A DNA stretch of 64,000 bases from positions 3,154,062-3,218,061 of the forward strand of contig OX638379.1 of NCBI GenBank assembly GCA_951813605.1. The letters run 5' to 3'. The translations under genes were made by a program, and so were the position numbers. Of this stretch, positions 1 to 64,000 are shown piece after piece; position 1 is the stretch's first letter; the number at the start of each line of letters is the position of its first letter. The notes beneath the pieces were generated by a model that had not been told where the DNA came from, did not search any database, and saw nothing but the letters and a program-made list of their open reading frames with translations. The stretch comes from an uncultured Bryobacterales bacterium (GTDB lineage: Bacteria; Acidobacteriota; Terriglobia; Bryobacterales; UBA6623).

Positions 1-224
1 GTCGTTCCGGCCTACAAGGCCCACTTGAACGATCTGCGCTACTCGGCCAGGGTCGCCAGCAACCTGACCCGCACAGCGTGCCACATGATGGCTTGGCTGG
101 CGGTCAGCGAAGCGGACTTGGCGGCGCTGGACATCCGCGGCGTCGGCGGTTTCCTGAGCCACGACTGCGACTGCCCAGCCGACTTCCGCACCGAGCTGAA
201 CGCGCATTCAGGGTGGCAGGCGAA
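1..224 (+). pseudogene. N-terminal fragment of a tyrosine recombinase/integrase (RIT-element-like), truncated
   Basis: Frame +1 reads VVPAYKAHLNDLRYSARVASNLTRTACHMMAWL...GGFLSHDCDCP, resembling the N-terminal region of RIT-type integrases. Similarity ends at the palindrome at 225. No catalytic domain is visible. Confidence 0.4.
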
Positions 225-244
225 TTATGGGAACGTTCCCATAA
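225..244. repeat. Perfect 20-bp palindrome TTATGGGAAC|GTTCCCATAA
   Basis: Read directly from the sequence; it lies at the junction of the integrase fragment and the IS3 orfB fragment. Confidence 0.9.
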
Positions 245-788
245 CACCCACAGGCGGTGCGGCCCGGAGGCCTCGAAGCGCCGTCGGACGCGGTCCGGAG
301 CGACTTCCGCCTCGCGGTCGGCCCGGGTCGTGCAGAGCGGCCGGCGGCGGGTCACGCCCTGCCGACTCAGCCGCTCGTTCTCTCGCGCCCGCCGGCTCGG
401 CGAGCGCTGGCGCCATGCAGAGTAGCCGCTGGAGGAGCCACCCAGCACGCGGCACTGGCAGGCAATCGCATAGCAGCCCTGGCGCGCCTTCACGAATGCG
501 AAGACCCGGACGGCATCGAATCGGTCTCCCGAGCGAACCAGGCCGCGGCTTTTGCCAGGATCTCGCGCTCCATCCGCAGCCGGCGGTTGTCACGCCGCAG
601 CTGCGCCAGCTCCTGGCGCTCGATCGTGCTCAGGCCGTCCTTCCGCTGCCCCGCGTCCAGATCGGCCTGCTGCATCCAGCGCAGCACCGAGTCCGCCGAG
701 ATCCCGAACTCCTCGGCGATCTCGCGCGGGCGGCGCTTGCCCACCTGCGCCACCTGCTCCCGGAACTCCTTGGGATAGGGTTTCCCAT
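245..788 (-). mobile_element. IS3-family insertion sequence remnant (orfA plus internally deleted, truncated orfB)
   Basis: orfA 490-788 reads MGNPYPKEFREQVAQV...EIAEEFGISADSVLRW...ELAQLRRDNRRLRMEREILAKAAAWFARE (HTH_Tnp_1-like). orfB from 493 reads MKARQGCYAIACQCRVLG.SSSGYSAWRQR...DRVRRRFEASGPHRLWV and breaks before the DDE core. Confidence 0.85.
490..788 (-). CDS. IS3-family transposase OrfA
   Basis: ATG at 788 extends the track ORF 490-753; HTH plus leucine-zipper-like C-terminus typical of IS3 OrfA. Confidence 0.8.
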
Positions 789-1134
789 CGTCTCGCTTGC
801 TTGTCTGTTAAGAATGGGGCTGTGAAGGGTCCTGAATAGGGATCGGGCCCCGGGCCCCGCAGCTTCTCCCCGGCCACCCCCACCGGGCCACGCCGGGCAA
901 CTCCGGCCAGTTCGGCCTGCCGTTCCTTGCGGCCGCAGCCTTCCCCGCCAGCGTGACCAACGCCGCTACGTGCCTCACGCTCCGCGGAAACCCGTGTCCC
1001 TCGCCGCTCAGTACCTCCCCGCTGTTCACCCCAAATTGACAAATGGATACTCATCATGTGGGACCTCCTTGCGCCCCGCCTTGTCGAGCACCCTGCCACT
1101 GCCGCCCCTCTGCAATCTCACCTGTCCGCGAAAA

Positions 1135-2006
1135 GGCAGTAACTCCACCGCCTCGCGCCACCTGAACCGCGCCGCGTTATAGCCACCCTCGAACAGCGGG
1201 CCGTCGCTGTCCTTCGCCCACCGCGACCACAGCACCCACGCGGAGAAGACGCAGCAGAACAACGTTTGGGCCAATCTCGAATGGAAAAAGCGTTCTCCCC
1301 GTTTGCCCTCGAAGCGAGTTCCGAGCGCTTCTTCGAGCGCCGACCGGACCGTCAGGAGCGATGATGCGTTCCCCGCCGCCTCGAAACGGGCCAAGCGGTG
1401 GCGGGCGTATGAAGCGAGGAGCCAGGCCGGATCCTTCGGCTCAGCCAGGGCGGCCCGGTGCGAGAGAGCCCGGCCAATATATTCGCCGAGGCCCGCGCCG
1501 ACTTCGCGCGCGAAGGCACGAGACTTCTCCAGCTTGCTCCAGAAGTCGTCCGCATTCTCCGCCAACCGGAACGTCTCGAGCTTGGCCGGACCACCGGACC
1601 GGACCGTGCCCGCCAGAACGAAGTCGCGCAGGTCCGTTACCAGCACCAGCCGGTAGCGGCCCCAGTAGCGGCTCACTTGATCCGACTTCGCAGTCAGCCA
1701 GGCATCGTCCCCCACCCCCTTCACCTCTACGACGCCTCGGTCCGGGACCTGTCCCTCCCTCGGCCGCCCCTTCTGGACCTGCTTCGCCGTGTAGAGGGCA
1801 TAGTCCGGATGGCCGGCACTCTGATCGGCGCCCTCAAGAACTCAGAACACCTTGGGCTTTAGCCCGTGCCCGACGGCACCGAGAAGGTTCGCCAGTGCCG
1901 GATAGTAGGACCGCTCCCCGGTCCCGCCGCCGGAAGCACGCACCCAGCGGAGATCGGAGAAACACGCTTCCACCGCAGCGATCAGCTTCTTGTTCGGTCC
2001 GGTCAT
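1135..2006 (-). pseudogene. N-terminal part of a type ISP-like restriction-modification / N-6 DNA methylase fusion enzyme, with a nonsense codon and truncation
   Basis: MTGPNKKLIAAVEACFSDL...GERSYYPAL...KPKVF*VL...AGHPDYALY...GVVEVKG (PD...EVK nuclease-like motif), then DDAWLTAKSDQVSRYW...LAQTLF..VFSAW. In-frame TGA; the frame diverges after WREAV, before any methyltransferase motifs. Confidence 0.7.
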
Positions 2007-2150
2007 CGTGCCGTTCTGAGAGTCGGACGCGCCGCCGTCTCAGGGTGCGATCCGGCAACTCCAGAAGATATCACGACAAACGGGTTCGCGGCGGCTGCGC
2101 GGCATCGCCGAAGCAGAAAGTGCGGCGACCGCACCGCGATCCATGATTGC

Positions 2151-2483
2151 CTACGAGAGCGCCAGGAACGCTGCCTCCGCCTCGGCGCCGAAGGCAAGAA
2201 TCTCGGTTCTGTTGGATCGCAGCAACGCCGCGATGTCCCCCGTGGTGCAGTTGCCCCGCCGGATCCAGACGACCTTCGGTGGCGGACCCCGCACGAAGCT
2301 CACCTGGTGGAAGTCCGAATCCTTCGAGACGATAGTAAAATCGTGGTCCCGGGCGTAGCCCCAGATCGTGGCGTCGGTCGCGCGGGCCAAGCCGACGTCC
2401 CGGACGTGAACGGACCCCGCAAACACATCCGAGAGGCCAGCGACTAGGCGCGGGGAGACGTTCTCGTCGAAGAGCAGCTTCAC
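2151..2483 (-). CDS. DUF5615-family PIN-like toxin (VapC45-like)
   Basis: MKLLFDENVS...DATIWGYA...IVSKDSDF...PPKVVWIRRGN; overlaps the upstream DUF433 gene by 4 bp. Confidence 0.9.
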   Translation of the reverse strand: MKLLFDENVSPRLVAGLSDVFAGSVHVRDVGLARATDATIWGYARDHDFTIVSKDSDFHQVSFVRGPPPKVVWIRRGNCTTGDIAALLRSNRTEILAFGAEAEAAFLALS

Positions 2484-2707
2484 CCGGGGGGGATCGAAAC
2501 GAGCCTGCGCTCGCGCTCCGCCGCAAACGCCAGCGCTGCCCGGATGTCATCGCGCTCCAAGTCCGGGAAATCCACCAGGATTTCCGCTTCCGTCATCCCG
2601 GACGCCAAGTACTCGAGGACATCGTACACCGTGATCCTGAGCCCGCGAATGCACGGTTTCCCACCTCGCTTCTCGGGCTCCAGGGTGATGCGGTCCAAAT
2701 CGTTCAT
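2480..2707 (-). CDS. DUF433-family antitoxin
   Basis: RITLEPEKRGGKPCIRGLRITVYDVLEYLASGMTEAEILVDFPDLERDDIRAALAFA is the classic DUF433 signature. Confidence 0.92.
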   Translation of the reverse strand: MNDLDRITLEPEKRGGKPCIRGLRITVYDVLEYLASGMTEAEILVDFPDLERDDIRAALAFAAERERRLVSIPPG

Positions 2708-3308
2708 CCTTGAGAATAGCCGCAGGCCGGATCGGGGTCAAGTCTCGGAACGTTGGCAGGGTCCAAGTGGCTGCGGTCAAGCATGGGGGCTGCCTGCACC
2801 TGTTCCTGAGTTGGCACCAGCTAGTCGGCCCAGACTTGCGTCGGCGCACGGCGGTCGGGCAGGAGCGCAGTGCGGTTGTATGCCCGTTGGGATTCCGAAC
2901 CGCCTGGGCCACACTGGTGCTCGATAGAATCTTGCCGGAAGCCCGGCATCTCGCCTGATCCACCAGCCGTCGGTCTTGGTATGTCCCACAACAGAATTCA
3001 GGTCAGCGGACGGCGAGGTCGAGCTTTCGGCAACTGCCGACCGTGCAGTAGCTGATTGTCCCTTGACACAACCGCCGACCGAGTTAGCCCGACCTTCTCA
3101 AGAGTTTTGGATTTGGAGGCGTTTTGTCCATTTGGGGTGGTTGGATAGCCTGGCAATGTTGCGTGGCGTGCTGGATCCGGGCAGAGGCCGGGCAAGGGTC
3201 GCCAGATCCGCGGTTGCCGGGGTCCGTTTTGTCTTGCCTCCCGGCCTGGCGACGCAGTGGTCCCGCTGACCTCCGACGGGGCTCGAGACGATGGCTGGAG
3301 TGCCGCGG

Positions 3309-4712
3309 CTAGCAGCGCAGGGGCAGGCTCTGGAGACGGGCCAGCACCTGCCCGAAGAGGCCCGCTTCCGGGAAGCCCTCGTCGAACGACAGCCGCACGG
3401 CCCGCACGCTGACCCGGATCCGCACGCCGATCTTGAGCAGCTTCAGGCGGATCGTGCCGCATTGCGCCCGCGCCAGCCGCGTGCCCCGCAGACCCCGGCG
3501 TCGCAGCAACTCCAGCAGCGCATAAGCGAACGAGGCGAAATACAGGCGCAGCTGGTTGGCCCGCATGGTGTGCGCCGAGGTGCGATCCGCGAACAGCGCC
3601 AGCTGCTGTTCCTTGATGCGGTTCTCCATGTCGCCCCGCGCGCAGTACACCTGCTCGTACAGCGTGCGCGCCGCCATCCGCCCGGCCCCCAGCGACGTCA
3701 CCACGAAACGCGGGTTGGCCCCCCGCGGCAAATGCTCTGCCTTGCCGATCAGGCGCCGCTCGCGGCTCCAGCTGTCCAGCGTCCGGTAGCGGAAGTCCTG
3801 GAACACCCGCGCCGCCTGCCCCGTCTGCTCGCATGCCTGCCGGGCGCGCTCCATCGCCGGGGCCAGGCTCCGCTTCAAGCGCGCATTCTGCGCGATTCCC
3901 AGCACATACTCCACTCCCTGCGCCTCGCACCAAGCCAGCAATTCCTCGCGGCAGAACCCGCTGTCCCCGCGCAGCCAGATCTCCACCCCCGGCCAGCGCT
4001 CCCGGATGCGCCCCACGATGCGTTCCAGCTCCTGCACCGTGCCCTCCGCCGCGTCGCGGTCCGCCGTCCGCAGGCGCGCCCCCAGCAGCTGCTGGCCGCA
4101 GAAGATGTACAGCGGCAAGTAACAGTAGCTGCGGTAGTACCCATGGAAGAAGCGGCCTTCCTGCCGGCCATGCAGCGGGTCATCCGTCGCGTCCACGTCC
4201 AGCACGATGCGCCCCGGCTGCGCGCCGTGCCAGTCCAGGAACAGGTCCACCAGCAGGGCGTCCAGCCGCGCGGTGTCGGCCACGATCTTCTTGTAGCGTT
4301 CCCCGGGACCCAGCGCCGCCCCCGTCAGCTCCAGGCGATTCAGCGTGCTCTTGCCCGGCGGCCAGCCCTCCCAGCTCGCCCCGCGCCGCCCGCGGCCCGC
4401 CGCCCCGCACAGCAGCGACCACAGCCTGCTCTGGCGCAACGTGTCGTGATCGTTCAGGTCCTCATAGCCCAGCGCCAGCCCCAGCACGCGCGCTGCCAGC
4501 AGCACTTCCACCGCATGCTGCGTCCGCCGCGGGTCGCGGTGATCCCGGAAACACGCACTCAACCGCCGGAACAGCCCCGTCCGCAGGGCCAGCTCGCGCA
4601 GCAGCAGCCCGCCGCCATCCGACCCCAGTTCCCCGCCGTCAAACCGCCCGACTACACGCTGCCTTCGCAAGCCTGCGAACTCCAAGCGTGCTGTGCTACA
4701 CTCTGTCGTCAT
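3309..4712 (-). CDS. IS1380-family transposase (DDE_Tnp_1_4)
   Basis: 467 aa: FDGGELGSDGGGLLL, GYEDLNDHDTLR, LDVDATDDPLHGRQEG.FFHGYY, RGDSGF, YCARGDMENRIKEQ. Confidence 0.93.
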   Translation of the reverse strand: MTTECSTARLEFAGLRRQRVVGRFDGGELGSDGGGLLLRELALRTGLFRRLSACFRDHRDPRRTQHAVEVLLAARVLGLALGYEDLNDHDTLRQSRLWSLLCGAAGRGRRGASWEGWPPGKSTLNRLELTGAALGPGERYKKIVADTARLDALLVDLFLDWHGAQPGRIVLDVDATDDPLHGRQEGRFFHGYYRSYCYLPLYIFCGQQLLGARLRTADRDAAEGTVQELERIVGRIRERWPGVEIWLRGDSGFCREELLAWCEAQGVEYVLGIAQNARLKRSLAPAMERARQACEQTGQAARVFQDFRYRTLDSWSRERRLIGKAEHLPRGANPRFVVTSLGAGRMAARTLYEQVYCARGDMENRIKEQQLALFADRTSAHTMRANQLRLYFASFAYALLELLRRRGLRGTRLARAQCGTIRLKLLKIGVRIRVSVRAVRLSFDEGFPEAGLFGQVLARLQSLPLRC

Positions 4713-4756
4713 AAGGCCGTCGTCCTGTTACGTGGTAAGTTGTTCATAATAAACCA

Positions 4757-4765
4757 ATTATACCA
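4757..4765 (-). promoter_or_regulatory. Extended -10 promoter (TG-n-TATAAT) upstream of the IS1380 transposase
   Basis: Minus strand TGGTATAAT in an AT-rich patch ~45 bp upstream of the ATG at 4712. Confidence 0.55.
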
Positions 4766-5068
4766 CAAGACACGGCCTTATACCCTACCCCTCGTGAGAA
4801 ATCCGGGCTAGGTCCAGCGTGGCTGAATCCGATCTTGGTTCGACCGTCGAATGCGGAGCTGTTCTCGTGAGAGAGTGCCCAGACTCTTGCACGGATTCGC
4901 TCCGCCCGAAGGAAGCGACAGGACGAAACGAGCCACAAGTACCGAAAATTGCCGCGGGCGTCAAGGTTACCAGCACGCCTGCCGAGGCTTAGACACATCG
5001 GCTTCACGGCCTGTCCAACCCAAGGTTTCCAGCGCGCTCTCACGTCCTTGGAAGTGCTCAATCATCGT

Positions 5069-5962
5069 TTATGCCATCCCCCCGGCAAGATCTTTCGCGA
5101 CGTCGAGGGGAGTGCCCCAAAGCTCGCTTCTATGGCAGTCTGTCAACTTTCAGAACCTTGCGATTGCGTCGTCTGTCCGGAAGTGCTCACGCAGACCAGG
5201 GTTGCGCAAGAGTCTTGAGTATGCATCGCAAGCCAGACGCTCGATTTGTCGTGTCCTCTTCCAGCACAGGGCCTCACGCTTGCCCAACGGATAGGACTGC
5301 ACAGCTCCGTCCCATGGATTCAGGTGTTCTGTAGCGCTCCGCAGATCAAAGGCTTGCAACAACAGCGTGCGCGTATCGACGCCAGCGCAGGCGAAGGTTT
5401 GGCAGCGGTGTGCAAACTCCTGTCGGGTCTTGCCTTGTTTCGGAAGTATGAGGGCTTCCAGCGAGCGGACAAACTGGTGAAGACGATCCTGACCTGCTGT
5501 TTCCCTTTGGCCCTTGAACAGTGTCTGGAGGCCGCGAATGATCCGCCTGAACTGTGTCTTGTCAGCCTCCATTTCCGCGAAGCCAGCGCGTAGAACAAGA
5601 CTGCCGTCAAGCCAATCCCGGGTGATTGGCGCTGTCGGCGACCCTCGGCTCCGGCAGAATACTGGAATCTGTCCCACCTACCGGATCTCCGGAACTCCGT
5701 TCACAGAGGAGCCAACCAACCGATCCGTACCTTCGTCGCCAAGGATCTCGATGCCGACACTGAGGTGGAGCATGTCAAACAGAAGAGCTAGGTCCTCGGA
5801 GAGGCGTCGATGCTCGGCACCGAGGACACTGGGGGTATCCCAAGGCTGCTCGACAAGCAGGACGAGATTGGCGCGGCAGAGCCCCTCCAAGCGGATCGAG
5901 CCCAGCCACTTTTCCCAGCTACCTAGGTTGTCGGTGACTGGCACGCGAGGCAGGATCCAGGT
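5069..5962 (-). pseudogene. HEPN-domain (Rx4H) protein pseudogene
   Basis: Track ORFs 5678-6091 and 5150-5677 are one frame broken by TAG (5678-5680) and TGA (5150-5152), ending TAA at 5069. It contains LHQFVRSLEALI and FDLRSATEH (Rx4H). The 5' end is lost. Confidence 0.65.
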
Positions 5963-5963
5963 C

Positions 5964-6176
5964 CAATCGCGAACAGGCGAGAGACACCGCGGGCGAGGCC
6001 TGCCGAGGATGAGGGAAGCATGTGAAGGTCGTAGGATCAACAACTTGGTGATCCTGAGCAACAAAGCCGTTGCCCATGTAGGTCGTAACACCTATGCGGA
6101 CTTGAAAAATGGCTCTAAAGGAACGATCATATGCTGGGAGGTGTCTCGTAAAGCCCTCGAGGAGCACCACGAATGA
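5964..6176 (+). pseudogene. C-terminal fragment of a histidine-kinase-like ATPase (HATPase_c-like)
   Basis: SRTGERHRGRGLP...NNLVILSN...GTIICWEV resembles the G-box/C-terminus of ATPases encoded upstream of DUF4325 genes. The stop overlaps the STAS start. Confidence 0.55.
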
Positions 6177-6508
6177 TGAAACTCAGTGTCGCTAACGACT
6201 TTTCGGACGTACCTGGGCCCCGGTTGGAAGCAGAGGGTGAACACTCAGCCGAAGTGTTCCGGAAAGAACGCCTGAGCCCTTTATTTCTAGAGGCTGAACG
6301 ACAAACTTGCCAGCTTCTAGTAGATCTGGATGGAGGCTTTGGGTACCCGACCTCCTTCCTCGAGGAGGCGTTCGGCGGCTTAGCTCGAGAGCTTGGAATC
6401 GAGCGGGTGCAGAAAGTGCTAGTGGTCAGATCTGACGAGGAGCCTTATCTGAAGCAGGACGTGGCGGCCTATATCCGCGAGGCGGAAACAGGCGCCCAAA
6501 TCGCATAA
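6173..6508 (+). CDS. STAS-like domain protein (DUF4325)
   Basis: SVANDFSDVPGPR...GEHSAEVFRKERL...VDLDGGFGYPTSFLEEAFGGL is the DUF4325 pattern. Confidence 0.85.
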   Translation: MMKLSVANDFSDVPGPRLEAEGEHSAEVFRKERLSPLFLEAERQTCQLLVDLDGGFGYPTSFLEEAFGGLARELGIERVQKVLVVRSDEEPYLKQDVAAYIREAETGAQIA

Positions 6509-6527
6509 CAGAAGCCCCGGCTATGTA

Positions 6528-7073
6528 TTGGGCCTTCTCTCGCTCTTCACGGCCATTGGTTTCGGAGCGGGCTTGATTGTCAACAAGTGGACTGAACGTA
6601 CGTTCACTCCGAGCCTTGCGCTCGGCCAGATTCTCCAAATTGTTGCGAGCCTCCTGGTCTTTGTACTGGCAGACCATGTTTATGCGAACGTGCACGACTA
6701 TCGGCAGAAAAGAGTTGGGATTCTAGTTGACATGGCGAGCACAGTGCTCGCGCAGGTGGATCGGGTCCATTCGGCCTTTCTGAAATGCCAGGGACGGAAC
6801 CCGATCCCGCGGAAGCTGAGATTCGAACTTGATGGTGCGTTCACAGACTACGGAAACGCACTATTTGAGCTCGAACAGGTGCTACCGGATACGGTCCATT
6901 CAAATGTCGGACCCAGCTTCGAGGACCTCAAGGAGAATCGCCGGGCCTACAAGGATCTAGTGACTGGCGCGCCATACCCTATTCATTCTTCGTCAGATCG
7001 AATAGTCGTCGAATCCAACTGCTATACCACGGCCCGGTCAAATATCAGAAAGTTCCAGATCCAGCTTGTCTAA
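6528..7073 (+). CDS. Hypothetical membrane protein with two N-terminal TM helices and a helical soluble domain
   Basis: Hydrophobic segments LLSLFTAIGFGAGLIV and LALGQILQIVASLLVFVLA; 19 bp gap after the DUF4325 gene. Start codon uncertain (TTG). Confidence 0.65.
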   Translation: MGLLSLFTAIGFGAGLIVNKWTERTFTPSLALGQILQIVASLLVFVLADHVYANVHDYRQKRVGILVDMASTVLAQVDRVHSAFLKCQGRNPIPRKLRFELDGAFTDYGNALFELEQVLPDTVHSNVGPSFEDLKENRRAYKDLVTGAPYPIHSSSDRIVVESNCYTTARSNIRKFQIQLV

Positions 7074-7279
7074 GCCCGCAAAGTAGATGCACGCCCCTCA
7101 GTTCCAAGGCTAGGGAATTGGCTGTTCTCGCCTTCGCAATTCGGTGCCCGCCGTCCAGCGCCGCCCTTCGGAGCCCTCGAAGACGATACAGATGCGTTGC
7201 AGTGTCCCCGTGCAAGTTCGGATGAGGGTGAGAGGCCGTAAAGAGCGCTGGAGTCCATCGTGAGGGAGTCCGCCATGGC

Positions 7280-7948
7280 GCAACCGCCTTTCACGGCCCG
7301 CTCGAACGCTTACGCTTCTACAGCCCCAGTCGGCAATGCTACACCACCCCGGCGATCACGACGTTCCACAACATCCTGGCCAGCCTGCCGCCCGAGAAGC
7401 TCGAAGCGACGGTGGCGACGTGGGTCCGGCAGCAGGTTGGGCCAGCCCCGCAGAATGAGGAAGATACGGACTCGCAGAAGGCGGCCGGCAAGGCACGCAG
7501 GAGCGGCTCGCGGCAGGGCGGCTTGCCGGCCGCGTGCATGGATGGCAAGCACATCCGCAGCGCCTCGAAGCAGACCCCGGGGCGCCGTCGCATCCTGGTC
7601 GCGGCCGTGGAACATGGCAGCGGCTTGGTGCTGGGACAGCGCGAGATTGGCAGCAAGACCAACGAGATCCCGGCAGTGCGCGAACTGGCAGGCGAACTCG
7701 ATCCGGCCGGGCGCATCGTCACCTTCGACGCACTGCACGCCCGGCAGGCGACCGCCCGCCGGCTGTGCGACAGCTGCCGGGTCTGTGTGCGCGACTTGCC
7801 ACGCCATCTCGCTTGCCTGGCCAACACGGCCATCTCCAGCGTCCAATGCCAGCCCCAGTTCGCGTGCGTGCCCGAGGCCGGCCGCCATTTCGCGCCCCGC
7901 CCGCAGGAGGCCCTCGACCTGCTGCTGGCCCCGCCCCGGCAAAGCTAG
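7280..7948 (+). pseudogene. ISAs1-family transposase remnant (5'-truncated, internally deleted)
   Basis: ERLRFYSPS...TTFHNILASL...MDGKHIRSA...VAAVEHGSGLVLGQ...KTNEIPAVREL...GRIVTFDALH, joined directly to the C-terminal LANTAISSV...RHFAPRPQEALDLL. Confidence 0.8.
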
Positions 7949-8230
7949 CCCGCGCAGCTTGTCGCCGGCGTGCAGCGCGACCCCTGTGCCCGGGCTTGCC
8001 ACTCAACACGAGGCGCAAGTAGGAATCCATCCCATCAGGCGTCTCCAGTCCGGACTAAGAAATGTGTCTGCAGCCGCCTCGCCTCGGGACCCTTGGAGGC
8101 GCCGTGATACGATTTTGTCCGCGGCTCGCTCCGGAGGATGTTGGCCTCAAGGGAGCCCTGCTCCATCGCGCAGCTCGCCCGCGATAGCAAGTTGGGAGCC
8201 CATCGATTTCTCCGAGGAGTTGTTGGAAAT

Positions 8231-9403
8231 ATGCGAATTGCCAGAGTCAGGGCGACCAACTTTGAATCGTCGGCTTGGGGTGATTTCTCTGAGCGAGAAG
8301 CCGACCTTCCCCTGGTCACCGCGATGGCAATTCATCCAGAGTATAGGCACCCCATCTCGACCTGGCGGCCCGCCGAAGCCATGTGTATTGTCGAGGTACA
8401 AACCGATGACGGGCTGACAGGCATCGGATGGTGCGAAGACTATTGCGGAGCCACCAGCCGTATCGTAAACGGGCACTTGTCGCGTTTTCTGATCGGGGCG
8501 GACCCGCGCGAGATTACCAAGCTCTGGGACCTGATGTACCGCGGCTCGATTCCGTACGGCCGCAAGGGCGCGGCTCTCTACGGTATCAGCGCGGTAGACA
8601 TCGCGCTCTGGGATCTGAGGGGCAAGCACCTCCAGGAACCGGTCTATCAACTCCTCGGCGGCAAGGTCCGCGACCCGATTCCGGCCTATGCAAGCCACCT
8701 CCACTACCTTGACGACGACAGGTTTTGCGCCGAAGCGGAGGACTATGTGAAGCAGGGCTATAAAGCCATGAAGATGCGCTTCCGGCACGGCCCCGCGGAC
8801 GGGCTTCCCGGGATGAACAAGAACATCGAGCTGGTGAAGCTGCTGCGGGACACAGTCGGGGACTCGATCGACATCATGGCGGACGCCTACATGGGCTGGA
8901 CTCTCGAGTACGCCAGGAGAATCACCCGTAGGCTGGCACCGTATGATCTCAAATGGATCGAGGAGCCATTGCTGCCCGATGACTTGAACGGTTTCATCGA
9001 ACTGAGGCGCACTTCCCCCGTGCCGATCGCCACAGGAGAGCATGAGTACACGCGATATGGATTTGAGCTGCTGATCAAGAACAATGCGGTTGACATCGTC
9101 CAATTTGATATGGGGCGCGTGGGCGGCTTCACGGAGGCGAGGCGCGTTTGCTCCTTGGCCAACGCGGCCGGTCTGCCGGTTTGCACGCACGCTTACGGCC
9201 TGCCGACTCTCCATTTTGTGGCGGCAGAGCCGGCCTGCTTGATGGCCGAGTACTTCCCTGTGCCGGTGTGGATGAAGCCCGATCATTCCGAGACTGATTT
9301 CTTTGACGGCGCGCCGATGCCCCGAGGCGGAAACATCACCGTTTCCGACGAGCCGGGCATGGGGTACAAGTTCGACTTCCAGATCCAAGAGCCGGTGTCC
9401 TAG
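8231..9403 (+). CDS. Mandelate racemase/enolase-superfamily acid-sugar dehydratase (L-rhamnonate dehydratase-like)
   Basis: VEVQTDDGLTGIG, AISAVDIALWDL.GK...PVYQLLGG, KMRF, metal ligands in DAY/EEP/GEH. Likely ATG at 8231 (track ORF starts 8138). Confidence 0.88.
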   Translation: MRIARVRATNFESSAWGDFSEREADLPLVTAMAIHPEYRHPISTWRPAEAMCIVEVQTDDGLTGIGWCEDYCGATSRIVNGHLSRFLIGADPREITKLWDLMYRGSIPYGRKGAALYGISAVDIALWDLRGKHLQEPVYQLLGGKVRDPIPAYASHLHYLDDDRFCAEAEDYVKQGYKAMKMRFRHGPADGLPGMNKNIELVKLLRDTVGDSIDIMADAYMGWTLEYARRITRRLAPYDLKWIEEPLLPDDLNGFIELRRTSPVPIATGEHEYTRYGFELLIKNNAVDIVQFDMGRVGGFTEARRVCSLANAAGLPVCTHAYGLPTLHFVAAEPACLMAEYFPVPVWMKPDHSETDFFDGAPMPRGGNITVSDEPGMGYKFDFQIQEPVS

Positions 9404-9478
9404 CAAGGGAGCGTTAAGACCTACATGCTCATGAGAACCACGAAGGCGGGTGACTCTTGCGAAACGAGGCGGCAGGCG

Positions 9479-10633
9479 ATGGGTCGGCAAGTAAGGCGGT
9501 GGCTCGGTTCAGCCGGGATGGGAATAACCCTTTTCTTGGGACTGCCCTGGATCACTGAGGGAGAAGAACCCTTCAAGTATCAGTACGAGTTTGGCCCCAT
9601 CAGGATCCCCAGGGCTCAGGCCGATGAACCAATGCGCCAGAAAGTCTCGGTGGCGCTGGCAACGGAATATGTTGAACAGGGAGCGTTCGCCTGGACTCGA
9701 CACCGAAAGTGTGTGACTTGTCACACCAACGGCACCTACATGGCCCTCCGCCCTTCCCTGAACGGGCCTTTGGGCAAACCCAGCCAGGAAGTTCGCGACT
9801 TTTTCGTGAAGCTCCTCCAGGACGGAACCAGTCAACTGGAAACGGACGGGGAACTGAGCGATTCGCAATTGATCTATATTGCGCGTGGTCTGGCGGAATG
9901 GGATGCCCACGTTTCGGGAGAGTTGTCCGCCGACACCGGCCTCGCACTGGAGCAGTTGTTCGAGAGGCAGCTTCCTACCGGCGAGTGGCATGCTATCCGG
10001 TGCTGGCCGCCCCTGGAATCAAGTGCCTTCCAGGAGGCAACCGTAGCTGCACTAGCGGTCGGAGTGGCTCCGGGATGGCTGTCGGGTCTGGCCGACCAGA
10101 GGCTGAAGGACGGTGTGAAACGGCTGATGGATTACCTCCGCATGGTAAAGCCGCCCCACGACTACGGGCGGGTGGTGCTCTTGTGGGCGTCGGCCCGGCT
10201 GGCAGGTTTGCTGGAGGAGCGCGAGAAAGCGGAGATTATTCAAATGATTCGGCGAAAGCAACGGCCCGACGGGGGGTGGTCCATCCGAACCTTTGCCCAG
10301 CCCGAGCAATGGGGCGACGGCAGCAGGGCAGAAAAACTCAGGAATGAGAAAGAGTTTCCCAATCCCCCCAGTGACGGCCACCAGACCGGCTTGGCTCTGA
10401 TCGCACTCCGGGAAGCTGGAGTCAGTGCTCGGGATCCCGCAATCCGTAGAGGCGTCCGGTGGCTGCTCCGCAACCAGCGCCAGTCCGGACGGTGGTGGAC
10501 CCGGTCTCTGAATACAGACACCTATCATTTCATCACCTACAGCGGCACCCTGTATCCCTTGGTCGCACTCCACCTCAGCGGCGCGTTGCCGGAAGAACCG
10601 GCGGCAGCCGACCACGCTCAAAACCGGCGTTAG
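9479..10633 (+). CDS. Exported prenyltransferase/squalene-cyclase-repeat (alpha/alpha-toroid) protein with a CxxCH motif
   Basis: QW-like repeats RQLPTGEW, KQRPDGGW, NQRQSGRW; CVTCH near the N-terminus; signal-peptide-like N-terminus; no DXDD motif seen. Confidence 0.75.
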   Translation: MGRQVRRWLGSAGMGITLFLGLPWITEGEEPFKYQYEFGPIRIPRAQADEPMRQKVSVALATEYVEQGAFAWTRHRKCVTCHTNGTYMALRPSLNGPLGKPSQEVRDFFVKLLQDGTSQLETDGELSDSQLIYIARGLAEWDAHVSGELSADTGLALEQLFERQLPTGEWHAIRCWPPLESSAFQEATVAALAVGVAPGWLSGLADQRLKDGVKRLMDYLRMVKPPHDYGRVVLLWASARLAGLLEEREKAEIIQMIRRKQRPDGGWSIRTFAQPEQWGDGSRAEKLRNEKEFPNPPSDGHQTGLALIALREAGVSARDPAIRRGVRWLLRNQRQSGRWWTRSLNTDTYHFITYSGTLYPLVALHLSGALPEEPAAADHAQNRR

Positions 10634-10739
10634 AGCTCAGCTAGCGCCTGGGCGAGTGCCACGCGGTCGAGATTCCGGCAAGCGGAAGATGCTCGATAGG
10701 CCGTTGTTGGTTCTGGCGACACGAATCCTACGTCCACAG

Positions 10740-11175
10740 GCATTCGACGGACGTGCCCGCCTTGAGGTGGCGGCCAGCCCGCCGGCGCAGGGCAGCCTTG
10801 CGTAAGCCCTTCACCCGGCTCATGCGCAGCTCGGGAGGTCGGCCGTCCCGAGTTACTTCCGCCACGGCGACGAGCAGGGTCTTGCCCGCCGCCCCGCAAC
10901 CGCCCTTGCCGCCATGGCCCGGCCCACCCCAGCAGGCGTGATCGACCTGCACGGGACCTTCCAGGGCCACGCGCTCGTCGCGTTCGCGCATGGCCTGCTT
11001 GAGCTGCTAGGCGGTGTTCTGGCTGACGCAGAGTTGGCGGTGCAGTTCGAGGGTGGAAATGCCGTGCTTGGACTACGTCAACAGATGGATGGCGAGAAAC
11101 TAGGTCGTGGGCGGGAGGCGCGTGCTGGCGAAGAGCGTGCCGGCGGTGATGGAAACCTGGTGCTTGCAGGTGTTG
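10740..11175 (-). pseudogene. IS1595-family transposase remnant
   Basis: CKHQVSITAGTLFASTRLP.TT*FLAIHLLT*SKHGISTLELHRQL.VSQNTA*QLKQAMRERDE...LEGPVQVDHACWGG...GAAGKT; three in-frame TAG codons. Confidence 0.85.
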
Positions 11176-11440
11176 CATTGGTAGACCCGTTGAACAATCC
11201 GCTCTTGGCGGCTTGCAGCTCGCGCAGATAATCGTGATCGTAGGCGACAAAATCGCGGGCTTCCGGCCGAGGCAGAGAAGGATCAAGAACGCTGTCGACG
11301 TCGCTAATCTGCTCCTCGTCGGGGTAGTAGACCGTTACCGGATGATCGATGCCCAGCCGGGTGAATGGCCGGCATTGATAGAGATTCAGCAAGTATTCCG
11401 TCACGATCCTGAAGTGGCGACTGTCGAACTGCGAGGTCAT
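11176..11440 (-). pseudogene. N-terminal fragment of a hypothetical protein, truncated by the IS1595 remnant
   Basis: MTSQFDSRHFRIVTEYLLNL...PFTRLGIDHPVTVYYP...YDHDYLRELQ...LFNGST reads protein-like, then runs into IS sequence. Confidence 0.45.
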
Positions 11441-12049
11441 GGTCTCACCGCAGATGGCGTCAGAGCCGGCCGGAGCCTCAAGGCGGCGCCAAAGACCGCC
11501 CGGTCGGAAAGCCGGTCAAAGCCATTACCCGAGTGCTCATGCCCGCATCGCCGTCGATCAACCACGGAGAGAGCGCGGTCCCGACGCTGCTTCCCCGTCT
11601 GAAGCCCGCACTCTCCGGCGCCGACCCCGGAACCCATTCCGGTGGAATCGGACAGCGGTAGGATTCAACTCGCCGCCCCGACGTGCCCGCCACCCCACTC
11701 CGAAGAATCCGTTTTCCGAACCCTCCATGGCCCTCCAATGCATGACTGCGTCCGGTATCTGCAGCGCAGCTCTCACTCTACAAATTCTAGTCGACAGGGG
11801 AGGCACGGAGAAGCTGCGTGGATGCTTCCCTGAGCTCGCGGTGCTGATCGATGCGTATTCCGAAGGAAAATGATCAACGTTCCGACGCGAAAAAAACAGC
11901 GTTTCGAAGTGAAAAAATGGGAATTACTTACGTGAGTGGGGAGGCTGCGAGATGGCGGACAGGTAGAGGTGCGGTAGCTCCAGTGAGGGCTGCAGACCCG
12001 GCGCCACCGCTCGAGTGCTGCCCCGCTTCGATATCGACCTCGATCGCCG

Positions 12050-12420
12050 GCGTCCACGAAGACTGGGCCGCTCCAACTGTTCGCGTCCAGCAACAACGGG
12101 CGGACATTGGCACGCAGGATGCCCCTGACCGTGCCACGACAGGTCACTGGCAACCTTGCAAGGCTCGGCGACGGGCGAATCCTGCTCAGCCATGGAAACC
12201 GGTGCTGGAACAATTTCGGAGTCGACGTCCGGATCAGCGGTGACGAGGGAGCGACCTAGAGCCCTCCTGTGCGGATCGCGGACTGCCCTCGCTCGGACTG
12301 CGGCTATCCGAGTACGGTCCAGACCGCCGCCGGCCAGGCCGTGACGGCCTTCTAAACGCAGGTTTCGGATGACTACCACTACGAGATGCGAGTGGCCACC
12401 TGGGATCCGTCGCGACTCAC
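12050..12420 (+). pseudogene. BNR/Asp-box (sialidase-like) protein C-terminal remnant
   Basis: Frame not in the track: LFASSNNGRT...GNLARLGDGRILLSHGNR...VRISGDEGAT*SPPVRI...SDCGYPSTVQ...VTAF*TQ. Asp-box SxDxGxTW with W changed to TAG (12257) and a further TAA (12353). Confidence 0.7.
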
Positions 12421-12455
12421 GGCGGAAGGGACAATCCGGCAATAGGGTGGTGACA

Positions 12456-12962
12456 ATGCGGGACTTTCTCCGCAGGGTGTTTCTCGGGCGGCTGGCGGCG
12501 TGCGGGGCGGGGCTGGCGCTAGCCGGTCATGTGGCTTGGCCCGGACGAGCCCGGGCACAGCGTTCGGGCCGGGTCAAGGGGTTTGATCACGTCGCCGCGC
12601 CGATGCGCGACCTAGAGGCTATGGTGGCGTTCTACCGAAAGCTCGGGTTCCACGTGAACGAGGGCAGGGGCATCTGCTCCGTTCACTTCGGGAATCACAA
12701 GATCAACTTCCATCGACCGAGGGTCTGGCAGGGCCCCAGCGTCACGCTCCAGGCCCCTGCCGCGGAGCCACCCTGCGGAGATTTCTGTTTCGTGTGGGAC
12801 GGAAGCGAGACCGATCTGTTGGAAGCGCTTCGAAACGCGGGCGCGGAAGTCATCGAAGGACCTGTCGAGCGCACGGGCGGCAGAGACGATGGGACGGCTC
12901 GCGGCATCAGTCGGTATATCAGGGGTCCGGATGGCAACCTCCTCGACTTCATCACTTACTAA
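12456..12962 (+). CDS. VOC (glyoxalase/bleomycin-resistance) family protein with a Tat-like signal
   Basis: FDHVAAPMRDLEAMVAFYRKLG, KINFH, PPCGDFCFVW, GPVER.GG...YIRGPDGNLLDF; N-terminal LRRVFLG plus hydrophobic stretch. Confidence 0.85.
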   Translation: MRDFLRRVFLGRLAACGAGLALAGHVAWPGRARAQRSGRVKGFDHVAAPMRDLEAMVAFYRKLGFHVNEGRGICSVHFGNHKINFHRPRVWQGPSVTLQAPAAEPPCGDFCFVWDGSETDLLEALRNAGAEVIEGPVERTGGRDDGTARGISRYIRGPDGNLLDFITY

Positions 12963-13201
12963 GACCTGGTTCCTGAAACGCCCGTAGCAAGAAATTCTCT
13001 TCATTTTGCAAGATGTTCTTCCGCAACCATGCAGCAACGGAGTACCCCTGCGTGTGGAACCGGCTGGTCCTAGCTGGCCGCGAGTGGCCGTTGGCATACA
13101 AGACACGGGGCCTCTAGACTCCTTGTCTCGCTGTAGGGCTGACGATTGAGTCAAGTCTGGATTGCCGCTGTCTGCCCCCGTGGGTCTGAGGCGCAGGCTC
13201 G

Positions 13202-14890
13202 CTAGTTCTCGCTCAGCAACTCTTCTCTCAAGTCCCGAAACGGGCCGTGAACCGTCTCCTCCCCGGGATCGTATTCCGGATTGCGCCTCGGGAGGTAGCG
13301 TGGCGCAACGTTGGCTTCGAGCCAGCTGTTGAGTTTTTCAAGCAGCTGGCGCGCCTCATCAGGGTGGTCTTCCGCCAGGTCGGTTTGCTCGTATGGGTCC
13401 TGCTCGATGTCGTAAAGGTGCAGCTTGCCGTGCCAGTCCCAGATCAGCTTCCGCGGTCCCTGGCGGATCGCCGAGTGCGGCGGGACATAGGGGCTGCCGT
13501 CGTGATGAGGGATTCCGACGTTGAAGGGGTAGTGCCAGTAGAACTCACGCTCAGGCCACTCGGCACGGTCACCCTCGAACAGCAGCGACTGAAGGTCGAG
13601 TCCGTCGACGCCTTCCGGCACCGAAAACCCAGCCACGCCAGCCAGCGTCGGGAGGATGTCTATCAGGTGGATCGGCTCGCCGGACCAGCGGCCCGCTGCA
13701 ATCCGGCCGGGCCAGCGGACGATGAACGGGACCCGAATGCCACCCTCGTAGAGGTGACCCTTGCCGCCGGTGAACGGGGCATTCTCAGTGACTACATGAC
13801 CCTCTCCGTCTCTTGCATGTTCGACGCCGCCGTTGTCGGAAGTGAAGATAACCAGAGTGCTGTCGTCTAGTCCGAGCTGTTCGAGCGCCTCAAGCAAGCG
13901 ACCCACGGAATCGTCCAGCTGCGCCACCATCGCGGCGTAGATGGCGCTGTGATGGCCATTCCAGCCCCGCATGGCCTTGCCCCGGAAATGGTCGACCCGC
14001 TCGGGCCGGGCCTGCCACGGCCCGTGCACTGCGAAGTGGCTGAAGTAGAGCAGGAACGGCTTGTCGGGCTCCTCCGCACGCTGCTCAAGAAACCGCACCG
14101 CTTGAACAGTCAGATCGGCTGTTAACTCGTCCTGGCCGGTTTCCGCTCCCGGGTCCCCGGCTTCCCATTTCACTTGTGGCATCGACGGGTAAGGCACCTC
14201 CGTTCTCGACCACAGCCGCCGCCAATTGAAGTATGGCGATCCGCCAGCATCGTAGTAAGTCGGCGCAGAAAAGCCAACGTCCGCCGGTTGATACCCCTTT
14301 GCCCCATGCCCGCCGAGGTGCCACTTACCGATAAAGCCGCTGAAGTAGCCTTCCAACATACGGGGCAGAACGGGAATACCTTGCTTGCCGTCGAGCGGGC
14401 CTCCATGAGGAATCGCTGTCAGCGTCGTTCCATTGATCCACGGTTGGCTGTGTGCAATCCGGTCTGCGTGGTGCACGGCGTCCAGCGGATGGTATCCCTC
14501 GGGGGGTGTTTGGCCGGAGCTGTAGTAAGTGGGTGTCCGCGGCGTCGCAGTCGTGACGCCCAGGCTTCCCGAGAAGCGACCGGTGAGCAGGCTGGCCCGT
14601 GACGGGGAGCAGAGCTGCTGAGCGTATGCCTGGCTGAAGCTTAGCCCCGATCGGGCCAGCCGATCGAGATGCGGCGTCTCGTAGTAGCTCCCTATCGTCT
14701 GGCGGAAATGCCGCGCATACGCGGCGATATCCATGATGCCGAGGTCGTCGGCGAGGATGATCACGATGTTCGGCCGGGCCGCGGGATCTGCTTTCTCATT
14801 CGCCTGAGGCGCCTGGCAGCTGGCCCCGTACCACAGCACAGGGACGCACCAAAGGACCTTCGGAAGGGCGCAATGTCGCTTGAGTCTCAT
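13202..14890 (-). CDS. Cys-type sulfatase (arylsulfatase A-like)
   Basis: PNIVIILADDLG, CSPSRASLLTG, GKWHLG, FTSDNGG, GGKGHLYEGGIRVP. Confidence 0.95.
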   Translation of the reverse strand: MRLKRHCALPKVLWCVPVLWYGASCQAPQANEKADPAARPNIVIILADDLGIMDIAAYARHFRQTIGSYYETPHLDRLARSGLSFSQAYAQQLCSPSRASLLTGRFSGSLGVTTATPRTPTYYSSGQTPPEGYHPLDAVHHADRIAHSQPWINGTTLTAIPHGGPLDGKQGIPVLPRMLEGYFSGFIGKWHLGGHGAKGYQPADVGFSAPTYYDAGGSPYFNWRRLWSRTEVPYPSMPQVKWEAGDPGAETGQDELTADLTVQAVRFLEQRAEEPDKPFLLYFSHFAVHGPWQARPERVDHFRGKAMRGWNGHHSAIYAAMVAQLDDSVGRLLEALEQLGLDDSTLVIFTSDNGGVEHARDGEGHVVTENAPFTGGKGHLYEGGIRVPFIVRWPGRIAAGRWSGEPIHLIDILPTLAGVAGFSVPEGVDGLDLQSLLFEGDRAEWPEREFYWHYPFNVGIPHHDGSPYVPPHSAIRQGPRKLIWDWHGKLHLYDIEQDPYEQTDLAEDHPDEARQLLEKLNSWLEANVAPRYLPRRNPEYDPGEETVHGPFRDLREELLSEN

Positions 14891-15277
14891 TCGCTGCCCC
14901 CAGCTCTCGGAAATGCCCTGGTCAAATTTGTGCTCCTGGAATTCGCGGAACGCACTTCCGCTCTCGAGAGCTATGTTCAGTTGCTACAAGACTTCCGTGT
15001 TGGCCATCCTGGCACGGAGAGCGTAGCCGACTCACGGCCTCGATGCAACAGCCTTCAGACCGATGCAAGTTCCGTGGTGAAACGTTGCCGGGCCGGTCAC
15101 TCCGAATTCGTGGGCTGGCCATTCCCGGGCGCTCGAACCTGCAGTCCGTAACTCTATCGCACTTGTTCGGTTACGGTCATGGCCAGGGCAATTCAATTCT
15201 CTCTGGGAGGTTGTGAATAGGAAGGGCATGGTGAGAGGACTGAACAAACCAGTCCCGTTTGTGCGATAACGCGCGGA

Positions 15278-15565
15278 GTGAGTGAATTGGGCGGTGCGGT
15301 GCGGGAAGTGCGAGTGCGTCCGGTGGGCGCGAGCGAGGGGCCGCGCTGGAACGCCCTCATTCGGGAACAGCATTACTTGGGATTTCGCAAGTTCTGCGGC
15401 CGGCGGCTGCTGTATGTCGCCGAGCTTGACGGGCGCCGGCTGGCCTTGGTCGGCTGGCATGCGGCGGCGCTGCATTGCGCGGCGCGCGAGCGCTGGATCG
15501 GCTGGACCCAGCTGCAGCGTCGCGCGTGCCGGGCGCCGAAGCGGGTGTTCCTCTACCCCCTGCTC
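15278..15565 (+). pseudogene. DUF4338 (DruA-like) domain remnant of an IS-associated protein, internally deleted
   Basis: VRVRPV..SE..RWNALIREQHYLGF...GRRLLYVAE...LALVGW.AAALHC.AR.RWIGW jumps directly to the C-terminal PKRVFLYPL. Confidence 0.7.
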
Positions 15566-15777
15566 TCTCGGGCGAGCAACCACTGCCTATCAAGCTATCT
15601 CGTACGTCCACGAAAACGGGGCCAGTCCACTTCGCAACTGCAGGTGAGCCAGATCAAGCCTGCCTTGGCAGCGCCCGGCAGCGAACGTTGGCCGGTCCTG
15701 CCGGCGGCGGCCGTCATCGCCGTTGGGGTTATACTCACCGTCGTCGTTCGCTGGTGAGCATCGCCTGATAAGAGAGG

Positions 15778-16794
15778 GTGGCCTGGATGGATACGCGGAA
15801 AACTACCAGAGTCTTCGGCGGCGGGGAATTCCTCTACGAGGTTGACCCGGCTTGGCCGCAGGTCCCCGAGGACTGGAGCTTCCACGAGGTGGCCGGAGTC
15901 GCGACCGACTCGCAAGACCGTGTGTACGTCTTCAATCGCGGCGAGCACCCGGTGATCGTGTTTCAGGCCGACGGGACGTTCTTGTCTTCCTGGGGCGAGG
16001 GGCAGTTTGTCCGTGCTCACGGGATCTGGATTGGGCCCGATGACGCAGTCTACTTGACCGATGATCTCGGTCACAACGTCAGAAAGTACACGCCCACGGG
16101 TGAGCTGCTTAGGACGCTCGGAACAAAGGGCTCGCCGAGTGATACGGGAGTCGAGAACTTCGACTATCGCACCATCAAGCAGGCTGCGGGCCCATTCCAC
16201 TACCCCACGAACGTCGTCCTCAACTCGCAGGGGGAGATGTACGTCTCCGACGGCTACGGTAACGCGCGGGTCCACAAGTTCGCGCCGGACGGACGACTGC
16301 TGTTTTCCTGGGGCGAGCCGGGCGACGGGCCCGGGCAGTTCCATCTGCCGCACGGGATTGCTGTGGACAGCATCGGGAGAGTCTTCGTGGCCGACCGTGA
16401 GAATGACCGGCTGCAGGTCTTCTCGCCGGATGGTGAGTTTCTGGCTGAGTGGACTGCCGTCGTGCGGCCGTGCCAGGTGTTTATCGACGGCCGGGACAAC
16501 GTTTTCGTCGCCGAAGTGGGGCGCCGCGTGGGCATGTTCCCGTGGATGGCACCGGACCTGAGCGCGACCGGAGGGCGTGTCAGCGTCTTCAGCATCGATG
16601 GGCAGCTACAGGCTCGCTGGGGCGGCGGCGACCATCCCGCGGAACCGGGCGACTTCTTCGCACCGCACGACGTCTGCGTGGATTCGCAGGGCAGTGTGTA
16701 CGTTGGTGAAGTCACCTGGTCAGCCGGCGGCAACAAGGGCCTGGCCCCTCCGAATTGCCCAACGCTGCAGAAGTTCATTCGGAAGAACGACTGA
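15778..16794 (+). CDS. NHL-repeat peptidyl-alpha-hydroxyglycine alpha-amidating lyase (PAL)-family protein
   Basis: GVATDSQDRVYVFNRGEHPV, RAHGI, PTNV...YVSDGYGNARVHKF, QFHLPHGI, VADRENDRLQVF, FFAPHDVCVD. Confidence 0.9.
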   Translation: MAWMDTRKTTRVFGGGEFLYEVDPAWPQVPEDWSFHEVAGVATDSQDRVYVFNRGEHPVIVFQADGTFLSSWGEGQFVRAHGIWIGPDDAVYLTDDLGHNVRKYTPTGELLRTLGTKGSPSDTGVENFDYRTIKQAAGPFHYPTNVVLNSQGEMYVSDGYGNARVHKFAPDGRLLFSWGEPGDGPGQFHLPHGIAVDSIGRVFVADRENDRLQVFSPDGEFLAEWTAVVRPCQVFIDGRDNVFVAEVGRRVGMFPWMAPDLSATGGRVSVFSIDGQLQARWGGGDHPAEPGDFFAPHDVCVDSQGSVYVGEVTWSAGGNKGLAPPNCPTLQKFIRKND

Positions 16795-17229
16795 GAGCTG
16801 CCCTTCAGGCCGATTGCGTGCGATGAACGGCTCGGCCCCTGCTGGCTCACCATTGGACACAATCGAGGAGAATCTTCCTTCCGCTGCGTGACGCGACGGC
16901 CATCCGCATCCAGTTCAGGTCGCGGAGCCACATGCTGCAGGACATTCAATCGCAACGTGCCGACATCGAGCCGGTCGAATCCAGGGATGCTGAAGCTGCA
17001 TGCCAGGCATTGCTGGTTGGGCTAGCGCGTTTGGAACGCCTGGCTTGCGGTACGGCCTTCGTGACGATGCGCCGGCAGGTGCAGCGGCCACAATTGGCGC
17101 AGCGGACGGGAGTCCTGTCTAGGCACGCCGCCGGGCGTCTCGACTTTCGGGAATGCAGACGGGCGAGGTGTTAGTGTGAGCCAAGGTCCGGTGAGTCCAG
17201 CTACGATGGGGGCGGCTTGTGAAACGGGA

Positions 17230-19764
17230 ATGAGCATTGGGCGCTTGATTCTGCTGCTTGTCGTGATGGCCGGTGCAGCCGCCGCCACCGCCTTCGAAGA
17301 CACGGTCCGGCCGATTCTCGAATCCAACTGCCTGCCTTGTCACGGTCAATCCACCCGCAGCAGCGGCTTCTCGGTCAAGGACGCCGAAAGCGTGATCGGC
17401 GGCGGGGCGCGCCACGGCCTTGCCGTCCGCGCAGGGAATCCGGCCGGCAGCGTTCTCATCAAGGCCCTGCGAGGAGAGGGTGCCCTCCAGATGCCCCTCG
17501 GCAAGCCGGCGCTGGCGGAAGCCGACGTGGCTGCGATCGAAGCGTGGATCCGGCAGTTGGACCCGCGGGCCGCCCCGGCGGCTGAAAGAACCCACTGGGC
17601 CTTTGTCCAACCCCGCCGGCAGGTGCCACTTGCGGCAGAGAACATCCAGTGGGCACGGAACGGCATCGACAACTTCATCCTCGCCAAGCTGGAGGAGAAC
17701 GGCCTGGCTCCGGCCCAAGAGGCCAGCCGCGAGACTCTGATCCGGCGTCTCTACTTTGACTTGATCGGTCTGCCCCCTCCCTGGGAGGAGGTCGAAGCGT
17801 TCCTTCGGGACACCTCCCCCGACGCCTACGACAAGCTGGTGGACCGCCTGCTGGCGGACGCGCGGCACGGGGAGCGCTGGGCTCGGCATTGGCTCGATCT
17901 CGCCCGCTACGCCGATACCAGCGGATATGAAGGTGACCCGGAGAACTACCACACCTGGCGCTACCGCGACTACGTGGTGGACGCCTTCAACAAGGACAAG
18001 CCGTACGACCAATTCATCAAAGAGCAGATTGCCGGCGATGAGTTTGTCCGATCGTTGTCCGCCGGGCCGCTTCCCGCGCCCGAACCGGAGCACGTCGTCG
18101 CACTCACCTTCCTGCGGTTGGCGCCGTTCACCGAACCACGCGGCGAGCGAAGCCGCCACGAGCTGCTCAGCGAGATGACCGCGACTGTCAGTTCCGTGTT
18201 CCTAGGGCTCACGGCGGGCTGCGCCCAGTGCCACGACCACAAGTACGACCCCATCCCGATCAGGGATTTTTATCGCCTTAAGGCGTTCTTCGCCACCGTC
18301 TATGTCGCGCCGGCGCGTTCCGGGGATATCTTTCAGATCGGCGGCCCGCAGCCTGCGGAGTTCTATCGCCCGGGCGAGAAGGGATGGGCGGACAAGGAAC
18401 GCGCGAAGTATCAGAGCGAACTCGAGCGGGCCGAAGCGGACTTCGAAGCATTCCAAGCGCCACTGCTTGCAAGGCTCAAAGCCGCGCAGAAGGAGAAATC
18501 CCGGGGAGGCGCGGAAGATGAAGCTGGCGACAAGAAGGAACTGACCTTGGGCGATCTCGCGAGTGCCATCAAGGAAGAAGACGCCGACGGACACGGCTCC
18601 GGCGAGTCAGCACTCTTCGCGTTGGAGGAGAGACGGCGGCACGCCTTGTTCCGGAGGCGCATTCGAGTCCTCAAAGACCAGATCCTGCGCGTCGAGCCGT
18701 CGGCCATGTCGCTCCGCACGATGGATCCGCCGCCCTATGGCCCGAGCGTGCCCACCACCTACGTGCTGAACCGCGGTCAGTGGGACCAGCCCGCCGAACC
18801 TGTGGAGCCTGGGTTTCTCAGTGCCGTCGCCGGTCATTCCAGGCCAGCCGAGCTGATCCAGGTGGACCGCTACCAGCGTCACCCCGGCCACGGCCGCCGG
18901 ATGACACTTGCGAACTGGATTGCGAGTCCGGAGAACCCGCTCGCGGCCCGGGTGATGGTGAACCGACTCTGGCAATACCGCTTTGGGCAAGGCATCGTGG
19001 AAACCTCCAGCGACTTCGGCAAGAACGGCGCGCGGCCCACCCATCCAGACCTGCTGGACTGGCTCGCCGTGCGCTTCGTCGATGAAGAATGGAGCCTGAA
19101 AGCGATGCATCGGCTCATGGTGACCTCGAGCACCTACCGTCAAGCTTCGCGCCGGCCTGATGATCGAGCGGAGGAAACAGATTCGGCGAACCGGCTCCTG
19201 TGGCGCTTCCCTCGCCTGCGCCTGGAAGGGGAGCTGATCCGAGACAGCGTACTGGCCGTGAGCGGCCGCCTGAATCCGGCCCAAGGAGGCCCGCCCATCT
19301 CTCCGCCCCTGCCCGCCGGCCTGGAGAATGAGTTGGACAGCCAGTACGAGAACAATTTTTGGGAAGCGTCCGACGGCGAGCAAGCGCGCAAGCGCAGCCT
19401 GTATGTCTTCCAGCGGCGTTCCCTGAGCCTGCCAATCCTGCAGACCTTCGATGCACCGGCGTTGGACGCTTCCTGCGAACGGCGTCGCACGTCCGTCACG
19501 CCGCTGCAGGCGCTGTCTCTCTACGACGGTGATTTTGTGAACGAGGAAGCACGGTACCTTGCCGCACGGGTGCGGGAGCACGGCGGCGGGCAGCGAGGCA
19601 GCCAGATTCGCCACGCGTTTCAGCTCGCGCTCAGCCGCAGCCCTTCCGCAGAGGAGAGCGCGCAGGTGATGGAGTTCCTGGCCAAGGCCGCATCGGAAGA
19701 AGAAGGGCTAGTCGGCTTGTGCCGGGTCCTGCTCAACAGCAATGAGTTCGTCTATGTCAACTAA
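17230..19764 (+). CDS. Planctomycete cytochrome c + DUF1549 (PSCyt2) + DUF1553 (PSD1) protein
   Basis: Signal peptide; CLPCH; HWAF; [14 protein letters not shown]; [19 protein letters not shown]; [11 protein letters not shown]; [15 protein letters not shown]; HPDLLDWLA. Confidence 0.93.
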
Positions 19765-21220
19765 GCCCCGAAAGGCCCCCGTCCGCTTGTCGAAATCCCG
19801 ACGGGATTTCCTCTGTAGCGCCTGGAACGGCATCGGCAGCCTGGCCCTTCTCGACATTCTGGCCGACGAGCTGGAAGCTGGACCGCCTGCACTGAGCCCT
19901 CTCGCCCCCCGCGAGCCGCATCTGCGCCGCAAGGCCAAGCACTGCATCTTTCTCTTCATGGGCGGCGGCGTGAGTCACATCGAGTCCTTCGACTACAAAC
20001 CCGCTCTTCGGAAGTACGCGGGCGAGCGCCTCCCCCGTCCCGAGGGCCTGTCCGGCGAAGTGGCGACCGCGCTCGATGCGCCCCACACCGCAATGCCGTC
20101 GCTCTGGGATTTCAAGCAATATGGCGAGTCCGGCCGCCATGTATGCTCGCTCTTCCCGCATCTGGCCCAGCACGTCGATGAGATGGCGTTTGCCTACGGT
20201 ATCCGGCTTGACAACAACAATCACGGGCCGGCGACGCTGCACCTGAACACGGGCTCTCAATTCCCCGGAAGCCCCTCGGTAGGCTCTTGGATTGGCTATG
20301 GACTGGGCACCCCCAACCAAGACCTGCCCGGCTATGTGGTCATTCAGGATCCAAGAGGCGGGCCCGTCAACGGTTCGGCGGTTTGGGGCAACGGGTATCT
20401 TCCCGCCAGCTACCAAGGGGTCCGATTCCGCTCCTCCGGCCCCCCGATTCTCGATCTAGAGCGGCCAGCCGGCCTCTCCCGCGAGCAGCAGCGCAGGGAG
20501 TTCGACCTGCTGAAGTGGCTCAACACCAAGCACGGCGAGCAGCAGCCGGGCGCCTCCGAGCTCGAGGCCCGCATCAACGCCTACGAGTTGGCGTTTCGCA
20601 TGCAGACGGCAGCCCCGGAGGTGGTGGGCCTCGGCAGGGAATCCGAGGCGACTAAGAAGCTGTATGGCCTCGACAATCCCGACACCGCCGGGTTCGGGCG
20701 GCAATGTTTGCTGGCGAGGCGGCTGGTGGAGCAAGGCGTCCGCTACACGCTCTTGATTCACGGCGAGAGGATCGGTCAATCCAGTTGGGACCACCATACG
20801 GACGTCAAGGGCCGCATGCCCCAGAATGCGGTGGAGGTCGACAAGCCGGTGTCAGCCCTGCTCGCGGATCTGAAGAGCCGCGGCCTGCTCGAGGAGACGC
20901 TCGTCGTTTGGGCCTCTGAGATGGGCCGCACGCCCTACGTTCAGCAAAACGACACCCCGGACCCCAAGCCGGGCCGCGACCACAATCAGAACGCGCTCGT
21001 GATGTGGATGGCCGGAGGGGACGTCAAGGGCGGATCGTCGGTCGGTGCCACGGATGAATTCGGCATCGGCGGGATCAACCCCATTCCGCTCCACGACGTT
21101 CACGCAACGATCCTGGACCTTCTCGGCTTGGACGACAAGCGGCTGACCTACTTGCACCAGGGCCGATACCGCAAGCTGACGGATATCGGCGGGCACGTGC
21201 TCGGAGAGCTCATCGCGTGA
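19754..21220 (+). CDS. DUF1501 domain protein (Tat signal)
   Basis: SRRDFL; AKHCIFLFMGGGVSHIESFDYKP; GSWIGYGLG; FGRQCLLARRLVEQGVR; WDHH; EMGRTP; GRDHN. Overlaps the PSD1 gene end. Confidence 0.93.
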   Translation: MSTKPRKAPVRLSKSRRDFLCSAWNGIGSLALLDILADELEAGPPALSPLAPREPHLRRKAKHCIFLFMGGGVSHIESFDYKPALRKYAGERLPRPEGLSGEVATALDAPHTAMPSLWDFKQYGESGRHVCSLFPHLAQHVDEMAFAYGIRLDNNNHGPATLHLNTGSQFPGSPSVGSWIGYGLGTPNQDLPGYVVIQDPRGGPVNGSAVWGNGYLPASYQGVRFRSSGPPILDLERPAGLSREQQRREFDLLKWLNTKHGEQQPGASELEARINAYELAFRMQTAAPEVVGLGRESEATKKLYGLDNPDTAGFGRQCLLARRLVEQGVRYTLLIHGERIGQSSWDHHTDVKGRMPQNAVEVDKPVSALLADLKSRGLLEETLVVWASEMGRTPYVQQNDTPDPKPGRDHNQNALVMWMAGGDVKGGSSVGATDEFGIGGINPIPLHDVHATILDLLGLDDKRLTYLHQGRYRKLTDIGGHVLGELIA

Positions 21221-21341
21221 GCACAGGCGGAGCCAGCGGTTCGCCTGCCACGTCCCGTGTCGACTGGCTCGCCTGCCGGTGCCTTCTTCCCGCGCTGCTA
21301 CGCATTCCGGCCTTCTGCCGGCTCGCCCTGTAGGCGACGCG

Positions 21342-21791
21342 CTACTGGCCGCGCCGCTCCTTGTCGTACGGAGCGCCCGTGCCCGACGAGCCCAGGAAGA
21401 ACTTGCGGCCGTCCTCGAAGGTCACGTCGCGACCGTTGGCCCGGTTCGAGCGGTCCTTCGCCTGATAGCCGTCAACGATGACCACCTGGCCGATCTTGAT
21501 TGTGTCTCGCTTGAGACCGCGCCTCAACAGGCTGTTCGGGGTGCCGCCCTCGACCATCCAGACTTCCTTCTTCCCGCTGGCATCCGCCACCTCGACGTGG
21601 ATCCAAGTGTGCGGGTTCACCCATTCGACGCGCACGACCGCCCCTTTCAGCAGCAGCGGCCGGTTCGGATCGAATTCGGCGCCGAACGCGTGATGAGCGT
21701 ACGCGGGCACGACCGCTGCCAGCAGCAAGGCCGCAGCAACTGAAGCCGCGACCGCCAGCGCGAGATGGTCGGAATTTGACTCTTTGTGCAT
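21342..21791 (-). CDS. DUF6152-family exported protein
   Basis: Signal peptide ...VVPAYA|HHAFGAEFD; GAVVRVEWVNPHTWIHVEV; W.VEGGTPNSLLRRG. ATG at 21791. Confidence 0.85.
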   Translation of the reverse strand: MHKESNSDHLALAVAASVAAALLLAAVVPAYAHHAFGAEFDPNRPLLLKGAVVRVEWVNPHTWIHVEVADASGKKEVWMVEGGTPNSLLRRGLKRDTIKIGQVVIVDGYQAKDRSNRANGRDVTFEDGRKFFLGSSGTGAPYDKERRGQ

Positions 21792-21825
21792 TTGACTGTG
21801 CTCCTCGTCTCGGATCCGGCGCCGC

Positions 21826-22881
21826 CTAGTCGTCGTCGGACTTGCCGAGCGCCTCGGCCTCGAGAATCCGCGCCCCTCGCAGGATGCCGCCGAACGAATA
21901 GTTCGCCTCGTGGCACGCGTACTCGTACACCCGGCTGTCGCTCGCCGGCCAGATGAACTCGCCGCTCCAAGGCGCCGTCCAGACCGTGGGGTCCTCGACT
22001 GTGAACTGGTACCGCAAGGTGTCTGCGTCGATGCGCGAGAAGCGCTCGACGACATGCAGGTTGCGCGAGGCTCTCGACAGCGCGGGCCGGTCGCTGAAAT
22101 TGGTCGTGTCCACCACCAGCGTGTCCCCTTCCCAGCGGCCCACCGAATCGCCGAGCCAGCCGCGGATGTCCGGCGGGGCGTGCTCGGCGTTCATGCGGAT
22201 GATGCGAGCGTCGTGGACCATCTCGACGAGGATCATGACGTGGTCCTCGGTCTGCACGATCCGCTTGAGATTGTTGTACAGCACCGGCAGCATGGGCGGC
22301 CCGCCGGTGGACCCGAATCCGAGCAGGCAGCGCTCGGCCAGCGGCCGGAGTTCCGGATCGTCGTAGGGACCCGGCTCGACGCCTTCCTTGATCCACCAAG
22401 CCTCCCCGGTGTTCTTGCGGGATCGCTTGGCCCGGTAAGCAGCTCGCTTCTCTGTCGCCTCGGTCAGCGGAGGTCGGCGCCCGTCCTTCGGATCCGTGAT
22501 GATCGATGTGCGCCACTTGCCATCGATCTTGAAGCCTCCGGACCCGCGGTCAATCCAGAAAGTGTTGTAGCCTCCGACATTGCCGGCGGCCCCTGGCGAA
22601 CCGTCGCCGCCCTTGGGAGGCGCCTTGCGATCCGGGTCCGTCGCCTCGTTCCTGCTGGCCAGGTACGCCGCTTCCTTGCGAGCGATTTCCAAGGCTTCCT
22701 CGTCGGTTAGCGTCAGCTGGTCCCCGTATTTCTGCGGCCGCTGCAGAGGTGTCAGGGTGGCGATGTCGTAGGTGCCCGACAGATCCGGGCGCCCGGAGGG
22801 CGTGCGCGGAATCTCCGCGGCCGCGACAGGCCAGACAGCGCCTGCGAGCACGCCGAAGGCGATCAGAACTCTACTCAACAT
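21826..22881 (-). CDS. Conserved exported hypothetical protein (DUF6152-associated family)
   Basis: Signal peptide; PRTPSGRPDLSGTY; ERCLLG; WLGDSVGRWEGDTLVVDTTNF; LHVVERF; YEYACHEAN. Confidence 0.8.
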   Translation of the reverse strand: MLSRVLIAFGVLAGAVWPVAAAEIPRTPSGRPDLSGTYDIATLTPLQRPQKYGDQLTLTDEEALEIARKEAAYLASRNEATDPDRKAPPKGGDGSPGAAGNVGGYNTFWIDRGSGGFKIDGKWRTSIITDPKDGRRPPLTEATEKRAAYRAKRSRKNTGEAWWIKEGVEPGPYDDPELRPLAERCLLGFGSTGGPPMLPVLYNNLKRIVQTEDHVMILVEMVHDARIIRMNAEHAPPDIRGWLGDSVGRWEGDTLVVDTTNFSDRPALSRASRNLHVVERFSRIDADTLRYQFTVEDPTVWTAPWSGEFIWPASDSRVYEYACHEANYSFGGILRGARILEAEALGKSDDD

Positions 22882-23027
22882 GGCGGTTACTCCCCCTTAG
22901 GATGTGATAAATCGAGTCGAACGACGGGACGCGACGAGCGGTACGGGAAGCCTCTCCCGTTCGCCCCTGGAACGCGACGGCATCGGAAGCGATTCGCAGC
23001 CTGCGACGCATGGCGACTCCCTCCAGC

Positions 23028-23867
23028 CTATCTCTCGAGCGGTCGGCGCCGATACTCTCCGAAGAGAAGTTCCTCCACGAACTCGACGCATTTGAAGTCC
23101 ATGAGGCGCGCGTCCTTCTCCATGCGCCGGTAGAGCGGCAGGGAGATCTTCCAAGGGCGCGTGAACACTTCCGGATCCCGGATCTCAGCCTCGTACTGAA
23201 TGTGGTTCGGCGAGGTCAGCGTGTAGCGCTCGACCACCCGGAGCTGGTTGCTGTGATGCGTTCCGGAGCGGTCGAACCAAGTCTGGTCGTTGAAGCCCGT
23301 GACCTCGACAACCAGCGTGTTGCCTTCCCAGCGCCCGACCGATTGCCCCATCCAGGAATCGGTCTCCGCCGGCCCGACGTCCTTCATGTAGATGTCGCGC
23401 ACCGCCCCGGCGAACTCGTACGCGATGAAAACCGCCCCCTCGTTCTGGATGATCTGAAACGGGAACGGCATGTAGGTCGCGCGCGGCACGCCGGGAAGAT
23501 AGCACCTCACCTCCGGGTCACGTTCCATCCAGTGCGCACGGTACTCCTCCCTCTTCGTCGCGGCTTCCGGCTTGTAGGGGATCTTGCCGCCCTCGACAAT
23601 GCCCATTCCGCCCGGCACCGCCCCCACGGCGCCCAGTCCCAGCACCGGCACGGCCGGCAGGGGCCCGTGCGGGCCTTCCCGCAGCATCATGGACGGCCGC
23701 GCCATGTGCCGCTCCACGTCATAGTGCGCGGAACCGATGGCCTGCCAGATGCCGTTCAGGTTGGGGTTTCCGTTGGCGAGCCGGGGCGGCTCGAAGTCGT
23801 CGGACTGTGCCGTAGCGGGCACCGCGCCCAGAAGAAACAGGAGTGAAATTGCGAGTGATCGAGTCAC
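23028..23867 (-). CDS. Conserved exported hypothetical protein, paralogue of 21826-22881
   Basis: PRLANGNPNLNGIWQ; RCYLPGVPR; WMGQSVGRWEGNTLVV; LRVVERY; FKCVEF. Start estimated at GTG 23867 (track ORF extends to 24227). Confidence 0.78.
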   Translation of the reverse strand: MTRSLAISLLFLLGAVPATAQSDDFEPPRLANGNPNLNGIWQAIGSAHYDVERHMARPSMMLREGPHGPLPAVPVLGLGAVGAVPGGMGIVEGGKIPYKPEAATKREEYRAHWMERDPEVRCYLPGVPRATYMPFPFQIIQNEGAVFIAYEFAGAVRDIYMKDVGPAETDSWMGQSVGRWEGNTLVVEVTGFNDQTWFDRSGTHHSNQLRVVERYTLTSPNHIQYEAEIRDPEVFTRPWKISLPLYRRMEKDARLMDFKCVEFVEELLFGEYRRRPLER

Positions 23868-24372
23868 GTCATCAAGTACGATAACACTCCCGCTAGGACG
23901 GCACTCCGCGGGTTGCCGGGCATCGACTCGGCGTCGAGCGCGTTCGTCCGCCCGGCAGCCGTGCGCCCCCCGGAAATCCTCGGCATCCAGTGCACCGATG
24001 CCAGGGTGAGCTCCGGGTGCCGGCTCTGCCGCGGATAGGCGGCCGGGGCAAGGCTTTTCGAAGCCGGCCGCTCGGGCCGCTCGTGGCTTCGGTCGCATTT
24101 CCTGGCTGCTGCTCGTGCCGCGTCCATGCTCTTCGGCCATGCGACCCGAAGCCTGGGACCTCGGCGGGGCCAGGCTTCGTCGGACCCCATACGAAGCTAC
24201 CGGCTCACGCCGAAGGCGGCGCGGCACAATTTGGCGGACCCGCTCCGCGACCTCCTAGCCTCCGTATTGCAGCGCAATCCCTGCGGTTTCTCCGCGGAAA
24301 AGCCCGGCACCAGCCGCCCGCGGTTCGGATAGCGGGGCATCGCAGGCGCGTGTGCGAGAAACTAGACGGGCA

Positions 24373-26946
24373 ATGCACCCTCGAGAACGCCTCATCGCTC
24401 TGCTTCCTTCGCTCGGCGCGGCGGCGCTGCTCGCGTGTTTCGCGGGCGCCGCAACGGGCCAGGCACCCGGCACGCCAAGCGAAACCGGTCGGCGAACCGT
24501 CTACTCGAAGGCGCTGACAGGCGGCAACTACATGCACAACTTCTATCTGCCGCCGGTCTCGAGCACGCCTTGGCGGCCTAGCTTCTCGCCCGACGGCGAG
24601 TGGATCGCCTTCAGCATGTCTGGATCGATCTGGAAGATCCGAACCCAGGGCGGCGACGCCTACGAATTGACCGCCGATTCCACCTACGACTCGTCCCCCG
24701 CATGGTCGCCGGACGGGCGCTGGATCGCTTATACGGCGGACGACAACTACGAGAGCATCAACCTGAGACTGCTGAACGTCGCTACGGGCGAAAGCGCCGC
24801 GCTGACGAGCGGCGCGTTCGTCAATCTCGACCCCGCCTGGTCCCCCGACGGGGCCGGCATTCTCTTCGTGTCGACCGAGCCTGACGGCTGGTACCACCTT
24901 GACTCTCTGGCGCTCGAGAACGGGGCGCCGGCCGCACGAGTCCGGCTTACGGAGGACAACGCATATCCCAACGAACGCCTCTACTTCGGCAGCCGCGACC
25001 TGCACATCGAGCCGACTCTCTCTCCCGACGGCACCGAGATGATCTTGGTCTCGAACCGCGGGATCCCCCTGGGTTCGGGAGCGCTTTGGCGCGCCCCGGT
25101 CGCGCCCGACGCAATGTCGAAGGCGACGAGGATCCTGCGCGAGGAAACCCTGTACAGGACTCGCCCGCAGTGGTCGCCCGACGGAGCGCGCATCGTATAC
25201 AGCTCGCACCGGGGCAGCCAGTTCAGCAATCTGTACGTCCTTCCGGTCCGAGGGGGCGAGCCCTACCAGCTCACATTCGGGCAGTGGGACCATTTCGAGC
25301 CTCGCTGGTCGCCCGACGGCGAATGGATCGCCTACGTCTCGAACGAGCGCGGGCTTTCGCAGCTGCGCCTGCTGAAGAGCTTCGGGGGCGAGGACAAGCC
25401 GGTGGAGATCCGACGCCGGGTGCACCGCCGGCCCATGGGGACCCTGCGCGTGTCCGTGGCGGATGCCGAAACCGGGCAGATCACCCAAGCCCGAATCCAG
25501 TTGCGGGCTTCCGACGGCAAGTCCTATGCGCCGTCCGATGCGTACCAGCGCGTCGCGACGCGCGCCCTGCACGAGGACTTCTTCCACACTGACGGGGAAT
25601 TCTCGCTCGAGCTCCCGGTCGGAGAAGCATCGATCCTCGCGATGAAGGGGTTCGAACGGTATCCGGCAACCAGTACTGTCGCAATCGAAGCGGGAGCGGT
25701 GACGTCGGTGCGATTTGAACTCGAGCGCTTCACGGACATGGGAGCGCTCGGCTGGTACAGCGGCTCCGACCACGTGCATATGAACTACGGAGGCAACCTG
25801 CGCAACACTCCCGAGAACCTGCTGGCCATGGCGGCGGCCGAGGATCTCGACCTGGTCGGCGAGAAGATCGCCAACAAGGACAACCGGATCTTCGATCACC
25901 AGCACTACGCGGGGCCCTACGACAAGGCCCGGTCGACCGCGGAGCGCATCCTGTCCTGGGGCCAGGAGTACCGGCCTCCGTTCTACGGCCACATCAATCT
26001 AGTCAATCTCACCAAGCACCTGATTTCCCCTTACACCACCGGCTACGAGGGCACGGCGATCGAAAGCCTCTATCCGAGCAACACGGATATCTTTCGCATG
26101 GCAAGCGAGCAGGGCGCGGTCGGCGGCTATGTGCATCCGTTCTCCAGGGATCCCGCGTCGGCTGGCTACGGAGGGGCACGCGGTTTCCCCGTGGATCTCG
26201 CCCTCGGCACCGCGACCTACCTGGAGGTGATGACCAGCGCGCGGCAGGCGGAGAATACGGCGCGGGTCTGGCATCGCGCGCTCAATTGCGGCTTCAGGGT
26301 CACTGCTTCCGGAGGCGAGGATTCGATCACGGACCTGCAACGCACGCCCGTGATCGGGGCCGCCCGCATGTACGCCTACCTCGGCGACCGCCTCGCGTGG
26401 GACCGCTGGGTCGACGCGATCCGCAAGGGCCGGACGTTCGTGACCAACGGACCGCTGGTCCAGCTCGCCATCGACGGAGAGATCGCTGGAGGCGAGATCC
26501 GCTTGCCCGGCGAGGGCGGCAGCGTTCAGGTCCGGGCTCGCATGGAATCGGCGTTTCCGGTCGAGAGGCTGGAGCTGGTCAGAAACGGCGAGGTGATCGA
26601 AGAGTTTCCCCTGCGGGACGATGGCCGGACAAGCTCGATCCTCAAGCGGATCGACGTGGATCGGAGCGGCTGGTACACGCTGCGCGCGACGACGGCGCGG
26701 CCGGTCCCGCCGGTCGACGACACCCGCTTGTACGCCGAAACGGGACCGATCTACGTCTACAAGGGCGAGGAACCGATCCGCTCGAAACAAGACGCCGAGT
26801 ACTTCGTCCAATGGATCGACGACATCTCGCGGCAGGCGCGCGAGCACCCCGGCTGGCGGTCAGACCGGGAGCGCGAGCACGTGCTAGGCCAATTCGGAGA
26901 AGCGCGCGCGGTCTTCGTTCAGCGGGCGCGAGAAGCGTCGCCCTGA
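24373..26946 (+). CDS. TolB-like (PD40) beta-propeller fused to a CehA/McbA-family metallohydrolase
   Basis: Repeated P.WSPDG..IA(Y/F) motifs; C-terminal GWYSGSDHVHM, GQEYR..FYGH, GYVHP, ASGGEDS, RKGRTFVTNGP. Confidence 0.85.
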   Translation: MHPRERLIALLPSLGAAALLACFAGAATGQAPGTPSETGRRTVYSKALTGGNYMHNFYLPPVSSTPWRPSFSPDGEWIAFSMSGSIWKIRTQGGDAYELTADSTYDSSPAWSPDGRWIAYTADDNYESINLRLLNVATGESAALTSGAFVNLDPAWSPDGAGILFVSTEPDGWYHLDSLALENGAPAARVRLTEDNAYPNERLYFGSRDLHIEPTLSPDGTEMILVSNRGIPLGSGALWRAPVAPDAMSKATRILREETLYRTRPQWSPDGARIVYSSHRGSQFSNLYVLPVRGGEPYQLTFGQWDHFEPRWSPDGEWIAYVSNERGLSQLRLLKSFGGEDKPVEIRRRVHRRPMGTLRVSVADAETGQITQARIQLRASDGKSYAPSDAYQRVATRALHEDFFHTDGEFSLELPVGEASILAMKGFERYPATSTVAIEAGAVTSVRFELERFTDMGALGWYSGSDHVHMNYGGNLRNTPENLLAMAAAEDLDLVGEKIANKDNRIFDHQHYAGPYDKARSTAERILSWGQEYRPPFYGHINLVNLTKHLISPYTTGYEGTAIESLYPSNTDIFRMASEQGAVGGYVHPFSRDPASAGYGGARGFPVDLALGTATYLEVMTSARQAENTARVWHRALNCGFRVTASGGEDSITDLQRTPVIGAARMYAYLGDRLAWDRWVDAIRKGRTFVTNGPLVQLAIDGEIAGGEIRLPGEGGSVQVRARMESAFPVERLELVRNGEVIEEFPLRDDGRTSSILKRIDVDRSGWYTLRATTARPVPPVDDTRLYAETGPIYVYKGEEPIRSKQDAEYFVQWIDDISRQAREHPGWRSDREREHVLGQFGEARAVFVQRAREASP

Positions 26947-26953
26947 GCCGCGC

Positions 26954-27925
26954 TCACTCGCTCGGGACGAACTTCTGAATCCGTTGGTTCACGGTCTCGG
27001 CAACATAGACGGCGCCGTTGGCATCCACTGCGAGGCTGTGCGCCTGGTGGAGCTGCCCGGGGTCGGGACCGTCTTCCCCGAACCATCCCAGCGGGTCGCC
27101 GTCGAGCGATAGCTTTGTGATCCGGCCCAGGTCTCCGTCGCACATCCACAGAACGTCGGCGGCACTGTCATAGGCGACGTTCCACGGCGTGCCCAGTCCC
27201 TTCCAGGTGGCGAGGTGCTTGCCGTCCGAGTCAAACACCTGAATCCGCTTGTTGCCCCGGTCCGCAACGTACACCCTGTCCTGGCTGTCCAGCGCGAGGC
27301 CGTGAACCAGATTGAACTGCCCGTCCTCGCTGCCCGGGCCGCCCCAATGGGTCACGTACTTGCCCTGCGCGCTGTACTTGACGACGCGGGTGTTCCTGTA
27401 GCCGTCGGCAACGTACACCTGGCCGTCGCGGTCATGGGCAACTCCTGCTGGGTAATTGAAGGCATAGCGAGCCTCGTTGTCGCCTTGCCGCCCAGCGAAA
27501 CTGCCAAGAGTTAGCAGGGCGCGGCCCGCGGGCGAGTGCTTGTAGAGTGTGTTGGCCTCGCGGTCCACGAGCCACACGCCCCCGTCGGGGCCAACTGCCA
27601 TGCCGTGCGCCGCGGTCTGGTGCAGCGAAACGGCTTTGTCTTCCTTCCAAGCCTGGACAAGGCTCCCGTCGCTCGAGAACTGGATCACAGGATGGGACCC
27701 GCGGTTGTAGTACCAGATGCCTCCGCGAGGGTCGATGGCGACAGCCATGCCGGCTCCGGACTCGTAGTCGGCAGGCAACTGGCCCCAGCCTTCGACAACT
27801 TCGTACGGAAGCTTCGCCTTCACCGTTAGGGGAGCAGGCGGCCCCACGATGGCTCCAAGGCCGCCGAGGCATAGGATTGCAACAGTCAACCGGCTGGGGG
27901 CTGATTCAGCTTGCCGACCTTGCAT
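26954..27925 (-). CDS. NHL-repeat PAL-family protein (exported)
   Basis: YNRGSHPV, AAHGM, FNYPAGVA, YVADGYRNTRVVKY, QFNLVHGL, VADRGNKRIQVF, QLHQAHSL. ATG at 27925. Confidence 0.88.
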   Translation of the reverse strand: MQGRQAESAPSRLTVAILCLGGLGAIVGPPAPLTVKAKLPYEVVEGWGQLPADYESGAGMAVAIDPRGGIWYYNRGSHPVIQFSSDGSLVQAWKEDKAVSLHQTAAHGMAVGPDGGVWLVDREANTLYKHSPAGRALLTLGSFAGRQGDNEARYAFNYPAGVAHDRDGQVYVADGYRNTRVVKYSAQGKYVTHWGGPGSEDGQFNLVHGLALDSQDRVYVADRGNKRIQVFDSDGKHLATWKGLGTPWNVAYDSAADVLWMCDGDLGRITKLSLDGDPLGWFGEDGPDPGQLHQAHSLAVDANGAVYVAETVNQRIQKFVPSE

Positions 27926-28254
27926 GCGGGAAAGAATAGCAAATAGCGAGCCGTGGGAAGCCGCTCTATATGTCAATTCCGGGCAATTCCCTAGCGCCGG
28001 CAGCCCGAAAAATGGCAAGGAGGCGACCGCTGCGCAGGGTCCGCCCTACAAGATGAATGTAGCAGCCCGAGAAGGTCAGCGAAAAGAAATCCCCAGCGCT
28101 CGCGTCAAGGGCAGCATGTAGTCCAGCTCAACGCTGTCAGCCGTCATCTTGCGTGCGCGCACGAGCATCGGCCGCAATGTGCAGTTCGCGGAGCGGATCG
28201 GACCCAAGCGAGAATCGCGGCCCTTGGCGGCCGGGATAGAGCTTGGCAATATTC

Positions 28255-29476
28255 ATGGCGGATCGATTCGACTCCGACGCTGTGGTGATCCGTAGCGGCG
28301 CGCCGGGCGGCATGGCCCCTTGGAATCTATCGCGCGAGGGTGCCAAGGTGCTTCTGCTCGAAGCGGGATCACGATTCTCGCGGGCCGACTGTTGGATGCA
28401 CGTGAAGCCGTGGGTGCTCCGGGAGCGGCTTCGGTGTGGCAAGAGCCCGCCCAAGTTCTTCTCGACACCGCCGAGCAGCCCGGCGACACCGTGCCGGAGC
28501 GTCCGTTCTCGCCAACCCGTGTGCGGGGAGTCAGCGGCAAGACCAGCGTCTGGAGCCGGCTGTCGCTGCGCTACTCGGACTTGAACCTGACGGAACCGGA
28601 ACGCGGCGGCTGGGAGATCCCCGGGCCGGTCTAGCGTCAGGGCCTCGCACCGAACTACGACCGCGTGGAGCAGCTCGTCGGGGCTTGCAGGGGAAACGAG
28701 GACCTGCCCTGGCTCCCCGGGTCAAGGTAATTCCAGCCGCCGCCTGCCCCCGCTGCGGGGAGCGCCTCATCGCGTCGGCAGCCGCTAAGGCCGGCCGGCC
28801 CGCCGTCGCCACGAGGCCGGCCGTGCGCGCCGCGAACTCCGGCGGCGTGCCGAAATGCCACTACTGCGGGGCTTGCGGCGAAGGCTGCGGCACGGCGAGC
28901 TTCTTCAACACGGGAGAGCAGCGGGTCGTCCCTGCGAAGCGGGCCATCCTCGGCGCGGGCTGCGTGGATTCGGCGCGCATCGAGCTCCACCCGTTCGGCG
29001 AGGTGCTGCCCCGGGCTACGAATCGCATTGCCGTGAACGCCGGCCGAGTGGACCGCTACGGCGTTCCTGTCACGCATATCGATTTCGACATAGAAGAGTA
29101 CGAGCGGAAGATGATCGAAGCGATTTACGACAACGTCGAGAAGATCCTGTATGGGATGCGCGCGGAAGCGCTGCCATGCCGGCGCGACGAAATCGACGTG
29201 TTCGGGTGCGCCGTCCACGAGAACGGGACATGCCGCATGGGAAACGACCCGCAACGGTCCATGCTGAATGGCTACAGCCAGATGCACGAGGTCAGCAATC
29301 TTTTCGCCGTGGACGGTTCCGCATTCCCGACCGCATCCGACAAGAACCCGACGCTAACCATCATGGCCCTTAGCTGGCGAGCCACGGACCGCTTGGCGAA
29401 GCGCATCCTTGGGGGAGACGCATGCGCGCAGCTCGCAAACGCAATGATCGGATACGAGCCGGCTGCAAGAGCCTAG
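28255..29476 (+). pseudogene. GMC-family oxidoreductase pseudogene (frameshifts, stops, internal deletions)
   Basis: N-terminal DAVVIRSGAPGG...GAKVLLLEAG; RVRGVSGKTSVWSRLSLR; CHYCGAC..GC; C-terminal HENGTCRMG.DP...NLFAVDGSAFP...KNPTLTIMAL, spread over different frames. Confidence 0.82.
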
Positions 29477-29868
29477 GCTGGACACAGGCGCTTCGAGCGG
29501 GCAAGACGCAGCAAGCATTCAGCATGGCGGTCGACCGGCAAAGACCCGACTTCAGCGAATGTGACGTCTCCGGGTCACGATGGGGATTGGCCGAGGCGGA
29601 GGAGCGAACGGGGCCGCGCCGCGCCGCAACGGCCCCTCGCGAGCCAGGCATTTCAGATTTGGAGGAATCCGGGCAATTAAGCTCTGCCTCGACATGGTCT
29701 TCGTTGCGCCGACCGGTCCGGCGCGCTAGAATCTCCATTGCGGGGTGCCGCCGGCCAAGCAAGCGGGCTCGAATTTCGAGTCCGGGTGGCTTCCGGTCCA
29801 GCTCAAAAGGACGAGGGATCGACCGCTGAATCAAGCGATCTGCGGTACGTCGCGAACGGAGTAATGGA

Positions 29869-32800
29869 ATGCAACGCGCTTTCGCTTTGGGAGCATTCCT
29901 CTACAGTCTCTCGCTGCAGGGGCCGGCCTCGGGTGAGGAAGCCCAAGGCGCGGCGGTCCTGGAACGCCGCTGCCTACAGTGCCACGGCCCTGCAACCCAG
30001 ATGGGCGAGCTGGACCTGTCGTCCCGCGAAGGCGCGCTGAAGGGCGGCACGCGAGGCCCGGCTTTGGCGCCCTCCGATCCAGCCGGGAGCCTCCTGCTCT
30101 CCCGGGTGGCCGCGGAGGAGATGCCCCCGGAATCGCCCCTCTCCAGCAGCGACAAGGAAACGCTCCGGGAGTGGATCGCCTCGGGAGCGGCTTGGCCGGA
30201 ACGGATCGAAGAGCGCCGCGCGGGAACCGACTGGTGGTCGCTCCAGCCGCTGCGCGAACCGTCGCCCCCTCGCCCGCGAACGGCGACCCGGCAATGGATG
30301 GCGTCACCGGTCGACCGCTGGGTACTCGCCGGCCTTGAGGAAGCAGGCTTGCGACCCGCGCCGGAAGCCGGCCGGCGCGACCTCATTCGGAGAGCCTCGT
30401 TCGCCCTGACGGGCTTGCCCCCGGAGCCGGAGGAAGTGGATGCATTCGAGAAGGACAGTTCCCCGGACGCCTACGAAACGCTGTTGGACCGGCTCCTGGC
30501 CTCGCCGCGCTACGGGGAGCGCTGGGCCCGCCACTGGCTAGATCTCGTCCGGTACGCGGAAAGCGAAGGATTCGAGCGGGATCTTCCGCGCTATCACGCC
30601 TGGCCGTACCGCGACTACGTCATCCGCAGCTTCAACCGCGACAAGTCCTACCTGCAGTTCGCGCGCGAGCAGATGGCCGGCGACGTCATGGAGCCGGCGA
30701 CCCGCGACGGCGTGGTGGCGACAACCATGCTGACCCTCGGTCCGGTCGACGCCGTGGGCCTGACCTCCGCCATACCGCAAGAGCGGGCATCGATTCGAGA
30801 GGACATGCTGGAGGAGATGCTCGGCACCGTCACGCAGACCTTCCTGGGCCTCACGGTGAATTGCGCGCGCTGCCACGACCACAAATTCGATCCGATCCTC
30901 CAGGAAGAGTACTACCGGATGAAATCCGCCTTCCAAGCGGTATGGCCGCCGACGCGGCCTGTTCCAGAGCAGGGCCTCGATGTCCTGTTTCCCCACGGGA
31001 GCCCGCTGCTGGCCCCCGAGGAGAAGCGCTCGCGCGACGCGCGACGCGCCAGCCTCGAGAGCCGGACTGAGGCCGCCCGGGCCGCACTGGGCGACCTTTA
31101 TCGCGGCGCGCGACCGGCGGAGACCTTTGATGACGCGCCCGTCCCGCTGGCGCGCTGGACCTTCGAAACCGACGGCCGCGCCGATTTCGCGCCGCTCCAC
31201 CTGAAGCTGGTGGGCCAGGTGGAGACAAGCGAAGGGAAACTGCGCCGGAAAGCCCTTCCAGAGGATGCGCCCGGCGACGAGCTTGTCGAAGAGGACGGCC
31301 CCGACGGCGGGCCAGGTTTCGGCGTCAGCCGCATGTTGGGCAAGGAAATCAGGGCCAAGACGCTAGAGGCCTGGCTGGACGTGCAAGGCATGCCGGAGAC
31401 GGCTGCGACCGTGATGGAAATCCGCGGGCTGAGCGGATATCGCGGCGCCTCGGTCGACGGGATCCGATTCGTCGCCGGAGACAATCCTCGCTGGGACAAC
31501 AGCTCGATCGGGAGCTTCCGGTCCAAGGACACCGGCGGTCCGCCGGAGAAGTTCGAGCCCGGCGCGCAGGTTCACGTCGCCATCGCGTACGACGGGGACG
31601 GCACGATCACGGTGTTCCGTAACGGAGCGGTCTACGGGGAGCCCTACAAGCCCGACAACGGCATCCCCGCCGGGCGGCTGCAGGTCTATCGAGCCGGGGA
31701 CGCGCTGGTGCGCTTTCCCGCGAGCGAGCACTTGCATGTGGCTGAGGCGCGGCTCTACGACTTCGCCCTTTCGGGCGACGAAGTCGAGGCGTCGTTCCGC
31801 AAGGGAATTCGAGAATTCCCGCCGGCCGACCTGCTGGCTCGGATGAATTCCGCGGATAGCCGGCGGGTCGCGGAATTGGAAGAGGAGCTGGAAGGCTTGC
31901 GGCGCGAGCTCTCAAGCATTCCGGAGCCCGAGCTCGCGCACGGGGCCGTCATCCAGGGGGTAGAGCCCACCTACGTATTGATCCGCGGCTCCGTCGCCCA
32001 GCCGGGGAAGAGGGTCGAGGCCGCCGGCCTCTCCTGCGTCAGCGGCCTGTCTGCGGAGCTGGACCTAGCAGCGGATGCTTCCGAGGGGGCGCGCCGGAAG
32101 GCAATCGCGGAATGGATCGCGAACCCCCGAAACCCGCTATTCGCGCGGGTGATCGTCAATCGGCTGTGGCAGCAGCACCTCGGGCGCGGGTTCGTCGACA
32201 ATCCCAGCGACTTCGGTTACAACGGCGGCCCGCCGAGCCATCCGGAACTGCTGGACTGGCTGGCCTCCGACCTCGTGCGGAACGGCTGGAGCCTGAAGGC
32301 ATTGCACAAGCGCATCCTGATGTCCCGGACCTACAGGCAGGCCTCGCGGTTCGACGAGGCTGCCGCCTCGGCGGATGCCGACAATCGCCTTCTGTGGAGG
32401 TTCACGCCCCGCCGCCTTGATGCCGAATCGGTGCGGGACGGCATGCTGGCTGTGGCGGGCGACCTGAACGGCTCGATGCACGGGCCAAGCTTCCGTCCGT
32501 TTGAGTACGGTGAGAAGCGGGGGAGCCTCAAGAGCTACGTCCTGACCTCCGAGGACACCCCCGCGATGCGCCGCCGGACGGTCTACCGCATGAACGTCAT
32601 TACCGGCGGCGACCCCATGCTCGAGGCCCTCGACTGCCCGCTGCCCTCGGTGAAGGCTCCGCGCCGGCGGTCCACCACCACTGCCCTGCAGGCCCTCAGC
32701 CTGATGAACAATGCATTCGTCCAGCAGCGGGCCCGCGGGTTCGCCCGCCGCCTGCAGGAAGAGGCCTCGAGCCTCGACGGCAGGATCAGGCGGGCGTTCG

Positions 32801-32928
32801 ACCTGGCGTTCGGCCGCAAGCCGGACGACCGGGAGATGGATTCGAGCCGGCCGCTCGTGGAGCGGCACGGACTGGATGCTCTTTGCTGGGGCATCCTCAA
32901 TGCCAGCGAGTTCCTGTATGTCCGCTAG
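29869..32928 (+). CDS. Planctomycete cytochrome c + DUF1549 + LamG-like insert + DUF1553 protein
   Basis: CLQCH; [19 protein letters not shown]; CARCHDHKFDP; central KTLEAW...VHVAIAY...TVFRNG...EARLYDFALS (ConA/LamG-like); ARVIVNRLWQ; HPELLDWLA. Confidence 0.9.
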   Translation: MQRAFALGAFLYSLSLQGPASGEEAQGAAVLERRCLQCHGPATQMGELDLSSREGALKGGTRGPALAPSDPAGSLLLSRVAAEEMPPESPLSSSDKETLREWIASGAAWPERIEERRAGTDWWSLQPLREPSPPRPRTATRQWMASPVDRWVLAGLEEAGLRPAPEAGRRDLIRRASFALTGLPPEPEEVDAFEKDSSPDAYETLLDRLLASPRYGERWARHWLDLVRYAESEGFERDLPRYHAWPYRDYVIRSFNRDKSYLQFAREQMAGDVMEPATRDGVVATTMLTLGPVDAVGLTSAIPQERASIREDMLEEMLGTVTQTFLGLTVNCARCHDHKFDPILQEEYYRMKSAFQAVWPPTRPVPEQGLDVLFPHGSPLLAPEEKRSRDARRASLESRTEAARAALGDLYRGARPAETFDDAPVPLARWTFETDGRADFAPLHLKLVGQVETSEGKLRRKALPEDAPGDELVEEDGPDGGPGFGVSRMLGKEIRAKTLEAWLDVQGMPETAATVMEIRGLSGYRGASVDGIRFVAGDNPRWDNSSIGSFRSKDTGGPPEKFEPGAQVHVAIAYDGDGTITVFRNGAVYGEPYKPDNGIPAGRLQVYRAGDALVRFPASEHLHVAEARLYDFALSGDEVEASFRKGIREFPPADLLARMNSADSRRVAELEEELEGLRRELSSIPEPELAHGAVIQGVEPTYVLIRGSVAQPGKRVEAAGLSCVSGLSAELDLAADASEGARRKAIAEWIANPRNPLFARVIVNRLWQQHLGRGFVDNPSDFGYNGGPPSHPELLDWLASDLVRNGWSLKALHKRILMSRTYRQASRFDEAAASADADNRLLWRFTPRRLDAESVRDGMLAVAGDLNGSMHGPSFRPFEYGEKRGSLKSYVLTSEDTPAMRRRTVYRMNVITGGDPMLEALDCPLPSVKAPRRRSTTTALQALSLMNNAFVQQRARGFARRLQEEASSLDGRIRRAFDLAFGRKPDDREMDSSRPLVERHGLDALCWGILNASEFLYVR

Positions 32929-34324
32929 CACCACCCGCAGGCGCATGCTGCTGGATGCCGCCGGGGGCTTCGGGTGGGCTGCCCTGGCTTCCCTGCTGCC
33001 GCGGGAGGCGCTCGGCGCGTCGCCAGGAGAGCACAGCCCCTCGAAGGGACATCACTTCCCCGCCCGCGCCAAGCGGGTCATCCAGATCTTCGCGGTCGGC
33101 GGAATGAGCCACGTCGACACCTTCGACTTCAAGCCGGAGCTGCAGAAGCGGGACGGCACCCCCTATTCGATGCCGACCTTCTTCGGGCAGGGCGGGAATC
33201 TGCGCGGCTGCCCGTGGGAGTTCAGGCAGCACGGCGAGAGCGGCCTGTGGCTGAGCGGCCTCCTGCCGCAGCTTTCGAAGCAGGCGGACAGGCTCACCGT
33301 GGTTCAAAGCATGGTCTCCAAGAGCGCGAACCACATGCCGGCGGTGGCTCAGATGAACACCGGATTCATCCTGACCGGCTTCCCGGCCATGGGGGCGTGG
33401 GTGACGTACGGGCTCGGGTCGGAGAACGAGAACCTGCCCGCTTTCGTCGTTCTGCCCGACCCGAACAGCCACCCTTGGGGCGGCTCGGCGCAATGGACCA
33501 ACGGCTTTCTCCCGGCGGCCGTGCAAGGCACGGCGTTCCGGACGCACGCCGACGGGGATCCCGTGCCGGACCTGAAGACTCCGGAGGGGGTTTCCGGCGA
33601 GGCGCGCGCGGACGCCGCGAGATGGTTGCGCGAGATGAACCGCAGGTACGCGGAGGCCCATCCCGGCGATTCGAGCCTCGAGGCCCGAGTCCGCATGTAC
33701 GAGATCGCCGCCAAGATGCAGCTCAGCGTGCCCGAGATCGCGGACCTCAACCTCGAATCGGAAGCGACCCGGCGCCTGTACGGGCACGGCGAGGAGGGCA
33801 CTGCGGATCTGGCGAAGAATTGCCTGCTGGCCCGCCGGCTAGTCGAGCGCGGCGTGCGGTTCGTGCAGATCTACCACGGCGGCGCGGGCAAGAGCTGGGA
33901 CGCGCACGGCAACTTGGTCACCAACCACGAGGAGATGGCGCTGGAATACGACCGGCCCGTTGCCGGCCTTGTGGAGGACCTGCACGCCCGGGGCCTGCTG
34001 GAGGACACGCTGGTCCTCGGCGTGACGGAATTCGGTCGCACGCCCGTATCGCAGGGAAGCGGCAAGACTGCGGGCCGCGACCACCACCCCAGCTGCTTCA
34101 GCTGCTGGATGGCAGGAGCCGGGCTGCCGTCCGGCAGGACCTACGGCCTGTCGGACGACCTGGGCTACAAGCCGGCGGAGAATCCGGTCACGATCTACGA
34201 CCTGCATGCAACCGCGCTGCACCTGCTAGGACTCGACCACGAGCGGCTGACCTTCTATCACAACGGCATCAACCGCCGCCTGACGGACGTGCACGGAAGA
34301 GTCGTCGAGGGATTGCTTGGCTGA
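32918..34324 (+). CDS. DUF1501 domain protein (Tat-like signal)
   Basis: TRRRML; AKRVIQIFAVGGMSHVDTFDFKP; GAWVTYGLG; CLLARRLVERGVRFVQ; EFGRTP; GRDHH. ATG at 32918 overlaps the upstream gene. Confidence 0.92.
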   Translation: MSASTTRRRMLLDAAGGFGWAALASLLPREALGASPGEHSPSKGHHFPARAKRVIQIFAVGGMSHVDTFDFKPELQKRDGTPYSMPTFFGQGGNLRGCPWEFRQHGESGLWLSGLLPQLSKQADRLTVVQSMVSKSANHMPAVAQMNTGFILTGFPAMGAWVTYGLGSENENLPAFVVLPDPNSHPWGGSAQWTNGFLPAAVQGTAFRTHADGDPVPDLKTPEGVSGEARADAARWLREMNRRYAEAHPGDSSLEARVRMYEIAAKMQLSVPEIADLNLESEATRRLYGHGEEGTADLAKNCLLARRLVERGVRFVQIYHGGAGKSWDAHGNLVTNHEEMALEYDRPVAGLVEDLHARGLLEDTLVLGVTEFGRTPVSQGSGKTAGRDHHPSCFSCWMAGAGLPSGRTYGLSDDLGYKPAENPVTIYDLHATALHLLGLDHERLTFYHNGINRRLTDVHGRVVEGLLG

Positions 34325-34475
34325 CCTGCGAGGCCGGCCGTCCGAGCGTGCGCCCGATCGACGATTTGGCCCGCGCGCGGCACCGTTGCGAGCGACCGAT
34401 CCAATCATGGGAAACGGACCCAGGCAGAGCGCGCATTGCTCGCTCCGTGCGAAACGGATATTCTAGGACTTCGGC

Positions 34476-35273
34476 ATGGTGAAGACCGAGCGCGAGCACG
34501 CCGCCGACATAGTCCGTGTCGGCAAGCTAGTTTTCGACAAGGGCTGGGTTGCCGCCAACGATGGCAACATCTCGATCCGCCTTGACGATGAGCGCATCAT
34601 GTGCACGCCGACCGGCGTGTCGAAGGGCATGCTGCATATCGACGACATCATCATCGTCGACTATGCGGGGGAAAAGGTCTCCGGGCGCATGCAGCGCACC
34701 TCCGAGATCAAGATGCACCTGAAGATCTACGAGATTCGGGAGGACATCGATTCCGTGGTCCACGCGCACCCGCCGGTCGCCACGGGATTCGCGGCGGCCG
34801 GCAGGGCGCTGGACACGGCGCTGCTTCCGGAAGTCGTGATCGGGCTGGGCTGCGTGCCCCTGGCGGCGTACGGGCTGCCCGGCACCGACGCCCTGACCGA
34901 GCCGATGCTGCCGCTGATCCCTCGCTACGACGCCCTGCTTCTTGGCAATCACGGCGCCGTCAGCTACGGCACCGACGTCCTGCAGGCGTACTTCCGCATG
35001 GAGACGGTGGAGCATTTCGCCCGCATCAACTTCGTCGCCGAGATGCTGGGCGGAGCCCGCGCGCTGCCGCGCCTGGAAGTGGACAAGCTGTTCGAATCGC
35101 GGGGGCGCTACGGAGTGGCCTCGAAGGCTACGCAGCAGCCGGGCTGCCCGGTTTCAGCGGAGGATGTCGCCCAGTCGGCACCGGACAGCCAAATGGGCGA
35201 CAATGGTTTCTACGTCACCCGGGACGAATTGATCCAGTTGCTGGAAGACGCGATCCGGGCCAGAGGAGGATGA
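34476..35273 (+). CDS. Class II aldolase/adducin-family protein (FucA-like), BMC-associated
   Basis: [38 protein letters not shown] (Zn ligands); extra C-terminal linker and helix. Confidence 0.92.
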
Positions 35274-35280
35274 TCGATTC

Positions 35281-35562
35281 ATGGGTGAGGCCCTCGGATT
35301 AATTGAAACGCGGGGATTCGTCTCGCTAGTCGAGTCCGCCGACGCCGCCGTGAAGGCGGCAAACGTCACGCTGGTCGGATGGGAGAAGATCGGATCCGGC
35401 TACGTCACAGTTCTGATGCGCGGCGACGTGGCTGCGGTCAAGGCGGCAACTGACGCCGGGGCCGCCGCGGCCCGGCGCGTCGGCGAGCTGATCTCCGTCC
35501 ACGTCATTCCGCGCCCGCACGGCAACTTGGACCAGATCTTCGCCATTTCGCCCTCCGAGTAG
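35281..35562 (+). CDS. BMC-H shell hexamer protein (PduA/EutM-like)
   Basis: ALGLIETRG...[10 protein letters not shown]...[21 protein letters not shown]...SVHVIPRPH. Confidence 0.97.
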
Positions 35563-35598
35563 CGGAGGCTGCATCCCGAACGGGAGACGCTGGGCTCT

Positions 35599-35877
35599 AT
35601 GCTTCTGGCGCGAGTCGTGGGCAATGTCGTAGCCACGCGTAAGGATCCGAGGCTGGAGGGCAAGAAGCTGCTGGTCCTGCAGCACGTCGCTCCGGACGGC
35701 AGGTCCCGCGACAGCTACGTGGTAGCGCTTGACACGGTCGGAGCCGGAGCCCGGGAAACCGTGATTTGCGTCTCCGGCAGTTCCGCCCGCATGGCAAGCG
35801 GCATGAAGGGCACCCCGGTCGACACGGCCGTCGTAGGCATCGTAGATGACGTGAACCTGCTTCCCGGAGGCAGCTGA
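35599..35877 (+). CDS. BMC-P vertex pentamer (EutN/CcmL family) 1
   Basis: MLLARVVGNVVATRKD..LEGKKLL...VVALDTVGAG..ETV...GSSAR...PVDTAVVGIVD. Confidence 0.95.
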   Translation: MLLARVVGNVVATRKDPRLEGKKLLVLQHVAPDGRSRDSYVVALDTVGAGARETVICVSGSSARMASGMKGTPVDTAVVGIVDDVNLLPGGS

Positions 35878-36146
35878 TGCACTTGGGGCGGGTCATCGGG
35901 AATGTGTGCGCGACGGTCAAGGACCCGCAGCTCGAAGGAGTGAAGCTCCTCCTCGTCCAGCCCTTGAACGCTGACGGTACCAACACGGGCATCCCTATTG
36001 TGGCGCTGGATGCGGTGGGCGCGGGGGCCGGGGAGACAGTCTACTGGTCGGGGCGGCGCGAAGCGTGCCTGGCGTTCGATCCCCAAGTGCCGTCGGATGC
36101 GAGCGTGACCGGGATCGTCGATACGGTGTCAGGGCCGGGGCCATGA
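35877..36146 (+). CDS. BMC-P vertex pentamer (EutN/CcmL family) 2
   Basis: MHLGRVIGNVCATVKD..LEGVKLLLVQP...IVALDAVGAG.GETV...DASVTGIVD; TGATG coupling. Confidence 0.95.
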   Translation: MHLGRVIGNVCATVKDPQLEGVKLLLVQPLNADGTNTGIPIVALDAVGAGAGETVYWSGRREACLAFDPQVPSDASVTGIVDTVSGPGP

Positions 36147-36424
36147 TCCTCAGCAAGGTCGTGGGCGACGTGGTCTCGACGTGCAAGCATCCTACGCACG
36201 AGGCGATCAAGCTGCTCCTGGTACGGCGGATCAATGCCGAAGGAGAGGAGCGCGGGGCGCCGTTGGTGGCCGTGGACGTGCTCGATGCGGGCGTCGGGGA
36301 CACCGTGCTGCTCACGCTTGACGGCTGGGCGGCGATGACCGCCGTGCAACGCATGAAGGCGCCGATCGATGCCGCCGTGATCGCCATCGTTGACTCCATT
36401 GAATGGGACGGCGGGGAGCCTTGA
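36143..36424 (+). CDS. BMC-P vertex pentamer (EutN/CcmL family) 3
   Basis: MILSKVVGDVVSTCKH...KLLLV...VAVDVLDAGVGDTVL...PIDAAVIAIVD; ATGA overlap (track ORF starts 36065). Confidence 0.93.
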   Translation: MILSKVVGDVVSTCKHPTHEAIKLLLVRRINAEGEERGAPLVAVDVLDAGVGDTVLLTLDGWAAMTAVQRMKAPIDAAVIAIVDSIEWDGGEP

Positions 36425-36464
36425 GGGGCTGCTCCGGCGCGACCTGCTGCTACGATGGCGACTT

Positions 36465-37679
36465 ATGCGGCGCGTCAGCCGTCGGTGGTTTCTAGCCGCG
36501 GCGACTTCTTCGGCGGCGGGGTCGGCGGCGAGCCGGGGCACTCGCATCGACACTCCCCGCGAGAAACTCCTCGACAGCCTCACCGAGCGCGAGCTCTTCC
36601 GCTTGACGGATCTGGCGGTTCTGCACCACCTGCCGGGCCACCAGCATCGCTTCATCGCCCGCAACAACTCGTTCCTGCTGGTCGCCGCCGAGCACGAAGG
36701 CGAGCGCCAGATCCACCGGCTTGACCTGAAGCGGAGGCGCCTGACGCAACTGACCGAGGGCGGCAGGGTGCATCCCTACGCCGCCCACCTCCGCGCCAAC
36801 GACCGGGGCTTCTACTATCTCCAGGGGAGCGACCTCATCCAGGCGGACATGAATGGCGGCAGCCGGCGGAAGCACTACAGCTGCCCGGCAGGGTGGGTGC
36901 TGACGGGGGACATGGACATCTCGCGCGGCGAGCGCTACGCCGCCCTTGTCGAGATGGGCGCGGAGCACGTGGAGCCGACCCGGGCGCTGCAGTTCGAACG
37001 CGAGCCGCCGTGCCGCATCCGCATCGTGGAAATCGTCCGGCAGGGGGCTCGGGGCCGCAGCTGGATCGCGGCGGAAGAGCGGCGCTGGCTCTCGACGCCT
37101 AGGTTCCGTCCATGGCGCTCGCAAGTGCTCTACGCGCGCGAAGGCCCGTGGCACAAGGTGCGGCGCCGGCTGCAGCTAGTCAATCTGGACGGGACGGGGA
37201 AGGCAAGCGTGCGCCCGACCAGGGGCGAGGAAAGACTGGGGCAGGCCTACTGGCCGCCCGACGGAGCGCGCCTGCGGTTCGTGCATTTCCCGGATGCGAA
37301 CGGCTGGAGAGCCACCATCCGCAGCATCCAGCCCGAAACTCGGCAAGAAACGACCGACGCGCCGTGCTCGTCGTTCGGCTGGCTGGAAGAGAACTCCGAC
37401 GGCTCCGTCATCGTGGGAGCGAGCAGGCGTCCGTCAGGACCTAATCTGTACGTGCTCTTCCCGAGAATGCGCCGGGAGATCACCCTCTGCGAGCACCGCA
37501 GCAGCCTGGAGCCGTACCCCATCGCGGGCACCGACCGCATCGACCCGTTCTCGGCAGTGCCCGACCCGGCCCTGTCGGAGGACAGCGCGTGGCTCTACTT
37601 CGTAACCGACAGGGAAGGCATGCCCGCGCTGTACGCGATGCCGGTCGACGATCTCGTCGAAGCCACAGTGCAGCGCTGA
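36465..37679 (+). CDS. Tat-exported beta-propeller, oligogalacturonate lyase-like
   Basis: SRRWFL signal; DSLTERELFRLTD, LDLKRRRLTQLT, H..W.PDG, PDPALSED...LYF.TDREG.PALY. Catalytic residues could not be verified. Confidence 0.65.
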   Translation: MRRVSRRWFLAAATSSAAGSAASRGTRIDTPREKLLDSLTERELFRLTDLAVLHHLPGHQHRFIARNNSFLLVAAEHEGERQIHRLDLKRRRLTQLTEGGRVHPYAAHLRANDRGFYYLQGSDLIQADMNGGSRRKHYSCPAGWVLTGDMDISRGERYAALVEMGAEHVEPTRALQFEREPPCRIRIVEIVRQGARGRSWIAAEERRWLSTPRFRPWRSQVLYAREGPWHKVRRRLQLVNLDGTGKASVRPTRGEERLGQAYWPPDGARLRFVHFPDANGWRATIRSIQPETRQETTDAPCSSFGWLEENSDGSVIVGASRRPSGPNLYVLFPRMRREITLCEHRSSLEPYPIAGTDRIDPFSAVPDPALSEDSAWLYFVTDREGMPALYAMPVDDLVEATVQR

Positions 37680-38017
37680 CTCGCGGCACTAGACCGGGCA
37701 TCCCGGCCGCAATTGCTGGTGCGGGCGCGCGAGCGCAAGAACCGGGGTCGGCCAGGCGCGGCCTGGAAAAGCCTCGAGCCAGGCTGGCTTCGTCTCCCGG
37801 CAGCGGAGCCGCGCAGGGCTCCATCCGGTCAAGCGCCGGAATCGGCCATTTTCAAACGCTCTTTCGCAAGAGGTCCTTCACGACAGCGAAGACCGAACCG
37901 ACCGCGGTCGCGGCGGAACCGGGAGCACTGCCCTTTGCGGCGCTCGCGCTGGCTGGCGAAGCGCTGGGTCGGAGTCGGTCTTCGTGCGGCCCGGACCGCC
38001 CAATCCCGGCAGCCCGC

Positions 38018-38046
38018 TTGACACGCCATCGCGCGCTAGATAGGTT
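38018..38046 (+). promoter_or_regulatory. Sigma70-like promoter (TTGACA-17 bp-TAGGTT)
   Basis: Perfect -35 at 38018-38023, 17-nt spacer, TAnnnT -10 at 38041-38046, just upstream of the FAR-like gene. Confidence 0.5.
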
Positions 38047-38060
38047 GAATTCTTGGCGCC

Positions 38061-39542
38061 TTGGCGAGCCTAGACTCTGAATTCCGCGACAACGAGATCC
38101 TGCTTACCGGGGCCAACGGCTTCCTAGGCAAGGTCATTCTGGCATTGCTGCTGGACCGCTTCCCTGATGTGCGGCGGGTCCACGTGCTGGTCAGGCCGAG
38201 GCCCGGCCTGCCGAGCGAAGAGCGCTTCGCGACGGAAGTTCTGGACTCCCCGCCTCTTGGCCCCTTGGTCGAGAAGCTCGGCAGGGAGACCGTCGAGGGC
38301 CGCGTGAACGTCCTTTCCGGCGACGCCTCCAGGCCGCGCGCCGGGCTTGGCCCCGACCAGGTGCGCGATCTGGCTGGGCGGGTAGGCCTCGTGCTCAACT
38401 GCGCCGGCCTCGTCGAGTTCTTCCCTCCGGTGGATCTGTCCCTGCGGGCGAATGTCGATTCGGTCGAGCGCCTGCTGGAACTCTGCGACGAGCTTGACGC
38501 AAAGCTGCTGCACGTCTCGACCTGCTACGTGGCCGGAAAGGCCGACGGCTTGGTCGAGGAGACCGAGCCGATACTGGGCTTTCATCCGCGACGCACGGGC
38601 CCGGGCGATGACCGGTTCCGCGCCGACATCGAACTGGCGGACATTCGTGCCGCTGCCGACGCCCTGGCGCAAGGCATTGAGGGCGCCCAGCGGGCCGAGG
38701 CCCTGACCGAGCTCGGACGCGTCCGCGCCGCGCGGTGGGGCTGGGTGAATACGTACACGTTTACCAAGAGCCTCGGCGAGCAAGTTCTCGCCGCCCAGGA
38801 CTCGGTGCCGTACGCGATCGTCCGCCCGGCGATCGTCGAAAGCTCCCTGCGCTACCCGTTCCCGGGCTGGATCGAGGGCGGGCGGACGGCAGCGCCCCTC
38901 GCCCTCATGGCGCTGGGCGGCTTGCTCGACTGGCCGGCTCGCCGCGACATTTCGCTCGAGATCGTTCCCGTGGACCTCGTCGCCGCTGCGACGCTGGCGG
39001 TGGCGGGGGAACTGCTGGCGGGACGCGCGCGACAGGTCTACCACTTGGCCGGGTCGGATGTGAACCCGTATCCGCTGGAAGACTTGATCCGCCTGCTGTG
39101 CGCCGAGGCGAGAGCCAACGGCAACCGCGTCACCCACCCGCCCTTCTGGCTCGATCCATTCCCCCGCCTGCGATTCCTGGACTCTTCCGGGGCGGAGCGC
39201 CGCCGGCGCGCCCAGCGCCGCCGCATCGCCGTCGCGCGGAGGATCATGGAACGTCTCGGCCGGAGCGCCCGCGCTGCCCGCCTGCGCGTCCTCGAGCTGC
39301 AGCTCGGCTTCCACGAGGAGACCTTCCGGCAGTACATGCCGTTCATCCTCGACAATCGATACGTATTCGAGACCGTCAACATACGAGCGACCTACGCCGG
39401 GCTTTCACCGCGAGACCGGCAGGCCCTGCCGTGGGATCCCGAATCGATCGACTGGCCCGTATACTGGCGGAGCTGCCAAATCCCCGGCATTCGCAAGTGG
39501 ATTCAGCCGGAGGCGGTGCGAGAATGGACGTTTCAGCTCTAG
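38061..39542 (+). CDS. Fatty acyl-CoA reductase-like protein (NAD_binding_4 / male-sterility family)
   Basis: LLTGANGFLGK, HVSTCYV, WGWVNTYTFTKSLGE (YxxxK), IVRPAIVES, VPVDLVA; helical C-terminal domain ending DW..Y...GIRKW. Confidence 0.82.
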   Translation: MASLDSEFRDNEILLTGANGFLGKVILALLLDRFPDVRRVHVLVRPRPGLPSEERFATEVLDSPPLGPLVEKLGRETVEGRVNVLSGDASRPRAGLGPDQVRDLAGRVGLVLNCAGLVEFFPPVDLSLRANVDSVERLLELCDELDAKLLHVSTCYVAGKADGLVEETEPILGFHPRRTGPGDDRFRADIELADIRAAADALAQGIEGAQRAEALTELGRVRAARWGWVNTYTFTKSLGEQVLAAQDSVPYAIVRPAIVESSLRYPFPGWIEGGRTAAPLALMALGGLLDWPARRDISLEIVPVDLVAAATLAVAGELLAGRARQVYHLAGSDVNPYPLEDLIRLLCAEARANGNRVTHPPFWLDPFPRLRFLDSSGAERRRRAQRRRIAVARRIMERLGRSARAARLRVLELQLGFHEETFRQYMPFILDNRYVFETVNIRATYAGLSPRDRQALPWDPESIDWPVYWRSCQIPGIRKWIQPEAVREWTFQL

Positions 39543-39569
39543 GCTCCCCGCAATGAGGCACGGGGCGTA

Positions 39570-40619
39570 ATGAATCCAGTTGACCTGCGCAGCGACACGG
39601 TAACCCGGCCGACGCCCGAGATGCGCCGGGCCATGTACGAAGCCCAGGTCGGCGACGACGTCTTCGGCGAGGACCCGTCGGTCAACGCGCTGGAGGAGCG
39701 CGGCGCCGCGATCGCGGGCAAGGAAGCGGCTGTCTTCGTCCCCTCGGGAACGATGGGCAACCAGATCGCCATCGCGGTCCACACCTCTCCCGGCCAGGAG
39801 ATCATCTGCGAGGAGCACTCCCATGTCGTGCTGTACGAGATGGGCATGCTGGCGCGCCTGTCCGGATGCGTGGCCCGGACAGTGGCGACGACGGACGGGC
39901 GCCTCGACTGGGAAAGCGTCCGGCCCCGCGTGCGAGGGAGTTCGGACCACTTCCGCGGCACGGGGCTGGTCGAGGTCGAGAACACGCACAACTACGCAGG
40001 CGGTCGAGCGTACTCGATGGAATCGCTAGCTCAGCTTCGCGCCGGAACCCGCGCAGCCGGCCTGGCGGTGCATATGGACGGCGCGCGGGTCTTTCACGCC
40101 GCGGCCGCGCTGGGCGTGCCCGTGCGGGAGATCGCAGCGACCGCGGACTCGCTGACCTTCTGCCTCTCGAAGGGCCTGGGGGCCCCGGTCGGATCCGTTC
40201 TCACCGGCAGCCGCGCGTTCATCAACGAGGCGCGGCTGGCGCGAAAAGCCCTCGGCGGAGGCATGCGGCAAGCGGGCGTCCTGGCCGCGGCCGGCCTGGT
40301 CGCGCTCGAACGCAGCCCCGCCAACATCCCTGCAGTTCACGCCGACGCGAAGTTCCTGGCGCGGGAGCTGGCCGCAATTCCGGGCATCGCAATCGATCCT
40401 GCCGCGGTGGAGACCAACATCGTGTTCTACGACGTCGCCGGAACCGGGCTGTCCGCCAAGCAGTTCGTCGGATCGCTCCGCGAGTCGGGGGTTCTCGCGC
40501 TCGCCCTGGGGCCGACGCGGATCCGCATGGTGACGCATCAGGACGTGAATCGCGCGGACTGCGAGAAAGCGGCGGCGGCGATCAAGAGCGCTTGCGCGAG
40601 CCCGGCGATCGCGTATTGA
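39570..40619 (+). CDS. ltaE: Low-specificity L-threonine aldolase (PLP)
   Basis: DLRSDTVTRPT, GDDVFGEDPSV, ENTHN.AGG, HMDGARVF, FCLSKGLGAPVGS, GGGMRQAG. Confidence 0.93.
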   Translation: MNPVDLRSDTVTRPTPEMRRAMYEAQVGDDVFGEDPSVNALEERGAAIAGKEAAVFVPSGTMGNQIAIAVHTSPGQEIICEEHSHVVLYEMGMLARLSGCVARTVATTDGRLDWESVRPRVRGSSDHFRGTGLVEVENTHNYAGGRAYSMESLAQLRAGTRAAGLAVHMDGARVFHAAAALGVPVREIAATADSLTFCLSKGLGAPVGSVLTGSRAFINEARLARKALGGGMRQAGVLAAAGLVALERSPANIPAVHADAKFLARELAAIPGIAIDPAAVETNIVFYDVAGTGLSAKQFVGSLRESGVLALALGPTRIRMVTHQDVNRADCEKAAAAIKSACASPAIAY

Positions 40620-40626
40620 GAATCCC

Positions 40627-41874
40627 ATGGCCTTCCTGCGTCTACTTGCCGTCTGCGCACTGCTCGCAGGGTGCCACCTGCAGGCCCAGCAGCTTTTTGA
40701 CGCGCGGCCCGGCCAACGCCTGCGGTTCCACGCCACCGACAGCGCCGTCCTTGCGGGCAGCGAGAACCGCAGCGACCTCGATTGCCGGGTCGAGCCGCTG
40801 CGACCCCGGCTGAACTTCGACCTCAAGTACACGGCCGGATACGTCGTGCGCTTGCCGGCCGACGCCGTCGTGCCGGCCGGCGAGCAGATGCGGGTGCTGT
40901 TTCGCGTCCAGGCGCTGGGCGGGCAGCCGACCGATCCGGTCTACTTCCAGCAGTCCTTCGAAGTGGGCCCGCGGAGCCCGGAGGACGATGGCAGCGCCCT
41001 GTTTCAAGGGCGCTATTTCCTAGGTCCGGGACGCTACAGCGTCGACTGGCTGATGCGCAACCTGCAGGGGCGCGTCTGCTCGTCCCACTGGACCATGCGG
41101 GCACCGAAGCCCGCCTACGAGGGTCGGCTGGCGGCGTCCGCACCGCCCAACATGATCGCTCCCTACCGCGAGGACACCTTCGACGAAGAGCCGCCGGTCG
41201 CGCGCGGCGCGGGCCCGTCGGCAGGGCTGCACTTGCGGCTGCTGCTGAACCTGGCACCCTTGGATCGCAACAGGTTCAAGCTCAACGAGTACGAAATCGA
41301 TTCCATCGTAGGAATGCTCCGCTCGCTGCATCGCGAGCCCAGCCTAGGGATGTTCAGCCTGACGGCATTCAATGCCTACGACCGCCAGATCGTGTATTCG
41401 GCGGAGCGGAGCACCAAGCTCGACTTCCCCGCCCTCGGCGAGGCGATCGATTCCATGGAGATCGGCACGGTCGACTTGGGTGAACTGGCGGATAGCGAGG
41501 GCGAGCAGCGATTCCTGGCGGAGCTGCTCAACAAGGCGCTGGCCCCGGAACGGGACCCGCCGCACGCGGTGGTGCTGCTGGGCCCCAAGGTCGACCGCGA
41601 GGGCCGCATACCGGAAGAAATGCTCTCGGCGCAGGCCGCGAGCAGCCCGCTCTTCCGGCTCGCTTTTAACCTCAATCCTCGCAGCTACCCCTGGCCCGGC
41701 GCGCTCGAGACTGCGATGCAGCCTTACGGGCTGACGGTCTACAGCGTCACGCGCCCCCAGGACTACACCCGCGCTGTTGTCGGCTTGCTGGACGCGATCG
41801 AACGCAACGCTGCATCCGAGCTGACGCGTCGAGACCCGGCGCCAAGCACCGCGAGCCCTCCCGCTAGTCCATAA
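40627..41874 (+). CDS. Exported hypothetical protein (Ig-like N-terminus plus possible VWA-like alpha/beta domain)
   Basis: 415-aa ORF with a signal peptide and tight spacing in the operon; domain assignment is tentative. Confidence 0.6.
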   Translation: MAFLRLLAVCALLAGCHLQAQQLFDARPGQRLRFHATDSAVLAGSENRSDLDCRVEPLRPRLNFDLKYTAGYVVRLPADAVVPAGEQMRVLFRVQALGGQPTDPVYFQQSFEVGPRSPEDDGSALFQGRYFLGPGRYSVDWLMRNLQGRVCSSHWTMRAPKPAYEGRLAASAPPNMIAPYREDTFDEEPPVARGAGPSAGLHLRLLLNLAPLDRNRFKLNEYEIDSIVGMLRSLHREPSLGMFSLTAFNAYDRQIVYSAERSTKLDFPALGEAIDSMEIGTVDLGELADSEGEQRFLAELLNKALAPERDPPHAVVLLGPKVDREGRIPEEMLSAQAASSPLFRLAFNLNPRSYPWPGALETAMQPYGLTVYSVTRPQDYTRAVVGLLDAIERNAASELTRRDPAPSTASPPASP

Positions 41875-41884
41875 TCAAGGTCCC

Positions 41885-43354
41885 ATGAAACGCGCTCTTT
41901 TTCTGCTTGTCGTCCTGGCATTCCTTCCGTCTTGCGCCCAGTCGCCAGCCGACCCGCCGAACATCGTGTGGATCTTCTCCGAGGACCAGTCGGACGATTA
42001 CGGCCCGTACGGAGAGTCGCTCGCCAAGACGCCCCATATCGACAAGATGGCGGCGGAGGGAGCGATGTTCACGCGGGCCTTCGTCACCGCCCCGGTTTGC
42101 TCGCCGTCGCGGTCCGCGCTGGTCACCGGCATGTACCAGACCACGATCGGCGCGCACAACCACCGCAGCGGCAGGGGAGAGCGGAAGATCCGCCTGCCCG
42201 GGGACGTCGAGCCCGTCCCGTCGATCCTGCGGCGGGCCGGCTACTACGTGACCAACGGAGGGTACCGCGAAAACGGCAATCTGGCCCGGGGCAAGACGGA
42301 CTACAACTTCGAGTACGCCGAGGATCTGTACGACGGGGCCGACTGGTCCGGACGAGCCGGGGGGCAGCCCTTCTTCGCTCAAGTCCAGTTGCGAGGCGGC
42401 AAGCTGCGCAACCAGCGCACGCTGGAACCGCGCGAAGGCGTGCGCACCAACGGCATTCCCCCGGACAAGGTCCAGCTGCCGCCCTATTACCCTGACCATC
42501 CCGAGCTGCGCGCGGACTGGGCGCAATATCTCGAGTCGGTGGAGCACGTCGACTGGGAGGTCGGGCAGATCCTCGCGCGCCTGGAGGAGGAGGGCGTCGC
42601 GGACAACACCGTCGTTTTCTTCCTCACGGACCACGGCGTGAGCCACGCGCGCGGCAAGCAATTCCTCAGCGAAGAGGGCATCAAGGTGCCGCTGATCGTG
42701 CGAGCGCCGGGCCGTATCGAGCCGGGCATGGTGCGCGAAGACCTCGTGGCCCATATCGACGTGGCAGCGTCCTCGCTCGCATTCGCCGGCATCGAGATCC
42801 CCGGCTGGATGGAAGGCCGGCCGCTGTTCGGGCCGCAAGCCGAGCCGCGCGATTACGTCGTCTCGGCACGGGACCGCTGCGACGAGACCGTGGACCGCAT
42901 CCGCAGCGTGCGCACTGCCCGATTCAAGTACATCCGCAACTTCGTGCCGGAGCGGCCGCACCTGCAACCCAATCGCTACAAGGACAGCAAGGCCATCATC
43001 AAGGCGCTCCGCGGCTTGCGGGCCGAAGGCGGCCTGTCCCCGGAGATCGAGAAGATGCTTTACGCGCCCCGACCGGAGGAAGAGCTCTATGACCTTGCGG
43101 AGGACCCTTGGGAAATGACCAACCTCGCCGGCGACAGCGAGCACGAGAAGACGCTTCTGGAAATGCGCTCGATTCTGGAGCGCTGGGTCGAGCAAACCGG
43201 GGACCGGGGCCAAGTCTTCGAGACTGCGGCGGAATACGGCTCGGACATGGCGGCGTACCGGCGCGGCCAGCAAGGGCCCCAAGCGGAGATTCTCGAGCGG
43301 AACATCGCCGACGTCGAGGCTTGGCGGGCAATGCGAGCAGGCGCGGGCCAGTGA
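41885..43354 (+). CDS. Cys-type sulfatase (probable lipoprotein)
   Basis: LAFLPSC lipobox-like; PNIVWIFSEDQ, CSPSRSALVTG, DHG, RDRCDE, EELYDL.EDP.E. Confidence 0.93.
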   Translation: MKRALFLLVVLAFLPSCAQSPADPPNIVWIFSEDQSDDYGPYGESLAKTPHIDKMAAEGAMFTRAFVTAPVCSPSRSALVTGMYQTTIGAHNHRSGRGERKIRLPGDVEPVPSILRRAGYYVTNGGYRENGNLARGKTDYNFEYAEDLYDGADWSGRAGGQPFFAQVQLRGGKLRNQRTLEPREGVRTNGIPPDKVQLPPYYPDHPELRADWAQYLESVEHVDWEVGQILARLEEEGVADNTVVFFLTDHGVSHARGKQFLSEEGIKVPLIVRAPGRIEPGMVREDLVAHIDVAASSLAFAGIEIPGWMEGRPLFGPQAEPRDYVVSARDRCDETVDRIRSVRTARFKYIRNFVPERPHLQPNRYKDSKAIIKALRGLRAEGGLSPEIEKMLYAPRPEEELYDLAEDPWEMTNLAGDSEHEKTLLEMRSILERWVEQTGDRGQVFETAAEYGSDMAAYRRGQQGPQAEILERNIADVEAWRAMRAGAGQ

Positions 43355-43381
43355 CTGCCGCGACGCAGCCCTTCGCGCGGC

Positions 43382-43387
43382 TACAAT
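43382..43387 (+). promoter_or_regulatory. -10 element TACAAT 6 nt before the ATG of the OsmC-like gene (leaderless-type)
   Basis: CTACAATAGCCGCATG; no Shine-Dalgarno sequence between the -10 and the start. Confidence 0.45.
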
Positions 43388-43393
43388 AGCCGC

Positions 43394-43858
43394 ATGGCCG
43401 ACCTGATCCACACATCCAAGATCAAGATCTTTCAAGATCAGCCTCCCGAGCGGCGCGCCTATGTCGAAGGGTTCGACGCGCCGCTTGAGTTCGGCGTGCA
43501 CGGCGGGATCAAGCATTTCTACCGCATGGAGCCGAAAAGGGACCTGCCCGCGACGCTGGACCACATGATCGCCGCGGTCGGCGGTTGACTGACCGGCACT
43601 CTGTCAGGGGCCCTGGCAGTTCGCAGGATTCCGAATCACCCCGACCGCGTCTCGACGGATGTCGAAGGCGACATAGAGAATGTCGACGGCGTCATACGCA
43701 TCACGTGCATCCGCGTGCACTACAACTTGAAGATCCCCAAGGGCGCGGGCGACAGGGCGCAGCGCGCTCTCGACACGCATCAATCGAAATGCCCTGCTGC
43801 GGTCAGCGTTCGGGACTCGATCGCTATCGAGACCAGCGCCGACATCGAGGAAATCTGA
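43394..43858 (+). CDS. OsmC-like protein with an in-frame TGA at the conserved Cys (predicted selenocysteine)
   Basis: One frame of 155 codons: ...PATLDHMIAAVGG-U(TGA 43586-43588)-LTGTLSGAL...DVEGDIENVDGVIRITCIRVHY...SKCPAAVSV...; second OsmC Cys intact; downstream hairpin present. Confidence 0.82.
43601..43619 (+). promoter_or_regulatory. Candidate bacterial SECIS hairpin
   Basis: CTGTCAGG-GGC-CCTGGCAG forms an 8-bp stem (one G-U pair) with a G-led loop, starting after a 12-nt spacer downstream of the TGA. Confidence 0.65.
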
Positions 43859-43871
43859 CCCGCCGCGGCGG

Positions 43872-44762
43872 TCAGTGATCCTTGTCGATGTCCCTATGCT
43901 GCACGCGGGCGTTGCGGCCCGCCTTTGCGAAGCGGGCGGCCACGGCTTCCGCGAGGTACACGGAGCGGTGCCTGCCGCCGGTGCATCCGAAGTAGATCGA
44001 AAGGTAGCTCTTGCCTTCCCGCGCGTAGCGAGGCAGCACGAAGTCGAGCAGGTCCGTGACGTGCTGCAGTAATTCGCGTGTCTCGTCGTAGGACTCGAGG
44101 AAGCTGGCGACCTCCGCGTCCCGCCCGGTGAGGTTGCGGCAGCCGGGCTCGTAATTCGGGTTGGGCAGGAAGCGCACGTCGAGCACCAAGTCGCCGTCGA
44201 GCGGCGGGCCGTACTTGAACCCGAAGCTCCCCACCGTTACGCGCAGCTGGGTCCCTTCCCCGGGGCCCTGGAAAATCTCGAGAACCCTGCGACGCAGGTC
44301 GTGAACGTTGAACGCGCTCGTATCGAGCTCCAAGTCGGCGAGCGAGCGGATCGGAGCCAGCAGCGCGCGCTCGGCCGCGACGCTATCGGCCACCGTGGGA
44401 GCGCGCGCGGGGTGCGGCCGGCGGGTCTCGCTGAACCGCCGCTGGATTTCCTCGTCCGACGCCTCCAGATACACCAGCACAGCCGGCTCGGTGCGGCGGA
44501 TCTCGCTGAAGATCTGCGGGAAGCGCCCCAGGGCCTCGCCCTCGCGAATGTCCACCACCAGCGCCGCGCGTCCGTCTGCCGATGCCCAATGGCGCGACTC
44601 GACAAAGGGGGTGATCAGGGCGATCGGCAGGTTGTCGACGGTATAGAAGCCCGTGTCCTCCAAGGCCCGCAGAACGGTGCCCTTGCCTGAGCCGCTCAGG
44701 CCGGTCACAATCACCAGCTGAGCGCGGGCCGCCTTGCGGAAGGCTGCGGGCGCGCTGCCCAT
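43872..44762 (-). CDS. rapZ: RNase adapter / P-loop protein RapZ
   Basis: VIVTGLSGSGKG, VDNLP, VDIR, SFGFKYG, DVRFLPNP, GCTGGRHRSV. Confidence 0.95.
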   Translation of the reverse strand: MGSAPAAFRKAARAQLVIVTGLSGSGKGTVLRALEDTGFYTVDNLPIALITPFVESRHWASADGRAALVVDIREGEALGRFPQIFSEIRRTEPAVLVYLEASDEEIQRRFSETRRPHPARAPTVADSVAAERALLAPIRSLADLELDTSAFNVHDLRRRVLEIFQGPGEGTQLRVTVGSFGFKYGPPLDGDLVLDVRFLPNPNYEPGCRNLTGRDAEVASFLESYDETRELLQHVTDLLDFVLPRYAREGKSYLSIYFGCTGGRHRSVYLAEAVAARFAKAGRNARVQHRDIDKDH

Positions 44763-44764
44763 GC

Positions 44765-45337
44765 CTAGCTGCCCTCGACCAGCTCCGCCGTTCCGTCACG
44801 GAGGCGGATCAGCACGTTGATCCGGCCGGTGAAGGCGTCTCGGAACGAAACGTACTCCCGCTTGCCGCTATCCAGTGCCAGCAGGGCCTCCTCCGGTGTC
44901 ATCGGCTTGGCTTCGAGCCGGCGCGACCGGACGATGACCGGCTTGGACGGCCGCTCCTGCTCGAGTTCAGGAAGATCGGCGTCGAGTCGCTGGAGAGAGT
45001 CTTCCACCAACGCAGGGAGGCGGTCGCGCTGGCGTCCCGGTCGGCGCGTGTCAATGATCTTGCGCTTGTTGCGCAGCGCCTGCTTCTCGAGCCGCTCCAA
45101 TGCGGCATGCAAAGCGGCGAACGTGGACACGCCGCTGCCGGTGACCACGAGGGTATGGCGCAATGCCCGCAACGTCACCTCCGCCTCGCAAAGGTGCCGC
45201 TGCCTGGAGAGCGTGACGTGCGCCGCGAGCCCGCCGCGGCGATTGAGGATGCGCTCGATCTTGTCCAGCTTGCGTTTGAGCTTGATCTGTTCGCGCTCGG
45301 AGATTTCGGCCTTGCGCCCTGTGTAGTCGATTCTCAT
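44765..45337 (-). CDS. hpf: Ribosome hibernation promoting factor (long HPF)
   Basis: MRIDYTGRKAEI...KLKRKLDKIER...AALHAALERLEKQ; C-terminal KPMTPEEALLAL...F...TGRINVL.R..DG...L.E. Confidence 0.85.
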   Translation of the reverse strand: MRIDYTGRKAEISEREQIKLKRKLDKIERILNRRGGLAAHVTLSRQRHLCEAEVTLRALRHTLVVTGSGVSTFAALHAALERLEKQALRNKRKIIDTRRPGRQRDRLPALVEDSLQRLDADLPELEQERPSKPVIVRSRRLEAKPMTPEEALLALDSGKREYVSFRDAFTGRINVLIRLRDGTAELVEGS

Positions 45338-45502
45338 GCCATAGGTTCCCTCGTCCCGCGAGCCGGAGGGTCTGCGCGGCTCGGTCACTGGCCGGACTGT
45401 CAGGGGATAGAGTATACCAGCGCTCTAACACGCGTTTTCCAAATAGGTTGGGACCGCGCCGAAGCCGAAGCGAAGCTCGCCTTTCCGATGCCTGGTGATA
45501 GG

Positions 45503-46234
45503 ATGCGAAATCTTGCCATGTGGCGCTCGTATCTCTTCATGTATCCATTCTTGGTGCTGTACGTGGCCGTCGTGGTTCCGCTATTCGTCCCCGTCATGTG
45601 GGTGACCGGATCAATTCGCCCGATCTACTGGATGGCGCGCCAAGGCTGCCGGATCATGCTGCGCATTGGGGGCGTTCGCCTGCGGGTGCTGCACCTAGAG
45701 CGTGCGCACATGCATCCGTGCTGCGTGTTCGTCGGCAATCACGTCAGCAACATCGAGGCGCCGGCACTGTTCTCCGTCCTGCCGCGCATTGCCGTGATCA
45801 TCAAGCATTCCCTGGGCCGGATCCCTTTGCTGGGGTACGTGATGCGCATGGGCGGATTCATTTGCGTAGACCGCAAGGTGAAGGACTCGCGCCGGCAGGC
45901 CCTGCTGCGGGCCCTGGAGACATTGCGATCCGGGATCTCGATGCTCGTTTTCCCGGAAGGCACGCGGAACACGGCAGGGCGCCTGCTGCCGTTCCGTCCG
46001 GGGCCGTTCCAGATGGCGATCGCGGCCGGAGTGCCGGTGGTGCCGGTCACGGTCCACGGCGCCGCCGCTCTCTGGCCCCGCGGCTTGACGTACGTGCGCC
46101 CGGGCCGCGTCACGCTCGTCTTCCATCCCCCCATCGGGACAGACGGCCTCGATGACGGGGACCGAATCTCCCTCATGAACACAGTCCGGGACACGATGCA
46201 GGCCGCGCTTGACGCGGCCACTTCGGGGGCGTGA
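45503..46234 (+). CDS. plsC: 1-acyl-sn-glycerol-3-phosphate acyltransferase (PlsC family)
   Basis: GNHVSNIE (NHxS), FICVDR, VFPEGTR, PF..G.F, VVPV; start uncertain (45488/45503/45518). Confidence 0.85.
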   Translation: MRNLAMWRSYLFMYPFLVLYVAVVVPLFVPVMWVTGSIRPIYWMARQGCRIMLRIGGVRLRVLHLERAHMHPCCVFVGNHVSNIEAPALFSVLPRIAVIIKHSLGRIPLLGYVMRMGGFICVDRKVKDSRRQALLRALETLRSGISMLVFPEGTRNTAGRLLPFRPGPFQMAIAAGVPVVPVTVHGAAALWPRGLTYVRPGRVTLVFHPPIGTDGLDDGDRISLMNTVRDTMQAALDAATSGA

Positions 46235-46508
46235 CGGGCGCTGCGTTCGGGATCGACGGCGCGCCGCGAGTCGATAGCGTCTGCAGCCGCCCCTCCGAGG
46301 CGCTGTTCGGCTCAGCACGCAGACGGGCCTCGTTGCAATCTCTGGGAGCATTTCGCAAGGGATTTCTTGACCCTGCAGCTTGAACCGAACAGGTCTATCT
46401 CGCAGCCCTGCCAATCACTCCGGCATCTGGAAGTCGAGTCCGCGATTCCCCTGAATCCAAGACCGCATGCCGTAGCTTCGGCGGAACGCGTCTGATACTC
46501 CGACTGCC

Positions 46509-47495
46509 GTGCGTTTCTTCAACACGGAGGGCCCGGTTCGTGCGGATCTCCACTGCTGCATCAAGCCGCTCGGCCGGGTCAACTTGGATGAAATCCCTAG
46601 GCCGGTTTGGCAAGACCGATGCTTCGTCGTGCATAGTCCTCGACAGACAGGCGAGACCTCGACGCTGCTTGCGCTGGCGGACGGACTGAACCGCAGCGTC
46701 GAGTATCGCTGCGTGGACATGAACGTGGAGCTCGGCCAGCTAGCGCGCGAGGACCTGGGCGCCGCTAAGGAGCCCGTCCTGGCGGAATGGTCTCTGCGCG
46801 CCGGATCGACTCTGCAGGATGACGCGGTTAACCGCATGTAGGTCGACGCTCTGGGCCAGGTCGAACCGGGCTTGGCGCTGAAGGAAGTCCTATTTCGCTG
46901 GTCGGCGGCCGACTCCAAGCCCCTGGTGCTGCGCGTCGCCGATCCCATCTGCGCCGAGGTCGTGCCGCGCGAGCTGACTCGGGTACTGGAGGATCGCCTA
47001 GCTAGCGAGACCGCTTGGCTGGTGGGCACCGACAGCCACTTGGATGTTGCCGGCTTGCCGGAGGCCCTACAGGAATTCTTGCGGCAGCGCTGGGAGCATT
47101 GGGTGAAGCGCCTCGGATGCGAACAAGCCGGGCCCCAGCTGATGCTCCAAGCGTTCCTGCAGCGGTTGGTGAATGGCGGCGGCCGCACTGAGCGAGAGCA
47201 CGGCCTGGGGCGCAGGCGCAAGGACATGCTGATCCAGTGGCCGGATCCTCGCAGCGGGCGGGCCGACCCGCGTGCGCAAGCACGTAATCGAATGCAAGGT
47301 GCTGCGGTAGGGCAAAGTGCTGGAGAGGACGATCCGGAAGGGGCTGCGCCAGAACAAGGAGTGCATGGACGTTGCGGGGCGGAGTCTGGACACTGGGCAT
47401 TCTTCGACCGCCGGGAGGCCAAGTCCTGGGAGAATCGCGTGTTTCGGCGCGAACAGACGGAAAGCAGCAAGGCGGTCACAGTCTGGGGCATGCGA
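46509..47495 (+). pseudogene. AAA ATPase / PD-(D/E)XK fusion protein pseudogene
   Basis: MRFFNTEGPV...HSPRQTGETS (degenerate Walker A), TAG at 46839, missing middle, then QAFLQRLVNGGG.TERE.GLGR...VIECK...VTVWGM across frameshifts. Confidence 0.8.
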
Positions 47496-47718
47496 CCCGG
47501 GAGGACGGGCGGCCCGCGGAGACGCCGCTGGCCGAGGCTCGCGGAACGCGAGCGGCCCCCCAGGTACGGCCAATCCGAGAGCAATTCGCACCCGAATTGT
47601 AAGGAGATTTTGGCGTTGCGTTGCTATACTGTGTGGGTAGGCGGCCAGCGAGCGATTCGTGCGGCGGCGCTGTGACGCCGGCGCTGGGCGCTGAAATCAT
47701 TGGAGCGAGGCGTCCGTC

Positions 47719-48159
47719 ATGTCACGATACTTCACATTGCAGGAAGCGGAGAGCATGATCCCGATGGTCCAGGAGAGCCTGGAATCCGCGATCGATGCCA
47801 AGGCTAGGATCGAGGCGATCGAGAGCGAGATGCAGGAGCTCTCGTCCCGCATCTCCATGCTCGGTGGCATCGAGGTCAACCCCGACCATGTCGCGCGGCA
47901 AAAGCTGGAGCGCGTGTCGCTCGTGCAGTCGGTGGAAGCGGACGTCAGAAAGATCCAGCGCAGCGGCTGCCTGGTCAAGGATCTCGACATGGGCCTGCTC
48001 GACTTCCCGGCCCTGCTCAACGGCGAGGAAGTGTACCTTTGCTGGAAGCTGGGCGAGACCAAGATCGAGTGGTGGCATTCGACCCACGACGGCTATTCGG
48101 GCCGGCGCCGGATCATGGACGAGTTCGGATACGACGAGCCGAACTTGCGGCCTAACTGA
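47719..48159 (+). CDS. DUF2203 domain protein
   Basis: RYFTLQEAESMIP...GCLVKDLDMGLLDFP...GEEVYLCWKLGE...WWH..DGYSGRR. Confidence 0.9.
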   Translation: MSRYFTLQEAESMIPMVQESLESAIDAKARIEAIESEMQELSSRISMLGGIEVNPDHVARQKLERVSLVQSVEADVRKIQRSGCLVKDLDMGLLDFPALLNGEEVYLCWKLGETKIEWWHSTHDGYSGRRRIMDEFGYDEPNLRPN

Positions 48160-48190
48160 CGGGGAATCGGAATTTCTTGACCGCGGCCCG

Positions 48191-49570
48191 TCAGCGGTAG
48201 GGGAGATCGGACCGCTCGGCCCAGCTATCGCCAGTCCGCTCGAACCACTCCATCGTGAGCGCGTCGAGCCGTGCCTGCAGTTCCGCATGCTGCGGCTTGC
48301 CTGCCAAGTTGTCCATCTGGAACGGATCCTCGGCGTTGTCGTAAAGCAGCCAGGGCTCGTTCTCGCGCCTCGCGTAGGTGTAGCGCTCCGTGCGCAGTCC
48401 CCGCCAGGGGGGAAACTGCGATTGCTCGGTCGGAGTGTAGCTCTGCGCGTACACGGACTCGGGAGCGTCCGCTCCGGGGGTGCCGCCATGCTCGGGCGCT
48501 AGCAGGTGCGCGGAGAGATCGAGCCCCGAAATCCCGTCCGGGCTCGGCATCCGCGCCATGCCCAGCAGTGTCGGCACGATGTCGACGTGCGAGAAAGGCA
48601 GCGAGAGGCTCCGGCCGGCCGGCACGGCCGCGGGGTAGTGCAAGATGCCCGGCACCTGGAGCGATTCCGCCCACGGCTTGCGCTTGAGGACCGTTCCATG
48701 GGAGCCGAGCATGTCTCCGTGGTCCGAGGTGATCAGGATGATCGTGTTCTCGAACTGCCCGGTCTCCTTGAGGGCTTCGACAATGCGTCCCACCTCGTCG
48801 TCCAGAAAGGTGATCGCGGCGTAGTAGCCGGCAATGTCCTGGCGGCTGCCCCTGGCGGGTCTGGGACCTCGCTCGACGGGCCCTTTCCAGTTGGCTCGCA
48901 TCTTGAGCATGTCCGGGTCGTAAAGGTTCATGTACCGGGGCGGCGCGACGTAGGGATTGTGCGGCGGGCCCCACTGGACGTATCCCAGGAACGCCTTCGA
49001 GGGGTCCTGGCGAATGAAGTCGATTGCCTCGTCGGTGAAGGTCGAGGCCGAATAGCCGTTGATCGGAATCGGCTCCGGATCGTCCCGGAAGTACTCCATG
49101 TTCCAGTACCTGTGCGAGCAGATGTTGGCCGCCCAGAACTCGAAGCCCTGCCGTCTTTCCTGCTTGACAAACCCCGGCAGGCGCTTGCCGCCTTCCAAAT
49201 GCCACTTGCCGACAAAGCCGGTGCGGTAGCCGTTGTCGCGCGCTACCTCGGCGATGGTGACTTCCTTGTCCGGCAAGGGCGCGTCATTGACGTCGACGCC
49301 GTGCTCGTGGCCGAACCGGCCAGTCAGCAGCGTGGCGCGCGCCGGGCAGCAGACCGGGCAGTTGGCCGTCACGTTGCGCAGCAGGGCGCCGCCCGCGGCG
49401 AGGGCGTCCATGTTCGGCGTCTTCACCTCGGCGTTGCCCATGGCGCCGAGATCCATCGCCCGCCACTGGTCGGGCATCAGCACGAGGATGTTGGGCTTCG
49501 CGAGCTGGGGGCCGCACGCGCCTGCCAGGGCCCCTCCGGCAGCTGCCAGGAAAGTCCGTCGGTTAAGCAT
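48191..49570 (-). CDS. Cys-type sulfatase (Tat signal)
   Basis: NRRTFL; PNIL.LMPDQWR, CCPARATLLTG, GKWHL, TSDHGDMLGSHG. Confidence 0.93.
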   Translation of the reverse strand: MLNRRTFLAAAGGALAGACGPQLAKPNILVLMPDQWRAMDLGAMGNAEVKTPNMDALAAGGALLRNVTANCPVCCPARATLLTGRFGHEHGVDVNDAPLPDKEVTIAEVARDNGYRTGFVGKWHLEGGKRLPGFVKQERRQGFEFWAANICSHRYWNMEYFRDDPEPIPINGYSASTFTDEAIDFIRQDPSKAFLGYVQWGPPHNPYVAPPRYMNLYDPDMLKMRANWKGPVERGPRPARGSRQDIAGYYAAITFLDDEVGRIVEALKETGQFENTIILITSDHGDMLGSHGTVLKRKPWAESLQVPGILHYPAAVPAGRSLSLPFSHVDIVPTLLGMARMPSPDGISGLDLSAHLLAPEHGGTPGADAPESVYAQSYTPTEQSQFPPWRGLRTERYTYARRENEPWLLYDNAEDPFQMDNLAGKPQHAELQARLDALTMEWFERTGDSWAERSDLPYR

Positions 49571-49619
49571 CGGAGCTAGAATCCCACCGCGGCGCGCCAG
49601 CTGTCAACCGGGCGCAGCG

Positions 49620-51017
49620 TCAGTCCGCGTAGTGCCACTGCGTGCCGCCCGGGGTGTCCCGCAACGCGACACCGCGCTTGGCCAGACCGTCCCGGATCGC
49701 GTCGGCGCGGGCGAATTCCCTCGCCTTGCGGGCCGCGGCACGCTCCCGAATCAAAGTCTCGATCTCCTCTGCGGAAACCCGGGCGCTCTCCGAAGGGCGC
49801 AAGACGTCAAAGACGGCGTCGAAGGCTGCCAGCAGGCCCCGCGCCTCGGCGCCATTGCCGGCGCCAAAGGCGCCCCGGTCCATCGCCGAGTTCGCCGAGC
49901 GGACGAATTCGAACACGGCTCCCAGGGCCCCCGCGGTGTTGAGGTCGTCGTCCAGCGCGGCGACGAATTGCGTGCGCGCCCTGGCGCATGCTGCGGACCA
50001 CTCCGCGCTGGCAGGGCCGCCGGCCGCGCCTTCGACCCGGCGCGCGAAGTTCCGCAGCCTCTCGATCGCCGCGGCTGCGCCGAGCAGGCCGTCCATCGTG
50101 AAGTTCAGTTGCTTGCGGTGCGGGGTCGAGACCAGCAGGTAGCGAATCGCGGCCGGCGAGTAACCCCGTCTCGTCAGGTCGCGCAACGTGTGGAAATTGC
50201 CCAGGGACTTCGCCATCTTCTGGCCGTCGACCAGCAGGTGCTCGGAATGCACCCAGAAGCGTGCGAACGGCTTGCCGGTGGCGCTCTCCGACTGCGCGAT
50301 CTCGTTCTCGTGATGCGGGAACTGCAGGTCGACGCCGCCGGTATGGATGTCGAACGTCTCCCCCAGATACGCCATCGCCATGGCGGAACACTCCAGGTGC
50401 CATCCCGGCCGGCCCGGTCCGTACGGGCTCTCCCAGCAAGGCTCGCCCTCGCGGGCTGCCTTCCACAGCACGAAATCCCTCGCGTCTTCCTTGGCGTACT
50501 CGTCCGCGTCCACCCGCGCGCCGGCCTTGATGCCGCTCGCGTCCAGGCGCGAAAGCTTGCCGTACTCCTTCCAGCTGGCGATACGGAAATAGGTTGAGCC
50601 GCCGTTCTGGTAGGTGTGGCCCGCCTGCTGGATCCCCTGCACCAAGCGGATCATCTGGGGGACGTGCGCGGTAGCGGCCGGAACCGTTTCGGGTCGCTCG
50701 AGGCGCAGCAGCCGGCAGTCCTCGAAAAAGGCCTCGACGTATTTCGCGGTGAATTCCCCGATCGGCACGCCTTCGCGCTGCGCGCCGGCGATGATCTTGT
50801 CATCGACATCGGTGATATTCATCGCGTGCTGCAGGTTCCAGCCGCATTGCCGGAGATGCCGCCGCAGGATGTCCTGGAAGGCGAACGTGCGCAGGTTTCC
50901 GATATGGACGTAGTTGTAGACCGTTGGCCCGCAAGAGTACATGCGAACGGTCTCGCCGTCGGCGGGCTCGAAAGCCTCGACGCGTCGGCTCAGGCTGTTG
51001 TAGAGCTTGAAGGGCAC
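49620..51017 (-). CDS. cysS: Cysteine--tRNA ligase
   Basis: CGPTVY..HIGN, NITDVDDKII, DFVLWK, GRPGWHLECSAM, DIHTGGVDLQFPHHENE, KMAKSLGN. Confidence 0.98.
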   Translation of the reverse strand: MPFKLYNSLSRRVEAFEPADGETVRMYSCGPTVYNYVHIGNLRTFAFQDILRRHLRQCGWNLQHAMNITDVDDKIIAGAQREGVPIGEFTAKYVEAFFEDCRLLRLERPETVPAATAHVPQMIRLVQGIQQAGHTYQNGGSTYFRIASWKEYGKLSRLDASGIKAGARVDADEYAKEDARDFVLWKAAREGEPCWESPYGPGRPGWHLECSAMAMAYLGETFDIHTGGVDLQFPHHENEIAQSESATGKPFARFWVHSEHLLVDGQKMAKSLGNFHTLRDLTRRGYSPAAIRYLLVSTPHRKQLNFTMDGLLGAAAAIERLRNFARRVEGAAGGPASAEWSAACARARTQFVAALDDDLNTAGALGAVFEFVRSANSAMDRGAFGAGNGAEARGLLAAFDAVFDVLRPSESARVSAEEIETLIRERAAARKAREFARADAIRDGLAKRGVALRDTPGGTQWHYAD

Positions 51018-51036
51018 GAGGCTACCGAAGTCACCT

Positions 51037-51885
51037 TCATAGTAGCGACCCGCGTCGGCCCAAGCCGTAGGCCTCCGCCGCGGTGCCGGCGAGCACGCGG
51101 TCCCGCTCGGCCTCGCCGAGGCGGGAGACGAAACCGCGAACGAGTTCGCACCAGCGGCCGTACTCGACGGCCGCCAGGCTCATCGGCCAGTCGGAGCCGA
51201 ACATCAGCCGTCGCGGCCCAAACGCTTCCAGGACCGTGTCCAGGTACGGGAGCAGGTCCGCCTCGGTCCAGCCGCCCCAGTCCGCCTCGGTGGCCATCCC
51301 GGAAACCTTGCAGTAGACGTTCGGGCGGCACGCGAGATCGCGGATCGCGCCGTTCCAAGCCGCGAAGGATCCGTCGCGAATGCAAGGCTTGCCGATATGG
51401 TCCAGCACGAACAGCTGGCCTGGGTGACGGTCCACGAACTGCAGCGTCTGCGGAAGCTGCCGCTCGTAGATCAGGATGTCGTAGGCCAGCCCGGCGGCGG
51501 TCACGGCCCGGACGCCGTCGTTGAAGTCCGGGCGCAGCATGTAGTTATCGTCGGGCTCTTCCTGCAGCACGTGGCGGCAGCCCTTCAGGGCCGGATCGGC
51601 TGCCAGCTCTTCCAGGATCCCGGCGACGCCCGGGTCGGTCAGCGGAACCCAGCCGACCACGCCGAGAATGAAGCGGTTGGCGCGTGCCAAGTCCAGCAGG
51701 AAGCGCGTCTCGCCGAGCGTCTGGAGGGCTTGCACCGAAACCGTGCCATCCACGCCGGCTGCGGCCGTCTCGCGCCGGAGGTCCTCCGGCAGGAAGTCGC
51801 GGCGGAGCGCGCTCATCGGCTCGGAGAGCCAGTGGTACGCCACCGGCTCGTAGCGCCAGAAGTGCTGGTGGGAATCGATCGTCAC
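51037..51885 (-). CDS. Amidohydrolase-2 family lactonase (L-fuconolactonase-like)
   Basis: IDSHQHFW, GTVSVQA, GCRHVLQ.EPD, LDHIGKP, CKVSG, FGSDWP. Confidence 0.88.
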   Translation of the reverse strand: MTIDSHQHFWRYEPVAYHWLSEPMSALRRDFLPEDLRRETAAAGVDGTVSVQALQTLGETRFLLDLARANRFILGVVGWVPLTDPGVAGILEELAADPALKGCRHVLQEEPDDNYMLRPDFNDGVRAVTAAGLAYDILIYERQLPQTLQFVDRHPGQLFVLDHIGKPCIRDGSFAAWNGAIRDLACRPNVYCKVSGMATEADWGGWTEADLLPYLDTVLEAFGPRRLMFGSDWPMSLAAVEYGRWCELVRGFVSRLGEAERDRVLAGTAAEAYGLGRRGSLL

Positions 51886-51898
51886 TCTGCCAGCACCC

Positions 51899-52837
51899 TC
51901 ACTGAGGGTCCTGGTTCTCTGGCAGCCCGGTGGGCCAGACTTGGTTGCGAACCGGTTCGACCAGTTCGCGGATCTGCTCGAGAAGGCCCTCGGGCCGCTC
52001 GAAAGTCAGCGTGTTCAAGTTCTGCGCGACATGGCGGCTCTTCGACATCCCGACCAGCACGCTGGCTGTGTGCGGGTAGTCATAGCAGAACTTCAGGGCC
52101 ACCTCGGAAATGTCGACACCCCGGTCGCGGCACAGGAGGGCCATCTGCTCCCCTACCCGCTTGACCTCCTCGGAAGCGAGGTGCCAGGGGGGGGCGCCCC
52201 GCTCCGTCAGGATGCGCAGGTGGAGGGGCGAGGCGTTGATCAGCCCGATCCCCTTCTCGGCGCAGAAGGGACGCAGTTCCGTGTCAAGGTCGTCGGCCAT
52301 CAGGTTGTAGCGCGCGTAGGACAGGATGCTGTCGACCTCCGCGCGGTCGGCCACGTCCCGCAGGATGCCCAGCGGCAGCCCGGTGATGCCGACATAGCGG
52401 CACTTGCCGGCCCGCTGCAGCTCGCGAGCCACCGGCAGGGCCTCGTCCAGCACCTGCTCCCGGTCCACGAACTCGATATCGTGCATCTGGTAGATGTCGA
52501 CGTAATCGGTTCGCAGGCGGCGAAGGGACTCGTTGATGCTGCTGCGCACGCGGTCGGCCGAGAAGTCGAACTTGTCGATGTCGTAGCGGCCGCACTTGGT
52601 CGCCAGGACAATGTCCTTGCGCCGGGTGCCGAGAGCCCGCCCCAGCCGTTCCTCCGACAGAGTCCGTCCGTAGTAGGGCGACGTGTCGAAAAAGTTCACG
52701 CCCAGGTCCACCGCCATGTGGACGGCGCGCTCGCCTTCTAGCACGTCGATCTCCTCGAACTCGTTTCCGAGCGGCGACGCGCCGTATCCGAGGACGGAGA
52801 CCTCCAAATCGGTCCGGCCCAGCTTGCGGTATTCCAT
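51899..52837 (-). CDS. Aldo/keto reductase (L-galactose/L-fucose dehydrogenase-like)
   Basis: YRKLGRTDLEVS.LGYG, FFDTSPYYG..LSE..LG, ATKCGRY, SLRRLRTDYVD..Q.HD, NASPL. Confidence 0.88.
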   Translation of the reverse strand: MEYRKLGRTDLEVSVLGYGASPLGNEFEEIDVLEGERAVHMAVDLGVNFFDTSPYYGRTLSEERLGRALGTRRKDIVLATKCGRYDIDKFDFSADRVRSSINESLRRLRTDYVDIYQMHDIEFVDREQVLDEALPVARELQRAGKCRYVGITGLPLGILRDVADRAEVDSILSYARYNLMADDLDTELRPFCAEKGIGLINASPLHLRILTERGAPPWHLASEEVKRVGEQMALLCRDRGVDISEVALKFCYDYPHTASVLVGMSKSRHVAQNLNTLTFERPEGLLEQIRELVEPVRNQVWPTGLPENQDPQ

Positions 52838-52932
52838 AGAGCGAATCAGGTACCCTGCAATGTCGAGGGGATAGCTAGCTTAGCAATTCCGGCGGCAGGC
52901 CGGAAGGCAGCGGGGCCCCTCGGACGAGCGCC

Positions 52933-53835
52933 ATGCCGGAACCCCTGCCCCTGACCGAGGCCGCCAACCCGCGGTCGCGCGAAATCGACCGCGCGTCGAC
53001 CGAGGAGATCTTGGAACTGATGAACTCCGAGGACGCGCGCGTCGCCGCCGCCGTGCGCGCGGAAATCCCTCGGATCGCCAAGGCGCTGGACGCCATCGTC
53101 GAGCGCTGGGAGCGGGGCGGGCGGCTCTTCTACGCCGGCGCCGGCACCAGCGGGCGGCTCGGAGTGCTCGACGCCGCCGAATGCCCTCCGACCTTCGGCA
53201 CCCCGCCTCACCGGGTCCAAGCCTTGATCGCGGGCGGCAAGGACGCCCTGCTGCAGGCAGTCGAGGGCGCGGAGGACAGTCCGGAAGCCGGCGCCCGCGA
53301 TCTCGCGGACCGCGGCATCGACCGCGATGACGCTCTGGTCGGCATCGCGGCGAGCGGGCGCACGCCGTACGTGCTCGGCGCGGTGGAATGCGCCGCTTCC
53401 GCGGGCGCGGTGACTGTGGGCTTGAGCTGCAGCCCCGGTTGCGCCCTCGAGCGCGCAGCCAGCTATCCGATCACGCCGGCGGTCGGGCCCGAAGTGGTAG
53501 CGGGGTCGACGCGCATGAAGAGCGGAACCGCGCAGAAGCTGGTGCTGAACATGCTGTCCACCGGCCTGATGGTCCGTACGGGCTGCGTTCTGGGAAACTT
53601 GATGGTGAACGTGCAGGTCAAGAACGAGAAGCTCGCCCGCCGCGCCGAGCGCATCGTTTGCGAAGTGACTGGATGCCGTCTCGCGGAGGCTCGGGCGACC
53701 CTCGCCGAAGCCGGCCAGAACGTCCGCCTCGCCATCCTGATGCGCGCGCGCCGGCTGGACCGCGAAGACGCTTCGACCCAGCTCGCCCTGCTCGGCGGCA
53801 ACCTGCGGAAAGCCCTGGAGCAAGAAAATGCCTGA
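52933..53835 (+). CDS. murQ: N-acetylmuramic acid 6-phosphate etherase
   Basis: TE..NPRS..ID, YAGAGTSGRLGVLDAAECPPTFG, ASGRTPYV, GPEVVAGSTRMKSGTAQKLVLNMLST. Confidence 0.96.
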   Translation: MPEPLPLTEAANPRSREIDRASTEEILELMNSEDARVAAAVRAEIPRIAKALDAIVERWERGGRLFYAGAGTSGRLGVLDAAECPPTFGTPPHRVQALIAGGKDALLQAVEGAEDSPEAGARDLADRGIDRDDALVGIAASGRTPYVLGAVECAASAGAVTVGLSCSPGCALERAASYPITPAVGPEVVAGSTRMKSGTAQKLVLNMLSTGLMVRTGCVLGNLMVNVQVKNEKLARRAERIVCEVTGCRLAEARATLAEAGQNVRLAILMRARRLDREDASTQLALLGGNLRKALEQENA

Positions 53836-54961
53836 TACATTCCGCCGCCGCATGCGCAAGCTCGCGCTGCTGGCCATCGCAGCCGCGGGGCTCGCCGGGA
53901 ACCTCCCGGCCCAGCCCCGCCGCACCATTGCCCCCCCGTCGGTCGCCGAGGACGGCCGGATCACCTTCCGCGTGCTGGCTCCCGACGCCCGCGCCCTGCA
54001 GTTGAACGCCCCGTGGGCGGGCGGGCAGACCGCGCTCGCCAGGGGCGAGGACGGGATCTGGACCCTGACGGTCGGCCCGGTCGCCCCCGGAATCTACAGC
54101 TACACCTTCCAGCTCGACGGCGTGCGGGTGCTGGACCCGCACAACACAGCCGTGAAGACATGGAGCGGCGGCAACGCAAGCCTCGTGGAAGTGCCGTCGC
54201 CCGAGCCCCGGCCGTACGACCTCAGTGACGTGCCGCACGGCGCGGTGCACGCGCACTACTATGACTCCGAAAGCGGCGGGACAAACCGGAGGCTCCTCGT
54301 CTACACGCCTCCCGGCTACGAGAAGAACGCCGACCGCGCGTACGCCACGCTCTACCTGCTGCACGGGTCCGGCGACGACGAATCGACGTGGAGCGAAGTG
54401 GGCCGGGCCAACCTCATCCTCGACAACCTCATCGCGGCAGGCAAGGCGGAACCGATGCTGGTCGTGATGCCGAACGGCCATCCAGTGCCGTGGAGCCGGA
54501 ATCGGAGGGGCTTGCGCTCGGGCAACACCGAGGCCTTCCGCGCGGACCTCCTCGACGCCGCGGTGCCGCTCGTGGAATCGCTCTACCGGGCCAAGCGCGG
54601 GCGCGAGCACAGGGCTGTCGCGGGGCTGTCCATGGGCGGCGGGCAGGCCCTGCACTGCGGAGCAGGCAACCTTGACCGATTCGCGTGGGTCGGGGCGTTT
54701 TCCGCGGCTGCGCGGGGCCCGGACGAGGACGAAGCGATTGGGACGCTGCTGGCGGACCCGCAGCGAGCCAACGCACGGCTCAGCCTGCTTTGGATCGCGA
54801 TCGGCCGGGACGACTTCCTGCTCCAGCGAAACCAGCAGCTGAAGAACCGGCTGGACGCTGCAGGCATCAACCACACGTACTTGCTAACCGACGGAGGCCA
54901 CAGCTGGCCCGTCTGGCGTGATTACCTGGCCCGCTTCACCCCGCTCCTGTTCCGAGACTGA
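53828..54961 (+). CDS. Exported alpha/beta-hydrolase esterase with an N-terminal E-set/CBM48-like domain
   Basis: G.WTLTVGP..PG.YSY.F..DG, VYTPPGY, LYLLHGSGD, VAGLSMGG, DGGHSWPVWR.YL. Confidence 0.88.
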   Translation: MPDTFRRRMRKLALLAIAAAGLAGNLPAQPRRTIAPPSVAEDGRITFRVLAPDARALQLNAPWAGGQTALARGEDGIWTLTVGPVAPGIYSYTFQLDGVRVLDPHNTAVKTWSGGNASLVEVPSPEPRPYDLSDVPHGAVHAHYYDSESGGTNRRLLVYTPPGYEKNADRAYATLYLLHGSGDDESTWSEVGRANLILDNLIAAGKAEPMLVVMPNGHPVPWSRNRRGLRSGNTEAFRADLLDAAVPLVESLYRAKRGREHRAVAGLSMGGGQALHCGAGNLDRFAWVGAFSAAARGPDEDEAIGTLLADPQRANARLSLLWIAIGRDDFLLQRNQQLKNRLDAAGINHTYLLTDGGHSWPVWRDYLARFTPLLFRD

Positions 54962-55046
54962 GCGCTAGCTAACCGCGCCGGCGCGAATAACCAAGCCGAA
55001 GAAAATCACGTCACTATACGTAACTGCCGCACTTGTCGCGGCCGAT

Positions 55047-56324
55047 TTGCCCAGAGCCATGCCGAAACTTCTTGCGAGCTATCCCTGGCTGCGCGCCGTC
55101 CTCATCGTCGCGGCCACCGCCGGCGTTACAGCTGCCGCGCTGCTGCTGTACGGTCCCGCCCCGCCCGAGCTGCCTACCGCGCAGGTCGAGCGACGCGACT
55201 TCCTCCGCACAGTGCGCAGTCGCGGAGAGCTGAAGAGCGCTGAGTCGGTGCAGATCACCGCGCCGCAAACGCCCGAGCTGAAGATCGTCATGCTGGCCGA
55301 GAACGGCAAGCCCATCGAAGAAGGCGACATCGTCATACAGTTCGACGAGTCGGCGCAGGAAGACCTGCTGGTGGAGAGGGAGACGCAGGTCCGGCAAGTC
55401 GACAGCGAGATCGAGCAGGCGGAAGCGCAGCACGCCATCGAGGACGAGCGCAACGAGATGCTCGTCATGCAGGCGACATACAACGTCGAGCGGGCCCAGC
55501 TGGAGGCGAGCAAGCAGGAGATCCTTGCGGAGATCGAAGCCGAGAAAGCCAAGATCGACGTGGTCATTGCCGATGGCGAACTGACTAAGACCGAGACGAA
55601 CTCCCAGGCGAGCGACATGTCCCACGAAGCGGACATGGAGCGGTTGATGGAGCGCAAGAACAAGGCCCTCCGGGACCTGAATCTTTCGCGCACCTACATG
55701 GGCAGCATGGTGCTGCGAGCCCCGAGCTCGGGCATCGTCCATATTCTTTCCAACAATCGTGCACAGGGCTCGTTCGGCACGGCCCGCCCGCCATTCCAGG
55801 AAGGCGACACGGTCTGGACCGGCGCGTCGATTGCGGAGATTCCCGACTTGGATTCGCTGCGGGTTGAATTCCGGGTCGATGAAGTGGACCGGGGGCGAGT
55901 CGAGGAGAACCAGGAGACCCGCATCCGCATCGACGCTGTCCCGGACGCGGTGCTGAGCGGCACGGTCAGCTGGCTCAGCCCCATCGCGACCCTGGTGTTC
56001 AACCGCCTTCCCCCTGAGAAAAACTTTCCAGCCTACTCGAGCATCTCGGACATCGACGACCGGTTGCGGCCGGGCATGAGCGCGACAGTGGAGATCATCG
56101 TCCAGCGGATCGAGGACGTTCTCGTTATCCCGAGCAAGGCGTCGACGCAGATCGACGGCATGCCGACGGTGTTTGTCAGGGACGGCGCGGGCTTCCGCCG
56201 CACGCCGATCGAAGTGGCAGCGACCAACGGAACGGATATCGTCGTTTCGGCCGGACTTGCCGAAGGCGACGAGATCGCGCTTGAGAACCCGGAATTGCAG
56301 GGCGGGCGGGGCCGAAACCTTTAG
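55047..56324 (+). CDS. Efflux periplasmic adaptor (HlyD/MacA family) 1
   Basis: N-terminal TM; lipoyl-like ENGKPIEEGDIVIQFD; long coiled coil; LRAPSSGIV; LRPGMSATVEI; V.AGLAEGDEI. Confidence 0.88.
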   Translation: MPRAMPKLLASYPWLRAVLIVAATAGVTAAALLLYGPAPPELPTAQVERRDFLRTVRSRGELKSAESVQITAPQTPELKIVMLAENGKPIEEGDIVIQFDESAQEDLLVERETQVRQVDSEIEQAEAQHAIEDERNEMLVMQATYNVERAQLEASKQEILAEIEAEKAKIDVVIADGELTKTETNSQASDMSHEADMERLMERKNKALRDLNLSRTYMGSMVLRAPSSGIVHILSNNRAQGSFGTARPPFQEGDTVWTGASIAEIPDLDSLRVEFRVDEVDRGRVEENQETRIRIDAVPDAVLSGTVSWLSPIATLVFNRLPPEKNFPAYSSISDIDDRLRPGMSATVEIIVQRIEDVLVIPSKASTQIDGMPTVFVRDGAGFRRTPIEVAATNGTDIVVSAGLAEGDEIALENPELQGGRGRNL

Positions 56325-56345
56325 GCACACGACGGAGGCCGATCC

Positions 56346-58493
56346 ATGACAAAGTTGTTGATTCGAATCGTGATCGTACTAGCCGCGGGAGCGCTTGTGG
56401 CAGCCGGCTACTTCATCTGGGACCGGATTCCGGAGGACGAGCAGGAATTCGCGCTGGCCGAGGTCAGGCGGGGCGACTTGGTCGTCAAGACGCACTTGCG
56501 CGGCGAGCTCCGCGCGGTGCGCTCGCTAACTCTCACCGCTCCGAATATCGGCACGCAGTCGCAGATCACTCAGCTCGCCCCTACGGGCGCGCTCGCCAAG
56601 CGCGGCAACTTGATCTTCGAGCTTGACGACTCCGAGCGGGTGGCTGCCCTGGAGGACAGCCTGCTCAGCGTGGAGCAGATCGAGGAGAACTTGAAGAAGG
56701 CCGAAGCGGAACTGGAGATCCGCAAGAGCCAGGACGAGGTCGAGATCGTCCAAGCGAACTTCCAAGTTCGCCGGGCCGAGCTGGAGGTGCGGCGCAACGA
56801 GCTGCTCGCCGCGATCGACGCCCGCAAGAACGAGCTCACGCTGGAGGAAGCGAACCGGCGGAAGCAGAAGCTCGAAGAGGACATCAAGAACCGCCTCCAG
56901 CAAAGGGAGGCCGAGCTGGCGGTGCTGCGCGAGCAGCTGAACAAGGCGCAGCTCGACGTCGACAGGGACCGCCGCCGGATCGAGCAGTCGCGAGTGCTCT
57001 CGCCGCTCACCGGGCTCGTGTCCATCCTGCAAAACCGGTCGGGCGGCCGGGGCGGCTTCGGCCAGTCGCTCCCGGAGATCCGCGAAGGCGACCAGGTTCC
57101 CGCGGGCATGTCGGTCGCACAGCTGCTCGACTTGTCGGAAATGGAGCTTCTGACGCGCGTGGAGGAGTCGGAGCGCGCCAACTTGCGCGAAGGCCAGGAA
57201 GTGCTTATTCGCTTGGACGCCCTTCCGGACAAGACGGTGAGCGGAACGATCAAGCGCCTTGGGAACACGGCCGCTGCCAACATCTTCGCCGGCGAGGCAA
57301 CCAAGAAGTTCGAGTGCGTGATCGGCATCGACATGCGCGGGCTGCTCCGGAACATCGACGCCGAACCCGAGCAGATCGAGCGGATCATGGCAACCGCGCG
57401 GCAGAACGCCGCGGTCGGCTACGGGCGCCAGGCAACCCGGCAGCGAGCACAGCCCGCCGGCGGCCCGCAAGCAGGGCAGGCCCGCGGCGGTGATCCATCC
57501 GAGGCCAGTGCCCAGCGAACAGGCGGGCGCGGCGGCGGCCAGCGCGCCGAGCGGCAAGGCCAGGACGGTTCAGCCGAGGGCCGAGCACAGCGCCAGCCTC
57601 GCGGCGAGAGGGCCGCAGCCGGTCAAGGCGGCGGCCAGCGCCAGCCTCGCGGCGAGCAGGCCGCAGCCGGTCAAGGCGGCGGCCAGCGCCAGCCTCGCGG
57701 CGAGCAGGCCGCAGGCGGTCAAGGGGCCGGCCAGCGCCAGCCTCGCGGCGAGCAGGCCGGAGGCGGTCAAGGGGCCGGCCAGAGTGCAGAGGCCCAAGAA
57801 GGGCGGCAGCGCGGGCAAGGCCAGCGCAGGGGCGGGTTCGATCCCTCGGCGATGCTCAGCCGGCTGCCCGAGGACGCTCGCAAGAAGGCTGAGGCACTTC
57901 TGAAGGGGCGCGGGCCGCAGGAACTCAGCAACGAAGAGCGTCAGCAGTTCCGTCAGATCATGCAGGCCGCTCTTGGTGGCCGTGGCGGCGGAGGCGGGCG
58001 CGGAGGTGCAGGTGCAGGCGGCTTCGGCGGCGGACCCGGTGCTTTCGGCGGCGGCCAGCCTGCCATCGGCGGTGGCGGCGGGCAAGCTCCAAGCGCGCCC
58101 TCGCCATCCTCGTCGTCCGAGTTCAGCGCGGCGGAACGCGCCGCCGCAGCGCTGCCAGAGCCGCCGCAAGAGGGCTCGGATGTTGAGGTTCTGCTAAGGC
58201 CCGGCTTGCTGGCTGACGCCGAAGTGATCGTGGAGCACATCCAAGATACCCTGTACATCCCTTACCAAGCGGTGTTCGAGGAAGGCGCCGAGAACATTGT
58301 CTACATCTTGGAAGGCAGCCGGCTCCGGGCACGGCGTGTCCGGCTTGGCCGGCGGTCGGAGTCGCAGGTCGCGGTGGTGGAAGGGCTTGCGGAAGGCGAT
58401 CGAATCTCGCTGTACCGCCCCGATTCCGCGCCGGCTCCAGCTTCCGAGACTGACACGCCGTCCTCCGGGCCGTCCTTTCCCGGAGGCGCGTAA
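56346..58493 (+). CDS. Efflux periplasmic adaptor (HlyD/MacA family) 2 with a large Gly/Gln-rich insertion
   Basis: Same adaptor motifs (SPLTGLV, LRPGLLADAEV, VVEGLAEGDRI) interrupted by >250 aa of low-complexity sequence. Confidence 0.85.
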   Translation: MTKLLIRIVIVLAAGALVAAGYFIWDRIPEDEQEFALAEVRRGDLVVKTHLRGELRAVRSLTLTAPNIGTQSQITQLAPTGALAKRGNLIFELDDSERVAALEDSLLSVEQIEENLKKAEAELEIRKSQDEVEIVQANFQVRRAELEVRRNELLAAIDARKNELTLEEANRRKQKLEEDIKNRLQQREAELAVLREQLNKAQLDVDRDRRRIEQSRVLSPLTGLVSILQNRSGGRGGFGQSLPEIREGDQVPAGMSVAQLLDLSEMELLTRVEESERANLREGQEVLIRLDALPDKTVSGTIKRLGNTAAANIFAGEATKKFECVIGIDMRGLLRNIDAEPEQIERIMATARQNAAVGYGRQATRQRAQPAGGPQAGQARGGDPSEASAQRTGGRGGGQRAERQGQDGSAEGRAQRQPRGERAAAGQGGGQRQPRGEQAAAGQGGGQRQPRGEQAAGGQGAGQRQPRGEQAGGGQGAGQSAEAQEGRQRGQGQRRGGFDPSAMLSRLPEDARKKAEALLKGRGPQELSNEERQQFRQIMQAALGGRGGGGGRGGAGAGGFGGGPGAFGGGQPAIGGGGGQAPSAPSPSSSSEFSAAERAAAALPEPPQEGSDVEVLLRPGLLADAEVIVEHIQDTLYIPYQAVFEEGAENIVYILEGSRLRARRVRLGRRSESQVAVVEGLAEGDRISLYRPDSAPAPASETDTPSSGPSFPGGA
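57588..57779 (+). repeat. Four tandem in-frame 48-bp repeats (QRQPRGE[R/Q]A[A/G][A/G]GQG[G/A]G)
   Basis: Unit cagcgccagcctcgcggcgag...ggtcaagg.g.cggc repeated 4 times with few substitutions. Confidence 0.92.
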
Positions 58494-58496
58494 GCG

Positions 58497-59750
58497 ATGA
58501 AAATCCCCGACGTATTGCCCGAACTCCAGATGGGGATCGGGAGTCTCCTTGCCCACAAGCTCCGCACGCTGCTGACCATGCTCGGCATGATTTTCGGCGT
58601 CGGCGCGGTCGTGGCGATGCTTTCCATCACGGAAGGAGCGCGGCAGGAGATGATCCGCTATATCGACCTGCTCGGCGTCAACAACATCGTGGTCGAGGCG
58701 GCCGAGGCACCAGACCGCGACACGCTGATCGAGGTCCGACAGGTCTCTCCCGGCCTGACGTTCCGCGATGCTCGCGCCATCTCGGCGAACACCCCCAACA
58801 TCGCCAACCTTTCCGAGCGCAAGACCTTTCAGCCCACCAGCCTGCTCCCCAGCATGGACGGGGACCTGCCCACGCTCATCGGCGTCCGGCCGAACTACAC
58901 CGACATCTACAGCATGTCGCTGATCGAGGGGCGCTTCTTCACGGGGGACGAGCAGGCCCGCTCGTCCCCCGTGTGCGTGCTCGGCGAGCGCGCGAAGATC
59001 AGCATTCTGGGCTACGGCAGCGCGGTCGGCAAGTACATCAAGGTCAACGAGGTCTGGCTGCACGTGATCGGCGTCGCGGCGCCGCAGTCAACCGCCGAGT
59101 CGGAAGTCGAGGGCTTGGAGGCCGACGACCGCAGCAACGTCATCCTGGCGCCGCTGAACTCCGTCATGCGCCGCTTCGAGGACAACAACAGCTACCTCAA
59201 GGACGAGATTGACGGAATCTACGTGCGCGTGGAACCGGACGCCGACCCCATCGAGACCTCGCAGATCGTCCGCGCCATCCTGAACACCACGCACAACGGA
59301 GCCAGCGACTTCTCGGTGCTGGTTCCCGCCGACCTGCTCGCGCAGCGCGAGCAGCAGCAGCTCGTGTTCCAGATCGTCATGATCTGCATCGCGGGCATCT
59401 CGCTGCTGGTAGGCGGCATCGGCATCATGAACATCATGCTGGCCACGGTCTTGGAGCGAACGCGCGAGATCGGCATCCGGCGCGCTATCGGCGCCCGCCA
59501 GCGCGATATCGTGCGCCAGTTCCTGATCGAAGCCGTGATGATTTCCATCCTAGGCGGCCTGATCGGCATCGCGGCCGGATTCGGCGGATCCAGGGTCATC
59601 GCTGCCATCGCCGGCTGGGCCACGGTCGTGACCGTGATCTCAATCATCGTCTCCTTCGGCGTCTCTGTGTTTATCGGGCTGCTGTTCGGCATCTATCCGG
59701 CCGTGCAGGCGGCCAAACTCGACCCAATTGAGGCCATCCGCTATGAGTAA
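58497..59750 (+). CDS. ABC transporter permease (MacB/FtsX family), no fused ATPase
   Basis: HKLRTLLTMLGMIFGVGAVVAM, SLLVGGIGIMNIML..V.ERTREIGIRRAIGA, GIYPA.QAAKLDPIEAIRYE. Confidence 0.94.
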   Translation: MKIPDVLPELQMGIGSLLAHKLRTLLTMLGMIFGVGAVVAMLSITEGARQEMIRYIDLLGVNNIVVEAAEAPDRDTLIEVRQVSPGLTFRDARAISANTPNIANLSERKTFQPTSLLPSMDGDLPTLIGVRPNYTDIYSMSLIEGRFFTGDEQARSSPVCVLGERAKISILGYGSAVGKYIKVNEVWLHVIGVAAPQSTAESEVEGLEADDRSNVILAPLNSVMRRFEDNNSYLKDEIDGIYVRVEPDADPIETSQIVRAILNTTHNGASDFSVLVPADLLAQREQQQLVFQIVMICIAGISLLVGGIGIMNIMLATVLERTREIGIRRAIGARQRDIVRQFLIEAVMISILGGLIGIAAGFGGSRVIAAIAGWATVVTVISIIVSFGVSVFIGLLFGIYPAVQAAKLDPIEAIRYE

Positions 59751-61392
59751 CGCCCCCAGAGCTTCCCTCGTCGCTTCGTTGCTGCTCGCTGCAGCGCCGC
59801 TTGCAGCGCAGTTCGCCACCTTCCCGGACGGCGCTTATTTCCGGGAGCAGTGGCAGATGGCTCCGTATGCGGTGGAAATCGACACCGTCGCGAATCTCGA
59901 AGACTTCGTCGTGGACGGCAAGCTCGAGATGAACTTGCGGGACTACTTGGAACTGGTGATGGCCAATCACCCGGACGTGCAGATCCAGGTGCTCAATGTG
60001 CTGGAATCGGAAAACTCGATCCAGCGCGCCTTCAGTCCGTTCGACCCTACCCTGGCCCTGGACTTCAACGCGAATCGCTCCACGAACCCTTCGCAAGACG
60101 TGCTGCAAGGGGGCACCGTGGTCAGCTCGCTGCGACAGAACGGCGGCTTCACCTACCGCCAGACGCTTGACACCGGGCTGAATTACCAGGTGGGCTTCAC
60201 GGGCCTGAAGACCGCCAGCAGCAGCTCGTTCCGGACGTTCAACCCATCGATCCAGGACACGCTGCAGTTCCGCATTTCACAGCCCTTGCTGCGCGGACGG
60301 GGCCGCGCCATCCAACGCATCCCGATCTTGATTGCGCAGTCGCAGTACGACATCAGCCAGTCGCAGGCGCGCAACCGCATCATCGCGCTCATCGCGCAGG
60401 CGGAGACCGCGTACTGGCAAGTGGTGTCGAACCGCGAGGCGCTGAACGTGCAGGAAAACAACCTGGACCTCCGCAGCAAGTTCCTGGCCCGGTCGCGTCG
60501 CGAACTCGAGCTCGGTGCCATCTCGCCGCTCGACATTTACCAGCCCGAGCAAAACTTCGCCAACGCCCAGGTCGGCGTGACCAGGGCGCGCTATCGCCTG
60601 CAGCAGGCCGAGGATCGCGTGCGGCGGCAGATCGGCGCGGACCTGCACAGCGAGATCCGCAACCTGCCGCTGGTGCTGGTCGAATCGGCCGACCCGCCGC
60701 TTTACATGCCGACCTACGAGCCGGAGGAGACGATGAGCAAGGCTCTGGCGCTGCGTCCGGAAGTGAGGCTGCGAAGGAAGAACCTGGAGATCGACGACTA
60801 CAACATCAAGCGCTATACCAACCAGCAGCGCCCGGACCTTTCAATCACCGCCGCCTACAGCGCCACCGGGTTGGGCGGCAACCTGTACGAAACGTCGCTT
60901 CTAGGCGGCGCTTCCAGGTTGCTCGAGGCCGGAGGCTTTCCCACCGCTATGTCGCAGCTGTTCCAGCTCGGCTTCCCGACGTACAGCGTGGGGATCTCCC
61001 TGGAGCTTCCCTTGCGGAACCGCCGCGCCGCGGTGGACCTTGCCAACTCGGTCTTGCAGAAAAAGCGCAACATGTACGAGCTGCGCGCGCTGGAGCAGGA
61101 GATTCGCCTGGATGTCCTGAACGCCATCACGGGAGTCGAGCTGAGCAAGGCGGCGATCCAGCAGGCCACCGTGGCGCTTGATTTCTCGCAGAAGCGCCTG
61201 GACGCGGAGCAGCAGAAGTACGACCTAGGCGTCAGCACGGCATTCATCGTGTTGGACGCCCAGGACGACTTAGTGCAGAGCCAGGCTGACCTGCTGCAAG
61301 AGTCGATCGGCTACCGACAGGCAATGGTCGCGCTTCTGCAGGCGACAGGCGAGTTGCTCGAGGCACGCGGCATCCAGCTGACCTACAGGTGA
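59743..61392 (+). CDS. TolC-family outer membrane channel
   Basis: Signal peptide; ISQPLLRG, AETAYW, ELELGAIS.LD, SLELPLRN, AEQQKYDLGVST...VLDAQ. Confidence 0.9.
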   Translation: MSNAPRASLVASLLLAAAPLAAQFATFPDGAYFREQWQMAPYAVEIDTVANLEDFVVDGKLEMNLRDYLELVMANHPDVQIQVLNVLESENSIQRAFSPFDPTLALDFNANRSTNPSQDVLQGGTVVSSLRQNGGFTYRQTLDTGLNYQVGFTGLKTASSSSFRTFNPSIQDTLQFRISQPLLRGRGRAIQRIPILIAQSQYDISQSQARNRIIALIAQAETAYWQVVSNREALNVQENNLDLRSKFLARSRRELELGAISPLDIYQPEQNFANAQVGVTRARYRLQQAEDRVRRQIGADLHSEIRNLPLVLVESADPPLYMPTYEPEETMSKALALRPEVRLRRKNLEIDDYNIKRYTNQQRPDLSITAAYSATGLGGNLYETSLLGGASRLLEAGGFPTAMSQLFQLGFPTYSVGISLELPLRNRRAAVDLANSVLQKKRNMYELRALEQEIRLDVLNAITGVELSKAAIQQATVALDFSQKRLDAEQQKYDLGVSTAFIVLDAQDDLVQSQADLLQESIGYRQAMVALLQATGELLEARGIQLTYR

Positions 61393-61428
61393 CGGAGCAG
61401 CCCGGCGCGCCCTTACAATGGGTAGTGA

Positions 61429-61505
61429 CGGGGCGTGGCGCAGTCTGGTAGCGCGCCTGCTTTGGGAGCAGGAAGTCGGGGGTTCGAATCCCTCCGCCCC
61501 GACCA
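61429..61505 (+). tRNA. tRNA-Pro (anticodon TGG)
   Basis: CGGGGCG acceptor stem, D-arm TGGTA, anticodon arm CCTGC-TTTGGGA-GCAGG, T-loop GTTCGAATC, encoded CCA; -10-like TACAAT at 61414. Confidence 0.97.
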
Positions 61506-61509
61506 TCTC

Positions 61510-62123
61510 TGAGGGGTCCGTCCCGGAGACATGGTTAACACTTCCTCCGGCACGAACGGATGGGGGGCGGGTTCGACGCGTCCCTCCTCCTGATCGAAGA
61601 ATCCCAAATCGAAATCCAGGAAGCTGACCAGCCAGATTCGATCCTCGACCTCGCGGATGCCCGCGGTCTGGCCGGCGAAGACCTGGCTGAGGTTGATCTT
61701 GCGTTGGCCGATGCAGAGGCGACCGCAGCGGGTCCCGCGCACGCTGCGGTCGTGACAGGGGTACGCGGGCTCGGGCGGCGGTTCATCGACCCGGGCCGAG
61801 GGTGTGTAGGCATCGCCGGGGCAGGCGCCGCCGAGGCCCTGGCGGGGCCGCTGGTGGTTGCAAGCCTCGGTGCAGCATTCGAAGCGCTCCTGCTGCCGCA
61901 CGAAGTTGAGCGCGGCCGGTCGGGTGGCCTCTTTCTTGAGCGTGAGATGCCGCACTCCCGGCACTGCGGGCCCATCTTCTCGCCTTCTAATAACCGGGCA
62001 ATGAATCGAAGTCGTTCATCCTTGCGTTTACACTCTTTCCACGGCATCGGGGACCTCGCCCCAATGCCCATTGTGTAAACCATGTCTCCGGAATGCTGTG
62101 CAAGCTATGTCTCGCTAAGCACA
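61510..62123 (-). mobile_element. Internally deleted IS481-family element
   Basis: Both ends share CCGGAGACATGGTT(T/A)ACAC in inverted orientation; the 5' end begins TGT. MPWKEC...ERLRFIARL (start 62047) is joined to the C-terminal HLTLKKEATRP...N..RP...INLSQVFAGQ...WLVSF...LG.FD; the DDE core is missing. Confidence 0.85.
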
Positions 62124-62179
62124 GGGAACGGACGCCTTGGGCGGCCGCTCACCGAAGAACGCTTCGAATCAAGCTGGGG

Positions 62180-63118
62180 TCAGCCCTTGGGTGCCGGCTT
62201 CGGATCCAGATTCATCCCGATTTCCTTGTCCGTCACCGTGGAGGTGCCGATCCCCAGCTTCGGCACCTTGAGTCCGGCAACCCAGTATAGGGCGTTCATG
62301 ATCACCTTGCGATACTCGTCGTGCTGCCAGTTGCGGTGGAAGTGCCCGCCCGTGAAGCCGAAGCCGCGCCCCCCGTCAGCGCGTTCAAGTGTCCAGAGCA
62401 TCGCCTCCTCGCGGCCCTTGTCGGCTTGGATGTGGGGGAACGGGCCCTTCGGATATACATACGGCCCGTCACGCGTCTCGTCGCTCGGCTTGGCCACTAG
62501 GATCGGCGTGAACAAGTCGCCACCGTCATTCTTTTGCGACGTGGCGCCTAACCCCTCGCGGAAGCGCATGTTGAAGTACCACTCGTCCTCAACCGCAAAC
62601 GGACGGACACCGTTGGCTACCGGGTGGTCCGGAAATCGCTCGAAGGACGGCGTCCAGATCGGATTGCAGGACCACTCGTGCTCGTAGTATCCGCCCAGCC
62701 AGCTCTTGAACTCCTCCCCCGCTCCGTCGCGCAGCACCTCGACCCCGTAGTGCATGCAGCCGAGACCGACGCCGCGCGCCATCAGCTCGCCAACTAGCGC
62801 AAGACGCCGCTCGTCGGCCAGCGGGTGCTTGCGGTTGCCGTCGGAGTAGAACACGATCGCGTCGGCATCGTCGAGCGTGGCTTCGTCCTCGACCCAGCCG
62901 CCGTCGTAGCGCTCCACCACCAGGCCCGGCACCTGCGACAAGCGCTTCTCCAGCAAAATCGTCCCGGCGCGAAACTCGTGCATTCCCGGGGGATGGCTCG
63001 GGCTTCCGGCAAGCAAGACGAGCTTTCGCGAGTCCGTCTGAGCCGACCGGGCACGAGGGGCCGCAGGCGCGGTCGCCGCTCCGGCTAGAAGCAGGCGCAG
63101 GAATTCCGAACGATTCAT
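62180..63118 (-). CDS. ThuA-like (class I GATase-like) domain exported protein
   Basis: MNRSEFL Tat-like leader; LVLLAG.PSH..G.HE..AG, GCMHY, HPVANGV, DEWYF, GRGFGFTGGH.H.NW. ATG at 63118. Confidence 0.85.
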   Translation of the reverse strand: MNRSEFLRLLLAGAATAPAAPRARSAQTDSRKLVLLAGSPSHPPGMHEFRAGTILLEKRLSQVPGLVVERYDGGWVEDEATLDDADAIVFYSDGNRKHPLADERRLALVGELMARGVGLGCMHYGVEVLRDGAGEEFKSWLGGYYEHEWSCNPIWTPSFERFPDHPVANGVRPFAVEDEWYFNMRFREGLGATSQKNDGGDLFTPILVAKPSDETRDGPYVYPKGPFPHIQADKGREEAMLWTLERADGGRGFGFTGGHFHRNWQHDEYRKVIMNALYWVAGLKVPKLGIGTSTVTDKEIGMNLDPKPAPKG

Positions 63119-63304
63119 ATACCGAATCTTACTCCGCTCGCCGACACGGGCCTGGAACAAGCCCCAATTGCGAGCCGTGCAGGTCGCCCGGCAGAAGGAG
63201 TTCGTCGGCAAGGCCTTCACTTCAGCAGCGACCCGAGCAGTGCGGCGCGTGCGGCCGCCGCGGCTCGGCTCGATTACACTCAGGAATTGACCGAAGCCGG
63301 CGAC

Positions 63305-64000
63305 ATGCGAATTCTGTCGTTGATCGCGAGCGCAACCGAGATGGTGTGCGCGCTCGGGTTCCGCGACCGGCTGGTGGGCCGATCGCACGAATGCGACTTC
63401 CCTCCGGATGTCCACGCGCTGCCGAAGGCCACGTCGCCGCGGTTCGATGTCAGTGCGTCCAGCCGGAGCATCGACGACCAAGTCAAGGCGCTCGTCCGGG
63501 AATCTGCCGCCTTGGATGCGCTCGGCGTGTACGAAGTGCGGCGGGGCGTGCTTCGCGCATTGCAGCCTACGCACATCGTCACGCAGACCCAATGCGATGT
63601 TTGCGCGGTCAGCCGGCGCGATGTCGAGGCGGCCGTTGCCGAGACGGCGGGCTGCGACGCAGAGATCGTATCCCTGCAGCCCAACGCGCTGGCTGATGTC
63701 TGGGAGGATTTCTCTCGCCTCGCGACGGCGCTTGGCGCTCCCGAGGAGGGGCAGCGGCTGCTGGCCTCTCTCCGGCAGCGCATGCAATCCGTAGGCGACG
63801 CAGCCTGCAAGCTGCCGTCGAAGCCCACGGTGGCAGGGATCGAATGGGTCGAGCCCCTCATGGCAGTGGGGAACTGGATGCCAGAGCTGATTACCATGGC
63901 AGGGGGCCGCTGCCTATTCGGCGAGGCGGGACAGCACTCCCCGTCAATGCGGTTCGACAACCTGCGCGCCGCCGACCCCCAGGTGATCGTGCTCAGCCCT
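63305..64000 (+). CDS. BtuF-like cobalamin/iron ABC substrate-binding protein (partial, runs off the window)
   Basis: Frame not in the track: MRILSLIASATEMVCALG...LVGRSHECDFP...QP..IVTQTQC.VCAV...EW.EPLM..GNW.PELI..AGG. Confidence 0.85.
   Translation, partial: MRILSLIASATEMVCALGFRDRLVGRSHECDFPPDVHALPKATSPRFDVSASSRSIDDQVKALVRESAALDALGVYEVRRGVLRALQPTHIVTQTQCDVCAVSRRDVEAAVAETAGCDAEIVSLQPNALADVWEDFSRLATALGAPEEGQRLLASLRQRMQSVGDAACKLPSKPTVAGIEWVEPLMAVGNWMPELITMAGGRCLFGEAGQHSPSMRFDNLRAADPQVIVLSP

What the first reader, a model, noticed from the sequence alone, without database searches (positions are those of the whole stretch)
34476..36424. Minimal microcompartment locus: aldolase + one hexamer + three distinct pentamers, no aldehyde dehydrogenase
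Seen: a tightly coupled aldolase, BMC-H and three BMC-P genes, with no AldDH, AlcDH, PTAC or BMC-T nearby. Established: metabolosomes normally encode AldDH, and pentamers are minor shell parts. BMC-P triplets with a class II aldolase are known from PVM loci and, from recall, from the uncharacterised acidobacterial (ACI) type. Inference: an organelle of unknown substrate, possibly with heteromeric vertices or small pentamer-rich shells.
Basis: partly seen in the sequence, partly recalled or inferred. Interest (0 to 1): 0.75.

Follow-up and report, generated by a model that had tools for sequence, protein, structure and literature searches.

The report
Acidobacterial microcompartment shell-plus-aldolase cassette
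This is a real, intact five-gene operon for a bacterial microcompartment (a tagged aldolase, one shell hexamer, three shell pentamers), but it matches a type already catalogued in Acidobacteria, where the missing aldehyde dehydrogenase is normally encoded elsewhere in the genome.

Summary
The window carries aldolase_II (34476-35273), BMC-H (35281-35562) and three BMC-P genes (35599-36424), tightly coupled. No AldDH, PTAC, AlcDH, 2-hydroxyacid dehydrogenase or BMC-T occurs anywhere in the 64 kb.

The organism is a Bryobacterales acidobacterium. The same five genes, in the same order, were found in 81 loci from genomes and metagenomes, with aldolase identity of 47-93% and unrelated flanks. All five genes are under purifying selection. 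The aldolase carries a conserved C-terminal amphipathic helix behind a variable linker, which is an encapsulation peptide. Orthologues in loci with no shell genes at the same chromosomal site lack this helix.

Published catalogues already hold this kind. [quoted passage not shown] Sutter 2021 types Solibacterales shell proteins as 'ACI' and states that the ACI AldDH is consistently on a satellite locus. In Solibacter and Bryobacteraceae relatives I found the complementary module without pentamers: PTAC, BMC-T, BMC-H, AldDH and a second aldolase.

I could not test whether this genome or its closest relatives carry such a satellite. The aldolase is not a plain FucA, and its substrate is unknown. 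Verdict: a new member of a known, still uncharacterised kind, of modest interest.

The parts
34476..35273 (+). Class II aldolase (PF00596), 265 aa. This is the predicted encapsulated signature enzyme. The catalytic core is about residues 1-215.
   Evidence: Pfam E 8.5e-41. The zinc and catalytic motifs are visible: TSE(77), H96-A-H98 and N-H159-G. It scores below all NCBIfam equivalog cut-offs; the best are OtnC at 115 bits (cut-off 250) and FucA_Meth at 108 bits (cut-off 250). The best solved structure is 6voq 'Aldolase' (E 1.5e-24); FucA entries score E 1e-13 to 1e-22. It is 33-37% identical to the PVM-like aldolases of L073 and L074. dN/dS is 0.06-0.15.
35121..35207 (+). Linker of the aldolase C-terminal extension, residues about 216-244. 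It holds a conserved PGCPvsAED motif followed by 10-15 variable residues rich in Ala, Gly, Pro and Gln.
   Evidence: Alignment of 54 orthologues. The AlphaFold model has low confidence for residues 207-247, but the model is poor overall.
35208..35264 (+). Encapsulation-peptide-like amphipathic helix, F245-R263 ([19 protein letters not shown]).
   Evidence: The motif F.VTRdELiqL.EeAiRA is conserved in 54 of 54 cassette orthologues behind the variable linker. The model predicts a helix at 249-262, with mean pLDDT of 75 and 67 for the last two sequence blocks, against 39-47 for the five blocks before them. Orthologues that are 66-67% identical and have no shell genes (L050, L121, L127, L131) end before this helix.
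35281..35562 (+). BMC-H, the canonical facet hexamer, 93 aa.
   Evidence: Pfam E 2.2e-30. It passes the NCBIfam EutM equivalog cut-off (134.2 bits, cut-off 133). The KAAN, IGSGY (pore) and PRPH motifs are visible in the sequence. It is 69% identical to E. coli EutM. The best solved structures are EutM, HO-5815 and PduA. dN/dS is 0.02-0.09.
35599..35877 (+). BMC-P paralogue 1 (vertex pentamer), 92 aa.
   Evidence: Pfam E 1.3e-29. Positional orthology holds in 56 of 56 loci, with median identity of 78%. The best solved structure is the Haliangium ochraceum BMC-P, 5v74.
35877..36146 (+). BMC-P paralogue 2, 89 aa. Its start overlaps the stop codon of paralogue 1 by 1 nt.
   Evidence: Pfam E 2.8e-25. 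Positional orthology holds in 56 of 56 loci, with median identity of 72%. The best solved structure is 5v74. dN/dS is 0.06-0.14.
36143..36424 (+). BMC-P paralogue 3, 93 aa. Its start overlaps the end of paralogue 2 (ATGA).
   Evidence: Pfam E 2e-23. Positional orthology holds in 56 of 56 loci, with median identity of 70%. The best solved structure is 5v74. dN/dS is 0.10-0.22.

Best explanation
The five genes form one operon. It supplies the pentamer-containing half of a dispersed metabolosome of the acidobacterial ACI / 'PVM-like' kind.

Shown here:
- BMC-H is a canonical facet hexamer.
- The three BMC-P genes are three old paralogue lineages, each separately maintained. They most likely cap the vertices.
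- The aldolase carries a C-terminal encapsulation peptide, so it is the cargo that this cassette brings into the shell.

Inferred:
- Inside the shell, the zinc-dependent class II aldolase splits a ketose phosphate into DHAP and an aldehyde. By analogy with PVM and GRM5, the substrate would be a 6-deoxy-ketose 1-phosphate such as fuculose-1-P or rhamnulose-1-P, giving lactaldehyde.
- The shell retains the aldehyde.
- An encapsulated CoA-acylating AldDH encoded elsewhere in the genome oxidises it. PTAC, further BMC-H or BMC-T proteins and a cofactor-recycling enzyme would also be encoded elsewhere.
- The cassette behaves as a self-contained module, because its flanks differ between clades.
For: - Domains and coupling of the five genes.
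- The same gene order in 51 of 66 genome loci from Bryobacterales and other Acidobacteriota. Across genome and metagenome loci together, 81 loci have BMC-H directly downstream of the aldolase.
- The flanks are unrelated between clades.
- P1, P2 and P3 keep positional orthology in 56 of 56 loci.
- dN/dS is 0.02-0.22 for all five genes.
- The encapsulation peptide helix is conserved behind a variable linker. It is absent from 66-67% identical orthologues that have no shell genes, at least two of which (L050, L131) sit next to the same rhomboid gene.
- The ACI description matches: a pfam00596 aldolase with a C-terminal encapsulation peptide, a contiguous BMC-P triplet, one canonical BMC-H, and the AldDH on a satellite locus.
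- The Sutter trees label the Solibacter Ellin6076 and Sulfopaludibacter BMC-T genes as ACI satellite, and BMC-P and BMC-T genes of unclassified Solibacterales as ACI main and ACI satellite.
- Axen 2014 describes two aldolase-containing PVM-like loci in S. usitatus, one without BMC-P and one with BMC-P outnumbering BMC-H. The genome holds 3 BMC-H, 3 BMC-T and 3 BMC-P over 5 loci, plus two BMC-linked AldDHs.
- The complementary module without pentamers (PTAC, BMC-T, BMC-H, AldDH with an N-terminal encapsulation peptide, and an aldolase) occurs in Solibacter-like and Bryobacteraceae contigs.
Against: - No AldDH, PTAC or BMC-T could be shown for this genome or its closest clade. None lies in the 64-kb window or within 10 kb of any cassette I checked.
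- The 2-hydroxyacid dehydrogenase and the three unknown proteins described for the ACI main locus are absent here. They were also absent near every related cassette tested.
- The substrate is inferred by analogy only. The aldolase matches no characterised equivalog, and its neighbours give no pathway clue.
Confidence: 0.7

Rival explanations
1. The cassette is a self-sufficient minimal organelle. One hexamer plus pentamers form small closed shells around the aldolase alone, and no AldDH is involved.
For: - No other BMC or AldDH gene lies in the window or within 10 kb of any of about 80 cassettes.
- No close PVM-like AldDH was seen on the complete chromosomes of the window's clade.
- From my own knowledge, not tested here: synthetic shells made of only BMC-H and BMC-P can close.
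Against: - The catalogued type keeps its AldDH on satellite loci.
- Solibacter relatives have additional BMC-H, BMC-T, AldDH and PTAC modules.
- From general knowledge of metabolosomes: an aldolase alone, releasing a free aldehyde inside a shell with no consuming enzyme, has no obvious benefit.
- The AldDH search was truncated at 70% identity, so absence is not shown.
Confidence: 0.12
2. The downstream neighbours are the functional partners. These are the thioester reductase that resembles a fatty acyl-CoA reductase (FAR) (38061-39542) and the GntG/threonine-aldolase-like PLP aldolase (39570-40619). They would replace AldDH, handling or generating the aldehyde.
For: - Cassette, oligogalacturonate-lyase-like gene, reductase, PLP aldolase, unknown gene and sulfatase keep their order in many close relatives.
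- Both enzyme classes handle aldehydes.
Against: - The synteny is confined to the close clade. It is lost within 10 kb in L019 (the closest relative, 93% aldolase identity), L003, L011, L033 and L024-L031, and it is interrupted by insertions in L001, L022 and L052.
- Neither protein has an N- or C-terminal extension or an encapsulation-peptide-like helix.
- The intervening gene, which resembles oligogalacturonate lyase, has a twin-arginine export signal (MRRVSRRWFLAAA) and is therefore exported.
Confidence: 0.05
3. The aldolase is an ordinary cytosolic FucA-type enzyme that merely sits next to the shell genes. The shell serves other cargo.
For: It belongs to the class II aldolase family, with FucA among the solved relatives. 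Versions without the encapsulation peptide exist in genomes that show no shell genes nearby.
Against: - The C-terminal helix is conserved in all 54 cassette orthologues and missing when shell genes are missing.
- The aldolase always lies within about 10-250 nt of BMC-H.
- It scores below every FucA equivalog cut-off.
Confidence: 0.05
4. The cassette is a decaying remnant of a once complete PVM-type locus.
For: Enzymes are missing locally. Insertion-sequence elements occur elsewhere in the window.
Against: All five reading frames are intact in more than 80 loci. dN/dS is 0.02-0.22, and gene order is strictly kept over aldolase divergence down to 47% identity.
Confidence: 0.03

Closest known systems
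ACI-type BMC (Sutter et al. 2021, Nat Commun 12:3809; PMC8217296)
   Same: - It is confined to Acidobacteria.
- It has a pfam00596 aldolase with a C-terminal encapsulation peptide.
- It has one BMC-H with the standard KAAN and PRPH motifs and a contiguous BMC-P triplet.
- No AldDH lies in the main locus.
- Shell proteins of Solibacterales, which correspond to Bryobacterales, are typed ACI in that paper's trees.
   Different: - The described main locus also holds a 2-hydroxyacid dehydrogenase and three unknown proteins. None is in this window or near any of about 80 related cassettes.
- ACI is reported mainly from subdivisions 4 and 6, whereas this organism is Bryobacterales (subdivision 3, from my own knowledge of the taxonomy).
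- The satellite AldDH could not be checked for this genome.
'PVM-like' loci of Candidatus Solibacter usitatus Ellin6076 (Axen et al. 2014; PMC4207490)
   Same: - It is a relative in the same order.
[quoted passage not shown]
- A second locus has an aldolase but no BMC-P.
- The authors proposed that the two loci together build one organelle.
   Different: I did not retrieve the S. usitatus cassette itself. The module without pentamers (PTAC, BMC-T, BMC-H, AldDH, aldolase) was seen only in Solibacter-like and Bryobacteraceae contigs, not in the window's clade.
PVM BMC of Planctomycetes and Verrucomicrobia (L-fucose / L-rhamnose metabolosome)
   Same: It has a class II aldolase as signature enzyme and a BMC-P triplet with few BMC-H genes. 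Here the genomic setting is rich in sulfatases and PSCyt/DUF1501 genes.
   Different: - PVM loci are contiguous, with AldDH, PTAC, acetate kinase, a dehydrogenase and a DeoR regulator. An acidobacterial example is L074.
- None of these is present here.
- The window aldolase is only 33-37% identical to the PVM-like aldolases of L073 and L074.
HO BMC shell of Haliangium ochraceum (PDB 5v74)
   Same: Its BMC-P is the best solved match for all three pentamer paralogues, and HO-5815 is among the best matches for the BMC-H. HO loci also carry a BMC-P triplet.
   Different: HO loci contain AldDH and BMC-T proteins and occur in Myxobacteria. The resemblance here is in sequence only.

Membership tests
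ACI BMC (Sutter 2021) | Found in Acidobacteria | tested here: met
   The closest loci are Bryobacterales, Terriglobia and Acidobacteriota MAGs, with aldolase identity up to 93%. Named protein hits are from Bryobacterales and Bryobacteraceae.
ACI BMC (Sutter 2021) | pfam00596 aldolase with a C-terminal encapsulation peptide | tested here: met
   PF00596, E 8.5e-41. A conserved amphipathic helix at residues 245-263 follows a variable linker in 54 of 54 orthologues. The helix is predicted in the model. It is absent from orthologues in loci without shell genes.
ACI BMC (Sutter 2021) | Contiguous BMC-P triplet plus at least one BMC-H with standard interface motifs in the main locus | tested here: met
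   Three adjacent PF03319 genes and one PF00936 gene with KAAN and PRPH motifs. I could not assign the triplet to the green, grey and orange clades because the BMC Caller HMMs were not available.
ACI BMC (Sutter 2021) | [quoted passage not shown] | tested here: not met
   There is no 2-Hacid_dh in the Pfam scans of the window. tblastn with LdhA and SerA found none in the window or next to the cassette in related loci. No small ORFs lie between the cassette genes.
ACI BMC (Sutter 2021) | Encapsulation-peptide-bearing AldDH on a satellite locus | not testable with these tools
   Only 64 kb of this genome is available, and only 10 kb on each side of related loci could be fetched. The local absence of AldDH is consistent with the feature.
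PVM BMC | One locus with aldolase, AldDH, PTAC, acetate kinase, a dehydrogenase and a DeoR regulator | tested here: not met
   Only the aldolase is present. tblastn with AldDH, PTAC and AckA from L073 and L074 gave no hit in the window, and Pfam found no DeoR regulator.
PVM BMC | Host in Planctomycetes or Verrucomicrobia | tested here: not met
   All close relatives are Acidobacteriota.
L-fuculose-phosphate aldolase (FucA equivalog) | Score above the curated family cut-off | tested here: not met
   TIGR01086 fucA scores 59.8 bits against a cut-off of 400. NF005302 scores 103 against 264. FucA_Meth scores 108 against 250.

The most novel reading that the evidence does not exclude
In the clade to which this window belongs, the five-gene cassette may be the entire organelle. 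That would be a metabolosome-like compartment built from one hexamer and three pentamers, enclosing only a class II aldolase of unknown substrate and working without any encapsulated aldehyde dehydrogenase. Alternatively it might use non-canonical partners such as the neighbouring thioester reductase, which resembles a fatty acyl-CoA reductase.
Probability: 0.1. Interest if true: 0.7.

Novelty: new member of a known kind. Interest (0 to 1): 0.3.

Why it matters
The ACI / PVM-like acidobacterial microcompartment is common in an abundant and poorly cultured phylum, and its function is still unknown. This window adds one more member.

The comparison also shows that the aldolase, BMC-H and BMC-P triplet unit is a strictly conserved, self-contained module that sits in many different genomic contexts. 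In Solibacter and Bryobacteraceae, a second module (PTAC, BMC-T, BMC-H, AldDH, aldolase) carries the parts this one lacks.

That gives a clear target for reconstitution: four shell genes and a tagged aldolase. It also gives natural controls without the encapsulation peptide for testing encapsulation. It does not reveal a new kind of organelle.

Tried and rejected
- **Satellite AldDH in the window's clade.** I used the S. usitatus 'PVLike' AldDH from the Axen 2014 supplement as query. All 120 listed hits were at least 70% identical Solibacter-type proteins. None lay on the complete chromosomes that carry close cassettes, so the test is inconclusive.
- **Paralogous BMC-H from satellites.** The BMC-H search was saturated by orthologues of at least 83% identity.
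- **Co-occurrence in one assembly.** Look-ups for the P0195, P0117 and P0269 proteins returned different assemblies.
- **Source contig.** The window's exact aldolase sequence is not in the contig index.
- **Canonical ACI loci.** The metagenome scan was meant to reach ACI main loci with a 2-hydroxyacid dehydrogenase. It found only more five-gene cassettes and solitary aldolases.
- **AldDH next to some cassettes.** The AldDH-like hit beside the cassette in L038-L041 and L049 is a housekeeping-type methylmalonate-semialdehyde dehydrogenase without an encapsulation peptide. I rejected it as a BMC partner.
- **Neighbours of aldolase orthologues without the encapsulation peptide.** These were a rhomboid gene, an ORF I read from its translation as imidazolonepropionase-like, and ilvBNC-like ORFs, none checked against a family library. 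They gave no clue to the substrate.
- **Regulatory elements.** Promoter, terminator and Rfam scans around the operon gave nothing above background.
- **Structure model.** The AlphaFold model was poor (mean pLDDT 54). I used it only for the terminal helix and ran no fold search.
Full report
**1. Observation**

The window region 34476-36424 holds five genes on the + strand. They are a 265-aa class II aldolase (PF00596, E 8.5e-41), a 93-aa BMC-H (PF00936, E 2.2e-30) and three BMC-P genes of 92, 89 and 93 aa (PF03319, E 1e-29 to 2e-23). The gaps between genes are 7 and 36 nt, and the three pentamer genes overlap (TGATG and ATGA). The third pentamer starts at the ATG at 36143, not at the upstream GTG of the mechanical ORF.

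The pentamers are 39-51% identical to each other. BMC-H has the KAAN, GSG-pore and PRPH motifs and passes the NCBIfam EutM cut-off.

Pfam scans of the remaining likely genes of the 64-kb window found no aldehyde dehydrogenase, PTAC, Fe-alcohol dehydrogenase, 2-hydroxyacid dehydrogenase, PduS or further shell gene. tblastn with reference AldDH, PTAC, PduS, AckA, FucO, EutG, LdhA, SerA, EutM and EutN found none either.

**2. Organism and conservation**

The closest aldolase relatives (up to 93% identity) and BMC-H relatives (up to 100% identity) come from Bryobacterales, Terriglobia and Acidobacteriota MAGs.

In one-genome-per-species contigs, 51 of 66 loci found with the aldolase carry the same five genes in the same order. 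None has any other shell gene or a BMC-type AldDH within 10 kb. A metagenome scan extended this to cassettes whose aldolase is only 47-50% identical. Counting loci with a complete aldolase and enough downstream sequence, 81 have BMC-H directly downstream.

The flanks differ between clades: a rhomboid gene, a PIN domain gene, ankyrin repeats, a glutamate-dehydrogenase-like ORF (read from its translation), or the PSCyt/DUF1501 pair seen here. The cassette is therefore a self-contained module.

In 56 of 56 loci, the first, second and third pentamer gene is each most similar to the window's P1, P2 and P3 respectively. Identity is 50-92% to the positional orthologue and 30-54% to the paralogues. 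Pairwise dN/dS against five relatives is 0.02-0.22 for all five genes, although dS is near saturation. All three pentamers are therefore maintained by selection.

**3. The aldolase and its tail**

The catalytic core keeps the zinc histidines and the Ser-Glu motif of FucA-type enzymes. However, it matches no characterised equivalog. Its best NCBIfam scores are 3-oxo-tetronate-4-P decarboxylase at 115 bits (cut-off 250), FucA_Meth at 108 (cut-off 250) and TIGR01086 fucA at 60 (cut-off 400). The best solved structure is 6voq (E 1.5e-24), and E. coli FucA scores about 1e-13. It is 33-37% identical to the longer aldolases of PVM-like loci. It is not a plain FucA, and its substrate cannot be read from the sequence.

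Beyond residue 215 there is a conserved PGCPvsAED motif, then a variable stretch of 10-15 residues, then a conserved amphipathic helix, F.VTRdELiqL.EeAiRA. This arrangement is present in all 54 cassette orthologues aligned. A shallow-alignment AlphaFold model was poor overall (mean pLDDT 54). Even so, it predicts a helix at 249-262 with higher confidence than the preceding linker.

Natural controls support the reading as an encapsulation peptide. Orthologues that are 66-67% identical and have no shell genes within the available flanks (L050, L121, L127, L131) end just before the helix. L050 and L131 sit next to the same rhomboid gene that flanks the cassette in L067 and L069. Some other acidobacterial orthologues keep the helix but have no shell gene within 10 kb (L110, L128, L139, L155, L156). 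This fits a dispersed organisation of BMC genes in this phylum.

**4. Neighbours**

The gene after P3 resembles oligogalacturonate lyase (PF14583). It has a twin-arginine signal (MRRVSRRWFLAAA) when read from 36465, so it is exported and is not cargo.

The thioester reductase at 38061-39542, which resembles a fatty acyl-CoA reductase (FAR), and the GntG-family PLP aldolase at 39570-40619 follow the cassette in many close relatives. They are absent within 10 kb in the closest relative (L019) and in several others. They also lack terminal extensions. I treat them as inherited gene order, not as partners.

**5. What is known**

Sutter et al. 2021 define the ACI type as follows:
- 125 loci, found only in Acidobacteria.
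- A pfam00596 aldolase with a C-terminal encapsulation peptide.
- A 2-hydroxyacid dehydrogenase and three unknown proteins.
- One canonical BMC-H and a contiguous BMC-P triplet.

Their trees label the BMC-T genes of Ca. Solibacter Ellin6076 and Ca. Sulfopaludibacter SbA3 as ACI satellite. They label a BMC-P and a BMC-T of two unclassified Solibacterales MAGs as ACI main and ACI satellite. They also note that BMC-P most often occurs singly or as a triplet.

Axen et al. 2014 listed S. usitatus with 5 BMC loci, 3 BMC-H, 3 BMC-T and 3 BMC-P. [quoted passage not shown] They proposed that the two together build one organelle.

Using the S. usitatus AldDH from that paper's supplement, I retrieved the module without pentamers. 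It consists of PTAC, a BMC-T of 182-192 aa, a BMC-H of 89 aa, an AldDH with an N-terminal encapsulation peptide, and an aldolase of 346-353 aa. It occurs in a Solibacter-like 5.3-Mb contig and a Bryobacteraceae MAG, again with unrelated flanks. A Terracidiphilus contig shows the undivided PVM-type arrangement.

**6. Interpretation**

The best reading is that this cassette is the pentamer-plus-aldolase half of a dispersed ACI / PVM-like metabolosome. The shell roles and the tagging of the aldolase are supported directly by sequence and comparison. The chemistry is inferred by analogy: a ketose phosphate split into DHAP and an aldehyde, with the aldehyde oxidised by an encapsulated AldDH. The existence of the other half in this genome is also inferred.

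The main gap is that I could not show an AldDH or further shell genes for the window's own clade. The AldDH search listed only hits of at least 70% identity, none on the relevant complete chromosomes, and the tools do not allow whole-genome access. A self-sufficient, aldolase-only compartment is therefore not excluded, and I give it about 0.1.

The locus also lacks the 2-hydroxyacid dehydrogenase and the unknown proteins of the published ACI description. So do all related cassettes examined. It is best described as the reduced Solibacterales/Bryobacterales form of that type rather than a textbook ACI main locus.

**7. Verdict**

This is a real, functional-looking operon. It is a new member of a known, catalogued but functionally uncharacterised kind. 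Its 'minimal organelle without AldDH' inference is not supported, though not strictly refuted for this genome. Interest is modest (0.3).

Noticed in passing
window 17176-21220 and 29869-34324: Two gene pairs of a PSCyt1/DUF1549/DUF1553 protein followed by a DUF1501 protein. The second pair lies directly upstream of the cassette. Only L012 and L044 share this upstream pair.
   Followed up: partly
window 13202-14890 (-), 41885-43354 (+), 48191-49570 (-): Three sulfatase genes (PF00884 plus SGSH_C) in 64 kb. Together with the exported protein at 36465-37679 that resembles oligogalacturonate lyase, they suggest use of sulfated polysaccharides.
   Followed up: no
window 51037-52837 (-) and 8138-9403 (+): An L-fucono-1,5-lactonase-like amidohydrolase (277 bits, cut-off 400) lies next to an aldo-keto reductase. 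Separately, there is an L-rhamnonate-dehydratase-like enolase-superfamily protein (245 bits, cut-off 393). These hint at non-phosphorylative 6-deoxyhexose catabolism in the same region.
   Followed up: partly
window 38061-40619: A thioester reductase resembling a fatty acyl-CoA reductase (NAD_binding_4 plus Sterile domains) sits directly upstream of a GntG-family PLP-dependent aldolase (399 bits, above the cut-off of 230). The pair is conserved in many close relatives. Its function is unknown.
   Followed up: partly
window 2151-2483 (-), 3309-4712 (-), 7412-7948 (+), 15278-15757 (+): A DUF5615/PIN-like gene, a complete DDE_Tnp_1_4 transposase, a transposase fragment and a short DruA-like (Druantia) fragment. 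G+C is lower (0.60-0.63) around 4-14 kb.
   Followed up: no
L050 7852-8562; L121, L127, L131: Aldolase orthologues of 236-239 aa, 66-67% identical to the window's, that lack the terminal helix and have no shell genes nearby. In L050 and L131 they sit next to the same rhomboid gene that flanks the cassette in L067 and L069, and ilvBNC-like ORFs (read from their translations) follow the aldolase in L050, L121 and L127. This suggests loss, or gain, of the shell genes and the tag together.
   Followed up: partly
L073 8178-12481; L168 and L169 4425-8502: A second conserved five-gene module without any BMC-P: PTAC, BMC-T, BMC-H, AldDH (N-terminal encapsulation peptide) and an aldolase of 346-353 aa with an encapsulation-peptide-like C-terminus. 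It occurs in Solibacter-like and Bryobacteraceae contigs with unrelated flanks.
   Followed up: partly
L038-L041, L049 (e.g. L039 12294-13763): A methylmalonate-semialdehyde-dehydrogenase-type AldDH lies directly downstream of the cassette in one Bryobacterales clade. It has no encapsulation peptide, so the adjacency is probably coincidental, although the enzyme is CoA-acylating.
   Followed up: partly
L054, L055 (Gemmatimonadota); L061, L063 (Bacteroidota, Ignavibacteria): More distant aldolase homologues (43-47% identical) also end in encapsulation-peptide-like helices, yet have no shell gene within the fetched flanks. This resembles the fragmented (FRAG) BMC organisation described by Sutter 2021.
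   Followed up: no

Follow-up and report, generated by a model that had tools for sequence, protein, structure and literature searches.

Does the TGA triplet that interrupts a small OsmC-like gene in a bacterium of the order Bryobacterales terminate translation, or does it encode selenocysteine (Sec)? The gene lies in a 64-kb window, by which we mean the whole stretch of DNA that was analysed. It occupies 43394-43858 on the plus strand as a single frame of 154 sense codons plus a stop, with one internal TGA (43586-43588). A mechanical ORF listing divides it into a 64-residue ORF (43394-43588) and a downstream remainder, and the original prediction was correct in describing the gene as split in this way. 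It was equally correct that the KCP motif is intact and that the gene has no further lesion: apart from the internal TGA, the frame is undamaged. The TGA falls between ...HMIAAVGG and LTGTLSGAL..., and the second conserved Cys motif reads ...QSKCPAAVSV.... When Cys was placed at the TGA, the translated protein matched the Pfam OsmC model PF02566 over residues 55-147 (E=4e-10; 40.4 bits against a cut-off of 27.5). Both the frame and this match agree with the earlier claim that reading through TGA 43586 yields an OsmC/Ohr-like protein of 154 residues. The features of the gene are as follows.

43394..43858, plus strand: coding sequence of the putative OsmC-superfamily selenoprotein, with its ATG at 43394; 154 residues, Sec at residue 65.
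43499..43513, plus strand: codons for H36-G-G-I-K40, within the N-terminal motif GVHGGIKxFY that marks the subfamily.
43586..43588, plus strand: internal TGA, read here as the Sec codon (residue 65), at the first (peroxidatic) Cys position of OsmC/Ohr.
43790-43792, plus strand: TGC encoding Cys133, presumably the resolving Cys, within the K-C-P motif; invariant in alignments A1 and A3.
43856-43858, plus strand: terminal stop of the gene, also TGA.

In the subfamily alignments, H36, G37, G38 and I39 were invariant and K40 was nearly so.

We compared the TGA column across relatives in a scan of one genome per species, covering 185,579 species. The scan confirmed 506 relatives, of which the best 80 were analysed. 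The proteins encoded at these 80 loci were 54-88% identical to the window protein. They came mostly from Bryobacterales and other Acidobacteriota, and also from Methylomirabilota, Rokubacteria, Nitrospinota and KSB1. The TGA was the sole in-frame stop in all 80 loci, each from the genome of a different species. With the window itself and three metagenome contigs added, TGA was present in 84 of the 84 sequences compared (82 of them distinct), a conservation across phyla that is far beyond chance. Four Cys-form genes, L084-L087, carry TGC at the same column.

A search of 5.8 billion proteins returned full-length homologues of ~156 residues together with many fragments of 85-112 residues, which either stop at ...AAVGG or start right past the TGA column. 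Nine full-length homologues from this search have Cys at the column and six have an apparent Trp. We fetched the DNA of three of these six and found the codon to be TGA in each; the three loci, on contigs of ~1 kb, do not give the database protein under translation table 11. The Trp, which would have told against the original prediction, is therefore an artefact, arising because a TGA codon was translated with genetic code 4 on short contigs. In the alignment of homologues, which the original prediction had named as a check, the column is accordingly Cys or TGA, the three 'Trp' cases being TGA as well.

When 1.84 billion cluster representatives were searched with a profile, 405 proteins were identified at E<=1e-10, and the best 150 of these were classified by alignment. 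Cys occupied the TGA column in 59 of the 150 and W in two; 44 were N-terminal fragments that end exactly at the column and 27 were C-terminal fragments that begin just past it. In other words, 71 of the best 150 of these 50%-identity cluster representatives are fragments broken exactly at the TGA. The second Cys was present in 77 of the 84 representatives, among the same 150, that cover its column. These alignments make it a mixed Sec/Cys family, with TGA forms in roughly four of every ten clusters.

We made an AlphaFold2 model of P0002, a natural Cys homologue that is 53% identical to the window protein. The model had a pLDDT of 84.5 and a pTM of 0.80. In a Foldseek comparison with the PDB, its top 50 matches were all OsmC/Ohr proteins, with a probability of 1.00 and 12-20% identity. 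Proteins with the same fold, in which both Cys positions align, include E. coli OsmC (1nye/1qwi), T. thermophilus OsmC (1ukk) and Ohr (1n2f/1zb9). In a weak phmmer alignment to 1ukk (E=0.019), the TGA column fell on the Cys of AGCF and Cys133 fell on the Cys of GCPVS. We take these to be the peroxidatic and resolving cysteines of 1ukk, respectively. The assignment of the TGA to the first catalytic Cys position, made in the original prediction, is borne out by its alignment with the AGCF Cys. The window protein would differ from OsmC and Ohr in having Sec in place of the peroxidatic Cys, and the family differs from them in sequence, with the 12-20% identity of the P0002 model matches.

Those two-Cys proteins of this fold that have been characterised biochemically, OsmC and Ohr, are hydroperoxide reductases, and the window protein likely has this chemistry in common with them. 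Because the TGA column and Cys133 match the peroxidatic and resolving Cys of OsmC/Ohr, hydroperoxide reductase is the most likely function by analogy. By homology with these enzymes, Sec65, at the N-terminus of a long helix, would be the peroxidatic residue. It would attack the hydroperoxide and be oxidised to a selenenic acid, which Cys133 of the K-C-P motif would resolve to form an intramolecular selenenylsulfide. A dithiol donor, either a lipoylated or a thioredoxin-type protein, would then reduce the selenenylsulfide. The earlier proposal of a Sec-dependent peroxidase is supported by the TGA/Cys column, by the OsmC fold and by the purifying selection past the TGA described below, with the activity itself assigned by homology.

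It is also conceivable, if rather unlikely, that this is a true selenoprotein with another thiol/selenol redox role, for example in disulfide reduction or in the transfer of sulfur or persulfide. In favour of such a role, the protein scores far below the cut-off of every functionally named OsmC subfamily. The models for OsmC (TIGR03562), Ohr (TIGR03561) and the SACOL1771 peroxiredoxin subfamily (TIGR03563) have cut-offs of 85.8, 88.85 and 166.15 bits, respectively, and no family member tested reached them, all scoring at most 35 bits. The window protein scored 21.6 bits on TIGR03562 against its cut-off of 85.8. The family also has an invariant N-terminal motif of its own, HGGIKxFY, and no conserved redox partner gene lies nearby, the neighbours being a sulfatase and rapZ-hpf. 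These points are set against the conservation of both catalytic Cys positions of OsmC/Ohr, the OsmC/Ohr fold itself and the hydroperoxide reductase activity generally known for its characterised two-Cys members. We therefore retain hydroperoxide reductase as the most likely function.

The original prediction included a GC-rich, SECIS-like hairpin 12 nt past the TGA. The hairpin, CUGUCAGG-GGC-CCUGGCAG at 43601-43619, is present and does begin 12 nt past the TGA, but its fold is no more stable than expected by chance. The 65 nt from the TGA folded no better than dinucleotide shuffles (z=+1.07). Similarly, the 45 nt past the TGA folded no better than synonymous recodings, with a median z of -0.09 in the window's clade and -0.56 in more distant relatives. 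The same recoding test on the four Cys forms gave z +0.6, that is, only slightly weaker folds, and one of these four homologues, L084, also makes a hairpin past the column. Such a hairpin is cheap to form because it lies in a 66% GC sequence that encodes Gly, Ala and Leu. Its stability, being no better than that of shuffles or synonymous recodings, was consequently dropped as evidence for a SECIS. Rfam scans at both gathering and permissive thresholds yielded no match to a SECIS family. The hairpin counts as evidence solely because its synonymous sites are frozen.

This constraint was measured after the 82 distinct TGA sequences had been divided into 41 that share the window's hairpin, referred to here as the window's clade, and 41 more distant relatives. 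In the window's clade, the entropy of synonymous codon choice was ~0 over codons -1 to +10 and recovered at codon +11. The 8-codon mean of this entropy fell to 0.24, the minimum of the gene, as compared with about 1.1 gene-wide. Likewise, dS over codons +1..+10 was 0.097 versus 1.1-1.2 elsewhere in the gene, a ~12-fold reduction; this loss of synonymous variation far exceeds chance. Among the codons fixed in the frozen block are TCA, GCA, ACT and GGT, uncommon choices at a genomic GC content of 66%. The block spans nt -3..+34 around the TGA, and its end coincides with the 3' end of the 43601-43619 hairpin. It is annotated as follows.

43583..43619, plus strand: candidate bacterial SECIS, a synonymously frozen block comprising codons -1 to +10 and the first base of codon +11.

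The distant relatives lack the window's hairpin and have GCGCGC-UGGAA-GCGCGC at nt 23-28/34-39 past the TGA. In these sequences, the latter hairpin was 82.5% paired and included 17 double-change cells, a result reached by none of 500 shuffles; slid controls were 10-57% paired. Its compensatory changes comprise G-C to A-U at 27/35 and C-G to U-A at 26/36. A third register, B2 (15-20/27-32), was weakly supported in Methylomirabilota-type sequences. The hairpin registers thus differ among clades (nt 16-34, 23-39 and 15-32), and covariation supports one of them only. RNAalifold also returned a longer stem, covering nt 4-34 and starting at 43589. The longer stem fits the invariant codons +1 and +2 of the window's clade and showed no covariation in the distant relatives. 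We keep it strictly as an alternative, such that the window's SECIS would be either the 19-nt hairpin or the longer stem. Our reading of these alignments is that an RNA element has probably been selected right past the UGA in every clade while its fold turned over.

SECIS elements of the E. coli fdhF type are SelB-bound stem-loops that begin ~11 nt past the UGA and have a G in the apical loop. The window's hairpin is similar in beginning 12 nt past the UGA, in having an apical loop that starts with GG (GGC or GGGCC) and in sitting within coding sequence that is frozen at synonymous sites. It differs from fdhF-type elements in that it shows no sequence similarity to them, has no Rfam match and shifts register between clades. 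In the proposed mechanism, once the ribosome is at the UGA, SelB-GTP-Sec-tRNA(Sec) would bind an RNA element located within the following ~35 nt (43589-43619, codons +1 to +11). This binding would deliver Sec in place of termination at 43586. The TGA at 43856 has no such element behind it, and the protein would end there.

Selection on either side of the TGA was estimated by the Nei-Gojobori method. In the window's clade, dN/dS was 0.081 upstream of the TGA (dS of 1.22) and 0.087 over codons +11..+42 (dS of 1.12); overall, values on both sides of the TGA lay within 0.08-0.12. Codon +1 was CTG in all 41 sequences of this clade. The first in-frame ATG, GTG or TTG lay 21 to 74 codons downstream, and no sequence of the clade had one before codon +21. 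Codons +11..+42 are selected as protein and are out of reach of any start. The TGA must therefore be decoded. In a rough ORF call of the 64-kb window, TGA ends ~24 of 53 coding-like ORFs, and it ends the OsmC-superfamily gene itself. TGA therefore serves as a regular stop in this genome, without reassignment of the code.

Of the selABCD genes that the original prediction implied for this genome, none lies in the 64-kb window: its one tRNA is a tRNA-Pro rather than a tRNA-Sec, and Pfam scans of its approximately 56 ORFs detected no SelA, SelB or SelD domains. Neither the flanking sequences of 60 related loci nor the surroundings of three SelA loci yielded a tRNA-Sec. Contig look-ups of SelA relatives tied no SelA gene to an assembly carrying the Sec form of the OsmC gene, OsmC(U). 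Sequences are listed for SelA, SelB and two Sec-containing FdhA proteins of Solibacter usitatus (PMC1794560 supplement), and Solibacteraceae are a family of Bryobacterales, the order to which the window's bacterium belongs. For the Acidobacteria, three selenoprotein families have been counted (PMC1794560). When the Solibacter SelA served as query, at least 7,999 proteins matched at E<=1e-50; the top 120 matches were 69-100% identical, and one of these is named from an Acidobacteriia MAG. SelA and SelB co-occur in most bins of sponge symbionts, in which they were noted as enriched (PMC5649159). The MAG names of close relatives of the window protein resemble those of sponge-microbiome bins (SB0661_bin_30, SB0664_bin_31 and RHO3_bin_36/37/40), suggesting that several of these relatives may originate from sponges.

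We consider it very unlikely that the UGA is read by a system other than that for Sec, whether a suppressor allo-tRNA or a SelB-delivered, tRNA-Sec-like tRNA(Cys), with Cys, Ser or another amino acid at residue 65. Allo-tRNAs that are possible missense or nonsense suppressors occur in Acidobacteria, and in other phyla a selC*-type tRNA(Cys) is a potential opal suppressor (PMC5389517). Such decoding would also fit a window without tRNA-Sec, and the sequence evidence gives read-through rather than the identity of the residue. However, Cys is the only alternative at the column, which belongs to a redox active site, and this is the pattern classically seen when Sec and Cys replace one another. Constraint at the RNA level right past the UGA fits a SECIS and not general suppression; because TGA is the normal stop of the OsmC gene and of many of its neighbours, any suppression would have to be site-specific. 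Moreover, conservation of the TGA extends to several phyla that have no reported allo-tRNAs, and SelA and SelB exist in the order Bryobacterales.

An extremely improbable arrangement is a split gene, in which a 64-residue N-terminal and a ~89-residue C-terminal peptide are produced by TGA-ATG stop-start coupling and assemble to the OsmC fold. The TGA is indeed directly followed by ATG in 22 of the 41 distant relatives, and gene callers annotate the halves separately, as in the 89-residue NCBI protein P0011, 'OsmC family protein'. Nevertheless, Met at +1 is ordinary in Cys forms (C-M-M-G-T in P0012). In the window and its clade, codon +1 is CTG and the first start is 21 to 74 codons away, yet codons +11..+42 have a dN/dS of 0.087. 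Neither half would contain the active-site residue, since the break coincides exactly with the column of the catalytic Cys. Purifying selection past the TGA in sequences that have no reachable start excludes a split gene for the window's clade, and it excludes a pseudogene. The idea of a pseudogene created by nonsense mutation, or of a sequencing error, has next to no probability and is refuted: one in-frame stop in one sequence looks like a nonsense mutation, and the window does hold a decayed gene of this kind, but the same TGA recurs in 84 of 84 sequences (82 distinct) with no other lesion and with purifying selection, as measured by dN/dS, on both sides. It is thus highly probable, on the sequence evidence as a whole, that 43394-43858 (plus strand) is a genuine Sec-encoding gene of the OsmC superfamily whose UGA at 43586 is decoded as Sec65.

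We also scanned the window for other selenoprotein genes, defined by a TGA with coding-like sequence on both sides. The scan yielded no second selenoprotein gene among TGA-interrupted coding genes in the 64 kb. Three candidates were rejected: TGA 43352 is the stop of the sulfatase gene, the sequence downstream of TGA 37677 is not coding-like in composition, and TGA 1844 on the minus strand belongs to a decayed remnant. A decayed TGA-interrupted gene occupies 1026-2007 on the minus strand.

The OsmC gene is preceded, 39 nt upstream and on the same strand, by the sulfatase gene and is followed by convergent rapZ and hpf. This order of sulfatase, OsmC and rapZ-hpf is kept in 27-34 Bryobacterales loci. 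The sequence immediately upstream of the ATG contains one further feature.

43382..43387, plus strand: TACAAT, a -10-like hexamer 6 nt upstream of the ATG, without a Shine-Dalgarno sequence.

A TACAAT-type hexamer with the same spacing occurs in about 30 of the 41 loci of the window's clade, and the distant relatives have GGAGG at this place. A full sigma-70 consensus was not found upstream of the ATG, there being no -35 element. The conserved hexamer suggests that the OsmC gene may have its own promoter and a leaderless mRNA.

OsmC-like selenoproteins were first reported from the Sargasso Sea in 2005 by Zhang, Fomenko and Gladyshev, as three sequences of COG1765 with the motif UxxT, of which AACY01145085 is an example (PMC1088965). 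Five further sequences were found in the GOS data (PMC2398784), and the proteins appear in reviews up to 2026. The literature that we searched lists one family of OsmC-like selenoproteins, and a large survey may have lumped the present clade under that name. The known family is modelled by NCBIfam NF041052, 'OsmC-related (seleno)protein', which is COG1765/YhfA-like and has a curated cut-off of 95 bits. On this model, AACY01145085, used as positive control, scored 157.4 bits. By contrast, the window protein scored 17.0 bits and ten diverse relatives, including Sec and Cys forms, scored 18-25 bits, all below the cut-off of 95.

The two groups also share several features. Both belong to superfamily PF02566 and have Sec, as predicted for the window protein, in place of the homologous first Cys, where a long helix begins. 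In each group the UGA is of the bacterial type and is followed by a downstream element, a candidate one in the window's family, and Cys homologues exist for both. In a BLASTP alignment, the window protein and the Sargasso selenoprotein were 33% identical over 43 residues, with the Sec columns aligned. They differ in their redox motif, which is U-L-T-G-T in the window protein and U-[LM]-x-G-T in its family as compared with U-L-L-T in the Sargasso protein; the U-x-x-T motif of the known family is not found in the window protein. The second Cys lies in (K/G)-C-P in the window's family and in G-C-F in the Sargasso family. The proteins also differ in length, with 154 residues in the window protein and 137 in the Sargasso protein, and HGGIKxFY, invariant in the window's family, has no counterpart in the Sargasso sequence. 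According to these scores and motifs, the window protein represents an unnamed OsmC subfamily distinct from the NF041052 family.

Taken jointly, the data may be read as follows, a reading that we offer tentatively and as a whole. The window protein would belong to a second Sec-using family of the OsmC superfamily, unrecognised as such and separate from the marine YhfA-like family of 2005. This family would be widespread in Acidobacteriota, especially Bryobacterales, and in Methylomirabilota, Rokubacteria, Nitrospinota and KSB1, with sponge-associated lineages apparently included. About four in ten of its clusters at 50% identity would be Sec forms, and the family would be split in public annotation. 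Its SECIS would have been replaced by clade-specific hairpin registers while the UGA stayed fixed, and in the window's clade the mRNA may be leaderless.

The finding leaves the known mechanism of Sec decoding unchanged. At least one GenBank record annotates a relative as a truncated fragment (P0011, 89 residues), and many records would be corrected once the subfamily is recognised, which would also add a selenoprotein family to the counts for Acidobacteriota and several candidate phyla. The lineage, whose nearest public relatives are apparently sponge-associated as judged from their MAG names, would gain a putative antioxidant enzyme that depends on selenium. Matched Sec and Cys forms, with at least three alternative hairpins behind one fixed UGA, would be useful for studying Sec/Cys exchange and SECIS evolution. 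If the joint reading is true, the family would provide a natural series in which to study the turnover of a SECIS inside coding sequence.

The start region of the selenoprotein gene carries the following element:

window 43382-43393 region, + strand: TACAAT-type -10 hexamer, exactly 6 nt 5' of the selenoprotein gene's ATG

A hexamer of this type occupies the same position in approximately 30 of the 41 related loci of the window's clade, such as those designated L004, L009 and L013. No -35 match was found, and no Shine-Dalgarno sequence is present (window 43382-43393). By contrast, more distant relatives of the gene have GGAGG in the hexamer's place. The 6-nt spacing of the -10 hexamer from the ATG, together with the lack of a Shine-Dalgarno sequence, suggests that the selenoprotein mRNA is leaderless in the window's clade.

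Further features belong to a homologue with a Cys codon and to the selA loci of other acidobacterial contigs:

L084 2742-3212: Cys-form (TGC) homologue of the OsmC selenoprotein gene
L088 5868-7332, L089 5868-7335, L090 6667-9326: selA loci in Solibacter-like acidobacterial contigs

In L084, a hairpin, CUCUGGC...GCUAGAG, follows the Cys codon at the same place as in the TGA forms. This hairpin may have been left over from a recent replacement of Sec by Cys, or may be due to chance. In all three Solibacter-like contigs, selA is flanked on one side by a divergently oriented tRNA-Pro(CGG) and on the other by efp, which follows it. The L090 contig also has genes for a phage-type integrase and an HNH protein immediately past the tRNA, suggesting an element integrated at this tRNA.

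Elsewhere in the window, a second TGA-interrupted ORF, a candidate toxin-antitoxin pair and one further short ORF were found:

window 1026-2007, - strand: ORF with an in-frame TGA (1842-1844)
window 2151-2707, - strand: adjoining DUF5615 and DUF433 genes
window 15278-15757, + strand: short ORF that weakly and partially matches Druantia DruA (family PF14236 of Pfam, E=4.8e-8)

The first weakly resembles a type IIG restriction-methyltransferase (PADLOC E=0.0013) over the N-terminal ~150 of ~1100 residues. It is truncated, has a DDE transposase nearby (3309-4712), and is most likely a decayed remnant, which makes it a useful contrast to the OsmC gene, where the TGA is conserved. DUF5615 and DUF433 presumably correspond to COG4634 and COG2442, respectively. 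The latter have been described as a putative toxin-antitoxin pair in 16 sponge-symbiont bins and Solibacter usitatus (PMC5649159).

The window also encodes microcompartment and probable polysaccharide-related functions:

window 34476-36424, + strand: bacterial microcompartment gene cluster
window 17176-21220, + strand: PSCyt2/PSD1 (DUF1549/DUF1553) and DUF1501 genes, first pair
window 29869-34324, + strand: PSCyt2/PSD1 (DUF1549/DUF1553) and DUF1501 genes, second pair
window 13202-14890, 41885-43354 and 48191-49570: three sulfatases

The microcompartment cluster consecutively encodes a class II aldolase, one BMC-H shell protein and three EutN/CcmL vertex proteins, with an oligogalacturonate-lyase-like gene 3' of it. 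Pfam family names suggest that the PSCyt2/PSD1 and DUF1501 genes are typical of Planctomycetes; a Planctomycete cytochrome c domain was additionally annotated in the second pair. Together with the three sulfatases, these pairs point to a lifestyle involving the degradation of sulfated polysaccharides.
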